Positions 1-64,000 of a stretch of 64,000 nt of DNA are shown in pieces. Both the position numbers and the translations under genes were made by a program. The notes under the pieces are model-generated. The model was given only the letters and a program-made list of their open reading frames with translations, had not been told where the DNA came from and searched no databases. Origin of the DNA: Candidatus Latescibacterota bacterium (lineage in GTDB: Bacteria; Latescibacterota; CBDEFO01); assembly GCA_965248755.1 (NCBI GenBank), contig OZ252149.1, forward strand, positions 1 to 64,000, given 5' to 3'. Numbering within the stretch: the stretch's first letter is position 1; every line of letters begins with the position of its first letter.

Positions 1-830
1 AAAACCGTCTTCGTCATAGAGCGGAGCCATGCGCACATTTGTCCCTTCCACAGCCCTTTTAACCTCATCGGCAGCGTTCTCCATCAAAACGCCTATGCCC
101 GCAGACAGTATCATAGGAAGATCGTTGTCCCCGTCCCCTATTGCCATCGCATCTTTCATCGAAAGCCCGTTCCTTTGACATATGCTCTCCACAGCCGCTT
201 TTTTGCTCACATCTGGATGCATAAGCTCCAGCCTGTCCGTGTGCGTCTTGGCGATATAGAGTGAATCTTTGTATCTATCCTTAAGTTCGTCGAAAACTCT
301 GTCCCGATTCTCTTCCCCCGGAAGCACCATCATTTTGGGAGGAGGCCCTAGTTTTTATTCATTATCCTATCTGTAAGACCCTCATCAAACTCGTACGTTG
401 CCCCTGTCTGGGTCTCGAGTATTCTCGTAGATGGGGAAGGACGAAGGACTATAAGTTTTTCATCCATCCGGCCGTTTCCGTCCATCTCAAACTGATAATA
501 GACAAGATCATAGCCATTGTCCCGGACATAATCTGTAAGATCGAGCATCTTATCTTCCGTCATCCTCTGCACATAAATCAACTCCCTTGCGTTCCTATCC
601 ACAGGTTCCAGGACGACAGCCCCGTTGTAGGAAACAATATATATTCTCTCAAACAATTGAAGCTTATCGTTGAAAGGACTGCTGCTCCTGTCCACATTTT
701 CTCCCGCTCACAGAAGCTATTAGATTACCTCTTTGGAGAGCTTCCTCTAAAACTTTTATTCCATCTTCGGAGAATCCCCTGTCCACTGCTAAAGCAGTAT
801 CGTCCAGATCAAAAGCGATTAACTAGCCAA
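1..830 (-). pseudogene. Cof-type HAD phosphatase, frameshifted, runs off window start
   Basis: Minus strand gives LIAFDLDDT (motif I) after a GGGAGG RBS, IVSYNGA, and KKAAV...AIGDGDNDLPM...MENA (motif IV), split over several frames. Confidence 0.85.
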
Positions 831-869
831 TTTTCCTCCCAAAAGTTTATCGAATTTAATTCACAATAA

Positions 870-2525
870 TCACGCACTGTCGTCCAGAATCTTTCCCAGA
901 CTTCCACCTGGATAGCACTTGTGGAAATCCTGCTTTGTGAATTCCTTGGCGTCATTTAAAGACATTGCAAGGCAATCTTCAAGGACGAGTTGGCACGTTG
1001 TGCTTGGAGTAGGTGTCAACTCAAAAGATATCGCCTCTTTCTGCGCTGGGACAGGCAGAAGGACATTGCTCAACTTCGCAAGCTCAGATTTGTATTCCTT
1101 AAGTAATCCCTACAACGTAATCCCTATATCATAAGCTCATTTATGCTTGATCGTCCTGATGCCATCCAACAGTTCCCTTTTGGCATCACCCTGAAAGATA
1201 GCTATAACCACATCCCCTTCGTTGAGTTAATCGCTCTCACCGTGATTTACGTCAACGGGGTCGAGAAAATAGGCGGGAGTTCCCACACTCTGCAACGCAG
1301 GGGCGATCTTCTCGGCTAAAAGTCTCGGTTTACACAAAACCGTCACGTAAATACGGCCTCCCTTACTCTGAACGTTTCTTATCAACCCCATAGCTTCGCG
1401 ATTATAATCCCCCCCATCCCTAAATAGAGAGCCCCTAATGATCTATCTGGTTCCTCACAGTTTCTATGCCTACGGAAGTGCAATCGTTCGCTCCTTCACT
1501 CTGGCCTATCAATATACCTTCAAGGGCATCTACTCTCCCTCTATCGTAGAGAGATCCTACATACTCCAGACTACTGTCCATAACGGGAAACGCGCCAGCC
1601 ACAGTACAGCACGCAGCCCCGCACGCATTTGCAAGCTTTCCTATATCCTCTAAAGACAAGCCATAATATATCCCGGCAATCACGCCCCCCAGGAAAGCGT
1701 CTCCTGCTCCTGTCGTATCTCTCGCAACTACACTGTTGGACTTTACCCTCACGATAGAGCCCCCATCATAGAGAACGCTCCCTTCTGCGCCGTCCGTAAC
1801 AGCTACTAACCTGGGGCTGTACTTCTGGAATATGTCCCTCGCCTTATCCTCAGATGTATCGCCCCCTACTATCTGGTCCGCAACGGCCTTGGCAGGCTTG
1901 ATAAGATCAGCCAGAGAAAAGAGCTTTTTCAAACTCCTTTCTACTTCCCAAGCCAGCCAAATCCACAGCGAAACTCGGGGGAACGTCCACATCTAAAACC
2001 GTCGGAACATCACTTTCCTTGGCTATACTCAGCACAGCTACAACAGCATCTAACGGGAGCTGTGAGATCTCAGTTGTCACCATCCCGGCGTTCGAAATGC
2101 ACTCCGAGAACTCCCTTTTTATGTCCTCAGATGTCGTGGTCCCCGTCAGAGCCGACGCCATGTATATGGCCCTTTCCGCATGGGTATCCACGTTTATGAT
2201 CGCAAAAGTGGACGATTTTCCCTCCTTAACCTTGACGTAACTCCTTTCGATCCCATGAACGTCCATAGTACCCCTTATGAACTTTCCGAATCTATCGTCC
2301 CCCTGAAATCCAAAGAGACCCCGTACGGACGCCCAAGAGCCTGGCCCATGCAAGATGATTCAGTACAACTCCCCCTGCGACCTCCTTTACCATATTCCCT
2401 TCATTGTTAGGGAGGATATACGTCTTTTCATCTTTGCCCGCGATCCTGCGCACCCTGTAGATTACGTCCACCGCATTGCTCCCGATGCCCATAATCAGTT
2501 TATGTCTATCTATCTTGATCTGCAT
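870..2525 (-). pseudogene. PfkB carbohydrate kinase fused to KdsD/GutQ-like SIS domain, multiple frameshifts and stops
   Basis: Fragments GIGSNAVD, AGGVVLNHL, GDDRFG, DTTGAGDAF (PfkB), then SIS-type LTPTPSTT...DCLAM...YPGGSLG with internal stops. Confidence 0.8.
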
Positions 2526-2817
2526 TCTTAATGTCCCTAAATAAGTAAATACTATCCCCCAACCCACAATATGAATCCCCGATAGACTCAATCGGGGATC
2601 AGGGGTTCAATCGTGGCTAGACAGCATCCCGACTCTTCCCCAGAGGTGTTGTCTACTCTTTTGGGAGGCACTTCACATATCCTAAAATTAGCATAGTTTA
2701 GGTTGGCTGTCAATGTAAAGCGATAAAAAGGAGAGGGGTTCAGTTAAGAAACCCCTCAATCAGAAACTCTGAACTATCCGGCCCTTTATCCAGTTCGGTC
2801 ACTTGATCTAAAACGCG

Positions 2818-3579
2818 TTATTCATCTGTCCTGGGATGACCCACAATAGTCCATCCACCGTCAACTACCAGACTTGTCCCCGTAATAAACGAGGCGTCAT
2901 CAGAAGCTAAGAATATCACAGCCTTAGCTATATCCTCAGGCTGCCCCATACGCTTCATTGGGGTCATCCGGGCCCAGTGGTCCATCTCTTCTTGATCAAT
3001 CCCACTCCAGGCAGCAGTCAGAATAGCCCCCGGGAGCACTGCGTTCGCCCGGATCTGGGGTCCAAAATCCAGTGCCAAAGAGCGTGTAAGTCCTATGACA
3101 CCGGCTTTTGCGGCATCGTACGCAGCATACTTATGAAAGGAGACAAGACTGTGAATAGATGCCGTGTTAACGACAGCTCCTCCACCCGTCTTCAGCATCT
3201 GGGGGATTGCAAGCTTACATCCCATGTATACAGCCTTGAGACAGACGTCCAGCGTATGATCCCAATCCTCCTCAGAGATAGTCATCGCCGTCCCTCCGGA
3301 ATGCCAGTAGGCGTTGTTGTGCAAAACGTCTATCTTCCCGTAACTATCCACAGCCACTCCTATCATCTCTTCAACTCCCTTTGCAGTCCCCACATCGGCG
3401 TAACAGGAGACGCCCTTTCCCTCTTTCGATTCAATCATAGAAACCGTCTCTCTTGCGCCCTCCTCATCCACGTCTGCAACTATGACCTTTGCTCCCTCCC
3501 CTGCCATCAAGAGGGCTGTCCCCCGACCTATCCCCGACGCTCCCCCAGTAACAATCGCAACTTTATCTTGAAGTCTCAC
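2818..3579 (-). CDS. SDR family NAD(P)-dependent oxidoreductase
   Basis: TGGASGIG, NNA, YDAAK, VDGG motifs. Confidence 0.92.
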   Translation of the reverse strand: MRLQDKVAIVTGGASGIGRGTALLMAGEGAKVIVADVDEEGARETVSMIESKEGKGVSCYADVGTAKGVEEMIGVAVDSYGKIDVLHNNAYWHSGGTAMTISEEDWDHTLDVCLKAVYMGCKLAIPQMLKTGGGAVVNTASIHSLVSFHKYAAYDAAKAGVIGLTRSLALDFGPQIRANAVLPGAILTAAWSGIDQEEMDHWARMTPMKRMGQPEDIAKAVIFLASDDASFITGTSLVVDGGWTIVGHPRTDE

Positions 3580-3711
3580 GGCTTAATTCCTTCTCCTACA
3601 AATAGATCTTGATACCTTCCGCCATACACAACGACGATTTTCAAAATCGCCGTTGAAATTGCGTCGGGGGATTTCATCTCTCTTGCAATGACCAAAAGTA
3701 AGCAATATCAA

Positions 3712-5574
3712 TCAGAGTTTTCCGAGCGAAACTATCCTCTTTTTATCTATCTTCAAAAGATAGACGTTCTCGTTCTGATGGCTCTGGCTTCCGAATGAGA
3801 TCCTCCCTGAAACCCCCTCAAAGTCCCTTACCTTTTGAAGAGTATTCTTCAAATTTTCCCTGGTCCTGTGACCTATACTTAGTTCTCTCAGCACCAGCGA
3901 CATAGCGTCGTAGCCGAAAGCGGCTGCCGTTGAGGGCGACCTTCCAAATTTACGTCTGAACGAACTTATAAACCGATTGATCGCCGGTGATCCTAAATCT
4001 TCAAAATACCCGGATACGAATAGGGCTCCCTCCACGTAGCTCCCGCTCATTCTGATTATGTTCTGAGAATTCCACTGGCTTCCTCCCAAAAGTTGGGTCT
4101 CGATCCTCTTCAAAGCTATCTGAGGGGCTATCAATATCACATCATCAGAAGCGCCCGCTATCAGAACGCCGTCAATAGTCCCCACAGGCTGTAATTCCTC
4201 TTCCTCGGGGAGGTCCTCCTCAAAAGCGGTAGTGTCCACCCTTGAGGTATCCGCTGCCAATAGTATATCCTGGAGCAAGAGCCCAGCGTTCCTTATCCTC
4301 TGTAATTGCTCTTTGAAATCCTTTGTGCCCGGAAAATATCTCTCCTCCTGCAGGACTCTTCCCCCCAATTCCTCCACCCTCGATCTGAAACTTCTGGACA
4401 TCTCCTGTCCGTACATATCCATAGAGGCGATTAGGGCAAACGTCTCCAGGTTCAGTGTCCCCACAGCGTATTCGGCCATCCTCTTTCCTTGAACCTCTGG
4501 AGTTGAGTTGATCTGAAACACGTAAGGTCCAATTGAGGCTATCGGGCCCTCTGAAGCGGTAGGAGCGATCAGTGGAACCGATTCGGAGTTTGCCACCGCT
4601 GCTGCCCCTATAGTCGTAGAACTGTAAAGAGGTCCGACTATAGCAAGGACTCTGTCCTTTTCTATCAACTTCTGGACCACCTTCACCGCAGTTATCGGAT
4701 CGCTTCTTGAATTTTCAACTATTAATTCGATTGCCCCCCTACGGGAAAGCGAGGAGTGTTCCAAGGCTAACTTTGCCCCGTCTCTTAGATCCTCGCCGTA
4801 GATTCTTCCCTCGCCGGAAAGTGGACAGATGACACCTATCTTATCCGATGACCAGCTTGTACGATAGCTTACTTGCACTCCCACCTCTATCTCCTCCCTT
4901 AAAGCTATCGCCTCATTCAAGAATAGACCGTCTGGGAAGTTCCTAATGTAGCTGTCCACCTTCTCAGCCGCCAGATGAGAATAGCCCCACCTGAAAATCC
5001 ATCTTGCTTCGCCTAAAAGAAGTCCTTCCTCCACAACTCCTGGATCGAACTTCTCTTTTATGTCCTCGATTTCGGATTTGGACAGATTTGTCAATGCCAC
5101 GACCGACAGACGCTCAGCTGCTTTCAACTTTAAGTCTGTCTCCTGTGTCCCCACCAGGACAAGCGCGTATTTGAACACAGCCTCGACGAACCTTCCCTGA
5201 CGAAAATAAGAATCGCCTGCCGCATAATCGGCGTCCCAGAGGTACCTGCTCGACGGGAACTCACTTTTCAATTCCTCGGCGACAGAGATCGCCAGTTCGT
5301 AGTCGCTCAGCTTGTAGACCGTCTTGGCTAACATCAACTTTGCTGCGGATGACTTCTGATTGATGGGGAATTTCTCTAATACCTCCTGAAATTCGAGCCG
5401 CGCTCTTTGAAAGTGTCCCTTCACATACCTTTCTATTCCTCTTTGGAAGACGTCCTCAGCCTCTTGATCGAAAAGGCGCGTCTCTTTATCTTCCGATTCT
5501 CCGAAAGCCTCTGTGGCAAAATAGAGAACCACTGCAAATAGCAGAAATATTCTATATTCTCTGACTGGCATCAC
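3712..5574 (-). CDS. Exported TPR (BamD-like) plus type I periplasmic binding (LivK/LpoA-like) protein
   Basis: Signal peptide, TPR-like helices, KIGVICPLSG and AFGYDA motifs. Confidence 0.75.
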   Translation of the reverse strand: MMPVREYRIFLLFAVVLYFATEAFGESEDKETRLFDQEAEDVFQRGIERYVKGHFQRARLEFQEVLEKFPINQKSSAAKLMLAKTVYKLSDYELAISVAEELKSEFPSSRYLWDADYAAGDSYFRQGRFVEAVFKYALVLVGTQETDLKLKAAERLSVVALTNLSKSEIEDIKEKFDPGVVEEGLLLGEARWIFRWGYSHLAAEKVDSYIRNFPDGLFLNEAIALREEIEVGVQVSYRTSWSSDKIGVICPLSGEGRIYGEDLRDGAKLALEHSSLSRRGAIELIVENSRSDPITAVKVVQKLIEKDRVLAIVGPLYSSTTIGAAAVANSESVPLIAPTASEGPIASIGPYVFQINSTPEVQGKRMAEYAVGTLNLETFALIASMDMYGQEMSRSFRSRVEELGGRVLQEERYFPGTKDFKEQLQRIRNAGLLLQDILLAADTSRVDTTAFEEDLPEEEELQPVGTIDGVLIAGASDDVILIAPQIALKRIETQLLGGSQWNSQNIIRMSGSYVEGALFVSGYFEDLGSPAINRFISSFRRKFGRSPSTAAAFGYDAMSLVLRELSIGHRTRENLKNTLQKVRDFEGVSGRISFGSQSHQNENVYLLKIDKKRIVSLGKL

Positions 5575-6047
5575 AGCTTAAAATTCCCAAAATCTTCAGG
5601 ATTAATCCTCTGTACTCTGTCCTTCAGACTTTCTCCACTTTCCTCTATATCTTCTATCTGGATACCCTCAACTCGTTCTAGAAGCTCCCCGGCAACAAAT
5701 ATTGGAGCGTGAGTTTTTAAAGCCATAATTATGGAATCGCTTGGACGGGCATCCACCTTTACAATCCTATTTTCCCTTTGAAGATAGAGTTGAGCGTAGT
5801 AGGTACTGTCTACAAGATTGGACACTTCCACCTTAATTACCTTTGCCTCTAAAGTGTCAAGGAGCATCTCCAGCAGGTCGTGAGATAAGGGACGCTTGTA
5901 CTTCTGATCCTGGACCTCCCCAGCTATAGCCCTTGCCTCCGCCTCACCTATCCATATAGGAAGGACTCGATCCCCGCTCAACTCCTTCAACAAAACAATG
6001 TGTCCTGTCTGATCGATAAGAAGAGTGGCTATCTTTACCTCAACCAT
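5571..6047 (-). CDS. Bifunctional nuclease family (DUF151)
   Basis: LPIWIGEAEA, RPLSHDL, DARPSD; native ATG at 6047, upstream ORF extension is IS-derived. Confidence 0.88.
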   Translation of the reverse strand: MVEVKIATLLIDQTGHIVLLKELSGDRVLPIWIGEAEARAIAGEVQDQKYKRPLSHDLLEMLLDTLEAKVIKVEVSNLVDSTYYAQLYLQRENRIVKVDARPSDSIIMALKTHAPIFVAGELLERVEGIQIEDIEESGESLKDRVQRINPEDFGNFKL

Positions 6048-6051
6048 TAGT

Positions 6052-7677
6052 CCGACATTCCCCATATCACATTCATGAGGGATTATATTTCGATACATTC
6101 TTGTTTCTGAATTAATATTACCACTTTTACATTTTTCAACAAGTACTTTTTTCAATTAAAATAGTATTTTCCTCTGAATTATCACTTTCTTTGTGTTTAA
6201 ATCCTCCAATTAGAGACACCTCTCCATCGACTCACAAAAAAATGTGGCAGTTTAAACAGAATAACATCGCAATCGTTCAATCCGGGATAATATTTCGGCA
6301 AATAACCTCTTGTCTATCCCAACCTCAGCCATTTGAAACGTAATATATCCGCTGTGTCTGACAATCTTCGCTCCGATTTTGATAAATTTCACGAGGAGGC
6401 TGCGTAGTGACCAGTGTTTGATTTTCTTCGGAAGAACAAAACGTCGCAGGAAGTTGCCCAAGTTGTAAGCCAGAACAAACAGCCAGAGCCTCACCTGATT
6501 GGAGACGAAACGCTTGCATGAGAGTCGGGTCCAGTTCAGAGCATACTTGCCCTCCTTAATCCACTGCTCAGCTCTGCCACGGCCATTGTAGAAGTGTACC
6601 ACGCCTTCTGGCTTGGCGCTCATGTTGGTCACGATAAATCCCACTCTTGGGAATAACTCCCCTTGGTGCCATTCAACCTTGGCGACCACTCGCCTCGATT
6701 GATCCCAACTGGCCGCTTTATATTGAAATTCATATAACGATACAATCGGTTTCCTCGGCGGTCGTCCAACTGGCCGAGTCAGCAGGTATCGTATCTTTTC
6801 ATAGAGTATCTCATTTGCGGGAAGCCGAATGGCATACAAATAGCCGTTTCCCTCCAGATAATCATAAATCTCAGGCTTTGCGAATGCAGCATCGCCTCGA
6901 AAGTATTTCCTATTCTTCTTGCTCTCGTATCTCTTGACGATCGGTTCCAGAACTTCCTTCCAACGATCAGCACTGTGAACATTACCAGAGCGAAGTAGGA
7001 CTCCTTCACAATCCCCGAACTGATTGAAGCAGAACACTGGATGAAAACAGGTACATCCGAAATGACCGTTGTAAGCTGATCCTTCCTGCTGGCCATGTAC
7101 CGGACTCTCCGAACTGTCCATGTCCAGAATGATTCGTTGATGCTGTGTTTTACTCATCGCTTTTTGAACCCACTTGCCATTGATATCTGACAAGTTTCTG
7201 AGATTGTCATGCTGAGTCAGTATATCAGTTTCAAAACGTCCTATCGTGTTGGAGCTGGCAGCTTGCCTGCCTTTGTCCTTCTTTCCGGTAATCGCTCGCA
7301 TGACGGGATCAACGGATAATCGCTCGGCGTCATTTACATCTTCATATCCTGCAAGACGGCTGTATATCGATTGACGCAGGAGAGTAGATATATCATGTTG
7401 GATATTACGGCCTGTGCGTTTATCGGTAAAAACCGCTGATACCGAATCAAATAATCCCAGTGCGTAATCAAGGTCACGATACGCAAGAAGTCCACCGTTT
7501 GATGTCACCTTTGCACCATGAAATTCAAGCTTTATTCCTCCATCAAAACCTACTTTGATTCTTTCACCCTCTGGATGATCAATATTTATCCGCCATTTAT
7601 GAGTCTTATTTATTGTAATATAACATGTTCTGGCGACTTTGACAACCATTTTTCGGGTCTAATATGGCGAATGGGGG
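6052..7677 (-). mobile_element. IS1380-family insertion sequence, copy 1 (1626 bp)
   Basis: 16-bp imperfect TIRs CCCCCATTCGCCATAT / CCGACATTCCCCATAT; 5-bp TSD TTAGT at 6047-6051 and 7678-7682. Confidence 0.95.
6252..7649 (-). CDS. IS1380-family DDE transposase
   Basis: GYEDVND, LDMDSS, RGDAAF, YNGRGRAEQWIKEGK motifs. Confidence 0.95.
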   Translation of the reverse strand: MVVKVARTCYITINKTHKWRINIDHPEGERIKVGFDGGIKLEFHGAKVTSNGGLLAYRDLDYALGLFDSVSAVFTDKRTGRNIQHDISTLLRQSIYSRLAGYEDVNDAERLSVDPVMRAITGKKDKGRQAASSNTIGRFETDILTQHDNLRNLSDINGKWVQKAMSKTQHQRIILDMDSSESPVHGQQEGSAYNGHFGCTCFHPVFCFNQFGDCEGVLLRSGNVHSADRWKEVLEPIVKRYESKKNRKYFRGDAAFAKPEIYDYLEGNGYLYAIRLPANEILYEKIRYLLTRPVGRPPRKPIVSLYEFQYKAASWDQSRRVVAKVEWHQGELFPRVGFIVTNMSAKPEGVVHFYNGRGRAEQWIKEGKYALNWTRLSCKRFVSNQVRLWLFVLAYNLGNFLRRFVLPKKIKHWSLRSLLVKFIKIGAKIVRHSGYITFQMAEVGIDKRLFAEILSRIERLRCYSV

Positions 7678-7948
7678 TTAGTACCTCCCGGAGTTAAACG
7701 CGACCGTGTACCAGAAATGAGACTATATATTCTGCCCGCCTTGGCTGCTTACCTCACCGTGAATATATCAATTTGAGCCGAGTTGGTCAAGGGAAATATT
7801 CTTCCCGCACTTGCATATGCCTAATCTTTCACCTGTTCCCACCATTTTTTGGGATGATCTCTGTGAATTCAGTTGACTTTTTGTTCAAATTCATTAATCT
7901 TAGGATTATAGACACCGCTGATAACGTACAGCACAGGAGATATGGAGA

Positions 7949-8905
7949 ATGGCTAAATTTAAGATACTTCTGTTTGAGGAGATGAACGAATCCGGGAAAA
8001 ACTATCTTGTAGAAAACTGCGCTGAGATCGTCTGGTCGCCCGCCTGGGAATCTGGAGACGAAAGACTCCTTGAGGCCATACAAAATATCTCCGGCATAAT
8101 ATTCAGAGCCAAAGGGAGGGCTGATCGGTGGTTGATGGACCACGCTCCCAAACTCAAGGTCATAGCAAGACACGGTGTAGGCCTGGATAACGTGGACGTA
8201 GAGGAGGCCACCAAAAGGGGAATAAGGGTTGTCTACACACCTCTTGCTAATGCCGAAGCCGTCGCAGAACACGCAGTTATGATGATGGCTCTTATTGCCA
8301 GAAGAATCCTCGAGGTGGATCGCGCCCTTCGGCAGGGTGCATGGGAGGTAAGAAATACTCATACAGGCCCGGAGCTATGGGAAAAGACCGTCGGAATAGT
8401 GGGATTTGGGAAGATCGGAAGACGCGTTGGAGAAATATGCCGCAGATCCTACAATATGCAGATCCTCTACTACGACATAGTAGACTATCCAGAGGAAGAA
8501 GAAAGACTCCAAGCCCGGAGGGTACCTGTTGAAGAACTCCTCGAACGGTCGGACTACGTATCCGTCAATGCACCCCTTACCGAGGACACCTACCATCTTA
8601 TAGGAGAGGAGGAGTTGCAAGTAATAAAAAAGGGTTCTTATCTGGTCAACACTTCACGGGGTGCCGTGATAGATGAGTCCGCGCTGGTGCGCGCCCTTGA
8701 AGATGGCAGAATAGCCGCCGCCGGCATAGATGTCTTTGAGGACGAACCGCCCACTCCTGATAACCCTCTCTTCAAGATAGACAACGCAGTGGTCACACCG
8801 CACATCGCTGGGCAGAGTAACGAATCTATGAAGAATATGTCTATGGTCGCTGTGGACATAATTAGAGTGCTCAACGACCAGGAACCTCAATTCCCAGCAA
8901 ATTAA
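7949..8905 (+). CDS. D-2-hydroxyacid/phosphoglycerate dehydrogenase family
   Basis: RHGVGLDNVD, GFGKIG, NTSRG, DVFEDEP, TPHIAG. Confidence 0.9.
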   Translation: MAKFKILLFEEMNESGKNYLVENCAEIVWSPAWESGDERLLEAIQNISGIIFRAKGRADRWLMDHAPKLKVIARHGVGLDNVDVEEATKRGIRVVYTPLANAEAVAEHAVMMMALIARRILEVDRALRQGAWEVRNTHTGPELWEKTVGIVGFGKIGRRVGEICRRSYNMQILYYDIVDYPEEEERLQARRVPVEELLERSDYVSVNAPLTEDTYHLIGEEELQVIKKGSYLVNTSRGAVIDESALVRALEDGRIAAAGIDVFEDEPPTPDNPLFKIDNAVVTPHIAGQSNESMKNMSMVAVDIIRVLNDQEPQFPAN

Positions 8906-9056
8906 GCAAGTAGGGAAGAGCCCCCGATCCCCAATTGACGCTATTGGGGACTCAATCACGGATAGAAAGAGGCACCCACTCTCCGCCTGTAAGGTGTCTA
9001 CTAATCTAAATAGCCATTAATTTAAAAGCCATAATCTTATCCAGACTGGAGAAGAT

Positions 9057-9524
9057 TTGATTCCGGGGACCTACATCCTGAACATAAAATTGTCCGAGAT
9101 CTTCGAAGCTGAGATAGGCAAATTAGGTAAGTTTCACTTTCCCACAGGAACCTACCTGTATGCAGGAAGCGCTCTCGGTGGACTTAAGATCCGACTCTTG
9201 CGTCACCTAAGGGGCGGATTTCTGCACTGGCATATAGACTATCTTTTGCTTTGCGGCCGAGTAGATGGCGCGTGGATTCTCGTATCCGAGCGAAGCTTAG
9301 AATGCCTTGTAGCCGACACTTTGTCGGAATACTTCTGGCAACCTGTTCGCTCATTCGGCTCATCTGACTGCAACTGTTTATCACATCTGTTCTGCGCCCC
9401 AGTAAATTATGATTTTATCGATGAAATCCCCCGACTGCTCAGCTTAAGCTTCTCTGATCTTCCCTCTCTATACCTTGCCCCCGACAGATTCAACGACACT
9501 GTTCTTGTCGGCGATAAAACATGA
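9057..9524 (+). CDS. GIY-YIG/Uri superfamily nuclease (DUF123)
   Basis: GTYIL...YLYAGSA, HWHIDYLL, FGSSDCNCLSHL. Confidence 0.82.
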   Translation: MIPGTYILNIKLSEIFEAEIGKLGKFHFPTGTYLYAGSALGGLKIRLLRHLRGGFLHWHIDYLLLCGRVDGAWILVSERSLECLVADTLSEYFWQPVRSFGSSDCNCLSHLFCAPVNYDFIDEIPRLLSLSFSDLPSLYLAPDRFNDTVLVGDKT

Positions 9525-9542
9525 TCCCTTCCATAGAAAAAA

Positions 9543-11465
9543 GTGACAGATCAACTACCATTACTTAAGAGGATACCCCTAATCTGTGGATTCGGTATCT
9601 TTCTATCTTACAGGCTTGTTGGCATTACATACGCTCAAATTACAGACCTTTCAGAGGACGTATTAGACGCAGACAGTCAATCGGGATACGAAGAGTTAGT
9701 TGAGGTCTTAAGCGGTGGACGAATAGACCTCAACTTGGTACGGTCACAGGAACTTTCAATCGCACCTTTTCTGTCAGAGCAGGAGGCTCGGCTGATCCTG
9801 AGATTCCGCAGGACCAACGGACCGTTTGAAAGCACAGATGACCTCTATAAAATAGAAGGTCTGGGAAGAGACACAGCGGAAGCACTCTCCAGATACGGAT
9901 ACGTTTCCGGTATCGCAGCGGACGTTCCGCCTCAATCGGTCAAAAAACATCGTAAACTAATATCTCGTGTCAGGTTGATCACAAAAGTTTCCGAAGATGA
10001 ATCAGGTTCTTTTTTCAAGTTGTCCAGATTCTACCAAAGGACGGAGCTTTCATCGGGACAGGACATAGATGTCCTCATACTTTCTGAGAAAGATCCCAAA
10101 GAAGACAGCCCCACGGATTTTGCGGCAGGATACATAGAGATCAAAGACAAGTTCGATCTGGATAAAATTGTCCTGGGGAACTTGAGGCCTGGATTTGCTC
10201 AGGGACTGATATTTAGCCGATGGCAGTCGGTCTTAACGACTTCGGAGTCGGTCAAAAGGAAAGACTCCACATCCGTCGGCTATCGCTCCAGCTTCGAGAA
10301 CGGAGCCTTAAGGGGCGTATTCGCAAAGAAATCCCTCCCCAACTTCCAGGGAGCACTCTTTTTTTCATCCTCCAGAATGGACGCTGCTTTGGACAAAGAC
10401 GGAAACGTCACACGCATCGACGAAGACGGCGTTCACGTCTCTGATCTCCAGAAAGAAAGAAAAGACGCCCTTACGGAAAAACTGACAGGCGCAAGGCTAT
10501 CTTTTAAGGTAAATAAGGCGTTGAACTTAGGCTCTACCTTCTCCTTCTCCTCCTTCGATCCGCCATTTCAAAGGGATAACATGGAGAAAAGACGCTTTGC
10601 CTTCGAAGGGGATAAACTCCTGCTTTGGGGATGGGATTTTGATTGGAGAGGAGAGAAACTGAACCTATTCGGAGAATTTGCACTATCGGATGAACCGAGC
10701 GCCGCCTACATCTTGGGGGCAGTGGCCGACTTGGGAGAAGTAGACATCAGAGTGTTGGCCAGAAACTATGCTGCAGACTTCCACAGCTTTCACGGTTCGG
10801 CCTTCTCGTCCCTGGGCGGAGAAGTCAACAACGAAAAGGGCATATTCAGCGGGATAAGCTGGGATCTCAACAAAAGGACAAAGATAAGGGCTTTCCTGGA
10901 TCAATACAGCCGTCCCTGGCGCACCTTTAGCGTGCCGCTTCCAAGCCGGGGGACAAACTCAGGCGCTACAATTAAATATAAGCTCTCCAGAAAACTAAGA
11001 TTAAGCTTGCGCTTCAGATCAAAATCCAGCGAGAACTTTCAAGCAGAAATAGGCGTCAGGGATAAAAAGAAGAACAATCTGCGCGCAGACGCCGAATGGA
11101 GATTGCAGAAGAACTATCTTTTAAAGTGGAGAATCGAACTTTCGCGGGCTACGCTTAACGATGGGGAAAAGACCGAAAAAGGCATATCGGGCTTTGGAGA
11201 AATCCGCTTGAAGCCCTCGAAACTGCTCCGAGTCAATACCAGACTCACACTCTTTGATATCGATTCCCGCGATTCGGCGATATATGAGTTCGAGCAGGAT
11301 CTCCCGGGGCTCGGATTCCCAAGACAGTTGAACGGAAGGGGCATAAAGTGGTATTTAATAGGGAAATATAAGCTTAAATGGATGATCCTATCCGGGAAAT
11401 ACCGCATATTCAAACGAGAAACACCGATCCGTGAATTTTCCTTTCAAACAGATATAGTCCTGTAG
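9543..11465 (+). CDS. ComEA-like helix-hairpin-helix protein with probable outer-membrane beta-barrel
   Basis: IDLN...RRTNGPFESTDDLYKIEGLG HhH motif, EKDPKE, amphipathic beta-strand C-terminus. Confidence 0.75.
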   Translation: MTDQLPLLKRIPLICGFGIFLSYRLVGITYAQITDLSEDVLDADSQSGYEELVEVLSGGRIDLNLVRSQELSIAPFLSEQEARLILRFRRTNGPFESTDDLYKIEGLGRDTAEALSRYGYVSGIAADVPPQSVKKHRKLISRVRLITKVSEDESGSFFKLSRFYQRTELSSGQDIDVLILSEKDPKEDSPTDFAAGYIEIKDKFDLDKIVLGNLRPGFAQGLIFSRWQSVLTTSESVKRKDSTSVGYRSSFENGALRGVFAKKSLPNFQGALFFSSSRMDAALDKDGNVTRIDEDGVHVSDLQKERKDALTEKLTGARLSFKVNKALNLGSTFSFSSFDPPFQRDNMEKRRFAFEGDKLLLWGWDFDWRGEKLNLFGEFALSDEPSAAYILGAVADLGEVDIRVLARNYAADFHSFHGSAFSSLGGEVNNEKGIFSGISWDLNKRTKIRAFLDQYSRPWRTFSVPLPSRGTNSGATIKYKLSRKLRLSLRFRSKSSENFQAEIGVRDKKKNNLRADAEWRLQKNYLLKWRIELSRATLNDGEKTEKGISGFGEIRLKPSKLLRVNTRLTLFDIDSRDSAIYEFEQDLPGLGFPRQLNGRGIKWYLIGKYKLKWMILSGKYRIFKRETPIREFSFQTDIVL

Positions 11466-11647
11466 AACAACGGAAGGGGGACACCCTTGCTCTTCCTCGT
11501 CCGGGGCCGACACGCGGCTCTGCCCCCACTGTCTGCTTGTTTTTGTGCAACTTTAGTGAATATGTTCAGTCGTATTACTAAGATGCATAAGAGTAGATCC
11601 TTCTGATTTCCCTAGGACGATTTCAAGGGCGAAACACCAGTTCAGTA

Positions 11648-14072
11648 ATGAAGACTCTTGCATTAACATTTCTCCTCTGCTCCTTTATTCAACCCTTAAA
11701 GTCCGATGTTTACCCCGAAGTTCTCTTCGAGTGCGCCATTATTCCGAAGGAATATGGAGCAGGTAAGCCTCTAATAGAGGCGACAAATGAACAAAATGTT
11801 CTTATAATTTTTGCCAAGTTCGCCGGTGAAGCCCCTTTCGATAATACAGCTCCATCCTACGCAGAAGATATTCTAGATCCAGACGTTCCGGGCAGCCTCA
11901 GCCACTTCTACTCCACCATGTCCTCAGGGGCCTTCACGATCAAAGGCTCATTCCTGGGAAAGAGGTACTCCTCAAATTCGTAGGCCTCTGATTATGTTTC
12001 AGAGACCTCGGAGACTGGTTTCGGAGATTTCGGCCGTTTTGTGACCGAAGTCCTCAAGAATATCAACGAAGACCCATCGGTAGATTTCGGAGATTACGAC
12101 AACGATGGCCCCGACGGGATACCTAATTCTGGAGACGACGACGGATTTGTGGATTTCATCTTCATCCACTTGAGGAGCAGACCGATAGGGTTTATATCAA
12201 AAACAGCCACAGGGGTGGCGATTTTGGGCTTTCCCCATACCTTTACCACCAACGACCAATCGGCGTCAGGGGGCTTCATCAAGATCCTCCCGGATAATGG
12301 GGCAATTGGGCGCACGTTTAACTTTAGCCACGCTGTGGGAACTATGGCGCACGAATATGGACATAAGTTAGGTATTGGTGACTACTACGATACTTCTTTT
12401 CTAAGACCCAAAGATGATTCTGCGGGGATAGGAGCGTGGGGCATCATGGGCAGAGGCACCCTGGGCTGGAACGAGAATGACGGTCCCAATCCCTTCTGCG
12501 CCTACAGCTTAGAGCAGTTGGGATGGATAGGAAAAGACAACGACAGATTGATAGAATTAAACCAGGACATCTCAGGGCTGGTAGTAGAGCCTTTCTGGAG
12601 CGGCGGCAATATCTATAAGATCGCGCTAAGCCAGACAGAATATTTTCTGCTTGCCAATAGGCAAAATTCCGTCAACTTCTACGACCGCAACATCCCCGGG
12701 AGTGGACTCTTGATATGGCATGTAAATACTGCCTTTAACGGCAACTCTGACGAAAGTAGAAAAGTGCTCGATTTAGAATGCGCTGATGGTCTCTATTTCG
12801 ATGCCGGATTCCCGTTGGGGAAAGATCCCGACCGGATAAACGGAAAGGATAATCTGGATTTCTGGGCCCATGATGAGGAATATGCCAAAAACAGAGATCA
12901 GATTTGCGCGATCGGACGTGCTGGGCAGGGGGACAGACCCTCAAAGGTGCGAGCTAATCGTAAGGGGAAAGATGAAAGCTGACAACGTTCTATTCACATC
13001 TGGGGGACCTAATCCTGAAAAGGGCGATTGGTACGGGATAGTCGTCCGTCGCCAGGGGACTGTGACTTTAAGAAGCTCGACTGTGGAGTACAGCCAATTC
13101 GGACTGACGGGACAATTTCCTTCCGGGCTGTCGTTCATCAGTTCCGTTGTGCGAAACACCTCAAGGACCGGAATCGATCTGCAAAACAGCAGAAAACTTG
13201 TCGTAATTGTCGACTCGGTCGTAGAGGGCTCAGAAGGAAAAGGTGTCGTTATATCAGGCCCCACGTATGTCTTGATAAACAGCACAACTATCTCGGGAAA
13301 CGCCCAGGGAGGCATAGTCTTGAGCGATTGCAGCTTTGAGATCAAAAATAGCACCTTTTCAAAAAATGGAGAGGGAGCCGAAATTAGTATCCAAAGGGGG
13401 AAAAGCAGTATCATAGAGAGAAACAATATAAGCGGCAAAACAGGAGTAGAAGTCTCTCAAACCCCACTGCTCTTGATAAGAGATAATACTTTCCAGAACA
13501 GCAATGTCGGAATCTCTTCGGCTTCGTCGTCGACTGTAATATCTAGGAACACTTTTCTGAACAACAAAGAGGCGATAGTAATAGAAAGCGGAAAGGCTTC
13601 TGTGGAACTTAACGCCTTTGTCGACAACGGGAAAAATGTGAGAAATCTATCTAAATCACCGGTAAGCGCAAATTTCAACTGGTGGGGGACATCAGACCCT
13701 CAGGACATAAGGGACAAACTAGATGGTCCGGTGGACTGGAGCATATTTCTCATGTCAGATCCCACCGTGCTGGACATACCCTTTGCCTTAGAGCAAAACT
13801 TCCCGAATCCCTTCAATTCCACCACGATCATACGCTACCAGATTCCAGCCACAACCAGCATTACAAGGGGCGGTAGAGCACTGCTTGTCATCTATGACAT
13901 CTTAGGGCAGAAGGTCAAAACACTTGTGGATGAGGATCCTCTTCCGGGTTTTCACTCTGTCTTCTGGGACGCTAGGGACGATAAAGGGAGAAAGGTATCC
14001 AGCGGGGTCTATTTCTACAGACTAACTGTGGCGCAATTTTTGGATACCAAGAAACTCCTACTGCTAAAATAA
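11648..14072 (+). pseudogene. M6 (immune inhibitor A) metalloprotease with beta-helix and FlgD/T9SS-like CTD, disrupted
   Basis: HEYGHKLG zinc motif; in-frame TAG at 11981; frame-shifting junction near 12890; QNFPNPFN C-terminal domain. Confidence 0.8.
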
Positions 14073-14087
14073 GTCCCAAAAACGCTG

Positions 14088-14116
14088 TTGACAAAAGTCC
14101 ATTTTGATTTTATCTT
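14088..14116 (+). promoter_or_regulatory. Sigma70-type promoter for tadA-tRNA-Ser
   Basis: TTGACA-N17-TATCTT. Confidence 0.6.
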
Positions 14117-14148
14117 ACAGTTACGGAAAATCTGTGGTCCTTTTGTGT

Positions 14149-14610
14149 ATGACCTCTATGCATGAAAAATGGATAAGATCGGCTCTGATATTGGCAGAAA
14201 GGGCGCGTAAGGAGGGCGAAATCCCGGTCGGTGCTGTCGTGGTTATGGACGACGAGATTATAGGCTCAGGCTACAATCAAACAGAGCATAAGAACGACCC
14301 GACGGCCCACGCTGAGATATTAGCTTTACGGTCGGCTTCAGGGCGCCTGGGCTTTCAAAGGCTTTCAGGATGCTCTCTTTACGTTACCTTAGAGCCGTGC
14401 CCCATGTGCTCTGGTGCACTTGTGTTATCCCGAATAGACCGTTTAGTTTTCGGAGCGAAAGATCCCAAATCAGGAGCCTGCGGCTCTCTGTACAACTTAG
14501 TTCAAGACAAAAGACTAAATCACAGACTCAAGGTCACATCAGGTATTTTAGAACAAGAGTGCAGCCAGCTCCTCAAATCGTTCTTTAGGAGTATAAGGGA
14601 AAACAGGTAA
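14149..14610 (+). CDS. tadA: tRNA adenosine(34) deaminase
   Basis: EIPVGAV, DPTAHAE, TLEPCPMC, DPKSGA; start 14149 or 14158. Confidence 0.93.
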   Translation: MTSMHEKWIRSALILAERARKEGEIPVGAVVVMDDEIIGSGYNQTEHKNDPTAHAEILALRSASGRLGFQRLSGCSLYVTLEPCPMCSGALVLSRIDRLVFGAKDPKSGACGSLYNLVQDKRLNHRLKVTSGILEQECSQLLKSFFRSIRENR

Positions 14611-14614
14611 AGGT

Positions 14615-14704
14615 GGAGAGGTGCCTGAGCGGTTGAAAGGGGCGGTCTCGAAAACCGTTGTATCTTTGCGGATACCGGGGGTTCGAATCCCTCCCTCTCC
14701 GCCA
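14615..14704 (+). tRNA. tRNA-Ser(CGA)
   Basis: GGAGAGG acceptor, anticodon loop CT-CGA-AA, long variable arm, GTTCGAATC, CCA end. Confidence 0.95.
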
Positions 14705-14714
14705 ACCTTATATC

Positions 14715-14808
14715 GGAGAGATGACCGAGTTGGTCGAAGGTGCACGACTGGAAATCGTGTGTGGGGTTAGAAGCCTCACCGAGGGTTCGAATCCCTCTCT
14801 CTCCGCCA
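14715..14808 (+). tRNA. tRNA-Ser(GGA)
   Basis: CACGA-CTGGAAA-TCGTG anticodon arm, long variable arm, GTTCGAATC, CCA end. Confidence 0.95.
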
Positions 14809-14831
14809 TTGACCTCACGCGCCACTAGGGT

Positions 14832-15206
14832 ATGCTTAATAACATAAAAATAAGAGTCGGAAATGTCGACTTAGCAGCAGAACTCAACGATTCCAACACA
14901 GCCAAAATGATCTGGGAAGCCCTCCCTATCTCATCCTCTTTCAGCACCTGGGGAGATGAGATATACTTCTCTATACCTGTGGAAGCCGGTGAGGAGAATG
15001 GAGCTGAAGTCGTCCAATTAGGAGATCTGGGATACTGGCCCCCGGGTACTGCCTTCTGCATATTCTACGGCAGGACTCCCGCAAGCGTAGGTGATGAAAT
15101 ACGCCCTGCAAGTGCAGTTAATATCGTAGGCAAAGTTACAGTCGATCCAACTGTACTCAAAGACGCAGTAAAATCGATTTCGTCGATATCTATAGAGAAA
15201 GCCTAA
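14832..15206 (+). CDS. Cyclophilin-like fold protein (TM1367/DUF369-like)
   Basis: TWGDEIYF, GDLGYWPPGTAFCIFYGRTP. Confidence 0.85.
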   Translation: MLNNIKIRVGNVDLAAELNDSNTAKMIWEALPISSSFSTWGDEIYFSIPVEAGEENGAEVVQLGDLGYWPPGTAFCIFYGRTPASVGDEIRPASAVNIVGKVTVDPTVLKDAVKSISSISIEKA

Positions 15207-15464
15207 GATGCAGTAAACAGTGCAGAATTTTTTTGGAAGGCCGCGTGATCATTTTAATAAGTTGCGGAAATAACCTCTGTTTCCATCTGGTTCTTTTAGT
15301 AGATACTGCAGACAATGTTGCCGAAAGCCAGATTATATACTTCGTACCACCAGCGACAGTTTTGCTCTATGCTTACTCATCGTCAGATAGATGTCAAATC
15401 CGACAGAAGTCAGCTTCTGCATTTCCATTGCGAAATCATCTACAACTGTGAAAGTCCTTGGGGA

Positions 15465-15581
15465 CGAACAGTTCAGAAATTACTCGGCCATAAGGATGTC
15501 AAAACGACAATGATTTATACTCACATTCTAAACCTAAACCGTGGTGGAAAGGGAGTGATAAGTCCTGCTGACAATTTGTAG
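15465..15581 (+). pseudogene. intI: Integron integrase C-terminal remnant
   Basis: [38 protein letters not shown] matches IntI box II, catalytic Tyr and the NRGG..V.SP.D tail; the rest of the gene is missing. Confidence 0.85.
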
Positions 15582-15601
15582 GAAATGATGTTGAATTGGG
15601 G

Positions 15602-15771
15602 TTTTATACAGTCTGTTTATAATTCCTACAAAACTTATGATAATTATGACGTAACAGAATGATATTTTTAGTATTACAGGTTTTTTCTTAATATTTCGGT
15701 GGGGTCTTATATAGCTCAAATAGCTGTATATAGGTTCTTAGCATAGAAAACTGTATAAGCCCTAGTTGGGC
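15602..15771 (+). repeat. attI-like platform copy 1
   Basis: Just 3' of the intI stump; ends GTATAAG-CCCTA-GTTGGGC (core 15765-15771); TATAAT at 15618. Confidence 0.8.
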
Positions 15772-15947
15772 TGCGCTTTCTTGGCCCTTGCCAGAGAAGG
15801 GGATCTTGCTATTGACCAATCTGGCCATTATCGAGATGAATGTTGAAAGAAGATGACTTTTTGAGACATATTAAACTATCTCAACAATGGGGTTGCGTAA
15901 AATTATTCACTTAGACCCAATATTGTTTATAGCGAGGAGGTTGTACG

Positions 15948-17138
15948 ATGTCTAGTAATCGAGGTGTGGCTTATATAAAACCGGGGGTGGTTGAAGTTCA
16001 AAGTATAGACTATCCCAAATTAGTATTGGGTGATCGTCATTGTCAGCACGGCGTAATCTTGAAGATCATTTCCACGAACATTTGTGGGAGCGATCAACAT
16101 ATGGTTCGAGGCCGAACAACCGCTCCAGCTGGACTGATCCTGGGTCACGAAATTACGGGCCAGGTTATCGAGGCGGGACGTGATGTTGAATTCATCGAGG
16201 TGGGTGATGTTGTTTCGGTGCCGTTCAACATTGCTTGTGGACGGTGTTCTAATTGCAAGGAAGGCAAAACGGGCATTTGTTTGAACGTGAACCCGGCTCG
16301 CCCGGGTGCTGCTTATGGTTACGTAGACATGGGCGGCTGGGTCGGCGGTCAAGCCGAATATGTAATGGTCCCCTATGCTGATTTTAATCTGTTGAAGTTC
16401 CCAGACAGAGATCAAGCCATGGAAAAGATCAAAGACCTGACGTTGTTGTCAGATATTTTCCCGACGGGCTATCATGGGGCCGTGTCGGCTGGTGTTGGGC
16501 CAGGCACAATTGTGTATGTTGCCGGGGCCGGTCCGGTTGGTTTGGCTTGTGCAGCGTCTTGTCAAATGCTTGGCGCCGCGGTTGTCATTGTTGGCGATAT
16601 GATCCCTGAACGATTAGCGCAAACGCGTAGTTTTGGCTGTGAGCCCATTGATCTACGTAAAGATGCTACGCTGGCGGAGCAAATCGAACAGATTGTTGGT
16701 GTGCCAGAAGTAGATGCTGCGGTTGATTGTGTCGGCTTTGAAGCGCGTGGGCATGGTAGTGATGCACGCGTGGAACACCCGGCCACAGTCTTGAACTCAA
16801 TTATGGACGTTACGCGTGCCGGCGGAGCCCTGGGTATACCGGGTCTCTATGTTACTGGTGACCCTGGCGCAACAGATGACAACGCCAAAATCGGTCTGCT
16901 AGGTATCCGGATCGGGTTGGGTTGGGCTAAGTCACATCACTTTACTACGGGACAGTGCCCAGTTATGAGGTACCATCGACAATTGATGAATTGCATTTTG
17001 TACGACAAGATTGAGATTGCCAAGGCCACGAATGTAACCGTCATTTCGCTTGACGAATCAGTGCAGGGGTACAAGGACTTTGATGCCGGCGCAGCCAAAA
17101 AATTTGTCATTGATCCGCACAGTATGATTGCTGCATAA
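15948..17138 (+). CDS. fdhA: Glutathione-independent formaldehyde dehydrogenase
   Basis: NICGSDQHMVRGRT, GHE, CGRCSNC, AYGYVDMGGW, LSDIFPTGYHGA, GLGWAKS. Confidence 0.93.
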   Translation: MSSNRGVAYIKPGVVEVQSIDYPKLVLGDRHCQHGVILKIISTNICGSDQHMVRGRTTAPAGLILGHEITGQVIEAGRDVEFIEVGDVVSVPFNIACGRCSNCKEGKTGICLNVNPARPGAAYGYVDMGGWVGGQAEYVMVPYADFNLLKFPDRDQAMEKIKDLTLLSDIFPTGYHGAVSAGVGPGTIVYVAGAGPVGLACAASCQMLGAAVVIVGDMIPERLAQTRSFGCEPIDLRKDATLAEQIEQIVGVPEVDAAVDCVGFEARGHGSDARVEHPATVLNSIMDVTRAGGALGIPGLYVTGDPGATDDNAKIGLLGIRIGLGWAKSHHFTTGQCPVMRYHRQLMNCILYDKIEIAKATNVTVISLDESVQGYKDFDAGAAKKFVIDPHSMIAA

Positions 17139-17920
17139 TAAAAGTGACCGGCTTAGTCCAACTCGGACTGTGAAGAGGCTTGTTTTGGGCCTACTTGATT
17201 CGTAAGATATAACGGTTCGTCAAATGAACTATATAGTCCGTGAAAATAATTACTTACGACAATACAAGAATTCTTACGACTCATTTCATACTGCTATATA
17301 ACCAAAAATCAGGAGGCTACTTATGAGTCCGGACAAGTTGAGCGGTCAAGCGCCGTTTGTGTTTACACATCGAGAAGATTTATATAATCTCCCCTCAGCA
17401 GCAAAGGAACACGAGGTAAATTTGCATGGTGGTTTTGCTGTTGATACCCGAGATGGCTATGGACAGATATACTATGGCATGCCAGGTTGCGGCATTATGC
17501 GAATCGATGCAGATTTGCAGAAGCAAGACATCATTAATCTGCCAGACGAGTTGACACCGTTGAACTTTCATGGCACCAAGATTGGCGAATTTGATGGCAA
17601 CCGGCGACTTTTTCTGCCCGCGGACAATGATGAAATGGTCGTCATCCTGAGCTTAGAGGGTAAAGTCGATTTTGTTTTGCCGCGACCTGTCTTTGATGAA
17701 TACCAGGCACAAGAGGTACCCTACAAACCGACCGACACGGTACTGGTAGGCAATCAACTTTACATTGCTGATGGTTATGGTTCAAATTACATCACTTCTG
17801 CGGATGTAAACACCCAACAATGGACGGGTATTTTTGGTGGCAAGACCGATGACCCCGAGGAAAACGGTAAATTTGCGACGGCCCACGGGATCGACTTTAA
17901 TCCAATTCATCACCATCTAG

Positions 17921-19546
17921 CCCCCATTCGCCATATTAGACCCGAAAAATGGTTGTCAAAGTCGCCAGAACATGTTATATTACAATAAATAAGACTCATA
18001 AATGGCGGATAAATATTGATCATCCAGAGGGTGAAAGAATGAAAGTAGGTTTTGATGGAGGAATAAAGCTTGAATTTCATGGTGCAAAGGTGACATCAAA
18101 CGGTGGACTTCTTGCGTATCGTGACCTTGATTACGCACTGGGATTATTTGATTCGGTATCAGCGGTTTTTACCGATAAACGCACAGGCCGTAATATCCAA
18201 CATGATATATCTACTCTCCTGCGTCAATCGATATACAGCCGTCTTGCAGGATATGAAGATGTAAATGACGCCGAGCGATTATCCGTTGATCCCGTCATGC
18301 GAGCGATTACCGGAAAGAAGGACAAAGGCAGGCAAGCTGCCAGCTCCAACACGATAGGACGTTTTGAAACTGATATACTGACTCAGCATGACAATCTCAG
18401 AAACTTGTCAGATATCAATGGCAAGTGGGTTCAAAAAGCGATGAGTAAAACACAGCATCAACGAATCATTCTGGACATGGACAGTTCGGAGAGTCCGGTA
18501 CATGGCCAGCAGGAAGGATCAGCTTACAACGGTCATTTCGGATGTACCTGTTTTCATCCAGTGTTCTGCTTCAATCAGTTCGGGGATTGTGAAGGAGTCC
18601 TACTTCGCTCTGGTAATGTTCACAGTGCTGATCGTTGGAAGGAAGTTCTGGAACCGATCGTCAAGAGATACGAGAGCAAGAAGAATAGGAAATACTTTCG
18701 AGGCGATGCTGCATTCGCAAAGCCTGAGATTTATGATTATCTGGAGGGAAACGGCTATTTGTATGCCATTCGGCTTCCCGCAAATGAGATACTCTATGAA
18801 AAGATACGATACCTGCTGACTCGGCCAGTTGGACGACCGCCGAGGAAACCGATTGTATCGTTATATGAATTTCAATATAAAGCGGCCAGTTGGGATCAAT
18901 CGAGGCGAGTGGTCGCCAAGGTTGAATGGCACCAAGGGGAGTTATTCCCAAGAGTGGGATTTATCGTGACCAACATGAGCGCCAAGCCAGAAGGCGTGGT
19001 ACACTTCTACAATGGCCGTGGCAGAGCTGAGCAGTGGATTAAGGAGGGCAAGTATGCTCTGAACTGGACCCGACTCTCATGCAAGCGTTTCGTCTCCAAT
19101 CAGGTGAGGCTCTGGCTGTTTGTTCTGGCTTACAACTTGGGCAACTTCCTGCGACGTTTTGTTCTTCCGAAGAAAATCAAACACTGGTCACTACGCAGCC
19201 TCCTCGTGAAATTTATCAAAATCGGAGCGAAGATTGTCAGACACAGCGGATATATTACGTTTCAAATGGCTGAGGTTGGGATAGACAAGAGGTTATTTGC
19301 CGAAATATTATCCCGGATTGAACGATTGCGATGTTATTCTGTTTAAACTGCCACATTTTTTTGTGAGTCGATGGAGAGGTGTCTCTAATTGGAGGATTTA
19401 AACACAAAGAAAGTGATAATTCAGAGGAAAATACTATTTTAATTGAAAAAAGTACTTGTTGAAAAATGTAAAAGTGGTAATATTAATTCAGAAACAAGAA
19501 TGTATCGAAATATAATCCCTCATGAATGTGATATGGGGAATGTCGG
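17921..19546 (+). mobile_element. IS1380-family insertion sequence, copy 2 (1626 bp)
   Basis: Same TIRs as copy 1; TSD TCTAG at 17916-17920 and 19547-19551. Confidence 0.95.
17949..19346 (+). CDS. IS1380-family DDE transposase
   Basis: Identical to copy 1 except one residue (GERM vs GERI). Confidence 0.95.
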   Translation: MVVKVARTCYITINKTHKWRINIDHPEGERMKVGFDGGIKLEFHGAKVTSNGGLLAYRDLDYALGLFDSVSAVFTDKRTGRNIQHDISTLLRQSIYSRLAGYEDVNDAERLSVDPVMRAITGKKDKGRQAASSNTIGRFETDILTQHDNLRNLSDINGKWVQKAMSKTQHQRIILDMDSSESPVHGQQEGSAYNGHFGCTCFHPVFCFNQFGDCEGVLLRSGNVHSADRWKEVLEPIVKRYESKKNRKYFRGDAAFAKPEIYDYLEGNGYLYAIRLPANEILYEKIRYLLTRPVGRPPRKPIVSLYEFQYKAASWDQSRRVVAKVEWHQGELFPRVGFIVTNMSAKPEGVVHFYNGRGRAEQWIKEGKYALNWTRLSCKRFVSNQVRLWLFVLAYNLGNFLRRFVLPKKIKHWSLRSLLVKFIKIGAKIVRHSGYITFQMAEVGIDKRLFAEILSRIERLRCYSV

Positions 19547-20102
19547 TCTAGATATTGCTGACCGTCCCCATTCACGCATTCAGGTTCATGATGTAGATGG
19601 TCGCTTTGTTGCTTCACACAAACTCCCATCAGGGGCATTGTTGTGTGGGATTAGTTACCTTGAATATCAAGAACGCTGGTATGCCGTCATCGGTTGTCTC
19701 GACGACCCAGAGGAAGATCGTCCTGCGCCTATCTACATTATAGATGCAGAGACCTATGAACTTCTGTCTACCATTCGTCCGAAAGAGGACTTAGGGATCG
19801 AACTGGCTCAACACCTACACAATGTTGTTTTACACATTCAAGATGATCAACTCTATCTCGTTTGTCAGGCATGGGATCCTGGTCACTACTTTGTATTGCA
19901 GAACATTTAATCAACTCAGGACCAATATTTGTATTGGCAGGTTGGGTTGAGGAACGCCACGCAAAAGTGCCTTGGAATAGAAAAAACACGTAACAGTGCC
20001 TCAACCTGAAGACGTGAGGCAGCTTCGTTATTGAGGGCCGTATTAGCCGGAAGGGAGGAAGTCGGTGCGTGTTGTTATTATTAAGAATTATAGCAACATC
20101 CA

Positions 20103-20223
20103 GCCCAACCAGCGCGTCAAGCTGACGCCTCAAGATCGGCTTTTAGTATAGTTGTCTTATGTACTTTGAGGTGAATTTTAATTGAGGATACGGCGGGCGC
20201 AGCTTACGCGCAGGCCGTTCGGC
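20103..20223 (+). other. attC site (121 bp)
   Basis: R'' GCCCAAC ... R' GTTCGGC; arms GCGCGT(C)AAGCTG(A)CGCC / GGCGCAGCTTACGCGC with two extrahelical bases. Confidence 0.88.
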
Positions 20224-20349
20224 AAGATAATCGGAGATTCAAAGTACTATTTGCATAAGAAGCAAGAAAATGTCTATTTTAACTTAGTTAGTGTAATTGG
20301 TGAATATATTTGGATAGATCAATACATATTAAAAAAAGCTGACAAGTCG
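20217..20349 (+). repeat. Conserved non-coding 3' flank B, copy 1
   Basis: GTTCGGCaagataat...aagctgacaagtcg, repeated at 24091-24225. Confidence 0.85.
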
Positions 20350-20451
20350 GTACAACCACACTGCTCTAATCCATGTGTGGGATTTGAAAGCTTTTCAGGC
20401 GTTGGTTCTGTCCTGTCTTTTTCCCAGTTTATGGTTGCGGAAATAACCCCT

Positions 20452-20546
20452 CAGGTTTTCTCTTAATATTTAAGTGGGGTCTTATATAGCTCAAATAGCT
20501 GTATATAGGTTCTTAGCTTAGAAAACTGTATAAGCTCTAGTTGGGC
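20452..20546 (+). repeat. attI-like platform copy 2
   Basis: Near-identical to 15677-15771; ends TAAGCTCTA-GTTGGGC. Confidence 0.8.
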
Positions 20547-20573
20547 GTATGAAAAAAACACTGGCGGTTAATC

Positions 20574-20792
20574 ATGACACAACTTCTTGAGAAAGCCTTT
20601 GAAGAGGCGTCAAAGTTGTCAGAATTGGAGCAAAATGCTCTGGCCCGATGGTTGATTGATGAAATCATATCCGAGAGAAAATGGGAAAAAGCATTTGCTG
20701 GGTCGGAAGATGTATTAGATAAACTGGCGGATGAGGCGCTTGCGGAGCACGCACAAGGCAAAACAAAACAATTAGATATTAATCAGCTTTGA
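20574..20792 (+). CDS. Type II antitoxin (addiction module component)
   Basis: 72 aa, acidic, MTQLLEKAF...W...LADEALAEH; overlaps the downstream RelE-like gene. Confidence 0.75.
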   Translation: MTQLLEKAFEEASKLSELEQNALARWLIDEIISERKWEKAFAGSEDVLDKLADEALAEHAQGKTKQLDINQL

Positions 20793-21068
20793 TATCACAT
20801 ACAACGGAGCGTTTTCGTAAATTACTAACAGAGCCTGCCAAAGGAAACCCAAAGGCAGGCGAGAGAGGCTTATGCGCAGTTCAAAAAAGACCCTTATCAT
20901 CCGGGGTTACACTTCAAACGAATACATTCAAAGCGTCCGATTCATGCAGTGCGCATTTCAAGAGATTATCGTGCTTTAGGCATACAGCAGGACAGCGAAA
21001 TAATCTGGTTCTGGATTGGTTCACATTCGGATTACGACAAGATGTTGAAACGGCTAAGGCACGGCTAA
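20789..21068 (+). pseudogene. RelE/ParE-like toxin with +1 frameshift near 20835
   Basis: Corrected frame: DPYHPGLHFKRI...VRISRDYRALG...IIWFWIGSHSDYD; stop overlaps GGCTAAC. Confidence 0.82.
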
Positions 21069-21145
21069 CCAGGCACTTCACCGTACCACCGAGCACACCT
21101 GTTGAATGGTTTGGAGTTTTGGCATCAAAGTCTCATACCGCCCCC

Positions 21146-21266
21146 TTAACAGAACGATATTTTTAATATTACAGGTTTTTTCTTAATATTTCAGTGGGGT
21201 CTTATATAGCTCAAATGGCTATATATAGGTGCTTAGCATAGAAAACTGTATAAGCCTTAGTTAGGC
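21146..21266 (+). repeat. attI-like platform copy 3
   Basis: Ends TAAGCCTTA-GTTAGGC. Confidence 0.8.
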
Positions 21267-21284
21267 GCACATGGAGCCAGCCAA

Positions 21285-22037
21285 GTGACCCGGCAAGCTT
21301 TACCTGAAGGCACAGCTTTCCTCGATCTCGCGTTCCGCACCGAGGACGGTTGTGCGAGCGCAACGCGAGAAATTCTGCCAAGTCTCGGCAAGAAGGCACC
21401 TGAGTGTCATGAGAGGCTGGGAGACCTTCTCTCGCTGTTGTACCGAGGAGCCTGCTGTTTCTACGGGTGTTCGGAGGGCGACCACTTCGGTCAACATATT
21501 GCAGGACGTGTAGTTTCGCATTCGCTTGGATCGTACCGCTTGCTCTGTTCGGGCTATTACGACGAGTCTCTCGCACTATCGCGGAATCTCGGAGAGGTCG
21601 CGAATCTGTTCTGGTTGTTCGTTCACCGGCCGGAGGAGCTGGAACGGTGGCGTCAATCCGACAAGAAGACGCGAATTAAAGATTTCTCTGCTTTTAGGAT
21701 TCGCCATGTCCTCGAAAAAGAAGGCATCCCCATACCAATAGATGAAACGCGGTACGCGGCGCTTTGCGAGGTCGCCGTGCACGTTAGCCCGGACACGACG
21801 CCGCAGGCTCATAATCCCCAAGAAATCCCTACACTTGGGTTGGTCTTTCAGATGAAAGGTTTTTTGGCCTCGCTCAATGAACTCTCGCTCGCTACGGGCG
21901 TATGTGCGGCCAGCCTCGTTCCTCTCCTCACTCTTGACGGAAGGGAACAAGAACTGAAGGAGAGGTCTGTGTCTCTAGTTCGCGCGGTGGGTGGAATTGA
22001 TCTTTCATCCCCGCACACCAGAATAGGAGGCGTCTAA
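21285..22037 (+). CDS. Cassette hypothetical protein, possibly DUF5677/HEPN-like helical
   Basis: 250 aa, RNLGE and YAALCEVAVH motifs; stop codon inside R'' GTCTAAC. Confidence 0.6.
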   Translation: MTRQALPEGTAFLDLAFRTEDGCASATREILPSLGKKAPECHERLGDLLSLLYRGACCFYGCSEGDHFGQHIAGRVVSHSLGSYRLLCSGYYDESLALSRNLGEVANLFWLFVHRPEELERWRQSDKKTRIKDFSAFRIRHVLEKEGIPIPIDETRYAALCEVAVHVSPDTTPQAHNPQEIPTLGLVFQMKGFLASLNELSLATGVCAASLVPLLTLDGREQELKERSVSLVRAVGGIDLSSPHTRIGGV

Positions 22038-22412
22038 CAACGGCATGCAGCTGCCAGTCCTGCCTGTCACAGCCCTGGCATTGGGTGGTGTCTTGCGACA
22101 TGGTCCGATCTACCCTATCCCTGGTCCCATCCTTTGCGGGATGGTTTACACTTCAACAATTTGTACGAGTAGCGGCATTCGAGTGGAGAGGTGTAGGTTC
22201 CCGTCCGCTTGGTATGGTATTCAAGGGGCTTATCTAACGTATTGTAAGATAGCAAGATACGTGATGAGCCCCCATTTTTAATTGACTTTATTGGTTCTAT
22301 GTATTATTATGAGGTTATATGATTTTATACCACTTTTGATAGGCTATTGACACTATTTGGTCACCACTTGCACAGTTTCTCTTGACAGCCACTATTGTCT
22401 TTCTTATCTTCT

Positions 22413-22589
22413 TTGGCAAGTTTAAACAGTCTGTATATAATCCCTACAAAACTTATGATAATTATGACTTAACAGAGTGATATTTTTAATATCATAGGTT
22501 TTTTCTTAATATTTCAGTGGGGTCTTATATAGCTCAAATAGCCGTATATAGGTTCTTAGCATAGAAAACTGTATAAGCCCTGGTTATAT
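22413..22589 (+). repeat. attI-like platform copy 4 with candidate Pc promoter
   Basis: TTGGCA-N17-TATAAT (22413-22441); ends TAAGCCCTG-GTTATAT. Confidence 0.8.
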
Positions 22590-22632
22590 TTTTTAAGAAC
22601 TGAATTTAAGAATCTAATTGTATGATCTAATA

Positions 22633-22882
22633 ATGAACAAAAAGAAATTATTACTAAAAATACTTTCAGGATCAAAAAATATTAGATTTAATGAAGTAAG
22701 AACATGTGTGGAATCATTTGGATTTAATTTAGATCGTATTACTGGCAAGTCACCATATTTTCTCAAATCCAAAAGTTAAAGAATTAGTCAATATTCAAGA
22801 TGTTAAAGGAAAGGCTAAACCTTATCAAATTAAACAGTTTTTAAGTATAGTAGAAAAGTATAACCTTCAAATGGAGGATTAG
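22633..22882 (+). pseudogene. hicA: HicA toxin with +1 frameshift near 22747
   Basis: MNKKKLLLKILSGSKNIRF...; corrected TGSHHIF...NIQ...KAKPYQIKQ. Confidence 0.82.
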
Positions 22883-22884
22883 TT

Positions 22885-23112
22885 ATGAATGATTATCATA
22901 TCAATATTTTTTATAGTGAAGATGATGAGGGGTATATCGCAGATTTTCCTGATCTAGATCATTGCTCAGCCTTTGGTAATACACCTGAAGAAGCCTTACA
23001 TGAAGCATTAAAAGCCAAAAAGGCATGGATTGAGGTAGCAAAATCAAAAAATAAATCCATTCCAAAGCCCTGCTATAAAGCCGGTAATTTATCAAGTAGC
23101 GTAATTACTTAA
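22885..23112 (+). CDS. hicB: HicB antitoxin (extreme C-terminus probably frameshifted)
   Basis: YSEDDEGYIADFPDL..CSAFGNTPEEA...AW...IPKP. Confidence 0.88.
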   Translation: MNDYHINIFYSEDDEGYIADFPDLDHCSAFGNTPEEALHEALKAKKAWIEVAKSKNKSIPKPCYKAGNLSSSVIT

Positions 23113-23120
23113 AAATCAGA

Positions 23121-23180
23121 ATATAACAAACCCTATAAGCCGACGCGATAAACCTGCGCGGCTGATGCTCGACGTTCGGT
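23121..23180 (+). other. attC site (60 bp)
   Basis: R'' ATATAAC is the exact reverse complement of the cassette-start GTTATAT; R' GTTCGGT; internal arms AGCCG(A)CGC / GCGCGGCT. Confidence 0.82.
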
Positions 23181-23191
23181 GAATAGAGAAA

Positions 23192-24070
23192 ATGACAAAT
23201 AGTAACTCAATAATCAATTTTGGAGAACTTTCTAAACCTGCAACTGTTTTGATAGAAAAAATATCGGATGCTGTTGGAGGCTACTTCAAGCCTTATCAAA
23301 TTAAACGTGTTGCTAAAGCAGAAGGGAATGCAGATATAATAAAAGCACAGGCCCAAATAGATGTGACTGATATTCAACGACGGGCAATCAGTCGATTTGT
23401 CTTTGAAGAAGCAAGAAAGCAAGATAACATTGAAAAGATTACTGAAAAGGCCATTCCTCAATTAGAAGAATGTTCTGCTCCACAAAACGTGGAAGACGAT
23501 TGGATCATAAACTTCTTCGACAAATGCCGAATAGTCTCTGATGATGATATGCAGAAGCTCTGGTCGCGAGTCCTCGCTGATGAAGCAAATTCACCCGGCG
23601 CGTTCTCCAGAAAAACCGTCAACTTGTTGGCTGACTTAGATAAGAGCGATGCAGAGTTGTTTATACGCCTTCGCAGCTTCGGTTGGATGATAGGTGACAT
23701 CGTGCCGCTCGTGTATGACTTTCAGGACGAGATTTACAACCGCCACGGAATCAATTTCAGTTCTCTTGCTCATCTCGAAAGTCTTGGATTTGTCCAGATC
23801 AGTCAAATCTCAGAATTTCAGCGTTCGAAGTTGCCGAAGAAAGTTACTGTCTCCTACTACGGTAGACCGGTGGAACTAACGTTTCCCACGGACGCTGACA
23901 ATGAGCTGGACTTGGGGAAGGTGCTCCTAACACGAGCTGGACAAGAGCTCGCCCCCGTTTGCGGGTCCAAACCAGTCAATGGGTTCTTTGACTTCGTGTA
24001 CAACAAGTGGGCGAGTCAGTCTCTTGTGTCGAAGAGAGAAACCGAACAAGGCACTCCAGCGGACGGTTAA
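23192..24070 (+). CDS. DUF2806 domain protein (cassette)
   Basis: KPATVLIEKIS, KQDNIE, DDWIINFFD, MQKLWSRVLADE..PG.FS. Confidence 0.82.
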   Translation: MTNSNSIINFGELSKPATVLIEKISDAVGGYFKPYQIKRVAKAEGNADIIKAQAQIDVTDIQRRAISRFVFEEARKQDNIEKITEKAIPQLEECSAPQNVEDDWIINFFDKCRIVSDDDMQKLWSRVLADEANSPGAFSRKTVNLLADLDKSDAELFIRLRSFGWMIGDIVPLVYDFQDEIYNRHGINFSSLAHLESLGFVQISQISEFQRSKLPKKVTVSYYGRPVELTFPTDADNELDLGKVLLTRAGQELAPVCGSKPVNGFFDFVYNKWASQSLVSKRETEQGTPADG

Positions 24071-24097
24071 CGCCGGCGCTGAATTCAATCGTTCGGC
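24041..24097 (+). other. attC site (57 bp)
   Basis: R'' ACCGAAC is the exact reverse complement of the cassette-start GTTCGGT; R' GTTCGGC. Confidence 0.78.
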
Positions 24098-24225
24098 AAC
24101 ATAATCTGGGGATTCAAAGTACTATTTGTATAAGAAGCAAGAAAATATCTATTTTAACTTAGTTAGTGTAATTGGTGTATATATTTGGATAGGTTAATAC
24201 ATATCAAAAGAAAGCTGATAAGTCG
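24091..24225 (+). repeat. Conserved non-coding 3' flank B, copy 2
   Basis: Diverged direct repeat of 20217-20349. Confidence 0.85.
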
Positions 24226-24390
24226 TTGAATGAAGCGTCACAAGGGTTGCACCGAAAGACTGGATTCAAGCCTTATCAGTTATGTTGGAGAAATTGCTGG
24301 ATACCGGAAGTTTTTGATTTATTGACAGTAGTCAGAGAGAAGTGGGGACGACCCGTATGCTGTCTACTGTTTGCTGTCTACTTACTCAAG

Positions 24391-24466
24391 GGGGCAGTAG
24401 CTCAGTTGGGAGAGCGCATCCCTCGCACGGATGAGGCCAGGAGTTCGATTCTCCTCTGCTCCACCA
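24391..24466 (+). tRNA. tRNA-Ala(CGC)
   Basis: GGGGCAG/CTGCTCC acceptor with G3:U70, CATCC-CTCGCAC-GGATG anticodon arm, CCA end. Confidence 0.95.
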
Positions 24467-24477
24467 TATAATACGAC

Positions 24478-24751
24478 TGGTCGTGCTAGACGGGGAGATA
24501 GCGGTGCCCTGGTTCCCGCAATCCGCTACAGCGGGGTTTAATTCCCGAGTTGAGGCCCAACCGCTGTGAAAACGACCGGGGGAAAGCGGCGTTGAAGATC
24601 AGGTCCTGCGCAACGGGAAGCCGTTGAATCCCGTCAGGACCGGAAGGTAGCAGCGGTAGACGGAACTTGTCGTGTGCCGCAGGGCAACCTGGTTGGAGCT
24701 GGCTATCCCTGGAACGCTCAGGACGGGGGGTCGAAGGAGGGTGCACGACCA
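24478..24751 (+). ncRNA. ffs: Signal recognition particle RNA, long Alu-containing type
   Basis: TCAGGACCGGAAGGTAGCAG helix 8; terminal TGGTCGTGC/GCACGACCA pairing; directly upstream of dnaX. Confidence 0.92.
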
Positions 24752-24791
24752 TTCTTTACTTTTTGACTCGTAAACCGAGGCAACTGAAGTT

Positions 24792-26447
24792 ATGTCCTAC
24801 ATTGTAATGGCAAGGAAATGGCGCCCCTCCCTCTTTGAGGACGTGGTGTCCCAGGATCACGTGACAGCTACCCTCAAGAACGCTATAGCCTCTGAGAGAA
24901 TAGCTCACTCTTATCTTTTCTCAGGCCCAAGGGGAGTCGGCAAGACTACGACTGCCCGAATCCTTGCAAAAGCCGTAAACTGCGCAAGTGGGCCAACTCC
25001 TACTCCCTGTAACGAATGCACATCGTGCAAAGAAATAAGGGACGGCAGAAATCTGGATGTCCTTGAGATCGACGGGGCATCGAACAGAGGCATAGACGAG
25101 ATAAGGGAACTTCGGGAGACGGTGGGCTATGTCCCTATGCAGGGCAAGTACAAAGTCTACATCATAGACGAAGTCCACATGCTCACCCCCGAAGCGTTCA
25201 ACGCCCTTTTGAAGACATTAGAAGAACCTCCACCCCGCATAATGTTCATCTTCGCCACCACAGAACCGCATAAGATCCCTGCTACTATCCTTTCAAGGTG
25301 TCAACGGTTCGATTTCAAAAGGATACCCACCGAGGATATAGTCGAAACACTCAGGTCTATAGCCCAAGCTGAAGGCATAAACACAGATGACGATGTGCTT
25401 TTTCTCATTGCAAGGAAAGCCGATGGCGCCCTGCGAGACGCCCAGAGCCTCTTCGACCAAATCGTCTCCTTTGCGGGAAAGGATGTCTCCTTTGAATCTG
25501 CAAGAGAGATCCTGGGATTAATAGATAGAGATCTACTGTTCCATCTAACAGACGCTATGTCCTCAAAGGACGCCTCACAGGGACTCGGTTTAGTCTCCGC
25601 AGCCCTGGAGTCAGGGGCCAATATAGGAGAGCTTTTGACAGATCTCATAGAACACCTCAGGAATCTCCTCTTTGCCAAAATCGAGGGCGGGATGAGAAGT
25701 ATTGAGGGGACAGAGTCCGAAAAAGAAAGATACCAGGAAGCCTCCCGGGACTTCTCCGAGGAAGACCTTTTGAGGATGATCAAGATACTATCTGATCTTG
25801 AACTTACGATAAGCAGGAGTTCGCAACCCAGATTCAGGCTCGAAATGGCAATCGTTAAGCTTGTGCATCTGGAGTCCACGGTCCTCCTTAAAGACCTGCT
25901 CGAGAGACTGTCGAATCTGGAAACGAAGCTCTGTTCAGGTGGAATCCCACAAAGTGCTGAGCCGCCATCTGTCTCTCCTCAAGAAGACTTCTTCGAAAAT
26001 GCTCCTCCGAAAGCCCAAGGGCAACAGGAGATAACGGCCCAGGAGGAAAACCCCGAAGAACCAAAAGGAGATGTTGAGGGGGAGCCTATAGAGACAACCT
26101 TAGAAAATCTTCAGGACAATTGGGGCAAAGTTTTGGATAGAGTAAAAAAGAAGAGCATATCTCTTGGCACTTTTCTTTCTACCGACGGACGGCCAGAAAG
26201 TATAAGCGACGGTGTGTTGACCCTATGTTTCCAAAGTGACAACTCCTTTTGCGCAACTCAGGTCAAGAGAAAGAAGAAGACTCTGGAAGCTGTGCTGTCT
26301 GAAATATTCAGGCAAAATCCCAAGGTCCATTGTGTAATCGTGGAAAACCAAGAGGCTAGGGTTAAAGAAGAAGCCGATAACGACAACGTAGCCCTTCAGA
26401 ACGTTATGGAGATATTTGACGGAGAGCTGATGAGCTACGATCAATAA
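24792..26447 (+). CDS. dnaX: DNA polymerase III gamma/tau
   Basis: ARKWRP, GPRGVGKTT, IIDEVHML, SRCQRF. Confidence 0.97.
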   Translation: MSYIVMARKWRPSLFEDVVSQDHVTATLKNAIASERIAHSYLFSGPRGVGKTTTARILAKAVNCASGPTPTPCNECTSCKEIRDGRNLDVLEIDGASNRGIDEIRELRETVGYVPMQGKYKVYIIDEVHMLTPEAFNALLKTLEEPPPRIMFIFATTEPHKIPATILSRCQRFDFKRIPTEDIVETLRSIAQAEGINTDDDVLFLIARKADGALRDAQSLFDQIVSFAGKDVSFESAREILGLIDRDLLFHLTDAMSSKDASQGLGLVSAALESGANIGELLTDLIEHLRNLLFAKIEGGMRSIEGTESEKERYQEASRDFSEEDLLRMIKILSDLELTISRSSQPRFRLEMAIVKLVHLESTVLLKDLLERLSNLETKLCSGGIPQSAEPPSVSPQEDFFENAPPKAQGQQEITAQEENPEEPKGDVEGEPIETTLENLQDNWGKVLDRVKKKSISLGTFLSTDGRPESISDGVLTLCFQSDNSFCATQVKRKKKTLEAVLSEIFRQNPKVHCVIVENQEARVKEEADNDNVALQNVMEIFDGELMSYDQ

Positions 26448-26472
26448 ACTCAAAAATACAGAGGAGCACAAA

Positions 26473-26814
26473 ATGGCAAAGGGTCTTGCGGGACTGATGA
26501 AGCAGGCTCAGGAACTTCAAGAAAAGATGATGAAGGTCCAGGATCAATTGGAAAACGTAACGGTAGATGGGTCTTCAGGAGGAGGCATGGTCACAGTCGT
26601 GGCCAACGGCAAGCAGGAGGTTGTATCCATCAAGATAGACACTGAGGTAGTTGACCCGGATGATATAGAGATGTTAGAAGATCTCATCGTAGCGGCTATC
26701 AAACAGGCAAAGGACAAAGCCCAAGAACTCGCCGAAGAAGAGATGAAGAAAGTCACTGCTGGAATTTCACCCCAGATGATGGGCGGCTTGAAGATTCCTG
26801 GCCTGGGATTTTAG
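26473..26814 (+). CDS. ybaB: YbaB/EbfC nucleoid-associated protein
   Basis: MKQAQ...GGGMVTV...DIEMLEDLIVAA; dnaX-recR synteny. Confidence 0.94.
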   Translation: MAKGLAGLMKQAQELQEKMMKVQDQLENVTVDGSSGGGMVTVVANGKQEVVSIKIDTEVVDPDDIEMLEDLIVAAIKQAKDKAQELAEEEMKKVTAGISPQMMGGLKIPGLGF

Positions 26815-26834
26815 CTTAATCAATTTGAGCGAAT

Positions 26835-27434
26835 ATGAACGCGGTGGAAAGACTCATAGGAGAACTTAGAAAGCTACCTGGTGTGGGAGAGAGCACAGCC
26901 CGGAGAATGACCTTCTTCATACTCAAACAGGATAGAGAAGAATCCATATCCCTGGCCAAAGCCATCGTGGCCTTAAAAGACAATGTAGGCTATTGTTCGA
27001 TCTGCTTCAATGTGACAGAACAAGACCCCTGCTCTATATGCTCAAATCCCCGCAGGGATCATAAAAAAATATGCGTCGTCGAAGAAGCCAGTGACGTGAT
27101 AGCCCTGGAAAAAGCCAGCTTCAACGGGATCTATCACGTTTTGGGAGGAGCTCTGTCTCCTCTGGACGGGATAGGCCCGGAGGACCTCAAAATAGAGGAA
27201 CTGATAGAAAGAGTTAAAGACAACGCAGAGGAAGTTATAATAGCCTGCAATCCCACAGTGGACGGCCAGGCAACCGCTACTCACTTAGCCACTATACTGG
27301 CTAACATACAGGGTATTAAAGTGTCGCAACTTCCTGTAGGACTGCCCATGGGTGGAGCATTGGAGCTTTCAGATGAAGTTACCCTATCCAGGGCTTTAGA
27401 AGGACGCCAGAAGATAGTAGACACTGGACAGTAG
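26835..27434 (+). CDS. recR: Recombination protein RecR
   Basis: LPGVG HhH, C4 zinc finger, YHVLGGALSPLDGIGP. Confidence 0.96.
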   Translation: MNAVERLIGELRKLPGVGESTARRMTFFILKQDREESISLAKAIVALKDNVGYCSICFNVTEQDPCSICSNPRRDHKKICVVEEASDVIALEKASFNGIYHVLGGALSPLDGIGPEDLKIEELIERVKDNAEEVIIACNPTVDGQATATHLATILANIQGIKVSQLPVGLPMGGALELSDEVTLSRALEGRQKIVDTGQ

Positions 27435-27671
27435 ACAGCATACAGGGTATCCCCACTCCTACCCGACTACTGTCTTACGAGATTGTTCGCTATCCCCGAT
27501 AGATTCAATCGGGATAGCAATGACGGTTTAGGGACTCAAGATGACGTTACGAGGGCTTTGGCCTTCTGTCACTGCGAGGGTCCATACCCCGAAGCAATCT
27601 CAAGGGAGGGTGAGGAGGTGTCCCTGTTTACTGTCTACTTATTTGTGAGGGTCGTCAGAAAGTAGAATAAC

Positions 27672-28259
27672 ATGAAAAACCTGATAAATCTACCCAATGC
27701 CTTGACCACTTCCAGGATCATACTGACTCCGATATTCTTCATCTTGGTCCTATCCGAAAGTTGGCATTTCAAGGGTCTGGCGCTGGTGGTATTCGGCATC
27801 GCTTCACTTACGGACCTTTGTGATGGCTATTTGGCCAGAAAGCGTGGAAACTCATCCAGATTTGGGCGATTCCTCGATCCCTTAGCCGATAAGATCCTCG
27901 TCTCATCTGCGCTGATCTCGTTTGTGCTTTTAAAGATCGTAGCAGTGTGGCTTGTGGCCGCTATTTTGATAAGAGACTTTGTGATAACGGCTTTGAGGAT
28001 GTACGCCATCTATCGGGGCAGACAGATAGCTCCATCCAGATTAGCCAAATGGAAAACCACCATACAATTGGTCGCCATCTTTTTGATATTGGGCTTTATG
28101 AGCGCACGCGCCACCTTGGACGAATTCAAATTTAAGATGTGGTTTATCCACGATTCCTGGTCGTACAGTCTGCCAGACGGCCTTATGGTAATAGTAGCAT
28201 TGGTAACGGTGGTCTCAGGCGTGCGTTATCTTACAAATAGCGGTAGGCAGAAGCCTTGA
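27672..28259 (+). CDS. pgsA: CDP-diacylglycerol--glycerol-3-phosphate phosphatidyltransferase
   Basis: NLPNALT, DLCDGYLAR...GRFLDPLADK. Confidence 0.92.
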   Translation: MKNLINLPNALTTSRIILTPIFFILVLSESWHFKGLALVVFGIASLTDLCDGYLARKRGNSSRFGRFLDPLADKILVSSALISFVLLKIVAVWLVAAILIRDFVITALRMYAIYRGRQIAPSRLAKWKTTIQLVAIFLILGFMSARATLDEFKFKMWFIHDSWSYSLPDGLMVIVALVTVVSGVRYLTNSGRQKP

Positions 28260-28714
28260 TAGCAGGGGAACCTAAACGCCTTATCGCTACAGGCTGTTAT
28301 TCGGGGTATTCCCCCTTTGCACCGGGGACAGCAGGAAGCGCCCTCGGAGTCGTAATCTACTGGCTTATCTCTGAGTTGAACTTTACGGAGTGGGCTATAT
28401 CTTTGCCCCTCCTCTTTCTTTTAGGTGTATATGTCTCCGGATGGGGCGAAAGGCAATGGGGTTCCGATCCTCCAAGAGTCGTAATAGATGAGATCACAGG
28501 ACTTTATGTTACCTATGCCTTCCTGCCCAAAACGATGTGGGTAATCGTCCTGGGATTTTTTCTCTTTCGGGGATTCGACATCATCAAGCCCACTCCGGCA
28601 AGACGCTCTGAGTCCCTCAAAGGAGGATGGGGGATTATGACAGACGATGTAGTCGCGGGAATATACGCCAACTTAACGTTGAGAATTCTACTTGCTCTGG
28701 AGATACTTAAATGA
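28256..28714 (+). CDS. pgpA: Phosphatidylglycerophosphatase A
   Basis: PFAPGTAGS, DPPRVVIDE, FRGFDIIKP, DDVVAG. Confidence 0.92.
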   Translation: MIAGEPKRLIATGCYSGYSPFAPGTAGSALGVVIYWLISELNFTEWAISLPLLFLLGVYVSGWGERQWGSDPPRVVIDEITGLYVTYAFLPKTMWVIVLGFFLFRGFDIIKPTPARRSESLKGGWGIMTDDVVAGIYANLTLRILLALEILK

Positions 28715-29940
28715 AAGCTGAGATAATAACAATCGGGGACGAGATATTATACGGGCACACTTTAGACACCAACTCAGCCTTCATAGGACAGAGACTATCG
28801 GAGATAGGTGTCTCCTTAGATTGGATCACCTCCGTAGGAGACGATAGAGAGAAGATCAAAGAGGCCTTCAAGAACGCATACCAAAGGTCCGACGCAGTAA
28901 TCGTCACCGGCGGGCTCGGTCCTACGCACGACGATGTGACGAAACATGTATTCATAGACTTCTTCGACATGGGTCTCGTCTTAAACGAGGAGATTTTAGA
29001 CAGCGTTAGACAGATGTTCCGTCAAAGAGGGCTAAAGATGCCCGAGAGCAACATAGATCAGGCGATGGTGCCTGACGCCGCTGAAGTCCTGGAAAACTCC
29101 GTGGGGACAGCCCCGGGTGTGCACCTTGAAAGAGAGGAAAAACACTTTTTCCTCGTCCCGGGCGTCCCACGCGAAATGGAGAGAATGGTAGAGGATAGAA
29201 TAATCTCTATACTCCTTGTAGAGGCAAGAGGTAAGGTCACCCATCATCTCAACCTTAGAACCACAGGCATCAGTGAATCGGGCCTCTACAACAGACTCGA
29301 AGATTTAGACGGTCTTGAACACTTAGCCTTCCTTCCGAGCCTCTACGGCGTGGACCTAAGGATCACCATAAAGGGCGAAAGTTTAAGGCTTTGCAAGGAG
29401 AGGTCAGAATCTCTAGCCCAAAAGATAGACGAAAGGGCGGGAGAATACATATATACAAGGGATAGGAGAAGCTTGGAGGAGGTCGTAGGCGAGGAGCTGA
29501 AAAAGAAAGACTTAAGCATCGCCCTTGCCGAATCCAGCACAGGTGGTCTGATAGCCTCCCGCCTAACGGACGTGCCGGGTAGCTCTGAATATTTTGAGAT
29601 GGGAATTGTTGCCTACAACTCCGAATCCAAGATCAAGCTGCTCGACGTCCCTGATGAGACCATCAAGAAATACAAAGCTGTCAGCCCGCAAACCGCCGAG
29701 GCTATGGCAGTGGGCGTTCGCGAACTTGCTAAAGTCGATATAGGACTTTCCGAAACGAGCATCCTGGGTCCCACAGGCGGGACAGAAGAAAGACCCGTAG
29801 GCTTGGTATATCTGGGACTTTCGACCGCTCAAGGCACCATCTCAGAAAAGATTCAATTAGGAACCGAAAGAGCGCCTAACAAAGTAAGGACTTCTCAGGC
29901 GGCAATGGAGATGCTTAGGAGATTTCTTATTAAGTGTTAG
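28711..29940 (+). CDS. cinA: CinA competence/damage-inducible protein (MCD plus PncC)
   Basis: IGDEIL, TGGLGPTHDD, AESSTGG. Confidence 0.92.
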   Translation: MKAEIITIGDEILYGHTLDTNSAFIGQRLSEIGVSLDWITSVGDDREKIKEAFKNAYQRSDAVIVTGGLGPTHDDVTKHVFIDFFDMGLVLNEEILDSVRQMFRQRGLKMPESNIDQAMVPDAAEVLENSVGTAPGVHLEREEKHFFLVPGVPREMERMVEDRIISILLVEARGKVTHHLNLRTTGISESGLYNRLEDLDGLEHLAFLPSLYGVDLRITIKGESLRLCKERSESLAQKIDERAGEYIYTRDRRSLEEVVGEELKKKDLSIALAESSTGGLIASRLTDVPGSSEYFEMGIVAYNSESKIKLLDVPDETIKKYKAVSPQTAEAMAVGVRELAKVDIGLSETSILGPTGGTEERPVGLVYLGLSTAQGTISEKIQLGTERAPNKVRTSQAAMEMLRRFLIKC

Positions 29941-29965
29941 ATAAAACCCCTGGTTCCTTTTTCTA

Positions 29966-31086
29966 ACGATAATTCTTCTATTTTTGGCCGCTTGTTTTCT
30001 GGCCTACTCGAACGGCTCCAACGATAATGTCAAAGGAGTAGCAACTCTTTTCGGAAGTTACACCACAACCTACAAAACCGCGATTTGATGGGCAACGGCT
30101 ACCACATTTTTCGGATCTGCCTGTTCTATCTTCTTTGCCAAGGCTCTTGCCCAGACTTTCTCCGGAGTAGAATTCGTTTCTCAAGATGTTTTTACATCTT
30201 TGGAGTTTCTCACCGCTGTTGCAATCGGTGCTGCACTCACAGTGATTTTGGCTACAGTTACAGGGTTCCCCATCTCCACCACTCACAGCCTTACGGGCGG
30301 TCTGGTAGGTGGTGGACTCGTAGCTGTTGGAAGGAAGGTTGATCTTGCTACATTGAGATTCTCGTTTGTTCTCCCCCTTGTGTTCAGTCCCTTAGTCGCT
30401 ATTCTTCTGGCAGGAGCACTTTACGCATTATTTCGTTGCATACGGATTGGGTTGTGTATCACAAAAGAGTGGTGTGTGCATCGGCCATAGGGAGGAAGTG
30501 ATCCCCATACCTCAACCTGCCTCTGCCCTATTCCTCAGCTGTTTCACAACAGTTGATGTCGCGCTGGACACAGAGGAGAACTACAGGCGGAGGTACAACG
30601 GACAAATCTTTGGGTTGAACTGCCAAAAAGCACTGGACTTTGCTCACTTTGTCAGCGCAGGCATTGTGAGTTTTGCCCGTGGTTTAAACGATACACCCTA
30701 GATTGTGGCCTTAATGCTCTTGATCAAGGGTTTGGGATTAGAATGGGGGACGCTTGCCGTAGCTTTCGGCATGGCAACAGCCGGACTTTTGAACGCTCGT
30801 AACGTAGCAGCGACTATGAACAAGAAGATCACGCCCTTGAACCACGGTCAGGGATTCACCGCCAATATCATCACAGCCACTCTTGTTATCCTGGCAAGCC
30901 GAATGGGAATGCCTGTCTCCACAACTCACATATCTGTGGGTTCCCTCTTTGGAATCGGCCATATTACAAGGAGGGAAATCCGTGCATTGTATATCAGATT
31001 CTGATGTCCTGGGTGTTGACGTTGCCTGTAGCAGCTATATTAAGCTGATGCCTTTACTGGATATTAGCCGGATAGCATCAGTGTAA
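29966..31086 (+). pseudogene. PiT-family inorganic phosphate transporter, disrupted
   Basis: NGSNDNVKG, GFPISTTH, RGLNDTP*, GMPVSTTH, split by frameshifts and a TAG. Confidence 0.85.
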
Positions 31087-31092
31087 AAGATA

Positions 31093-31218
31093 TTGACAAA
31101 TTCATACTCGGTATTTATAATGAGATGTAGAACGAGCATGTTTTGATCTTTGTTAGGTACAACAATTCTATCAAGAATTCAAAATATCCTTGACATTTAT
31201 ACACACGTGCAGTATAAT
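31093..31218 (+). promoter_or_regulatory. Two tandem consensus sigma70 promoters
   Basis: TTGACA-N17-TATAAT at 31093-31121 and again at 31190-31218. Confidence 0.8.
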
Positions 31219-31252
31219 TTTAGAATGAGTGCTATAGCGTTACTTTCGGCTT

Positions 31253-31822
31253 ATGGAGACAATTCGAACCTTTGTAGCCATAGAACTGACGCAAGAGATC
31301 AAAGACACAATCTCAGGCGTTATAGAAACCCTCAAAAGAGAAGGCGGGAGCATTCGCTGGGTGGAGCCACGTAATCTCCATCTGACACTGAAGTTCCTGG
31401 GAAATATAGGTAGCAACAGGATAGATGAAATCATGGAGTGTATCAAAACGTCCTGCAACGGGATACATCGTTTCGACATAACGGTAAGGGATGTTGGAAC
31501 CTTCCCGAATCTGAAGCGACCGAAGGTTATTTGGATTGGAGCCGAGGAAGATGGAAATATGCTAAAGAGTCTATACGAAAGGATCGAGGATGAATTTGAA
31601 AAGATAGGGATTGAAAGAGAAAACAGGGGTTTTTCCCCTCACCTTACCGTAGGTAGAGTAAGGACTCCGAGGGGATTAGAGAGAGTTCTGTCCCGTATGG
31701 ATAAGATAGAATTTGAAACGCGAAAGATGGAGGTTAACCGCATCATCCTGATGAAGAGTGATCCTAGGCACCCAGGTCCTATCTATTCCCCCTTGGGATC
31801 TGTAGAATTGGAAGCGCAGTAA
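31253..31822 (+). CDS. thpR: RNA 2',3'-cyclic phosphodiesterase
   Basis: Two HxT motifs (HLTLKFLG, PHLTVGR). Confidence 0.92.
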   Translation: METIRTFVAIELTQEIKDTISGVIETLKREGGSIRWVEPRNLHLTLKFLGNIGSNRIDEIMECIKTSCNGIHRFDITVRDVGTFPNLKRPKVIWIGAEEDGNMLKSLYERIEDEFEKIGIERENRGFSPHLTVGRVRTPRGLERVLSRMDKIEFETRKMEVNRIILMKSDPRHPGPIYSPLGSVELEAQ

Positions 31823-31863
31823 ATTCATTAATACACTACTGTTATTAGAGTTTCAGAGAGGCG

Positions 31864-32922
31864 GTGAAAAAATTGGCACCCAAGCTAATTGAAGATAAGA
31901 ACAAGATGATAGAGGTGGCAGTATCTCAGATCGAGAAGCAGTTCGGAAAAGGATCCATTATGCAGTTGGGTGAAAAGAGCGCAAAAGTGGTGGCAGAAGT
32001 CATTCCGACGGGGTCCTTGGCTCTGGATGCAGCCCTGGGGATAGGAGGAGTCCCAAGAGGAAGGGTCCTTGAGATCTTCGGGCCCGAGGCATCAGGAAAG
32101 ACGACGCTCTGTCTGCACATAATAGCGCAGGCGCAGAAAAAAGGAGGCATAGCTGCGTTTATAGATGCAGAACACGCTTTGGACGTAAACTTCGCCAGGG
32201 AAATCGGCGTCGATATGGACCACCTGTGGGTATCCCAGCCCGATACAGGTGAAGAAGCGCTCAACATCGCTGATACCCTGGTCAGGAGCGCCGCGGTGGA
32301 CGTTGTGGTGGTAGACTCTGTAGCCTCTCTAGTTCCCAGAGCAGAACTTGAAGGTGAAATCGGCGATTCCCATGTGGGGATCCAGGCCAGACTCATGTCC
32401 CAGGCATTGAGGTCCCTTTCAGGCTCAATAAATAAATCCAGAACCTGTATGATATTCACAAATCAGATCAGGATAAACATAGGAGTTATGTTCGGCTCTC
32501 CCGAGACTACTTCTGGAGGAAAGGCCTTAAGATTCTATGCCAGCGTGAGGATGGACATAAGGAGAATCGGCTCAATAAAGGGGACAGACCAGGGCATTAT
32601 AGGGAACAGGACAAGGGTCAAAGTCGTTAAGAATAAGATGGCTCCCCCGTTCAGAGAAGCTGAGTTTGACATCATGTTTAACAGCGCAGAGACGGGAATC
32701 TCCAAGATGGGAGACATGCTGGACATAGCTGTGGACAAGGAAATCGTAGAAAAGAGTGGTACCTGGTTTTCCTACAACAAAGAGAGGTTAGCTCAAGGGC
32801 GTGAAAATACCAAGCTCTTTTTGAAAGCGAACTCGAATATATCAGACCAGATCGAAGCCAAAGTCAGAGAAACTCTCTTTCCGTCAAAGCCTCAAGCTGA
32901 GACACCAGCTTCCGAAGTCTAA
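31864..32922 (+). CDS. recA: Recombinase RecA
   Basis: [34 protein letters not shown]. Confidence 0.98.
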
Positions 32923-33067
32923 GTTGATAAAACTTCAACCTTATGATGAAGAGTCCTGATCTTCAGTTCATGTGGGCTTATCCGGCTCGATTCTACTGAA
33001 GACATTTAAATCGTGTCAGCGCAACCTGTATGAGCCAAATCATATCGACACATGGAGGCGCCACAGT

Positions 33068-33571
33068 TTGAATGTAGAACTGCAAAAGAGTGAACTGACA
33101 AAAGCCAAGGAAAGATCCCTTAGACTCCTTTCGTATCGGGCAAGGTCAGAAAAAGAGATTGTAGATAGATTAAGAGAGAAGAGATTCAGCAGATCTGTTA
33201 TAGATCAGACGATTCAGGATCTTAAAGGCTCGGGGCTTATCGACGATTTAGAATTTGCCAGAATGTGGACGAAAAGTCGCCTGCTCGGAAAAAAGATGGG
33301 AAAAGGGAGGATTATGGGGGAACTTAGAGAGAAAGGGGTCAAGAGCGACATCGTAGATAAGGCGATAGACGAGTACTTCAAAGAGGTGGACTTTGAAGAT
33401 GTAGCTTTAAGTCTGTTGAGGGGTAGGATAAACAGATACTGGAGATTAGACAAGAATAAAGCCCTCAAAAGAATGTCAGATTTCCTCTTCAGACGAGGAT
33501 TTGAAGGGGAACTTATATGGAGCACAGTCCAGATGGTCTGGGATGAGATAGAAAAAGATGAGGAAAGATGA
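33068..33571 (+). CDS. recX: RecX regulator
   Basis: LLSYRARSEKE, IDDLEFA, FLFRRGF; TTG start after GGAGG. Confidence 0.9.
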   Translation: MNVELQKSELTKAKERSLRLLSYRARSEKEIVDRLREKRFSRSVIDQTIQDLKGSGLIDDLEFARMWTKSRLLGKKMGKGRIMGELREKGVKSDIVDKAIDEYFKEVDFEDVALSLLRGRINRYWRLDKNKALKRMSDFLFRRGFEGELIWSTVQMVWDEIEKDEER

Positions 33572-36201
33572 AATCGTCGGACATCAGAGAAGAGTTCTTA
33601 AGATACTTTGAGAGCAAAGGCCACAGGAGAATTCACAGCTCTCCTTTGATACCACACAACGATCCGACCCTGCTCTTTACAAACGCGGGCATGGTTCAGT
33701 TTAAGGACGTGTTGTTAGGGGCGGAAAAGAGGGACTATAAGCGAGCTGTTACCTCTCAAAAATGCATCCGCGCCGGAGGAAAACACAACGATCTTGAGAA
33801 CGTGGGACGGACGGCCCGACATCACACCTTCTTCGAGATGCTCGGCAACTTCTCCTTCGGCGACTACTTCAAGGAAGGGTCGATAGAATACGGCTGGGAA
33901 TTTATGACCGATGTGATGGGGCTTCCCGAAGATAAACTCTGGGTGTCCATATATAAAGACGACGACGAAGCGGAGGAGATATGGATCCAAAAGATCGGGT
34001 TTCCGGCGGACAGGATGGTCAGACTCGGCGACCTGGAGAAGGGCGATGAAGAAAACTTCTGGAGCATGGGCGACACAGGACCATGCGGACCCTGCTCTGA
34101 GATCCTTATAGACCGCGGCGTCGAGTTCGGCTGCGGCAGACCTGACTGTCGGGTAGGATGCGACTGCGACAGGTACTATGAGCTCTGGAATCTGGTCTTT
34201 ATGCAGTATACAAGAGACGAATCCGGGAAGCTGACTCCCCTTCCCAAACCGAGCATAGACACCGGCTTGGGACTGGAGAGGACATCGGCCGTGATGCAAA
34301 ATGTGAACTCCGTCTTCGATACAGACCTGTTCAGATCTATCATTTCGGCAATAGAGGAGATAACAGGCAAAGAATACATTCCCGGCGATGGGAGCGTCCC
34401 GTTCAGAGTAATAGCCGATCACATAAGGGCCCTCACGTTTGCCATCACAGACGCAGTCCTACCCTCCAACGAGGGGAGAGGCTATGTCTTGAGGCGGATA
34501 TTGAGAAGAGCCGCACGATTCGGTCGGATATTAGATATGCACGAACCGTTCATATATAGGTTGGTCTCCACCACAGTGGACCTGATGGGAGAAGCCTATC
34601 CCGAAATCGTCGAAAAGGCTCAGCACGTCTCCCTAGTAGTGAAATCCGAAGAGGAAAACTTTAGCAGGACGCTGGACAGAGGCATAAATAGGTTTGAGGA
34701 AATCGTAGGCAGGTTAAAAGAGGAGGGGAAAAACAGGATCTCCGGAGCCGATATCTTCAGACTCTACGATACATACGGTTTCCCTCCTGATCTTACGCAG
34801 TTGATGACAGAGGAAAAGGGACTCTCCATTGACGTTGCTGGATTTGACAGAGAAATGCACTATCAAAAGGAAAGAGTCAAAAGCGCCTCCAGATTCCGGG
34901 CCGAAGATGAGGGAAACTGGATCAGCGTATCGGATAAAGAAAGCTCCAAGTTCATAGGATATGACGAACTCCAGGCAGAGGCGGAGGCGATAAGATACAG
35001 GATGGACGGCCATAAAGTCGATCTTATCCTGGATGTGACCCCCTTCTACGCCGAAGCGGGAGGTCAGATCGGAGACAGCGGCGTAATAAAGAACGAGGAT
35101 ATAACGATCCAAATAGACGACACCCGGCCGCAAGGGGGCGAAATAGTCCATAAGGGACGTGTAATTGAGGGAGATATTGAGGCAATAAAAAAACAATTGA
35201 CAGCCCAGGTCGATTCGGGTCGCCGCCTCTCCACAGCCAGGAACCACACCGCCACCCACCTTCTTCACTCAGCTCTGAGGAAAGTCCTCGGAGAGCATGT
35301 CCACCAGTCGGGATCTTTAGTAGCCCCCGACCGCCTGAGATTCGACTTTACACACTTTACTAGCTTGGACCCAGACCAGATCAGACACATTGAAGCGGTA
35401 GTCAACGGCAAGATAAGGGAGGACATTCAGCTGCAAGATTCTTACAGACCCTTGGATGAAGCGAAAAGTATGGGAGCTATGGCCCTCTTCGGAGAGAAGT
35501 ACGATCCTGTAGTCAGAGTCGTCGAAATAGGGGACTTCAGCAAGGAACTGTGCGGAGGGACCCACGTCCGACGGACTGGTGAATTGGGCCTGTTCAGAAT
35601 CGTATCTAAGGGAGGCATAGCAGCGGGAGTTAGAAGAATCGAAGCCTTAATCGGCCAAAAAGCGGAGCATCTGACCTATCAACAGAACAGGATACTATCG
35701 GAGATTGAGAATCTTCTAAACGTGCCTTCAGAAGAAGTCGCAGATAGAGTGCAAAAGTTAATAGAGACAAACAGAGCCCTGGAAAGAGAGATTCAAAAGA
35801 TCGAAGGACAGTCCACGATCTCCGAAGTGGACAAACTCATAAAGAAGGCTGTAGACATAGACAACAGAAAAATAGTTTCCTCAAAGGTGGAAAGCAGAGA
35901 TATGGACTCCTTCCGCAGGATGGCTGATTCTCTGAGAGATAAGCTCAAAAGCGGTGTTGGAGTCATAGGCATGATCTCAAACGGCAAAGTATCCCTTTTG
36001 GCCGTCGTCACAGATGACCTTATAGAATCCGCGGGGCTAAAAGCGGGCGATATAGTTCAGGACATCGCCACGATAGTCGGGGGAGGGGGGGGCGGGAAGC
36101 CCCATTTAGCTCAGGCGGGCGGAAGAGTGCCTGAGAAGTTAGATGAGGCGTTAGGGAAGGTGACAGAAATTGTCCAGGAACACCTAAGTAAGCGTGCATA
36201 G
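33568..36201 (+). CDS. alaS: Alanine--tRNA ligase
   Basis: FTNAGM, HHTFFEMLGNFSFGDYFK, HTATH, ELCGGTH, GGGGG. Confidence 0.98.
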   Translation: MKSSDIREEFLRYFESKGHRRIHSSPLIPHNDPTLLFTNAGMVQFKDVLLGAEKRDYKRAVTSQKCIRAGGKHNDLENVGRTARHHTFFEMLGNFSFGDYFKEGSIEYGWEFMTDVMGLPEDKLWVSIYKDDDEAEEIWIQKIGFPADRMVRLGDLEKGDEENFWSMGDTGPCGPCSEILIDRGVEFGCGRPDCRVGCDCDRYYELWNLVFMQYTRDESGKLTPLPKPSIDTGLGLERTSAVMQNVNSVFDTDLFRSIISAIEEITGKEYIPGDGSVPFRVIADHIRALTFAITDAVLPSNEGRGYVLRRILRRAARFGRILDMHEPFIYRLVSTTVDLMGEAYPEIVEKAQHVSLVVKSEEENFSRTLDRGINRFEEIVGRLKEEGKNRISGADIFRLYDTYGFPPDLTQLMTEEKGLSIDVAGFDREMHYQKERVKSASRFRAEDEGNWISVSDKESSKFIGYDELQAEAEAIRYRMDGHKVDLILDVTPFYAEAGGQIGDSGVIKNEDITIQIDDTRPQGGEIVHKGRVIEGDIEAIKKQLTAQVDSGRRLSTARNHTATHLLHSALRKVLGEHVHQSGSLVAPDRLRFDFTHFTSLDPDQIRHIEAVVNGKIREDIQLQDSYRPLDEAKSMGAMALFGEKYDPVVRVVEIGDFSKELCGGTHVRRTGELGLFRIVSKGGIAAGVRRIEALIGQKAEHLTYQQNRILSEIENLLNVPSEEVADRVQKLIETNRALEREIQKIEGQSTISEVDKLIKKAVDIDNRKIVSSKVESRDMDSFRRMADSLRDKLKSGVGVIGMISNGKVSLLAVVTDDLIESAGLKAGDIVQDIATIVGGGGGGKPHLAQAGGRVPEKLDEALGKVTEIVQEHLSKRA

Positions 36202-36241
36202 TTCAATTAAGCTGTAGTTAAACACCCCAAGGAGGAAAGTT

Positions 36242-36751
36242 GTGCGTATCATCGGACTCATCATCGTGTTAGGTGTTGGCTTGTCAGGCGGTGCTCTGGT
36301 TGAATCAAGGCTTTCCTACTTCCCAATAATAATCAGCTTGTTTCTACGTCCTGTCGGTATAGTCATCGTTTTCTCGTTGGGAGCGCTCTTGCTCGGACGA
36401 ACCAGCATTCCCACCATGTTCAAGGTTGTGTTCTCCCGCGAAGTCACAGGCGAAGAGTTGACCACCGGCGCAGCGGCATGGGCAAGGGCCCGGACATACA
36501 CGATGACCGCCGGCTGGATAGGAGTGTCGGGGGGACTGCTGCTTACGGTGCGCGGGCTGATCATTACGTTCCGGGGAATAGCTGAGAGTGGCTGGGCGCC
36601 AACGATCATGTCCGCCGGTCTCTCCATGGCGTTGACCCCGACCATGGTCGGTCTCCAGTTTCTGTTCTGCGCAGTGCTACTGGCTTACGGCATCTATATG
36701 CCGTTGCAGAGACGCTTGGAGGATCGCATCGGTCAAGCTTCAGAGTCGTGA
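36242..36751 (+). CDS. Hypothetical membrane protein
   Basis: AGGAGG RBS, about 4 hydrophobic segments. Confidence 0.6.
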   Translation: MRIIGLIIVLGVGLSGGALVESRLSYFPIIISLFLRPVGIVIVFSLGALLLGRTSIPTMFKVVFSREVTGEELTTGAAAWARARTYTMTAGWIGVSGGLLLTVRGLIITFRGIAESGWAPTIMSAGLSMALTPTMVGLQFLFCAVLLAYGIYMPLQRRLEDRIGQASES

Positions 36752-36830
36752 TGTCGCTATCGAATCTCCCAAGACATTCTCTGGTTTATCCTATGCGTGT
36801 TCGATAGAAGGCCCTACTCAACTTGGTGAA

Positions 36831-37580
36831 TTGATGCCCGTTTTTCAGTATCTACTCGATGTAAAACGTAAAAAAGGCGCAGGCTTTTTGGTCCTGTTTG
36901 ACCCGGGGCATGTGGATGAGGATACGGTAGGGCAGATAGCTGCTGACTACCAGGACAGTGGAGCCGACGCGTTCTTAGTAGGCAGCAGTATCCTCCTTTC
37001 CGACAACTTCGGCAGAACCATAAGAGAAATAAAGAAATCCTCAGACCTCCCTGTCATTATCTTCCCCAACGGTGTGGGACAGCTCTCTGACGATGCTGAC
37101 GCCATCCTATTTATGTCAATGATCAGCGGAAGAAATCCCGAACTTCTGATCGGTCAACAGGCAAAAGCTGCTCCTATCGTAAAGGACACCGGCCTGGAAG
37201 CTATATCTACAGGTTATATGATAATAGAATCCGGCAGGACAACGTCAGTCGAGTATATGAGTGGGACAAAACCTATTCCGAGAGATAAGCCCGAAATAGC
37301 CATGGCGCACGCTCTGGCAGCAGAGTACCTGGGCATGAAGTGCGTCTATTTAGACGCTGGAAGCGGAGCCGCGATGCCTATCTCCGACGAGATGTTGAAA
37401 TCTGTGGTAGAATATATCTCCCTGCCCCTTATTGCGGGAGGCGGTATAAGAGAGCCCGAAACCTCCAGAAGCAAAGTACAAGCCGGTGCCTCCTTTGTAG
37501 TCGTGGGCAGTGCGCTGGAAAAAGATACCAGTGGTCATCTGGCAGAAGAGTTCGCAGATGCTATTCATATTAAGGAGTAG
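36831..37580 (+). CDS. Geranylgeranylglyceryl/heptaprenylglyceryl phosphate synthase (group II-like)
   Basis: LFDP, FLVGSS, IIFP, SGRNPELLIG, YLDAGSGA, GGGIR. Confidence 0.9.
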   Translation: MMPVFQYLLDVKRKKGAGFLVLFDPGHVDEDTVGQIAADYQDSGADAFLVGSSILLSDNFGRTIREIKKSSDLPVIIFPNGVGQLSDDADAILFMSMISGRNPELLIGQQAKAAPIVKDTGLEAISTGYMIIESGRTTSVEYMSGTKPIPRDKPEIAMAHALAAEYLGMKCVYLDAGSGAAMPISDEMLKSVVEYISLPLIAGGGIREPETSRSKVQAGASFVVVGSALEKDTSGHLAEEFADAIHIKE

Positions 37581-37586
37581 CCTACT

Positions 37587-38390
37587 TTGGTGGACATACA
37601 CTCCCATATCCTTCCCTGTGTGGACGACGGAGCAAAAGATATAGACGAATCTATAGAAATGATAAGAGCGGCTATTGGCGACGGCATAGAAGCCATAGTA
37701 GCTACGTCCCACGTTTTGAATAATCTGAACCGGGAGATAGATGAACTTTACAGGAACAGATTTGATCAGCTATCCAAGAGGCTTCAAAAAGAAAACCTTC
37801 CCATACAAATCTTTCTGGGCTCGGAGATAATGTTTCAGTTTGGCCTGAAGGCGGTGAAAGACCTTAAAATTGCCACCTTAGATGGGAATGACAAATATTT
37901 TCTCATAGAAGTTCCGATGAGATCATTTCCCGATCAGTTTGAGGATGCGATGTTTAAAATGAGAGCTGCAGGTCTCACCTCCATTCTGGCGCATCCCGAG
38001 CGGAACGCTGTACTCGGAAACGATGAAGAGCTTGTATACCGACTTGCCAATCAGGGACTCCTCTTTCAGATCAATGCTTCCAGTCTATCCCCAAGAACGC
38101 GAAGCCGTATTAGAGAGGCCGCGTGGAACATGATCACAAAGGGCTTAGTGCACTTTATAGCCACAGATGCGCACGATCTATCCTCACGTCCCTTGATATT
38201 AAGTAAAGCAAGAGACGCAGTAAGAAAAGAATTGGGAGAAGAAACAGCACAGAAGCTATTCTACGAGAATCCCTGGAAGGCGATAAGAGGAGAACGCATC
38301 AAGGCAGAGCCTCCATACAGACCCCAGAAGCAGAAAAAGAGGGGAATTTTTGGCAATCTATGGAGAAACCTTGTAAGGACTCAAGATTAA
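37587..38390 (+). CDS. CpsB/CapC PHP-family tyrosine phosphatase
   Basis: DIHSHILP, DDGA, AHPERN, ATDAH. Confidence 0.9.
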   Translation: MVDIHSHILPCVDDGAKDIDESIEMIRAAIGDGIEAIVATSHVLNNLNREIDELYRNRFDQLSKRLQKENLPIQIFLGSEIMFQFGLKAVKDLKIATLDGNDKYFLIEVPMRSFPDQFEDAMFKMRAAGLTSILAHPERNAVLGNDEELVYRLANQGLLFQINASSLSPRTRSRIREAAWNMITKGLVHFIATDAHDLSSRPLILSKARDAVRKELGEETAQKLFYENPWKAIRGERIKAEPPYRPQKQKKRGIFGNLWRNLVRTQD

Positions 38391-38393
38391 GTG

Positions 38394-38849
38394 TTAAAGA
38401 GCTTGTCTTTTCCTCCCCCACGCAAGCCATCCTGCATAGATAGCCATCGTCTCTGCGGGGAACGTGGCGATCCCTGCTACAATTGACAAGATAGATCCTA
38501 TCCTGTTGCTCCTTCCTGCAGAGAGTATTCCTCCGAGCATAACCGCAATCCCCGAAAGGATTGTAGCGTTTCCCCAAGAGCCCGAGTAAGTTGTGCAGTA
38601 TCTCCAGCAGACTATGGAGCAATCGGGCTGCCATATATAAGTGTGATGCGGCTTATCCCACCAGAACATACAGTAGATCCCGCACGATGCAACCGCTAAT
38701 CCTACTAATACAGGCAGAATCGTCATTAAGAGCACATCGCAGCCTACTCTCTTCCTTCTCCTCCACATCTGAAAAAGAGCGATCGATAGAAGAGGCGTAA
38801 AGATAATTAAGGCCAATTCGCCCCAAGGATACCATTTCATCAGATTCAC
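38394..38849 (-). CDS. Hypothetical membrane protein
   Basis: 151 aa with about 4 hydrophobic segments. Confidence 0.5.
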   Translation of the reverse strand: MNLMKWYPWGELALIIFTPLLSIALFQMWRRRKRVGCDVLLMTILPVLVGLAVASCGIYCMFWWDKPHHTYIWQPDCSIVCWRYCTTYSGSWGNATILSGIAVMLGGILSAGRSNRIGSILSIVAGIATFPAETMAIYAGWLAWGRKRQAL

Positions 38850-38903
38850 CTCTTGACATTTTGTAGCTTGCTACTTAAATTGACTCTGCGGAGGTCGGTA
38901 TTT

Positions 38904-39164
38904 ATGATCTGTGAAAGATGCGGCGTCAACCAAGTCTCCAAAGTGACAACAGAGATAATAGACGGAGAAAAGGTGGCTATCTTCCTCTGCGAGCGATGTC
39001 TGGAATCGAGCAAAAATGAAGAAGGTGCTATCCCAGAACTCAACAGACCTTGTCCCTTGTGCCGTAGGAGAGAAGGGACGGTCAAGTTAACTCAATTGCA
39101 AGGAGACAACAGAAGAGTAAGGTTCCTGTGCGACGAATGTGCTAAATCTCTATCGTTGATTTGA
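38904..39164 (+). CDS. Small double zinc-ribbon protein (McsA N-terminus-like)
   Basis: Four CxxC motifs; GGAGG RBS; upstream TTGACA-N17-TAAATT. Confidence 0.7.
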   Translation: MICERCGVNQVSKVTTEIIDGEKVAIFLCERCLESSKNEEGAIPELNRPCPLCRRREGTVKLTQLQGDNRRVRFLCDECAKSLSLI

Positions 39165-39267
39165 CAAGTCAGCACAGTTAGATCTTGGTAATACGTTGTG
39201 GAACAGTAGGACACCTCCTATAACCTAACACAAATCCACACACTATAGCAGGAGGAACATTATCTAA

Positions 39268-39627
39268 ATGAACGCTTTGGAAAAGACGCCTGCGGATATG
39301 GACGCAGAACCTTCAAAAAAGACGATAACCATCGTGTGGAAGGACAGCCATACTAGTGTCTATCCTTACGACTACATAAGAAAGAACTGTCCGTGCGCGC
39401 ATTGCAAGGACTCCAGTGAAAGTCAAAAACCTTCGACAGTCGGAGGTCTGGCAGAACTGAAACTCATCAATGAGGACGTAGCCGGGACGAACAGCGACAT
39501 CGTAGAAGTGGAGGATGTAGGACGATACGCACTCAAGTTCACCTGGGGAGACGGACACGATACAGGGATATACTCATTTGAGCATTTAAGAGAAATATGC
39601 CCTTGCGACAAATGCAAAGGGCTGTAG
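39268..39627 (+). CDS. DUF971/GBBH-like N-terminal domain protein
   Basis: CPCAHC, VGRYAL.F.WGDGHDTGIYS. Confidence 0.85.
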   Translation: MNALEKTPADMDAEPSKKTITIVWKDSHTSVYPYDYIRKNCPCAHCKDSSESQKPSTVGGLAELKLINEDVAGTNSDIVEVEDVGRYALKFTWGDGHDTGIYSFEHLREICPCDKCKGL

Positions 39628-39919
39628 ATCCAAGTAGACGGTAGTCAGGAAAGGCAGTGAGCGTTTCTCTGTGTTTTATCCGTTCTATATAGGGGCGAGC
39701 CCTGGTGTTCGCCCAAGATTTCAGGGCCAATCCATGCGTCTTTCCCTACGGATGATCAAAGTAAAGACCTATTCTCCATCAGTCCTGGAACCCCGGCAGA
39801 GGTGGCAAAGCTGAGGCATTAGGCGAGCACGCCCCTATCAGATAGGCATCTTAAGCTTATCTCTTGTTCTTATCATATCAGAAACAGTCCTTTGACCTTC
39901 TCACTCTCTTTCTCCGAGT

Positions 39920-40963
39920 TTAGCAGTAGGCTGGTACCGGCAAGTAATCGTCCGCAGACGGCGAACCTCCCAAAAGTCTGAGAGATATTCTTCTAAACTC
40001 CTTGAGTTCATCTTTCCCCCCAGCCTCTTTGAATAACAAGCACCTGGACACGGTATTATCCATGAACGCTTCGGCCTGAGAGGGACTCAAACCAAGTCTT
40101 TTGAAGAGCCATCCTGCTTTGCACCCGAATTTATAAGCCCTCTTGCCCTCTCCGTACGTAGTTACTGGTTGCTCATCGTACCCTATCCTTTTGACTTCTC
40201 CTATTATTCCCCCTTGCAGAGCCACTTCGACTATGGGAGCTATCTCGGGGCCGTAGCGCAGTATATCGAAGTCCGCCGACGATGCTTCACGGGTAGAAAG
40301 CGCTGCCACTATATACTTTACGGCCGATAAGTTGTAGAGCTTATAACCACTCTGGAAGTCTGGGACATCTGCATAGACGGCTGCATATCTGGTGTCCAAT
40401 ACCACTCCCCGACCAGCTAACTTAAACTTAATCCCGTCGAGCACGAGTTTGTTGATTATTAACTCGTATTGTCCCCTTTGAAATCCCAGCGGCCTGTGGA
40501 GTTCAGACCTTCTACCTATCACTACGGATGGAAGGTCTCCGTTTTCCCTTTCTATCTGCTTGGATATGCGAAATAAGTTCAAAAGATCGTTTATGAAGTG
40601 ATCCCCATCCGCGTCCCTCACCGCGACGAAGTTAACCCTTTCATCTTCAAGAAGAATCTTCATACCATCAAGAACAGCGGCTCCTTTTCCCCTATTTTCA
40701 GCGCTGTATATGACTTCAAACGGAGCCATCTCCTCCCGAAGTTTCTCGGCAATCTCAAGGCATCTGTCGCATCCGTCTATCACCACCTTAATCAGCTTCG
40801 GAGACACATATACCTCGTAGTCCTTGAGAGTCGTTGTAAGTATAAGTCTTATCCTGTCCTCTGGAATTTCGTCCGGGAACCAAACGGGGATCACCATGCC
40901 CATTTCCTCTTTCATCTGGGCTATGGAGTAGTAGTTATCAAGCGACGGACAGTATTCACTCAT
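39920..40963 (-). CDS. GT-A fold (family 2-like) glycosyltransferase
   Basis: VIPVW, VIDG, ENRGKGAA, DADGDH, DFQSGYK. Confidence 0.75.
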   Translation of the reverse strand: MSEYCPSLDNYYSIAQMKEEMGMVIPVWFPDEIPEDRIRLILTTTLKDYEVYVSPKLIKVVIDGCDRCLEIAEKLREEMAPFEVIYSAENRGKGAAVLDGMKILLEDERVNFVAVRDADGDHFINDLLNLFRISKQIERENGDLPSVVIGRRSELHRPLGFQRGQYELIINKLVLDGIKFKLAGRGVVLDTRYAAVYADVPDFQSGYKLYNLSAVKYIVAALSTREASSADFDILRYGPEIAPIVEVALQGGIIGEVKRIGYDEQPVTTYGEGKRAYKFGCKAGWLFKRLGLSPSQAEAFMDNTVSRCLLFKEAGGKDELKEFRRISLRLLGGSPSADDYLPVPAYC

Positions 40964-40974
40964 AATGTTTGATC

Positions 40975-41588
40975 CTACAACCTCCCTGAACGAAGTATTC
41001 CCATCACGAGCCATATACCCAATATCCCTGCAAAACAGAGCCCAAGAATGCCTATGACAGAATATCCCAAAAACTCAGGCCCCTTATCCAAGACGTATGC
41101 AGAGCCGACTATCAGTGCAGCTATCAAAAGGCTGAAAGAAAGGCGATTGGACGCCCTGTCCATCTCAGTGATAAACCTGTTAACCTACCTGTGCTGTATC
41201 TCCCACGTCAAATTGCCCCTATCTCTTTTCCCAGATATCGTTCTATCTCTGGCTTTATGACACTAAACTCCACCGGAGGCACCTCGTCTTGGAGTTTGCT
41301 CAACTCCTCCGCAAGTTGCCTGGGGATCAGAAACGGACGCATACTGAGCGCCTGCCCCAATTTGACGAAGGTAGGTCCCAACTCCTCTAATACCAATCTG
41401 AGCCTGACTGCGTAGGATTTGTCATCCCACTCCTTCGTAAGCCTGAAAAGATTCCTGGCGAACCCGAGACGGTAGGCAAGATCTACCCTGACCAGAATCT
41501 CGCTGAAGCCGTACCTAATCAACACCGCCACAATTTGACGGTATCTCTTCAGGTTCCTGTAACTTCTGTCAATCCTCGGAATATGCAT
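40975..41588 (-). pseudogene. UbiB/AarF (ABC1) kinase with large internal deletion
   Basis: N-terminal ELGPTFVKLGQ...LSKLQDEVPP joined to C-terminal NRLSFSLLIAALIVGS; kinase core absent. Confidence 0.85.
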
Positions 41589-41833
41589 CGTCCAGATTCA
41601 CTGATAGCAGCTTAGACAACGGTCTATACGGATAACAAGAATATGTGAACACAACTAAAATACGAAAAATGCCTCCTGACTTCAAGGGAAATATATCAAA
41701 TGTGCGCAGAAGAACGATAAACTTTTCTCGAAAATTTGCACTCATTACTTACACTTGACGACAGCGCCTAAATACCGTATCTTTAAGAGAGAAATGTAAG
41801 TCCACAATGGGCTTCAAATAGGACGGCACTAAA

Positions 41834-42322
41834 ATGAAGCGAACAATCTTAATCTTAACTATTCTGTCACTATTGGTCGCTTTGAATGCACCTACCTATG
41901 CGCAGGATCTTTTCGGACTCTCGACCAACTTTCCCGCCGGGGATAATCCCTCATCAGTCTTCATTGCGGATTTAGATGGAGATGGTAATAGTGCCCTGGC
42001 TGTGGCTGGAGGCGGCACCGTAACAGTATTGATGAATCTCTCTGATATACTCACTGATCTAAGCGGATATGAAGAACTATGATTAAATGTTACACTGACC
42101 AATTACGATCTCCCTTTTGAAAGCCACATTAACATATCTGTCTATAATATTATGGGACAGAAGGTTGCGATATTGGTGGATGGTCATAGATCAGCCGGAA
42201 GCTACTCTGTAGTCTGGGATGGCAAAGACAATACCGGAGAAAGACTTGCCAGCGGAGTCTATTTGTATCGGATGAAGACAGACGGATTTGTGCAGACAAG
42301 AAAAATGATCCTCCTCCGTTGA
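41834..42322 (+). pseudogene. Secreted FG-GAP plus FlgD-like CTD protein, internally deleted
   Basis: Signal peptide, one ADLDGDG repeat, out-of-frame tail ...GQKVA.LVD.HRSAGSY...LASGVY...TRKMILLR similar to 63346-63567. Confidence 0.78.
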
Positions 42323-42351
42323 AAGTGATAAGAACTCCAAAGGAGAACCCC

Positions 42352-43710
42352 ATGGATTCAACAGAAGACGATGTCCTTGCACCCGAATATCTCAAACGCA
42401 TAGTCTTAGACTTAACACAGATGAGCGAGTTCGTGCAGGATCCACTCATCATGGCAAAAGCCGACGGCGTGTGGTACGAGGATGTGAACGGAAAACGCTA
42501 CCTGGACGGGATTTCGGGCATTTTCGTCGTCACAGTCGGGCACAACAATCGCAGGATCATAGAGGCTATGAGAAAACAGCTCGATACACTTGCTTTTTCC
42601 CCTCCCATGCACTCTACGAATACCCCCGCTGTCCAGCTCGTGAAACTGATCTCCGAAATCACGCCCGGTGACCTGAACACCGTAAAACTTCTAAGCGGCG
42701 GGTCAGAAGCCACAGAAGCGGCGATGAAACTCGCTCGCCAGTATCATAATCAGACCGGAAATCCCGGAAAGTACAAGATAATATCTCGATATCTTGGCTA
42801 TCACGGGGCCACCTTCGGAGCGCTAAGCGCATCTGGAACACAGAGACGAAAGAGGATGTTCGAACCCACACTCTCAGGATTTATACATGTATTCCCGCCA
42901 ACCTGCTATCGCTGTCCCTTTGAAAAGGAATATCCATCCTGCGAAGTCCTGTGCGCCTCGATCATCGAAGATACGATAAAACTTGAGGGTCCCAGTACTG
43001 TCGCGGCCATCATAATGGAGCCGATAGGAAACACGGGAGGTATCGTTACGCCGCCGCCTGAATACTTTCCTATGGTACGAGAGATCTGCGATAAGCACGA
43101 CATCCTTTTGATCTTCGACGAGATAATAACGGGCTTCGGCCGCACAGGAGAGATGTTCGCAGCACAGACATTTCACACTACGCCCGACATAATATGCATG
43201 GGCAAAGGGATGTCCAGCGGCTACGCTCCCCTTGCGGCTATTGCAATGAGCGACAAGGTGGCATCAGCCTTCTGGGGAAAGCCCGAAGACGAGGTCGAGT
43301 TTTCGCATGGACATACGTACGGGGGAAATCCAGTCGCTTCCGCAGCGGGAATAGCCTCCATAAGCGAGATTACAGAAAAAGACCTCCCCAAAAGAGCGCG
43401 CCAGATGGGTGCATACCTATGGTCCAAACTTGAGAACTTAAGGGACAAAACAGGAATTATAGGAGATATAAGGGGTAAGGGACTCTTCTTGGGAGTAGAA
43501 TTCGTGGTGGACACAGCCACAAAAGAGCGGTTCTCAGACGATCTCAACTTCGGGACTCAAGTCGGAAAGAAGGCGATCAAGAACGGACTCCTCACGCGCT
43601 TCGATCCTCACTGGATAGCCTTCGGACCGCCCCTTATAGTAACTGAAGAGGAAATAGACTACATGATGGACGTATTCGAAAAGAGCATATACGAAGTCTT
43701 AGATAGATGA
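42352..43710 (+). CDS. Class III PLP-dependent aminotransferase
   Basis: SGGSEA, YHGAT, FDEIITGFGRTG, GKGMSSG, GHTYGGNP. Confidence 0.93.
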   Translation: MDSTEDDVLAPEYLKRIVLDLTQMSEFVQDPLIMAKADGVWYEDVNGKRYLDGISGIFVVTVGHNNRRIIEAMRKQLDTLAFSPPMHSTNTPAVQLVKLISEITPGDLNTVKLLSGGSEATEAAMKLARQYHNQTGNPGKYKIISRYLGYHGATFGALSASGTQRRKRMFEPTLSGFIHVFPPTCYRCPFEKEYPSCEVLCASIIEDTIKLEGPSTVAAIIMEPIGNTGGIVTPPPEYFPMVREICDKHDILLIFDEIITGFGRTGEMFAAQTFHTTPDIICMGKGMSSGYAPLAAIAMSDKVASAFWGKPEDEVEFSHGHTYGGNPVASAAGIASISEITEKDLPKRARQMGAYLWSKLENLRDKTGIIGDIRGKGLFLGVEFVVDTATKERFSDDLNFGTQVGKKAIKNGLLTRFDPHWIAFGPPLIVTEEEIDYMMDVFEKSIYEVLDR

Positions 43711-44348
43711 GCATGATAGTAAACGAGATATTCTACAGCATTCAGGGAGAATCCACGTACGCAGGGCGTCCTTGCGTCTTTGTAAGGCTCACCGGATGCA
43801 ACTTAAGGTGCGTCTGGTGTGATACAACTTATTCCTTTTACGAGGGGACCAAGATGTCGGTGGATGAGATCATGGAAAAGGTCAAAAGCTACGGATGTCC
43901 CCTTGTGGAGATCACAGGCGGCGAACCCCTGCTCCAGAGAGAGGTCAGGGATCTTATGGAGGGACTCCTTGAGGAGGACTTTGAAGTCCTGTTAGAGACC
44001 AGCGGGAGCCTCCCCGTAGATAGAGTGCCAGAGGAAGTGATAAGGATCATAGACCTAAAACCGCCTGACAGCGGAGAATCGGATAAAATATGCTGGGAGA
44101 TACTGGATGACCTGCGACCGAGGGACCAGATAAAGTTCGTGATCTCGAGCCGAAAGGACTATGAATGGTCAAAAGAAGTCATAGAAAGACACAAGCTATC
44201 CGAAAAGGTAACACTTTTGATGTCCCCGGTGTTTAATGACATCGAATACAGAGACATAGCAGGGTGGATCCTGAAAGACCGCCTCCGCGTAAGGATGCAG
44301 ATTCAGATGCACAAGTTCATATTCGACCCGAACAAACGGGGAATATAA
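43707..44348 (+). CDS. queE: 7-carboxy-7-deazaguanine synthase (radical SAM)
   Basis: EIFYSIQGE, CNLRCVWCDT, TGGEP, QMHK. Confidence 0.93.
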   Translation: MSMIVNEIFYSIQGESTYAGRPCVFVRLTGCNLRCVWCDTTYSFYEGTKMSVDEIMEKVKSYGCPLVEITGGEPLLQREVRDLMEGLLEEDFEVLLETSGSLPVDRVPEEVIRIIDLKPPDSGESDKICWEILDDLRPRDQIKFVISSRKDYEWSKEVIERHKLSEKVTLLMSPVFNDIEYRDIAGWILKDRLRVRMQIQMHKFIFDPNKRGI

Positions 44349-45019
44349 TGAACATAGCCTTAGTTCTCCTATCCGGCGGGATGGACTCGGCCACCTGCCT
44401 CTGGTGGGTCAGGGATAGAGGGACAGAACATATATACACCCTTTCGTTCGATTACAACCAGCGGCACAAAATAGAGTTGGAGTACAGCCGAAAACTTTCG
44501 CAGATCGCAGGAGCAGTCCGGCACAAAGTTATCTGTGCTGACCTGACTCAGATAGGTGGAAGTCCGCTGACCGATCCCAATATTGACGTCCCTGCGGCCT
44601 CCGATGGTACGCAGTTTCAGACAGTTGTGCCCTTCAGAAACACTATCTTTATGGCCCTATCGGCCGCCTACGCGGAGACAGAAGGAATAGACAACATTTG
44701 CATCGCTGCCGTAAAGGACGACTACGCAGCATACCGAGATTGCCGGAGAGAGTTCTACGACAGTCTTGAGAAGGCCCTGAACCTGGGAGCTACCAGAGAA
44801 CGCGCTATCTGCATCCATACTCCCCTGATCCACATGTGGAAGTCACAGGTCGTAGCCACGGGTTTGAAACTCGGCGTTCCGTACGAACACACCCATACTT
44901 GCTATGAGGGAAAACGCCCCGCCTGCGGAGTCTGCGACGCCTGCGTCGAACGCATCCAGGCCTTTAAAGCCAACGGCGTGGATGACCCTCTGGAGTATGA
45001 ATCCAAGAGCAAGCAATAA
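44348..45019 (+). CDS. queC: 7-cyano-7-deazaguanine synthase, copy 1
   Basis: SGGMDS, YNQRH, VPFRN, YRDCR, TCY...CGVCDAC. Confidence 0.88.
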   Translation: MNIALVLLSGGMDSATCLWWVRDRGTEHIYTLSFDYNQRHKIELEYSRKLSQIAGAVRHKVICADLTQIGGSPLTDPNIDVPAASDGTQFQTVVPFRNTIFMALSAAYAETEGIDNICIAAVKDDYAAYRDCRREFYDSLEKALNLGATRERAICIHTPLIHMWKSQVVATGLKLGVPYEHTHTCYEGKRPACGVCDACVERIQAFKANGVDDPLEYESKSKQ

Positions 45020-45159
45020 CTTAAGGGCCAAATTGAGAAATGTCATTCTGAGGGATGAAACCTGGTGGATGAGGCATTCCTGTCTGACAAAGCAATCGCA
45101 CCTGTCTCTTGAACAGACAAGAATGTCTGTTCAACTGTCTGTGTTGAGAGGAAAGGAAG

Positions 45160-45525
45160 ATGTCAACTAAACCGAGCAAAAATCTGGAGACATTTCCCAA
45201 TCCCTACAAGGGTAGATACTACACTGTGGATATGAACTGTCCTGAATTCACAAGCGTGTGTCCCATAACAGGACAGCCTGACTTCGGGTCGATCAAAATA
45301 TCCTATGTCCCCGCCGAATTGTGTATTGAACTTAAGTCCCTCAAGCTCTACATTTGGTCCTACAGAGATGAAGGAATATTTTACGAAGATGTGACAAATA
45401 AAATATTAGATGACCTGGTAAAAGCGTGCGATCCTATATCTATGACCGTTAAAGGAGAGTTCAACGTCAGAGGAGGGATAACGACATCGGTGACGGCGAC
45501 TTACAACAAAGAGGAAGAAGCATAG
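45160..45525 (+). CDS. queF: preQ0 nitrile reductase (unimodular)
   Basis: [29 protein letters not shown]. Confidence 0.93.
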
Positions 45526-46206
45526 ATGGAAAGAGATCACGCCGTGGTCTGCCTGAGTGGAGGACTCGACAGCTGTGTGACCGCGGCGATAGCTCACAGG
45601 GAATACGAATTAGCGCTCCTGCACGTCAACTACGGACAGAGGACGCAGAAAAGAGAACTTACCGCCTTCCACGATATTGCTCAGTTCTATACAGCACAAA
45701 GAAAACTGATAGCCGACCTTAGTTATCTATCCATCGTAGGAGACTCCAGCCTAACAGATGCCTCTATCGAGGTTCCGAAAGCCGAACATGATCCCAGCAG
45801 AAGCGATGTTCCTTCCACCTATGTCCCCTTCAGAAACGCCAATATCCTTTGCGCCGCCGTATCATGGGCTGAGGCCATCGGCGCAACTAAAGTCTTTATA
45901 GGCGCTGTCGAGCCGGACTCCAGATACCCCGATTGCCAAAAACCTTTCTACAAGGTGTTCAACAGACTCGTAGCAGAAGGCACAAAGCCGGAGACAAACA
46001 TCGAAGTCTTGACCCCGTTGATAGGAATGAAAAAGTGGGAAATAATAAAAAGAGGTATTCTATTGAACGCCCCACTGCATCTGACGTGGTCCTGCTACGA
46101 AAGAGAGGACATAGCCTGCGGAGAGTGCGAAAGCTGTGTGCAAAGGGTAAATGGGTTCAAAGTAGCAGGAGTAGAGGATCTATTCCCCTATCAGAAACAG
46201 AAGTAG
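45526..46206 (+). CDS. queC: 7-cyano-7-deazaguanine synthase, copy 2
   Basis: SGGLDS, YGQR, TYVPFRNA, YPDC, TWSCY...CGECESC. Confidence 0.9.
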   Translation: MERDHAVVCLSGGLDSCVTAAIAHREYELALLHVNYGQRTQKRELTAFHDIAQFYTAQRKLIADLSYLSIVGDSSLTDASIEVPKAEHDPSRSDVPSTYVPFRNANILCAAVSWAEAIGATKVFIGAVEPDSRYPDCQKPFYKVFNRLVAEGTKPETNIEVLTPLIGMKKWEIIKRGILLNAPLHLTWSCYEREDIACGECESCVQRVNGFKVAGVEDLFPYQKQK

Positions 46207-46207
46207 A

Positions 46208-46267
46208 CAGCTACAGGGAAAGGTAAGGGCAGACCCGTGTGTCTGCCCTTACCTTTCCCTGTAGCTG
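46208..46267. terminator. Perfect 27-bp inverted repeat between convergent genes
   Basis: CAGCTACAGGGAAAGGTAAGGGCAGAC-6 nt loop-exact reverse complement. Confidence 0.65.
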
Positions 46268-46342
46268 ATTGAATTCCCGATTGACTCTACCGGGGACAAG
46301 GCTTGGGGGAGGTGCCCTGTCTACTGTTTGCTGTCTACTGAT

Positions 46343-47317
46343 TCAATATCCCCTCGTTTTGTCCACAACGTTGAGCAATTCCCTCCCTTGTGAGAACCTT
46401 TCCAGGTTCTGGCAGAAGATGTCCACAGACCGATCCATAAAGTGAGGCGAAACGCCCGCTGAATGAGGTGTGATGATCACGTTGTCAAGACTGTAATATT
46501 CGTCGTCGCTGTCGAGCGGCTCCACTTCAAATACGTCTAAAGACGCCCCTCTTATCCATTTGTGCTTGAGAGCCTTGACAAACGAGGGCTTATGGACTAT
46601 GGATCCTCTTGCCACATTGATAAGAAAGGCGCTCCTTTTCATCTCTTTTAAGACGTTCTCATCTATCATTCCTTCTGTCTCCGGAATAAGAGGGAGAGTA
46701 AGTACAAGGAAGTCCGCCTGTCTGACCACCTCCATAAACTGATCCAGGGGATAGAGTTCGTCAACGTTTTCATCCCCTTCGGATACATCCCTTTTGACGG
46801 CCACCACCCTCATTCCCATCGCCTTTGCCCTTCTGGCTGTGGGCTTCCCCACGTTTCCCAAGCCCAATATCCCTATAGTTTTCCCGTATATTTCATCTAT
46901 CAGTGGAGCAACCTGGTCTTTTGCCCATTCCCGACGCAGTTGATTTTCATAGCACCTGTAGAACTGATGCGCAAGCGCTATCATCGTCCCGATGATGTGC
47001 TCAGGCGTCTGAACCCTGTGAGAGCCGCTGGCGGTGGTCAGTACGATATCCCTTTCCGTAATCTCAGGATGGTGGAAACCATCCACACCGGCAAATGTGG
47101 ACTGTATCCACTTCAGATTAGAGGTCAAAGCCGCCGATTCCTTCGAGACGTGTATTGCGTAGAGTATCTCTGCGTCAGCGATTTCCCTTCTACATCCCTC
47201 CTCTGATTCCACGAAGACCACGTCGTAATCATCGGAAACGCTCGATATTTTCTCAAGATTCTCCTCTGAAACCTTCCAGAAGCCTTCCTTGTCGAAGACT
47301 GACACAAGGACGTCCAC
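46343..47317 (-). CDS. D-2-hydroxyacid dehydrogenase
   Basis: GLGNVG, INVARG, LDVFEVEPL, TPHSAG. Confidence 0.9.
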   Translation of the reverse strand: MDVLVSVFDKEGFWKVSEENLEKISSVSDDYDVVFVESEEGCRREIADAEILYAIHVSKESAALTSNLKWIQSTFAGVDGFHHPEITERDIVLTTASGSHRVQTPEHIIGTMIALAHQFYRCYENQLRREWAKDQVAPLIDEIYGKTIGILGLGNVGKPTARRAKAMGMRVVAVKRDVSEGDENVDELYPLDQFMEVVRQADFLVLTLPLIPETEGMIDENVLKEMKRSAFLINVARGSIVHKPSFVKALKHKWIRGASLDVFEVEPLDSDDEYYSLDNVIITPHSAGVSPHFMDRSVDIFCQNLERFSQGRELLNVVDKTRGY

Positions 47318-47415
47318 GACATCAACTCTCCTCTACTGACAGCGCCCTATCATTGCGTTTTCGTAGGAGCCAGGTAACCTCTCCCCCGCTCCAAGATTTT
47401 CTCGACTTCGTCTAC

Positions 47416-49260
47416 TTAAGATACTAAATCATTTACCTTATCGACTATATTTTTCCATCCGATGCCAAATTTGTACAAGAGTTCATCTGCCTTTCCCGAT
47501 TCAGGGAATGACTCTATCCCCATCTTATGGACGGCTATTCCCTCTGGACATAGCACCTCCATCAGAGCATCGCCCAATCCTCCTACGATGTAGTGATCAT
47601 CCACTGTGATCAGGCTTCCTCCTGTACTCGCTACGGCTTGAACCAGGAGGTCTTTAGCTACAGGCTTTATAGAATAGGCATCTATCACCTTGACGTTTAT
47701 GCCCTCTTTTTTGAGTTCCTCGTAAGCCTTCAAAGCTTCGGTGACCGTATAACCAGCCGCTGCGAGCGTAATTTGGTCATCTTCACTTTTCCTGATTACC
47801 TTAGCTCCTCCGATGTGAAATTCTTCGTCTTTGCCGTAGATTACGGGCGTTTTAGGCCTTGAATTTCTGATATATACGAAGCCCTGATGCTGGGCGGCAC
47901 AGACTGTCAGCCTTTCTGCTGATACACCATCGGAGCCGCAGAGGACGACAGAATCCGGTATAGCTCTCATGAAACTTAGGTCAGCTAAAGCCATTTGACT
48001 TACGCCGTCCTCCCCTATCGAAACCCCGCAGTGGGAACCGGCAACTTTTATATTGGCTCTGGAGTAGGCGGCCATCTCTATCTGATCGTAAGCCCTCTCA
48101 AAGAATCGCCCGAACGAGTTGGCAAAAGCTATCTTCCCCGCTTTGGCAAATCCGACCGCCGCGCTTATCATATTCTGCTCAGCTATTCCGAAGTCGAAGA
48201 ACCGGTCCTCAAACTCCTTTTTAAAGACATTGCTGAAAGTGGAATTGCTGACATCCCCATCCAGGACTACTATCCGAGGGTTTACTCTTCCTATCTTTGC
48301 TAAAGCCCTGCCATAAGCCTCCCGCGTGGCTATTTCATATCCCAGATCGTACTCAGGTTTTTCTATATCAAAGGAAAGATCTTGACTCTGAATGTCTTTA
48401 GACGAAGGCCTTTTTATGGAAAAGACAGGCCTGTCCGAGCCGTAGTCAGGCAGGGCTAATTCCTCAAGTGCCCTCTTTTCCTCCTCCTCGGAAAGGGCCT
48501 TTCCGTGCAGGTCTAACACGTCTTCGGTGAATGAGACTCCTTTGCCCTTGACCGTCTTTGCCAGCAGCATCGTCGGCCCTCCGTTGGATGACCGTGCAAA
48601 TTCAAATCCGTCGAGTATCTGGTCAAAATCGTGGCCGTCGATCTCCCTGACTCTCCATCGGAACGCCTCTAATTTCTCTTTTAGGGGCTCGGTGTCCATG
48701 ATGTCCTTACACCATGCGCTCTGTTGGAGGCGATTTCTGTCTATTATGGCGCACAGGTTATCCAACTTGTAATTAGGTGCGCTCAAGAGTGCCTCCCACA
48801 CCTGACCCTCATTGATCTCCCCGTCGCCCATAAGGACATAGACTCTATAGTCGAGACCATCCAGCTTTCCGGCTAACGCCAGACCTATCCCGAGAGACAG
48901 ACCCTGTCCCAGTGCCCCGGTTGCGGCGATGACGCCCGGAAGCCTTGTGGTGGGATGGCCCTCCAACCTACTGCCTGTTTCTCTGAGAGTCGTCAACTCC
49001 TCAAGGGGGAAATACCCTGACTCAGCCATAACGACGTACAAGCCCGGGGCTGCATGACCCTTCGACAGAATGAACTTATCGCTATAAGGGTTGGACGGAT
49101 CAGACGGATCGTGCCTCATCTCGTGGAAAAAGAGTACAGCCATAATATCCGCCGCGGACATACTCGACGTGGGATGGCCCGAGCCCGCCTTTGTAGTTAT
49201 CTGTACTATACGTCTCCTCATCTGGATAGTTTTGTACCTCAACGACTCTTTAAGATCCAC
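47416..49260 (-). CDS. tkt: Transketolase
   Basis: SGHPTS, LSKGHAAP, LEGHP, GDGE, IAEQNM, GEDG. Confidence 0.93.
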   Translation of the reverse strand: MDLKESLRYKTIQMRRRIVQITTKAGSGHPTSSMSAADIMAVLFFHEMRHDPSDPSNPYSDKFILSKGHAAPGLYVVMAESGYFPLEELTTLRETGSRLEGHPTTRLPGVIAATGALGQGLSLGIGLALAGKLDGLDYRVYVLMGDGEINEGQVWEALLSAPNYKLDNLCAIIDRNRLQQSAWCKDIMDTEPLKEKLEAFRWRVREIDGHDFDQILDGFEFARSSNGGPTMLLAKTVKGKGVSFTEDVLDLHGKALSEEEEKRALEELALPDYGSDRPVFSIKRPSSKDIQSQDLSFDIEKPEYDLGYEIATREAYGRALAKIGRVNPRIVVLDGDVSNSTFSNVFKKEFEDRFFDFGIAEQNMISAAVGFAKAGKIAFANSFGRFFERAYDQIEMAAYSRANIKVAGSHCGVSIGEDGVSQMALADLSFMRAIPDSVVLCGSDGVSAERLTVCAAQHQGFVYIRNSRPKTPVIYGKDEEFHIGGAKVIRKSEDDQITLAAAGYTVTEALKAYEELKKEGINVKVIDAYSIKPVAKDLLVQAVASTGGSLITVDDHYIVGGLGDALMEVLCPEGIAVHKMGIESFPESGKADELLYKFGIGWKNIVDKVNDLVS

Positions 49261-49478
49261 TTTGTTCTCCTTTAAGTTATATCTTACAGAGACTTATCTA
49301 TATTCTATTAAGACCTTATGCGCCCTGGACAGATAATATACTGATCGACATTATGTGTGTCAAGACAAATCTCAAGAATTTGACCTGAAGTGCTCTAACC
49401 CGAATAATTCACAAAAAAGGCCGTGTATTAATTGAGGGATTGTATTATATTAGGTAATGCCGTTTAACCACCTTCGGT

Positions 49479-49599
49479 GTCATTGCGAGCCGAAGGCGAA
49501 GCAATCTCGATTCTGTGGTAGATGTAATACTCTCCGGCTCTCATAGGAAACCACTATAAAACCTTGAGATTGCTTCGTCGCTTTGCTCCTCGCAATGAC
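49479..49599. repeat. REP-like inverted repeat pair
   Basis: GTCATTGCGAG...GAAGCAATCTC / GAGATTGCTTCG...CTCGCAATGAC; partial copies near 27480-27602. Confidence 0.65.
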
Positions 49600-49718
49600 T
49601 CCACCGAGTTTATGAATTAATCGGGCTAAAAGGCATGTCATTCGTTAAAGGACTGCCTGCAAGATGCCGATTATATAGTTAGAACAAGCGAAGAACACGC
49701 GGAGAACAGACGTAATCT

Positions 49719-51317
49719 TTGAACGCAGATCTGACGGAGATAATACAAGTGGCTGATAGATTCGAAACGTTGACAGGTGACGAGTCAAGAACCGCCGTAT
49801 TAGAAGGCCTACGTTCTGCACCTGACAACGGTCACGATAACGTATCTGTAGCCAGCCTATCATCAAGTACTCTCTTTTCGGGCTTGACAGATGACGATTA
49901 CACCGTGTTGGCGGCGTTAGGAAGGCGCATGAGCTTTGATGACGCTTCCGTTATCATACGCCAAGGCGATCCTGCCGAGGCACTATATGTACTTGAGAAG
50001 GGCATGGTAATCGTAGAAAAGAGCACGGTCGAAAGGCAGGAGGAGATAATAGCGGCGCTTGAGGAAGGCGAATGCTTCGGTGAACTGTCGCTTATTACGG
50101 CTGGGCGCCGAAGTGCGCCAGTAAGGGCTATGGGCAAAGTGACGGTCATTACCTTTCTTCACAAAGAGCTGCAGGACTTTTTCCAGAAAAGTCCCCACGC
50201 TCACCTTCGAATTATGATCAACTTAGCTCAGACCATAGCCATCAGGCTCCAAAGGTCCAGCGATATTTTCATACATGACATCTATGACAGTGTGATAATT
50301 GTAGACAAAGATCACAAAATCCTAAGATGGAGCAAATCGAAAGAGAACAACTATTTTTCCCCTAAAACGGCTATCGGAGCAGATATACTGGACGCTATAC
50401 CGGGGCTTGCCCAGGCCGATATAGAGACAAAGATAAAGTCGGTCATAAAAGAAGAGAAGATCAGCTCGGTTGAGACGAAGCACAGGATGGGAAGCGGCGA
50501 GGTGATATATATCCAGTCTACGCTGACCCCCTTTGTGGATGAGGGTAAGATCAAAGGTGTAGCGATAATAAATAAGAATATCTCAGAGCTTAAGAGATTG
50601 GAGAATGAGTTAATAGAGTCCGAGAGGTTGGCGGCTGTGGGACAGATGGCGACGGAGATAGGGCACGAAATGGGCAACTATCTGACGGTGATCTCAGGAT
50701 ACGCATACTGGCTCAAGTCAGACATCAAAAGTGGGGACTACGATAAGACTTTCAGCGGGGCGGAAATCATACAGGAACACGTAGAAAAGATGAGGAGATT
50801 CGCCGACGGACTGATGGATTCCTCAAAGCGAATGACGCGAAAAAATACGTGTAGCATAAACGACCTTATAACCAGATCGATCGATTTTATAAAGTTTCAA
50901 AACACTTACGATTTTGTCACGTTCAAATTAGCATTAGCTGAGGACGTTCCGCCGATCCAGATTGACGCCTTTCAGATACAGCAGGTGCTCTTAAATCTCT
51001 ACAAGAATGCGGCAGACGCGTCTCCAAATTGTACGATCTTAACTTCTTCCAGATTGTTAAGATATAGCAACTATGTGGAGATACAAGTCAAGGATGACGG
51101 TCCTGGAATACCCCAGGACATAAAGGACAAGATATTTGAAGCTGGGTTCACAACCAAAGAAAAGGGGCACGGGTTCGGTCTTTTCGTGTGCTACCGCATA
51201 GCCAAGAATCACAACGGGACGATGATAGTGGATAGCCTCGCCGGAAAAGGCACAACCTTCAAGATTCTCCTCCCCTGCGGAAAAGGACAGTCAAGGACAA
51301 AGCAACTATACGACTGA
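49719..51317 (+). CDS. cNMP-binding/PAS sensor histidine kinase
   Basis: CFGELSL...RRSA, HEMGNYL H-box, NLYKNA, DDGPGI, GFGL. Confidence 0.88.
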   Translation: MNADLTEIIQVADRFETLTGDESRTAVLEGLRSAPDNGHDNVSVASLSSSTLFSGLTDDDYTVLAALGRRMSFDDASVIIRQGDPAEALYVLEKGMVIVEKSTVERQEEIIAALEEGECFGELSLITAGRRSAPVRAMGKVTVITFLHKELQDFFQKSPHAHLRIMINLAQTIAIRLQRSSDIFIHDIYDSVIIVDKDHKILRWSKSKENNYFSPKTAIGADILDAIPGLAQADIETKIKSVIKEEKISSVETKHRMGSGEVIYIQSTLTPFVDEGKIKGVAIINKNISELKRLENELIESERLAAVGQMATEIGHEMGNYLTVISGYAYWLKSDIKSGDYDKTFSGAEIIQEHVEKMRRFADGLMDSSKRMTRKNTCSINDLITRSIDFIKFQNTYDFVTFKLALAEDVPPIQIDAFQIQQVLLNLYKNAADASPNCTILTSSRLLRYSNYVEIQVKDDGPGIPQDIKDKIFEAGFTTKEKGHGFGLFVCYRIAKNHNGTMIVDSLAGKGTTFKILLPCGKGQSRTKQLYD

Positions 51318-51329
51318 AAATACTCAAGG

Positions 51330-51680
51330 ACGAACGAGGGTGGAAAAGACGGCGAGACCGTCGAAAGCCTCCCCTGTTCGTGATGCGTTTGAAACCGGAG
51401 GGAGTGGTCACACACTTCCGTCTCTATTAACGACACATAGCTCGAAGTTGCGGCCACGTATGACGTTGAAAGAGTATCCGCGACCCGTCAGAATGAAAAG
51501 TATACCTCTCCGCTCTTTTCTGCTTCGAACGTCAACTGTCTGATGTTTTTGAGATAAACAGAATCCGACACGGAGTCGGCGATCGACCTGTTCAAATCAT
51601 CGGCGTCTGAATTAGACGATAATAAGCTCAAAAGGATAACTGCGAATGTCAAAGTAGTCCTCAAGGCGGGACCATCGGGT
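51330..51680 (-). pseudogene. TolB/PD40 beta-propeller remnant
   Basis: NIRQLTFEAEKSGEVYFHSDGSRILFQ followed by out-of-frame FKRITNRGGF/DGLAVFS. Confidence 0.5.
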
Positions 51681-51745
51681 TCCGCGTTAGCTCAGGTAAT
51701 TACTACCTTAAGCGTTGCTCCTAGGTGGAATGAGTTCTTTTCGTT

Positions 51746-52633
51746 TTATCCCTTTTCCCCCTTATAGTTGGGCAGCTCAGCAGAGGAACTTCCCGTATCC
51801 AGTAGGCGACCGACTGCACGAGTCAATTCTGCTTGGTCTTTGAGGGCTACGCCGATTCGCTCGGCAAGCTCTGTGAGTACTAATCGGATACTCATAGCCA
51901 CTTCCAGACATTCATCATCCGATTGGGAATGAAGACCTTTGCTGAGAGCCTTGTGCAATAAGGTCAACGGATTATGTCCATTTATCAGTAAGACTTCAGG
52001 TATAGCATCTTTCACTTCTCCTACGGCTTTGCTGAACTGAGTCTGATTTTTTGCAGCTTCAAGTTGATGAATTACATCGGGCGAAGCTTCGGATTTCTTA
52101 GCTACACGTATTATCTCGCTAATTAGACGATCCTTTTGGTTTTCTACTACCCGTCGGTAATAGGCAAAAGCTCCTATTCCAAGACCTTGGTTTTCAGAAC
52201 ACCGTCCTTTAATGAAGAAGTCACGGTCTGGTCCTATAAGTTTGATTACTCTCGGCGGTACTGGTGGGCCGAAAGGGGGAAACTCACCGATCTTGTATGT
52301 TACTCCAACTCCCTTTGCATCTGATCGTGTGGTGATGAGAGTAAAGATCTTCCTGCTTTGCTGGCAATTCTTACAAACATATTGGAGAAAGGTCATTTTC
52401 AAATTATGGCTAATTTCTGTTGATTCTGGTCCATCCCCACAGTCAAACAAACGTTCTCCGTTACACAATTCGGATGTACAGTGCAGTTGAAGTGGGGGGG
52501 CATTGACGTCCCTTGAAGATGCCGTGTAAAGATCCTGAATTTCCGCTTCCGCCCCTGGAGGTTCCTCTTCCAGAAACTCCGAGAATCTCATAGTTCTACG
52601 TTCAACTTTAGGATCATGACCTTGTTGGTTCAT
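51746..52633 (-). CDS. Hypothetical protein, zinc ribbon plus DUF4145/HEPN-like helical domain
   Basis: Cys pairs, AFAYYRRVVE, LHKALSKGLH. Confidence 0.6.
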   Translation of the reverse strand: MNQQGHDPKVERRTMRFSEFLEEEPPGAEAEIQDLYTASSRDVNAPPLQLHCTSELCNGERLFDCGDGPESTEISHNLKMTFLQYVCKNCQQSRKIFTLITTRSDAKGVGVTYKIGEFPPFGPPVPPRVIKLIGPDRDFFIKGRCSENQGLGIGAFAYYRRVVENQKDRLISEIIRVAKKSEASPDVIHQLEAAKNQTQFSKAVGEVKDAIPEVLLINGHNPLTLLHKALSKGLHSQSDDECLEVAMSIRLVLTELAERIGVALKDQAELTRAVGRLLDTGSSSAELPNYKGEKG

Positions 52634-52779
52634 TTCACATATTCACTTGAGGCGAATGAGTTCCTTGTAATCATAACCGTTTATGGATATCCTCTTGTAG
52701 CTTTTTGGTATCTTATTCCGTTTCTGTAGTAGAAACCTTTATAATTTCTGTCGACCTGCATCTCACTTCATTACTCTAT

Positions 52780-54216
52780 CTAAGACTTGCTTGATAGGTA
52801 CTGTAAAAATGAGGGATCTGGCGCACCATAAAGATCGTCCCACTCTAACATTCTCAAAATAAGTCTTTCTACCAATGAACGGACACGATATGTCTCGCGA
52901 AAGAGAGTATCAATATCTACTTGAGCTGCCCTGTGTATAAGTTTATTCCGTGTGTCGGTGAAGGTATAGTTTTTTTGGCTATGTGGGTATAGATCTTCCC
53001 AGGAAACAGAATAATCTTTGAATAGCCGATTAATCAAGTTTCTTAAAGGAGGCCTTTGCAGTTCTCGCACCTTCGCCATGATCTGATCCTTTACATGTGG
53101 GTCGTCTATAGTGTCGCGAATAGTAGCTCGAATTTGCGTAAGGAATTTATTTCCTTGACACTTACTTTTGAATATTTCATTCAAATTATGTTCGTCTGCG
53201 TACATATCTTTCAATTTTTCGAGGGCTATAAAATAGAGGATAAATTTCTGCTCGAGATACTTTGACTCGTGGCCAGTTAAAACATTTACTATGGGGAGAA
53301 ACAGGTCCATTCCATTATTACGTAGATAGTTAAGCCGATGAATAGTCGTACGGAGGAAATCTCTAGCTTGCGAACGCTGAACAAGCATGTCTTCTCGATA
53401 GACTGTATCTGCGTAATAGTCATCTGTCGATCTTGTGTACGAAATAATGCAATTAGTTCCACTAAACTTGTAATTGAACCACCTAATCCTTTTCCTAGAT
53501 ACAAATGAAGCTAAAAGTGTGAGATCATCTGCTAATTGCTGTACAATGTCAAATAGTTCGTCGTCTGACAATTCTTCTGTGGATTGTGTTGACTCTAAAA
53601 CTAAAGCATAAGCTAAATCTCTGGCCTGCACCTCTCTTCCTTCATTCGTTAGTGTAGAGTGGAAAAACCAAGGCCTAATCTCGACGCTACCCTCAAACAG
53701 GTTACCTACATCCAGACTTTTACCCCTCACGTCTATGTCAACCTCCCCCGTGAAAGAATAAGTAGTGGAGTAAAAACATGGCCAGAAAGTCGTTGCGCCT
53801 GCTAGAGCGAAAACTACTTGGCGTTTACTCATCTTTTCTTCGGAACGATTGTGTGTGACCGTGATTTCATCAAGTTCAAGCTCGCCCACTATATCGGCCA
53901 TTTGGCTGGCGTACTCTTGTGGCCAACTTTTACTTCGCACGTTTCTGATCAGCACTTTTGAGGACTTGATTTTCTCTTGGGAATCTTTATAAGGCGTTGA
54001 ATCAAGTGTACAATATGGACCCGGTTTATCCATCAATGTACATAGCTTATCGAATTCAGACTGGCTTCCAAGAACGCTACCTTTGATTTTGCTTGGTCTG
54101 TGTTCTGGATACTCTATAACCACCTGCAATCCAGGTACAGTTAGATCGTCTTTGGATAGAGAAGCCTGGAATTCATGTTGGACATAAAATGGCTTTTTCG
54201 GGAGGAGAGTACTCAT
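52780..54216 (-). CDS. ApeA-like HEPN domain protein
   Basis: 478 aa; FIALEKL and C-terminal RNKLIH (RxxxxH) motif. Confidence 0.7.
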   Translation of the reverse strand: MSTLLPKKPFYVQHEFQASLSKDDLTVPGLQVVIEYPEHRPSKIKGSVLGSQSEFDKLCTLMDKPGPYCTLDSTPYKDSQEKIKSSKVLIRNVRSKSWPQEYASQMADIVGELELDEITVTHNRSEEKMSKRQVVFALAGATTFWPCFYSTTYSFTGEVDIDVRGKSLDVGNLFEGSVEIRPWFFHSTLTNEGREVQARDLAYALVLESTQSTEELSDDELFDIVQQLADDLTLLASFVSRKRIRWFNYKFSGTNCIISYTRSTDDYYADTVYREDMLVQRSQARDFLRTTIHRLNYLRNNGMDLFLPIVNVLTGHESKYLEQKFILYFIALEKLKDMYADEHNLNEIFKSKCQGNKFLTQIRATIRDTIDDPHVKDQIMAKVRELQRPPLRNLINRLFKDYSVSWEDLYPHSQKNYTFTDTRNKLIHRAAQVDIDTLFRETYRVRSLVERLILRMLEWDDLYGAPDPSFLQYLSSKS

Positions 54217-54412
54217 TGCCCTTTTGTTTCATAATTACGCTGTAGCCTTTGCAGCATTACTGTTTCTTGCCTGCCTCTATGATCTGAGCCACCAGTCCGT
54301 CAGGAGCACAAAACGCCTTGAGATCCTGACCGTCAACAGCCGCTGGCATCGCCCAGAGCATCATTCCACGTGTGCTCTGTACGCCGATCCGGGTTTCAGG
54401 CTGCGCTAGCTG

Positions 54413-55636
54413 TTACGTGCCCCATCCTGAGATGAAGCTTTCGACACTGAAATCCGCCGGCACCTGGTTGAAGTAGTAACGCGTCGAATCGCCCTGGAAG
54501 CCGGGCGCCCACTGATCTTCTTCCGCCTGGAGGCTGTCGTCCACCGATTTGAACCGCTCCCATAGAATTTTGGCCTCCTCCGGCGAGAAGCGATCCGCAA
54601 GCAGCACGCCCCACTGGAGGGTCATCGGATGCATGCTAGTAGCCCAGGTGCGCTCTTGCTCAGGCAGGATGTCGAAGTCAGGGCGCTTGAGGTTGTTTAT
54701 GCGCTTGGCGGCCTTGCTCAGGAATATGGTCGACTGGAGCTTGCCCTTTTCACCCCTGCCCGGGTGCAGTTTTTTGAGCCTGGCATGGTACACGGTGCCG
54801 TCTTTTTCAATGGCAGCGCGAAGCACCGACTCGGTGTGGCCCAGCATCTGCTCGCTGCGCTGGGCCCAGCGTTCAAAGGTCACCTGGGCTGAGGCAGACA
54901 GGTGTTCGAGATAGTTCAGATTCGGGTAGTAGGTAAAGGTGGAAAAGCCGCCGTGGATGGTGCGCCGCATCTTGGTGCTGTAGTTGCTGCCCCAGTGCAG
55001 GATGGGCAGGATGTAGACCACGCCGTCGCCGGCCTTGAGATGCGTCTGGACACCGCCGGGCAAGGGTACGCGGGGGTCCTTGCGCAACAGCTGGTTTTCC
55101 TGCTCGGTGTTGAAACGCTTGTGACTGCCGGGCACCACCCACAGCACATCGTCGTCGTAGAGGGGGATGTTCCACTGTACGTACCGAGGGCCATTCTCGA
55201 TGATGTCCTCTGCGTAGGCCTGCAGCGGGGCGCAGTAGGGCGGATAAAAATCGCGGTGCCACCCCCGGTGGTTCGTCGTCCCATAGTCACGCGCCGGATT
55301 GCACATCAGCGTCATTTCCGTCACCGCCGCATCCTCTGCCTCCAGCAAGTGGCTGCTGACACCTTGCGTGTTTTCGTGAAGCCAGATCTCCACAGTCTTG
55401 GCGGTCTGTCCATCTATCTGATCAGCCAGAGTATACAGGTTCAACCACGGTTGGGCCGAGGTATCCCACGCACCTCCGGGCGGATCGTCCGCGTTGCGTT
55501 CGCGCGCCCAGATTGCCCTCTGTCTTTCGACCATGATTTCGTAACTGGCGCGCAACTCATCCAGCTTACCCGGCGGGATGACGTTGCTCAGGATGAGATA
55601 CCCTTCTTCCAGGAATTGGTCTCGATCTACGTGCAC
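54413..55636 (-). CDS. PhyH-like Fe(II)/2-oxoglutarate dioxygenase
   Basis: EEGYLI, WHRD, VVPGSH, LKAGD...LHWG; visibly more GC-rich than its neighbours. Confidence 0.82.
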   Translation of the reverse strand: MHVDRDQFLEEGYLILSNVIPPGKLDELRASYEIMVERQRAIWARERNADDPPGGAWDTSAQPWLNLYTLADQIDGQTAKTVEIWLHENTQGVSSHLLEAEDAAVTEMTLMCNPARDYGTTNHRGWHRDFYPPYCAPLQAYAEDIIENGPRYVQWNIPLYDDDVLWVVPGSHKRFNTEQENQLLRKDPRVPLPGGVQTHLKAGDGVVYILPILHWGSNYSTKMRRTIHGGFSTFTYYPNLNYLEHLSASAQVTFERWAQRSEQMLGHTESVLRAAIEKDGTVYHARLKKLHPGRGEKGKLQSTIFLSKAAKRINNLKRPDFDILPEQERTWATSMHPMTLQWGVLLADRFSPEEAKILWERFKSVDDSLQAEEDQWAPGFQGDSTRYYFNQVPADFSVESFISGWGT

Positions 55637-55657
55637 TCTACTGCCTCCTTAGCTAAT

Positions 55658-56044
55658 CCGACATCCCCCATATCACATTCATGAGGGATTATGATTCGAT
55701 ACAATCTTGTTTGTGAATGAATACTACCACTTTTACATTTTCCAACAAGTACTTTTTTCAATCAAAATAGCATTTTCCTCTGAATTATCACTTTCTTTGT
55801 GTTAAAATCCTCCAATCGGAGACACCTTTCCATCGACTCACAAAACAATGTGGCAGTTTAAACAAAGTAACATCGCAATCGTTCAATCCGGGATAATATT
55901 TTCGGCAAATAACCTCTTGTCTAGCCCAACCTCAGCCATCTGAAACGTGATATATCTGCTGTGCCTGACAATCTTCGCGCCAATCTTGATCAATTTCACG
56001 AGGAGGCTGCCAACATTCTTCGGCTCTAATATGGGGAATGGGGG
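55658..56044 (-). mobile_element. Internally deleted IS1380 derivative (387 bp, MITE-like)
   Basis: Both TIRs, the 3' UTR and about 150 bp of the transposase 3' end are kept; diverged from the full copies; no matching TSD. Confidence 0.9.
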
Positions 56045-56231
56045 TATAAACAACAAGAACTCTATATTCTTGATCTTTTGGACATTAGGGCACGCCGCTT
56101 TACACTACCTTTTTCACTCTGAATCAACCCGCCGCTTCGTTTAAATCTGCCTATATCCCCGTAACATTGTAGAGGATATGCATTAGATTGATGAATTTCA
56201 ATATGTGTCCTCGGATGTCGCCAATTTCAAA

Positions 56232-56313
56232 AGGACATAGACATGATCTACAGGACATAGACAAAATCTGCAGGACTATAGACATAATCTGCAGGACTAT
56301 AGACATAATCTAC
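56232..56313. repeat. Four tandem 20-21 bp repeats
   Basis: AGGAC(T)ATAGACA..ATCT(A/G)C x4. Confidence 0.85.
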
Positions 56314-56383
56314 ATTCACAGCGCATCAAAATAATAGACAGTAGTCAGGGCATCTCCTCCGTTTCCTGTCTGTCTATCTCTCC

Positions 56384-56821
56384 CTATTTGCAGTCTGCTG
56401 CATGTGAGGCTATTCCTTCTATCAATCCAGAGACCTTCTCCTGAATTTGATCTCTGATCTCTCTGAAGGCGAAAAGTTTATCTTCATAAGTTCCCTCGAT
56501 CTTGGCTGGATCGCTGATGGGCCAATGGTCCGTTTTGACCTTCGGGGGAAGGATCGTGCACTTATCCCTGGCATCTCCGCAGAGCGTAATAACGTAGTCC
56601 ATCCTCCTGGCAAACTCAAAGTCCAGAAGATCGGACGTCTGATCTGATATGTCAATCCCTTCTTCGCCCATGACTTCTACGGCTAAAGGGTGTATCCCAC
56701 GGGGATCGGTCCCAGCGCTGTAGACATCTATATCTCTACCTGCAAAGTGCCTTGCGAATCCCTCGGCCATCTGACTGCGGGCGGAATTTCCCGTGCAGAC
56801 GAACATTACGCTCTTCTTCAT
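56384..56821 (-). CDS. arsC: Arsenate reductase (LMW-PTP fold)
   Basis: CTGNSARSQMAE, ITLCGDA..KC, HW...DPA. Confidence 0.88.
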   Translation of the reverse strand: MKKSVMFVCTGNSARSQMAEGFARHFAGRDIDVYSAGTDPRGIHPLAVEVMGEEGIDISDQTSDLLDFEFARRMDYVITLCGDARDKCTILPPKVKTDHWPISDPAKIEGTYEDKLFAFREIRDQIQEKVSGLIEGIASHAADCK

Positions 56822-56868
56822 GTCTCAAGCCCCGCCTGATGATATGGAAAACGCACAACATGGATCCC

Positions 56869-57180
56869 TCATTCAGAGGGATTTGAAAGATCGTCCGTCC
56901 GGGGATAGATCTTATGTCGAGGCTTGCCCTTAAGCACCTCGTCCATCCCCCAGCGGGTTACCTGTCGAAAGAGGTCGCTCTTTATAAACACCATGAAATC
57001 CTCCCTGGTCTCCCATTCGCCGATGACCGCATACGAATCAGGATCGTCCACCCGGCGATAAAGGTAGCTCGACTTGTGACCCTTCATACCGTCCGTCACC
57101 TTCTGAACCTCCCGGAACTTCTGTTCAAAGATCTCTTGCTTTTCCGGCTTCACCTCGTAATAGAGTCCAATTGTAACCAC
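56869..57180 (-). CDS. Antibiotic biosynthesis monooxygenase (ABM) family
   Basis: GTG start after GAGGGA; FEQKF...GH..S.LY...EWETREDF. Confidence 0.8.
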   Translation of the reverse strand: MVTIGLYYEVKPEKQEIFEQKFREVQKVTDGMKGHKSSYLYRRVDDPDSYAVIGEWETREDFMVFIKSDLFRQVTRWGMDEVLKGKPRHKIYPRTDDLSNPSE

Positions 57181-57426
57181 AATGTTTCCCTCATTAGTTA
57201 TTGTATTTCGGCTGTCTGCCCCCGTTTGAATCCTAAATAGCATCAATTAGAGATCGGAGATCGGGGCCGAGTATCGTTTCAGGCTCTACAACTGTGTTGT
57301 GACCTGGCCCATGGCAACCGATCCACCGTCTACAGCTAGATACTGTGCATGTTTTCGGCATGAGCTTGCAATCCTTATTATGTTAGTTGACAGTGGAGAA
57401 TTCCGGTTAGCACATACAGTACCACA

Positions 57427-57903
57427 TCAGATGTTCCTAACATACCACTCTGAAGCAATAGTAAATCCTCCTGCAACCAGCATCGAGCACTTGTGTTGAT
57501 CTAGGTGACCACAGACTACGACAACCTGGACTGCGCCCTGTTCCTTAGCTCTTTGGGATGCTTCGCGCATAAGCACAGTACCGAGTGTTTGCCATTGATC
57601 TTCCTCCGCTACACAGAAATCGTCAATTACACAGGTAAGTCCTCCCGGGTCGTACACGGGTGGTGCAGGAACTACGGCTGCAATGACAAAACCATCTATT
57701 TCACGATTGTTCTCGTGTACCAATGTAATGACACCTTGCTTGGCTATCAGTTCCTCGAAGTAAGGAGGCTGTATCTTGTGTGAATCTTTCGCTTTACGCC
57801 AGAAGATAGGCTGGTACTTCTCGTACGCGGACCGCTTCTTCTCCGATAACTCAACCAGCTGTGGGACATCAGCTAACTGGGCCTTTCGGATTCTGTTTTT
57901 CAT
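57427..57903 (-). CDS. GNAT family acetyltransferase
   Basis: IRKAQLADV, IDDFCV, LGTVLM. Confidence 0.8.
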   Translation of the reverse strand: MKNRIRKAQLADVPQLVELSEKKRSAYEKYQPIFWRKAKDSHKIQPPYFEELIAKQGVITLVHENNREIDGFVIAAVVPAPPVYDPGGLTCVIDDFCVAEEDQWQTLGTVLMREASQRAKEQGAVQVVVVCGHLDQHKCSMLVAGGFTIASEWYVRNI

Positions 57904-58029
57904 TACCCAGTCCTCGGCAAGCTAAGGTTCAATGCCTCTATTGACTATAACAATGTAAGAAATAATTCTGTCTGAGTCAAACAAAAAACCCCACTGTATA
58001 AGTCCGCGCTATGTCGACTCAATCTATGG

Positions 58030-58301
58030 CTGCGCGTACGCGCAGAACGCGACAGAATTTTGTAGAAAAGATGAGGATGTTATACAACAGTCTTTTGAGG
58101 ATTGGTTTGTCATTGACCCTGCGGCAGGAGTGAAAGAAGGATCGGCGCACAGAAAACACATGGAATGGTGCGATCAAAATCGTCTCAGGGCAAAGAACAA
58201 AAACCGTCTTTGGAGAGTGGATGGGCGAGAGGTTCGTGAAAGTACAAAAAAATGACGGTGTTTACTACCTGGGAGTTAGTTTAAGGGAAGAAACAGTGTA
58301 G
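58030..58301 (+). pseudogene. P4/D5-family primase-helicase C-terminal remnant
   Basis: ATEFCRKDEDVIQQ..EDW...EWCDQN..(frameshift)..VFGEWMGERF...GVYYLGVSL*. Confidence 0.6.
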
Positions 58302-58387
58302 GGTGTGTAGGGTCGTACTATATGTTTGCTGTACAAAAAATTTGTTTTTTTGTACAAACATAGTACACCTCCCTACACACCCTACAC
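58296..58387. repeat. Long imperfect palindrome with iteron-like arms
   Basis: GTGTAGGGTGTGTAGGG...TGTACAAAAAA / TTTTTTGTACA...CCCTACACACCCTACAC. Confidence 0.8.
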
Positions 58388-58445
58388 CGCCTACACCCTA
58401 TATCAAAAAACAGCAGGCATGTGACAGTCAGAAAAGGAGAAAAAG

Positions 58446-58628
58446 ATGGATCTTGAAGATCTGCTTACAGTCAAAGAGGCACCCAGGCTCTCAAGGCGTT
58501 CGGAAAGGCACGTCCGTCAGCTAATAGAGTCTGGATCGGTTACAGCTTGCAGGCCGAGGAAACAACACCTCTTGCCCAGAAGAAATCTCTTAAACTATTT
58601 CAAAAGATCCAAAATATGCCCCTTTTGA
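58446..58628 (+). CDS. Excisionase-like HTH protein
   Basis: AGGAG RBS; LLTVKEA..L..SER.VRQLI.SG. Confidence 0.7.
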   Translation: MDLEDLLTVKEAPRLSRRSERHVRQLIESGSVTACRPRKQHLLPRRNLLNYFKRSKICPF

Positions 58629-59081
58629 ATAGTGGCTCTCCCTGTCCGCACACTACTGGGCGAACACGTGGGTTCGCCCCTACATTTCTGTCTGCCGACA
58701 CCGAGATTGCTCCCCCCGACCCCCGATTTAATCGGGGGCTCAATCGGGGATGAAAAATCCATCACCCTTGGTGCTCTCGCTGTCCTCATGGTACAATCTG
58801 AGGCAATTTCATACACTCCAATATAAAATATTTGTATGACGACTTCTGTCATCTAATCTGGGAGTTTAAAAAAATATCTATGCCCGATCGCATCCCCAAT
58901 CGCATCAATTGGGGACCGGGGATCAATTTTGATCTCACCTCCTCAAGAAGATGTCTAATCCGGCTCCTCCTGAATAAAATTTATTTACTTACCTGAACGC
59001 TTGTCGCATATTACATATATGAAAATAGCCAGAACGTTTAAGGCGTTGGCAGGAACCTGACCAATAGGGAGGATCAACAAG

Positions 59082-60557
59082 ATGAGAGTTGTGACTGGTG
59101 GGATTATCCACGAGACAAGCACCTTTACGCCGGTAGTTACCACCTGGAAAAGCTACGAAGAAAGATTCGGCTACCTGTGCAAAGAAGAGATATTAAGCAC
59201 ATTTCGCGGCACCAATACGCCCATTGGAGGATTTATCGAGGGTGCAGAAGTTCATGGGTACCAACTCATCCCCACAGTCTTTGCCGAACCTTATCCCAGT
59301 GGTCCGACGCCTCGCGCAATCTTTGATTCAATCTTAGGTGAGATGCTGGACGGAATTGCTGATGCAGGTTCGATTGACGGTGTCTTGCTTGAGTTACACG
59401 GAGCTATGGTGGCAGAGGGGATAGATGATGGAGAAGGTCATATCCTGGAGGCAGTACGAGAGTCAGTCGGGCCCGATGTGCCCATCATAATACAACTAGA
59501 TATTCACTCGAACGTCTCCCATAGGATGGTCGAGATGGCCGATGTGCTGATTGGCCGGGAGACATATCCTGAGGTGGATCAGTTAGAAAGGGGGCGCGAG
59601 TGTGCCGATGTCCTGGTTCGTATAGTCAAAGAAGGCCTGCGCCCTACTATGGGATTGCACCAGATTCCGATGATCTGGGGTATGAACCAGGTCACCGCTC
59701 ATCCACCGATGAGCGAGGCTATCGCCGAACTCCATAGAGTTGAGGCCGAGCCTGGTGTGATCTGCGGTTCGATTGCCACCTGCTATCCATTAGCCGATGT
59801 CCCCGACATGGGCGCCTCGGTCTATATCGTCACAGACAACGATCAAGCTTCGGCTCAAGCTTATGCTGACCAATTAGGTGAATGGATCTTTGAAAGACGT
59901 GCGGACTGGCATTACCTGATTCCAACGACACTTGAGGCCTTACAAGAAGCCAGAAGAAAAGGACTCTTTCCTGTCATTTTCGCAGATAGAAACGATAACA
60001 CCGGCGGCGGGCCCCCCGGCGATAGTACCGGTATGCTGAAAACCTTTATAGATGAAGAGCTTGAGGATGCTTGTGTGCTTTATATAGTAGATCCAGAGGC
60101 AATTGAAGAATGCATGCAGGCTGGTGTAGGAGCTGAGTTGACATTAGATGTGGGTGGGAAATCCTCTCCCCTTCAGGGCGGACCCTTAAGAATGACTGTC
60201 GAAGTCGTTGCACTTTCGAACGGCCGCTTCCGTTACGATGGGCCGATGTACTCAGGGCTGGAAGCCAGCATGGGACCCTCAGTCCATATCAAACAGGTGG
60301 TGCGAGCACTCCGTGGAGAAATTCATGTACTGTTGGTGACCGAACGTGAGCAGCCCTTAGATACAGCCTTTGCACGGACCCTCGGCTTGGATCCCCAGAA
60401 GATGCGCTACATCGGAGTCAAATCCTCAGCTCACTTTCGAGCGGGCTTCGAATCGTGGGCGGGGGCGATCTACTCGGTATCCGAATCCAGCGTTCATTCG
60501 GGAGATCTCCCGTTCCACCGTCTGGGTCGCAAGCTCTATCCGTTCGATGATTTTTAA
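59082..60557 (+). CDS. M81 (MlrC-like) metallopeptidase
   Basis: HETSTF, LHGAM, DIHSN, DNTGGG, VKSSAHFRA. Confidence 0.9.
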   Translation: MRVVTGGIIHETSTFTPVVTTWKSYEERFGYLCKEEILSTFRGTNTPIGGFIEGAEVHGYQLIPTVFAEPYPSGPTPRAIFDSILGEMLDGIADAGSIDGVLLELHGAMVAEGIDDGEGHILEAVRESVGPDVPIIIQLDIHSNVSHRMVEMADVLIGRETYPEVDQLERGRECADVLVRIVKEGLRPTMGLHQIPMIWGMNQVTAHPPMSEAIAELHRVEAEPGVICGSIATCYPLADVPDMGASVYIVTDNDQASAQAYADQLGEWIFERRADWHYLIPTTLEALQEARRKGLFPVIFADRNDNTGGGPPGDSTGMLKTFIDEELEDACVLYIVDPEAIEECMQAGVGAELTLDVGGKSSPLQGGPLRMTVEVVALSNGRFRYDGPMYSGLEASMGPSVHIKQVVRALRGEIHVLLVTEREQPLDTAFARTLGLDPQKMRYIGVKSSAHFRAGFESWAGAIYSVSESSVHSGDLPFHRLGRKLYPFDDF

Positions 60558-60756
60558 TGTCTGCATAGGATAGAACAAGGAAAATATGTACGTTTGGCGA
60601 CAGATTCCAAAGGTGTTGACAAGCATAGGTGATATATGTAAATTGGGTACGTTCGCTGTTGAATGCAGAGGGGCTGATTAGCGGGAATGCTCACTGCAAC
60701 ACTACAACTGTGATCATAGAGATCGCGGCAAACCAAAATGAAAAGGGATTTGAACC

Positions 60757-63567
60757 ATGTTCAAGACACACTTTTACATAGCGTTCTGGATGTTAGTCGC
60801 TTCCAATGCGCCTGTCTATGCACAGGAGCGGCCTGTTGTGACATCTATTAATCCCAGTTCCGGCCCGGAATTGAGGGCCACACTTGTGCGGATAAATGGG
60901 AGCAATTTCCAAGGGGGAGTTACTGTTACTTTCGGAGATATGCCAGCTACAGATGTGCGCCGCATAAGGTCCTCTATCGTTGATGCTAAGACTCCCGCTC
61001 ATCCTGCCGGCACTGTGGACGTGATAGTCACAAATCCTGACGGTCAGGCAAACACACTTGAGAACGGATTTACTTTTGCTGTTGCTCCTGTTGTGACATC
61101 TATTGATCCCACTTCTGGCAAAGAAATAGGTCTGACATCTGTGACGATAACAGGGAGCAATTTCCAGAGCGGAGCGACCGTTACTTTTAGTGGTAGAGCA
61201 GCCACAAATGTGGTCGTAGTGTCCCCTACTGTCATCACCGCTATGACTCCCTCTCATCCTCCTGCTGGCACTGTAGATGTGACAGTCACAAATCCCGACC
61301 GTGGGGCAGGTACACTTGAGAATGGGTTTACCTTCCCCTTTGTTTCTGCTCCTGTTGTAACATCTATTGATCCCACTTCTGGCAAAGAAATAGGTCTGAC
61401 ATCTGTGACGATAACAGGGAGCAATTTCCAGAGCGGAGCGACTGTTACTGTTGGTGGTAGATCAGCTACAAACGTGGTCGTAGTGTCCCCTACTGTCATC
61501 ACCGCAACGGTTCCCTCTCATTCTGCTGGCACTGTAGATGTGACAGTCACAAATCCGGACCGTCAGTCAGGTACACTTGAGGATGGGTTTACCTTCCCCG
61601 TTTTTGCTGCTCCTGTTGTGACATCTATTGATCCCACTTCTGGCAAAGAAATAGGTCTGACATCTGTGACGATAACAGGGAGCAATTTCCAGAGCGGAGC
61701 GACTGTTACTGTTGGTGGTAGAGCACCCTCAAATGTGGTCGTAGTGTCCCCTACTGTCATCACCGCAACGGTTCCTTCTCATTCTGCTGGCACTGTAGAT
61801 GTCATAGTCACAAATCCGGACGGTCTGTCAGGTACACTTGAGGATGGGTTTACGTTCCCCGTTTTTGCCGCTCCTGTTGTGACATCTATCAATTCCACTT
61901 CTGGCCCACGAAGAGGTGGGAGACCTGTAACGATAGAGGGGAGCAATTTCCAGAGTGGAGCGACCCTTGTCTTTGGCGGCAGCAGTGCCACAACGGTGGT
62001 CGTAGAGTCCCCCACTGTCATCAGCGCTATGACGCCCTCTCGCAGGGATGGCACTGTGGATGTGACAATCAGAAATCCTGACGGACAGGCAGGTACACTT
62101 GAGGATGGGTATACCTTCTCCGACGCCCAGGAGTTGGCAGTGCGCGAGTTGCGACAGGTCTTTGCGGCGAACCTCTTCGTCGAACCGGTGCTTCTGACAC
62201 ACGCAGGAGACGGGAGCGACCGCATCTTCGTCGTCGAGTTGGCTGGTCGCATCAAAGTCATGCCGAACCGGGACGACGCGGTGGCGACCGATTTTGTCGA
62301 CATAAGGGATCGGGTGACCTACAGAGAGAATTCATCAGGGCTGCTCAGCGTGACCTTTCATCCGGAACACCGCACCAATGGGTTATTTTATGTATTCTAC
62401 AGTCGCGTCGACAGTGGCGGCAGTCTCTATTCACGACTATCCGAATTCCGTGTGTCCACCGATCCGAATGTCGCTGATGTAAACAGCGAACGCGTCCTGT
62501 TAGAGGTGCCCCAGACCGGCTTCCAGCACAACGGCGACCATCTCGCCTTCGGCCCCGACGGCATGCTCTACATGAGTCAGGGCACCGGGGGGGTGCCGGA
62601 GCAATTTCTGACCGCTCAGGATCCCACTAACTTGAAGGGCTCGATGCTACGCATCGACGTGGACGCACGCTCGGCGGGCCTGGAGTACGGTATCCCGCCT
62701 GACAATCCGTTCGTCGGCAACAGTCAGGATTGGCGCGAAGAGATCTGGGCATACGGCCTGCGCAACCCCTGGCGCTTCAGCTTCGACAGGAGAAGCGGTC
62801 TGCTGTGGTTGGGAGACGTCGCGTGGGGTTTGTGGGAGGAGATCGTTATCATCGAAAAGGGCGCCAACTACGGCTGGCCCACGATGGGGGGATCTCAGTG
62901 CAACTCCAGTCTTTCACGAAACACTGCAATAGCTGGCTGCGACAGGGAAGGCCTTACCCTGCCCGCGTTCGAGTACGGTCACAGTGACGGTACCGGTGCC
63001 TCGGTTACGGGCGGATACGTCTATCGCGGCGCCCGTCTGAGCGGGTTATACGGAGTCTATATCTACGGCGATTTCGTATTCAAGAGAATTTGGGGCCTGC
63101 GCTACGAAGAAGGTGAGGTGCGCTCTAACGACCTGATTGCCACCTCTCCGGCGGCCATCGTTAGCTTCGGCGAAGACGAGAGCGGGGAGGTTTACATCGT
63201 GGGATTCGACGATGGGCGGATCTACGCATTTGAGCCGCTGCCGGGTGAGATGCCGACCGTAGTCCTATCAGAAGAGAGCGAACTGCCCCGAGCACACGCG
63301 CTGCACCAGAACTATCCCAATCCGTTTAATCCCCAGACAGTGATCCATTACGATCTTCCTGTTGGAGACCACGTTGATGTATCTATCTTCAATCTCATGG
63401 GACAGAAGGTTGCAACATTGGTAGATGACCACAGATCGGCTGGTAGCTACTCTTTAGTATGGGATGGCAAAGATGATAATCAAAAGAACCTTGCCAGCGG
63501 AGTCTATTTCTATCGGATGGAGACGGATGGATTCGTGCAGACAAGAAAGATGATCCTAACGAGGTAA
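60757..63567 (+). CDS. Secreted 5x IPT/TIG plus PQQ-dependent sugar dehydrogenase (GSDH) plus FlgD-like CTD protein
   Basis: Signal peptide, PVVTSI.P.SG repeats, HNGD.LAFGPDG, AYGLRNPWR, QNYPNPFNP. Confidence 0.9.
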   Translation: MFKTHFYIAFWMLVASNAPVYAQERPVVTSINPSSGPELRATLVRINGSNFQGGVTVTFGDMPATDVRRIRSSIVDAKTPAHPAGTVDVIVTNPDGQANTLENGFTFAVAPVVTSIDPTSGKEIGLTSVTITGSNFQSGATVTFSGRAATNVVVVSPTVITAMTPSHPPAGTVDVTVTNPDRGAGTLENGFTFPFVSAPVVTSIDPTSGKEIGLTSVTITGSNFQSGATVTVGGRSATNVVVVSPTVITATVPSHSAGTVDVTVTNPDRQSGTLEDGFTFPVFAAPVVTSIDPTSGKEIGLTSVTITGSNFQSGATVTVGGRAPSNVVVVSPTVITATVPSHSAGTVDVIVTNPDGLSGTLEDGFTFPVFAAPVVTSINSTSGPRRGGRPVTIEGSNFQSGATLVFGGSSATTVVVESPTVISAMTPSRRDGTVDVTIRNPDGQAGTLEDGYTFSDAQELAVRELRQVFAANLFVEPVLLTHAGDGSDRIFVVELAGRIKVMPNRDDAVATDFVDIRDRVTYRENSSGLLSVTFHPEHRTNGLFYVFYSRVDSGGSLYSRLSEFRVSTDPNVADVNSERVLLEVPQTGFQHNGDHLAFGPDGMLYMSQGTGGVPEQFLTAQDPTNLKGSMLRIDVDARSAGLEYGIPPDNPFVGNSQDWREEIWAYGLRNPWRFSFDRRSGLLWLGDVAWGLWEEIVIIEKGANYGWPTMGGSQCNSSLSRNTAIAGCDREGLTLPAFEYGHSDGTGASVTGGYVYRGARLSGLYGVYIYGDFVFKRIWGLRYEEGEVRSNDLIATSPAAIVSFGEDESGEVYIVGFDDGRIYAFEPLPGEMPTVVLSEESELPRAHALHQNYPNPFNPQTVIHYDLPVGDHVDVSIFNLMGQKVATLVDDHRSAGSYSLVWDGKDDNQKNLASGVYFYRMETDGFVQTRKMILTR
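61084..61869 (+). repeat. Near-identical intragenic IPT/TIG repeats
   Basis: Units start at 61084, 61348, 61609 (and 61870), periods 264/261/261 bp. Confidence 0.9.
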
Positions 63568-63600
63568 TACAGTTCCCTGTAGTGAAAGGAGATGGCAACC

Positions 63601-64000
63601 ATGCTGAAGACACGCTTTTGCATATTAGTTTGGCTGTTAGTCGCTTTGAATGCGACTGTCTATGCACAGGATGAACCTCCTGTCGTGAGCTCTATTATTC
63701 CCAATACCGGCCCGGAATTGAGGGCCACACTTGTGCGGATAAATGGGAGCAATTTCCAAGGGGGAGTTACTGTTACTTTCGGAGATATGCAAGCTACAGA
63801 ATTGCGCCAGCATAGGTCCTCTATCGTTGATGTTAAGACTCCCGCTCATCCTGCCGGTACTGTGGATGTAACAGTTACCAATCCCGACGGTCAGGCAGAC
63901 ACTACTGAGAACGGATTTACTTTTGTCCCTGCCCTTTTTGGAATCAAAACAGACTATCATGTTGATGGTTCTGTTAATTCAGTCTTCGGTGCGGATTTGG
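63601..64000 (+). CDS. Paralogous secreted IPT/TIG plus FG-GAP protein, runs off window end
   Basis: Open frame MLKTRFCIL...YAQDEPPVV..., IPT domain near-identical to the first IPT of 60757, then ...SVFGADL. Confidence 0.82.
   Translation, partial: MLKTRFCILVWLLVALNATVYAQDEPPVVSSIIPNTGPELRATLVRINGSNFQGGVTVTFGDMQATELRQHRSSIVDVKTPAHPAGTVDVTVTNPDGQADTTENGFTFVPALFGIKTDYHVDGSVNSVFGADL

What the first reader, a model, noticed from the sequence alone, without database searches (positions are those of the whole stretch)
15465..24225. Stacked multi-attI integron: four attI-like platforms in tandem, each with its own cassette(s)
Seen: a 95-175 bp non-coding block recurs at 15602, 20452, 21146 and 22413. 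Each copy ends GTATAAG-N5-GTT, and a different cargo follows each core. In three cassettes the opening heptamer is the exact reverse complement of the closing R'' (GTTGGGC/GCCCAAC, GTTATAT/ATATAAC, GTTCGGT/ACCGAAC), the signature of IntI-mediated insertion. Each copy carries private substitutions. Known: a standard integron has one attI and one Pc heading a single array. Inference: the platform itself has been iterated, giving several independent insertion points and possibly promoters, either by repeated arrival of a mobile intI-attI unit at one hotspot or by a design that avoids the expression gradient along an array.
Basis: partly seen in the sequence, partly recalled or inferred. Interest (0 to 1): 0.85.

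Follow-up and report, generated by a model that had tools for sequence, protein, structure and literature searches.

The report
Decayed integron with repeated attI-type sites
A gene-capture array (integron) in an uncultured Latescibacterota bacterium has lost its recombinase gene yet carries four copies of the integrase-side docking site, an uncommon but previously described arrangement that is unusually widespread in this lineage.

Summary
A 91-165 nt non-coding block occurs four times on the + strand (15603-15767, 20452-20542, 21147-21262, 22421-22585). All copies end ...CTGTATAAG-N5-G|TT, and different DNA follows each.

The block lies 22 nt after the stop codon of an integron-integrase remnant. 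It does not fold like an attC. Pooled over 93 copies, it is followed by GTTRRRY heptamers. Between two species of the genus, synteny breaks at its right end. It is therefore best read as the attI-type site of a co-oriented Latescibacterota integron.

It is not a working multi-platform integron.
- No intact intI exists in this complete genome.
- The block occurs at 13 places in the genome, and in 9 of 168 genomes of the phylum.
- All copies are left-truncated versions of one intI-3'end+block unit.

The array mixes ordinary attC cassettes with units that end in a block. These match the "delta-attI-type cassettes" known from class 1/2 integrons (PMC12901181), but the blocks here are much longer and far more numerous. 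I found no evidence for promoters or an anti-gradient design.

Still open: an intact cognate intI followed by the block was not seen, and activity is untested.

Verdict: a new variant of a known kind, of moderate interest.

The parts
15257..15464 (+). Left edge of the variable region. Non-coding, and its first 57 nt recur inside internal units of the congener.
   Evidence: Synteny with the congener locus L036 ends at window 15256. Window 15261-15317 matches L036 9007-9065 and 12826-12882.
15465..15581 (+). C-terminal remnant of the integron integrase gene (last 38 codons plus stop), co-oriented with the cassettes.
   Evidence: TIGR02249 positions 280-315, 46.8 bits against a cut-off of 265. 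Translation ...[33 protein letters not shown]. 89.5% identical to residues 303-338 of the intact 338-aa Latescibacterota IntI P0007.
15603..15767 (+). Block 1: full-length attI-type site, with the crossover G at 15765.
   Evidence: It starts 22 nt after the intI stop codon. It has no attC-like fold.
15766..20223 (+). Cassette 1. It holds a zinc-ADH-like gene (15948-17138) and a gene split by a 1.63-kb IS1380-family element (17918-19547). It closes with a 121-nt attC (20103-20223).
   Evidence: Pfam ADH_N and DDE_Tnp_1_4. The IS has about 60 copies in the genome. The attC hairpin has -19 to -20 kcal/mol. Opening GTTGGGC matches R'' GCCCAAC.
20218..20542 (+). Non-coding unit that ends in block 2. 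It consists of the D2 repeat plus its extension (20218-20451) fused to the last 91 nt of the block (20452-20542).
   Evidence: Window 20214-20451 matches L036 8786-9024 and 12606-12843 at 95%; in L036 an intI remnant and a full block follow. Homology among D2 copies starts exactly at G|TTCGGC, after different attC sites.
20543..21146 (+). Cargo after block 2: two small overlapping ORFs with a toxin-antitoxin-like layout (20574-20792 and 20789 onward). It ends in a 13-nt fragment of an IS terminus (21134-21146).
   Evidence: No Pfam hit. The flank CATACCGCCCCC matches the left terminus of a 1267-nt IS that has 69 copies.
21147..21262 (+). Block 3: attI-type site truncated on the left (116 nt).
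21261..22053 (+). Ordinary cassette inserted at block 3: a 250-aa ORF (21285-22037) with the left half of its attC (R'' GTCTAAC, 22032-22053).
   Evidence: A co-occurring variant joins 22053 to 24090 through 28 nt that complete a 60-nt attC (runs X2 and X3). Weak DUF5677 hit.
22054..22420 (+). Repeat-rich filler between the cut attC and block 4.
   Evidence: Pieces recur at 647597, 1623435, 1985231 and 2460596.
22421..22585 (+). Block 4: full-length attI-type site without an intI remnant.
   Evidence: 93% identical to block 1. Its left flank is shared with copy 2460596-2460744 and with the congener locus L042.
22584..23180 (+). Cassette with a HicB-like antitoxin (22885-23112) and a 60-nt attC (23121-23180).
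   Evidence: Pfam HicB_lk_antitox. GTTATAT pairs with ATATAAC.
23175..24097 (+). Cassette with a DUF2806 protein (23192-24070) and a 57-nt attC (24041-24097).
   Evidence: Pfam DUF2806, E 3e-38. Hairpin of -11.7 to -12.6 kcal/mol. GTTCGGT pairs with ACCGAAC.
24092..24227 (+). Terminal D2 repeat, continuous with the conserved right flank (tRNA-Ala 24391-24466).
   Evidence: 92% identical to 20216-20349. Window 24089-25998 matches L036 14975-16870 at 94.6%. tRNA-Ala.

Best explanation
Window 15.26-24.23 kb is an integron array without an integrase, in a Candidatus Latescibacterota chromosome. In this type of integron intI is transcribed toward the cassettes, so the attI site lies just 3' of intI.

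The recurring block is that attI-type site. It is a double-stranded site of about 165 nt, rich in CTGTATA(A/T)AG motifs, with its crossover at the terminal G|TT.

The array alternates ordinary attC cassettes with units whose 3' recombination site is a block. These are attI-type or delta-attI-type cassettes.

Inferred history:
- An integrase of the P0007 type, acting from a copy now lost or from elsewhere, recombined attI-bearing segments with attC sites. This placed further attI copies inside the array.
- Cassettes were then inserted at those copies.
- Later deletions and IS activity removed intI and ate into the left side of each unit, leaving only the part next to the crossover.
- With no integrase left, the otherwise unstable tandem attI arrangement is frozen.

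Shown: the repeats, their position after intI remnants, the GTTRRRY junctions, the lack of an attC fold, synteny breaks at the right end, the absence of intI, and units bounded by G|TT.

Inferred: integrase binding, the order of events, and past activity in trans.
For: (1) Position. The block starts 22 nt after the stop of intI remnants in the window (15465-15581), at 212904-213179 and at 291054-291161. In another species' contig (L094) a 109-aa ORF joins the N-terminal ~55 aa and C-terminal 55 aa (96%) of the intact 338-aa IntI P0007. The block and ...CCCTAGTT|ATGT follow it.

(2) Crossover. Of 93 pooled copies that keep the right end, 76 end in GTT at the predicted position. The commonest heptamers are GTTAGGC 19, GTTGGGC 6, GTTAGAC 6, GTTAGGT 6, GTTCGGC 4 and GTTATGC 4. 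Column conservation across 33 full copies falls right after GTT.

(3) Not an attC. There is no R''-R' pairing, whereas the array's attC sites 20103-20223 and 24041-24097 fold end to end.

(4) Platform behaviour. At 6 orthologous loci of the two congeners the left flank and block are conserved. At 5 of them similarity stops between -2 and +16 nt of the block's end, and the sixth is conserved throughout.

(5) Ordinary cassettes sit directly after blocks. Opening heptamers match the closing R'' in three cassettes. The ORF after block 3 has an intact attC in a co-occurring variant.

(6) Block-ended units behave as cassettes. The D2-...-block unit is bounded by G|TT on both sides after three different attC sites.

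(7) No integrase. The best TIGR02249 score is 117 bits in this genome and 120 in the congener, against a cut-off of 265.

(8) Precedent. Delta-attI-type cassettes exist and are recombined by IntI1, and attI1-ORF-attI1 is excised at about 100% (PMC12901181: abstract, Introduction, first Results section and Discussion part 1 read). Co-oriented intI is known in Treponema (PMC3607928, passages).
Against: No locus with an intact cognate intI followed by the block was seen. Among 55 real block copies in 62 metagenome loci, and in all genome copies, only C-terminal remnants of at most 90 aa occur. The one intact IntI in a block-bearing genome (G041:C482) is of another type and has no block after it.

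So 'attI' rests on position next to remnants, not on a working platform or an assay.

The block persists in two families (9 of 168 genomes) without a cognate integrase. That could mean it is kept for another function.

Two cargo segments, after blocks 2 and 3, do not end in a complete attC in the window.

The junction inside the D2 unit (20350-20436) and its relation to the array's outer ends are unexplained.

No contig or read seen here spans a whole block.
Confidence: 0.65

Rival explanations
1. Functional stacked integron. The platform has been iterated so that each attI is an independent, currently usable insertion point with its own promoter, which relieves the expression gradient along the array.
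For: Four attI-type sites lie in one array, each followed by different cargo. The syntenic locus of the congener has five blocks with other cargo, so the arrangement recurs. A promoter-like TTGGCA-17-TATAAT (11 of 12) lies at 22413-22441, at the left edge of block 4.
Against: No intact intI in the genome. That promoter-like site is built half from the private flank of block 4 and is absent from the other copies. The conserved right part gave only weak matches. Over the whole region the scan found 29 sites against 18.2 +/- 4.4 in shuffles. Tandem whole attI sites are excised at about 100% by an active integrase in the class 1 model (PMC12901181, Discussion), so stability argues for inactivity.
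Confidence: 0.15
2. The blocks are a lineage-specific, homogeneous attC family, like the VCR repeats of Vibrio. Each would simply be the 3' end of the cassette before it.
For: Block-ended units are bounded by G|TT on both sides and recur in different contexts. The block is well conserved over its whole length, as homogeneous attC families are.
Against: No RYYYAAC partner and no end-to-end hairpin. The block adjoins intI remnants with a fixed 22-nt spacer. At dispersed loci it is anchored to conserved housekeeping flanks on the left, for example a prolyl-tRNA synthetase gene, while the right side varies. That is the behaviour of an attI, not of a cassette end.
Confidence: 0.07
3. A repeat unrelated to integrons: the end of an IS or MITE, or a regulatory element, that happens to lie in a cassette array.
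For: 13 dispersed copies in the genome and ragged left ends. The genome is very rich in IS elements: about 60 copies of one and 69 of another. No cognate integrase is present.
Against: the repeat finder listed no inverted-repeat pair at the block ends, and target duplications were not looked for. Only one end is constant, and it is GTT followed by RRRY in 76 of 93 copies. The block is linked to intI remnants. No Rfam family matches it.
Confidence: 0.04
4. Assembly artefact: a repeat collapsed or chimerically joined in a metagenome assembly.
For: The source is a metagenome-assembled genome. No short-read contig spans a block.
Against: The four copies differ from each other by 5-7% and have different left ends. 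Every junction between unique DNA and a block is matched with 0 differences by independent per-run contigs. A different genome of the genus has the same architecture between the same flanks.
Confidence: 0.03

Closest known systems
[quoted passage not shown] 2009)
   Same: A cassette or array segment whose 3' recombination site is a left-truncated attI ending at the crossover G, instead of an attC. Different lengths of attI are retained. The known cases include one with a whole attI on both sides of the ORF. Delta-attI cassettes coexist with attC cassettes in one array.
   Different: The known cases retain 14-18 nt (once 244 nt, once the full 65 bp) and are rare: 110 cassettes in 1,742 integrons, as that paper reports. 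Here 45 to more than 200 nt are retained. There are four in one array, 13 hits per genome, and copies at many chromosomal loci. The integron is chromosomal, co-oriented and lacks an integrase. Activity is untested.
Co-oriented ('atypical') chromosomal integrons of Treponema denticola and relatives (PMC3607928)
   Same: [quoted passage not shown]
   Different: [quoted passage not shown] Here intI is reduced to stubs and the site is multiplied.
CALINs (clusters of attC sites lacking an integron integrase). The category is recalled from the IntegronFinder papers; the term itself was seen in the abstract of PMC7923331 in the search listing.
   Same: A cassette array with attC sites and no nearby functional integrase.
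   Different: As I recall the definition, a CALIN has no attI. This array keeps four attI-type sites and an intI stub.
Homogeneous attC repeats of sedentary chromosomal integrons, such as Vibrio VCRs (mentioned in the Introduction of PMC12901181)
   Same: One conserved repeat punctuates the array and ends at G|TT.
   Different: The block has no R''/L'' arm and no hairpin. It derives from the integrase-proximal site.

Membership tests
Complete integron | Intact integron integrase gene (TIGR02249 above its cut-off) | tested here: not met
   The window remnant scores 46.8 bits and the best hit in the genome 117.4 bits, against a cut-off of 265. The congener scores 120 bits.
Complete integron | Cassette array with attC sites (R''...R' hairpins, cassette start complementary to its own R'') | tested here: met
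   Three attC sites: 20103-20223, 23121-23180 and 24041-24097. A fourth is completed in a population variant. No IntegronFinder model was available, and my own scanners were unspecific.
attI site | Lies next to intI, between it and the first cassette | tested here: met
   22 nt after the stop of intI remnants at three loci of this genome and in L094. Never seen next to an intact intI.
attI site | Crossover at G|TT of a GTTRRRY box, with unrelated cassettes to the right | tested here: met
   76 of 93 copies end in GTT, and GTTAGGC is the commonest heptamer. Synteny breaks between -2 and +16 nt at 5 of 6 orthologous loci.
attI site | Bound and recombined by the cognate integrase as double-stranded DNA | not testable with these tools
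   Only motif evidence: five CTGTATA-type motifs in the consensus.
attC site | Imperfect inverted repeats R''-L'' / L'-R' that fold into a hairpin with paired ends | tested here: not met
   DNA folds of full and minimal blocks show only a local 9-11 bp hairpin and no pairing of the ends.
Delta-attI-type cassette | Segment bounded on the left by the crossover of an att site and on the right by a truncated attI ending at the crossover G | tested here: met
   Window 20218-20542, and L036 8786-9320 and 12606-13137, lie after three different attC sites. Window 20543-21262 and 21261-22585 lie between blocks.
Delta-attI-type cassette | Excision and insertion by an integron integrase | not testable with these tools
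   No assay. No circular junction was seen in the contigs laid.
IS / MITE | Terminal inverted repeats and target-site duplication | tested here: not met
   The repeat finder inverted-repeat list has no pair at the block ends. Only the right end is constant.

The most novel reading that the evidence does not exclude
In these Latescibacterota the attI site, rather than attC, has become a general, self-propagating recombination site. The intI-attI module, and later attI alone with its cargo, moves as a cassette. In this way it has seeded ten or more integrase-less landing pads next to housekeeping genes around the chromosome. An integrase supplied in trans (P0007 type, present in some strains or on mobile DNA) still serves these pads. 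This would be a 'distributed integron'.
Probability: 0.25. Interest if true: 0.75.

Novelty: new variant of a known kind. Interest (0 to 1): 0.55.

Why it matters
Textbook integrons have one attI. Arrays with a second attI are regarded as rare accidents of clinical class 1/2 integrons.

Here the same phenomenon appears in an environmental, uncultured phylum, with long attI copies. It occurs at 13 places in one genome, at 20 in a congener, in two families and in dozens of metagenome contigs.

This gives a natural data set for three questions:
- How much of an attI is needed. Left ends range continuously down to about 45 nt.
- Whether attI-ended units move like cassettes.
- What happens to arrays once the integrase is lost.

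It also offers a candidate attI for a co-oriented integron class whose attI has hardly been defined, together with a matching intact integrase sequence (P0007) to test it with.

Tried and rejected
(1) Home-made attC scanners. The first found nothing. The later ones gave 2-10 hits per 13 kb in control regions. I did not use them for counts. They only confirmed 20103-20223 and 24041-24097 and hinted at hairpins 3' of intI in L047.

(2) Rfam found no family on the block.

(3) RNA evidence: no RNA holder was listed, so promoters could not be tested.

(4) A second crossover inside the block at CAGG|TT. I considered this because of the left end of block 2 and L036 9872-9914. I rejected it because the L036 case reads as an internal deletion that keeps the terminal AGTT, and left ends do not pile up there.

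(5) Retro-element-like 5' truncation to explain the nested left ends. I rejected it in favour of erosion in place. At one orthologous locus the two species keep 130 and at least 208 nt. Fragments of an IS terminus abut two truncated forms.

(6) Looking for the block after intact IntI genes. There is none after G041:C482, G015:C39 or G008:C137.

(7) The duplicated cargo unit L036 4540-5151 / 9912-10522 as proof of mobility. Its right ends are degenerate (GTC, ATT) and its left context is a deleted block, so it is only weakly informative.

(8) Literature. A search for 'multiple attI' gave 0 papers. A search for 'two attI' and similar terms was swamped by the word 'attitude'.

(9) A motif count for CTGTATAWAR in the window gave 4 matches against 0.36 expected. 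The pattern misses the variant next to the crossover, so I use it only as description.
Full report
OBSERVATION

The repeat is real. The repeat finder lists one family of four + strand copies. The alignment shows a common right end ...AAAACTGTATAAGC(C/T)(C/T)T(A/G)GTT, after which the four sequences become unrelated.
- Copies 1 (15603-15767) and 4 (22421-22585) are full length and 93% identical.
- Copy 3 (21147-21262) keeps 116 nt.
- Copy 2 (20452-20542) keeps 91 nt.
The closing sites 20103-20223 and 24041-24097 fold as hairpins with paired ends; 23121-23180 folds less cleanly.

WHERE ELSE THE BLOCK OCCURS

The window is the first 64 kb of a one-contig, 4.54-Mb genome (98% complete), and the block gives 13 hits in it.
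- Four are in this array.
- Seven more keep the right end: 184081, 213367, 290882, 380799, 1397448, 3502078 and 3679331.
- One lacks the right end (2460642).
- One is a 39-nt fragment.

With a longer query, two copies extend leftward into coding sequence. TIGR02249 identifies that sequence as the C-terminal part of an integron integrase: model positions 224-315 at 212904-213179, 269-304 at 291054-161, and 280-315 in the window at 15465-15578. No ORF in the genome reaches the family cut-off; the best is 117 bits against 265.

Titles of related records place the organism in Candidatus Latescibacterota.

The same-genus genome G001 has 20 hits, including clusters of five and of two. Across the phylum, 9 of 168 genomes carry the block, all in two families.

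An exact 18-mer from the block found 62 metagenome stretches. By inspection 55 are blocks and 7 are chance matches.

WHAT THE BLOCK IS

Five lines of evidence point to an attI-type site.

1. Position. The block begins 22 nt after the intI stop codon wherever a remnant survives. In contig L094, from another species, a 109-aa ORF with its own start joins the first ~55 and the last 55 residues (96% identical) of an intact 338-aa Latescibacterota integron integrase, P0007. The block and then a new sequence at ...CCCTAGTT|ATGT follow it. So intI is transcribed toward the site. This atypical co-oriented layout is known from Treponema (PMC3607928, passages).

2. Crossover. Of 93 pooled copies that keep the right end, 76 end in GTT at the predicted base. 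The following bases give GTTAGGC (19), GTTGGGC, GTTAGAC and GTTAGGT (6 each), and others fitting GTTRRRY. Conservation in 33 full-length copies is 80-100% along about 215 nt and collapses just after GTT.

3. Fold. The block does not fold like an attC.

4. Behaviour between species. The two congeners share six block loci. The left flank and block are conserved at all six. At five of them similarity stops between -2 and +16 nt of the block's end. The sixth is conserved throughout. The left flanks are ordinary genes, for example a prolyl-tRNA synthetase, short-chain dehydrogenases and an FG-GAP protein.

5. Cassettes. Ordinary cassettes sit immediately after blocks. A co-occurring variant in the probable source sample joins 22053 to 24090 through 28 nt. 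Those 28 nt complete a canonical 60-nt attC for the ORF after block 3. That ORF is therefore a normal cassette inserted at block 3.

The consensus block contains a palindrome TATACAG-A-CTGTATA, an inverted repeat TATACAGC-N7-GCTGTATA, and one CTGTATAAG 7 nt before the crossover. These are candidate protein-binding sites, comparable in number to the four IntI1 sites of attI1. This last point is inference.

WHY THERE ARE SEVERAL

The syntenic locus of G001 (L036) has the same flanks: window 13000-15256 and 24089-25998, at 95%. It holds five blocks and different cargo.

One unit recurs:
- It starts exactly at G|TTCGGC, after three different attC sites.
- It runs through a 238-nt non-coding stretch (D2 plus extension), the integron's left-edge sequence and an intI stub.
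- It ends at the block's G|TT.

This is what integration of a circle carrying an attI into an attC would leave behind. It also matches the architecture called a delta-attI-type cassette in class 1/2 integrons. Those cassettes are recombined by IntI1, and attI1-ORF-attI1 is excised at about 100% (PMC12901181). By that analogy, tandem full-length blocks should be stable only without an active integrase, which is the situation here.

The ragged left ends are best explained by erosion in place.
- At one orthologous locus the species keep 130 and at least 208 nt.
- Fragments of the left terminus of a 1267-nt IS (69 copies) abut copy 3 (21134-21146) and the copy at 1397621.
- Internal deletions differ between units.

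WHAT IS NOT SHOWN

I did not see the block behind an intact cognate intI.
- All held copies carry at most 90 codons of intI.
- The intact P0001-P0009 proteins (78-82% identical to the remnant) exist, but their DNA could not be fetched.
- The nearest intact genes in the 168 genomes are at most 69% identical to P0007, and the two whose downstream DNA I read (G008:C137 and G041:C482) lack the block.

Recombination activity, integrase binding and transcription are untested. No RNA run was listed. The promoter scan gives nothing consistent in the conserved part. The order of the blocks rests on the assembly and on the congener, because short-read contigs stop inside each block. The junction 20350-20436 inside the D2 unit remains unexplained.

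COMPARISON AND VERDICT

The closest known cases are delta-attI-type cassettes and co-oriented chromosomal integrons.

The locus fails the test for a complete integron because it has no intI. It passes the tests for an attC array and, by position and crossover, for attI-type sites.

It differs from the known cases in four ways: scale, the length of attI retained, spread to many chromosomal loci, and phylum.

I rate it a new variant of a known kind. It is interesting to integron specialists and ordinary otherwise.

Noticed in passing
window 17918-19547: A 1.63-kb IS1380-family element (Pfam DDE_Tnp_1_4, 465-aa transposase) splits a cassette gene (17323-17988 / 19443-19910). About 60 near-identical copies lie in the genome.
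   Followed up: partly
G000 289302-290621; fragment at window 21134-21146: A 1267-nt two-ORF IS has 69 copies longer than 1 kb. One copy interrupts a gene after the block at 290882 and is absent from the congener. Short pieces of its left terminus abut two left-truncated blocks.
   Followed up: partly
window 20218-20349 and 24092-24227; also G000 3676964-3677065 and 3677608-3677707: A non-coding, AT-rich 'D2' repeat always starts exactly at the G|TT of an attC (G|TTCGGCAA...). The terminal copy runs into the conserved tRNA-Ala flank in both species. It may be the sequence that originally abutted attI. Its function is unknown.
   Followed up: partly
window 22053 joined to 24090: A population variant in two runs (depths 3.5 and 11.3) lacks 22054-24089, that is block 4 and two cassettes. 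In their place it has 28 nt that complete an attC.
   Followed up: partly
window 16008-17160: The short-read contigs covering the ADH-like cassette gene differ from the window at about 40 positions and have higher depth (7-24) than the flanks (about 4-10). A diverged copy of this cassette gene is therefore more abundant in the sample.
   Followed up: no
G000 3679331-3679525 (- strand), locus L002: A prolyl-tRNA synthetase gene runs straight into the last 9 nt of intI, including its stop codon, and then the block. The junction is shared with the congener.
   Followed up: no
window 14615-14808, 24391-24466 and 24481-24748: The array lies between two tRNA-Ser genes plus a cyclophilin-like gene on the left, and tRNA-Ala, the large SRP RNA and dnaX on the right.
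   Followed up: yes
L024 (G031:C317:600-665) and L039 3918-4013: A short form of the block lacks about 90 nt between two TGGGGT repeats. It occurs in two different families.
   Followed up: no
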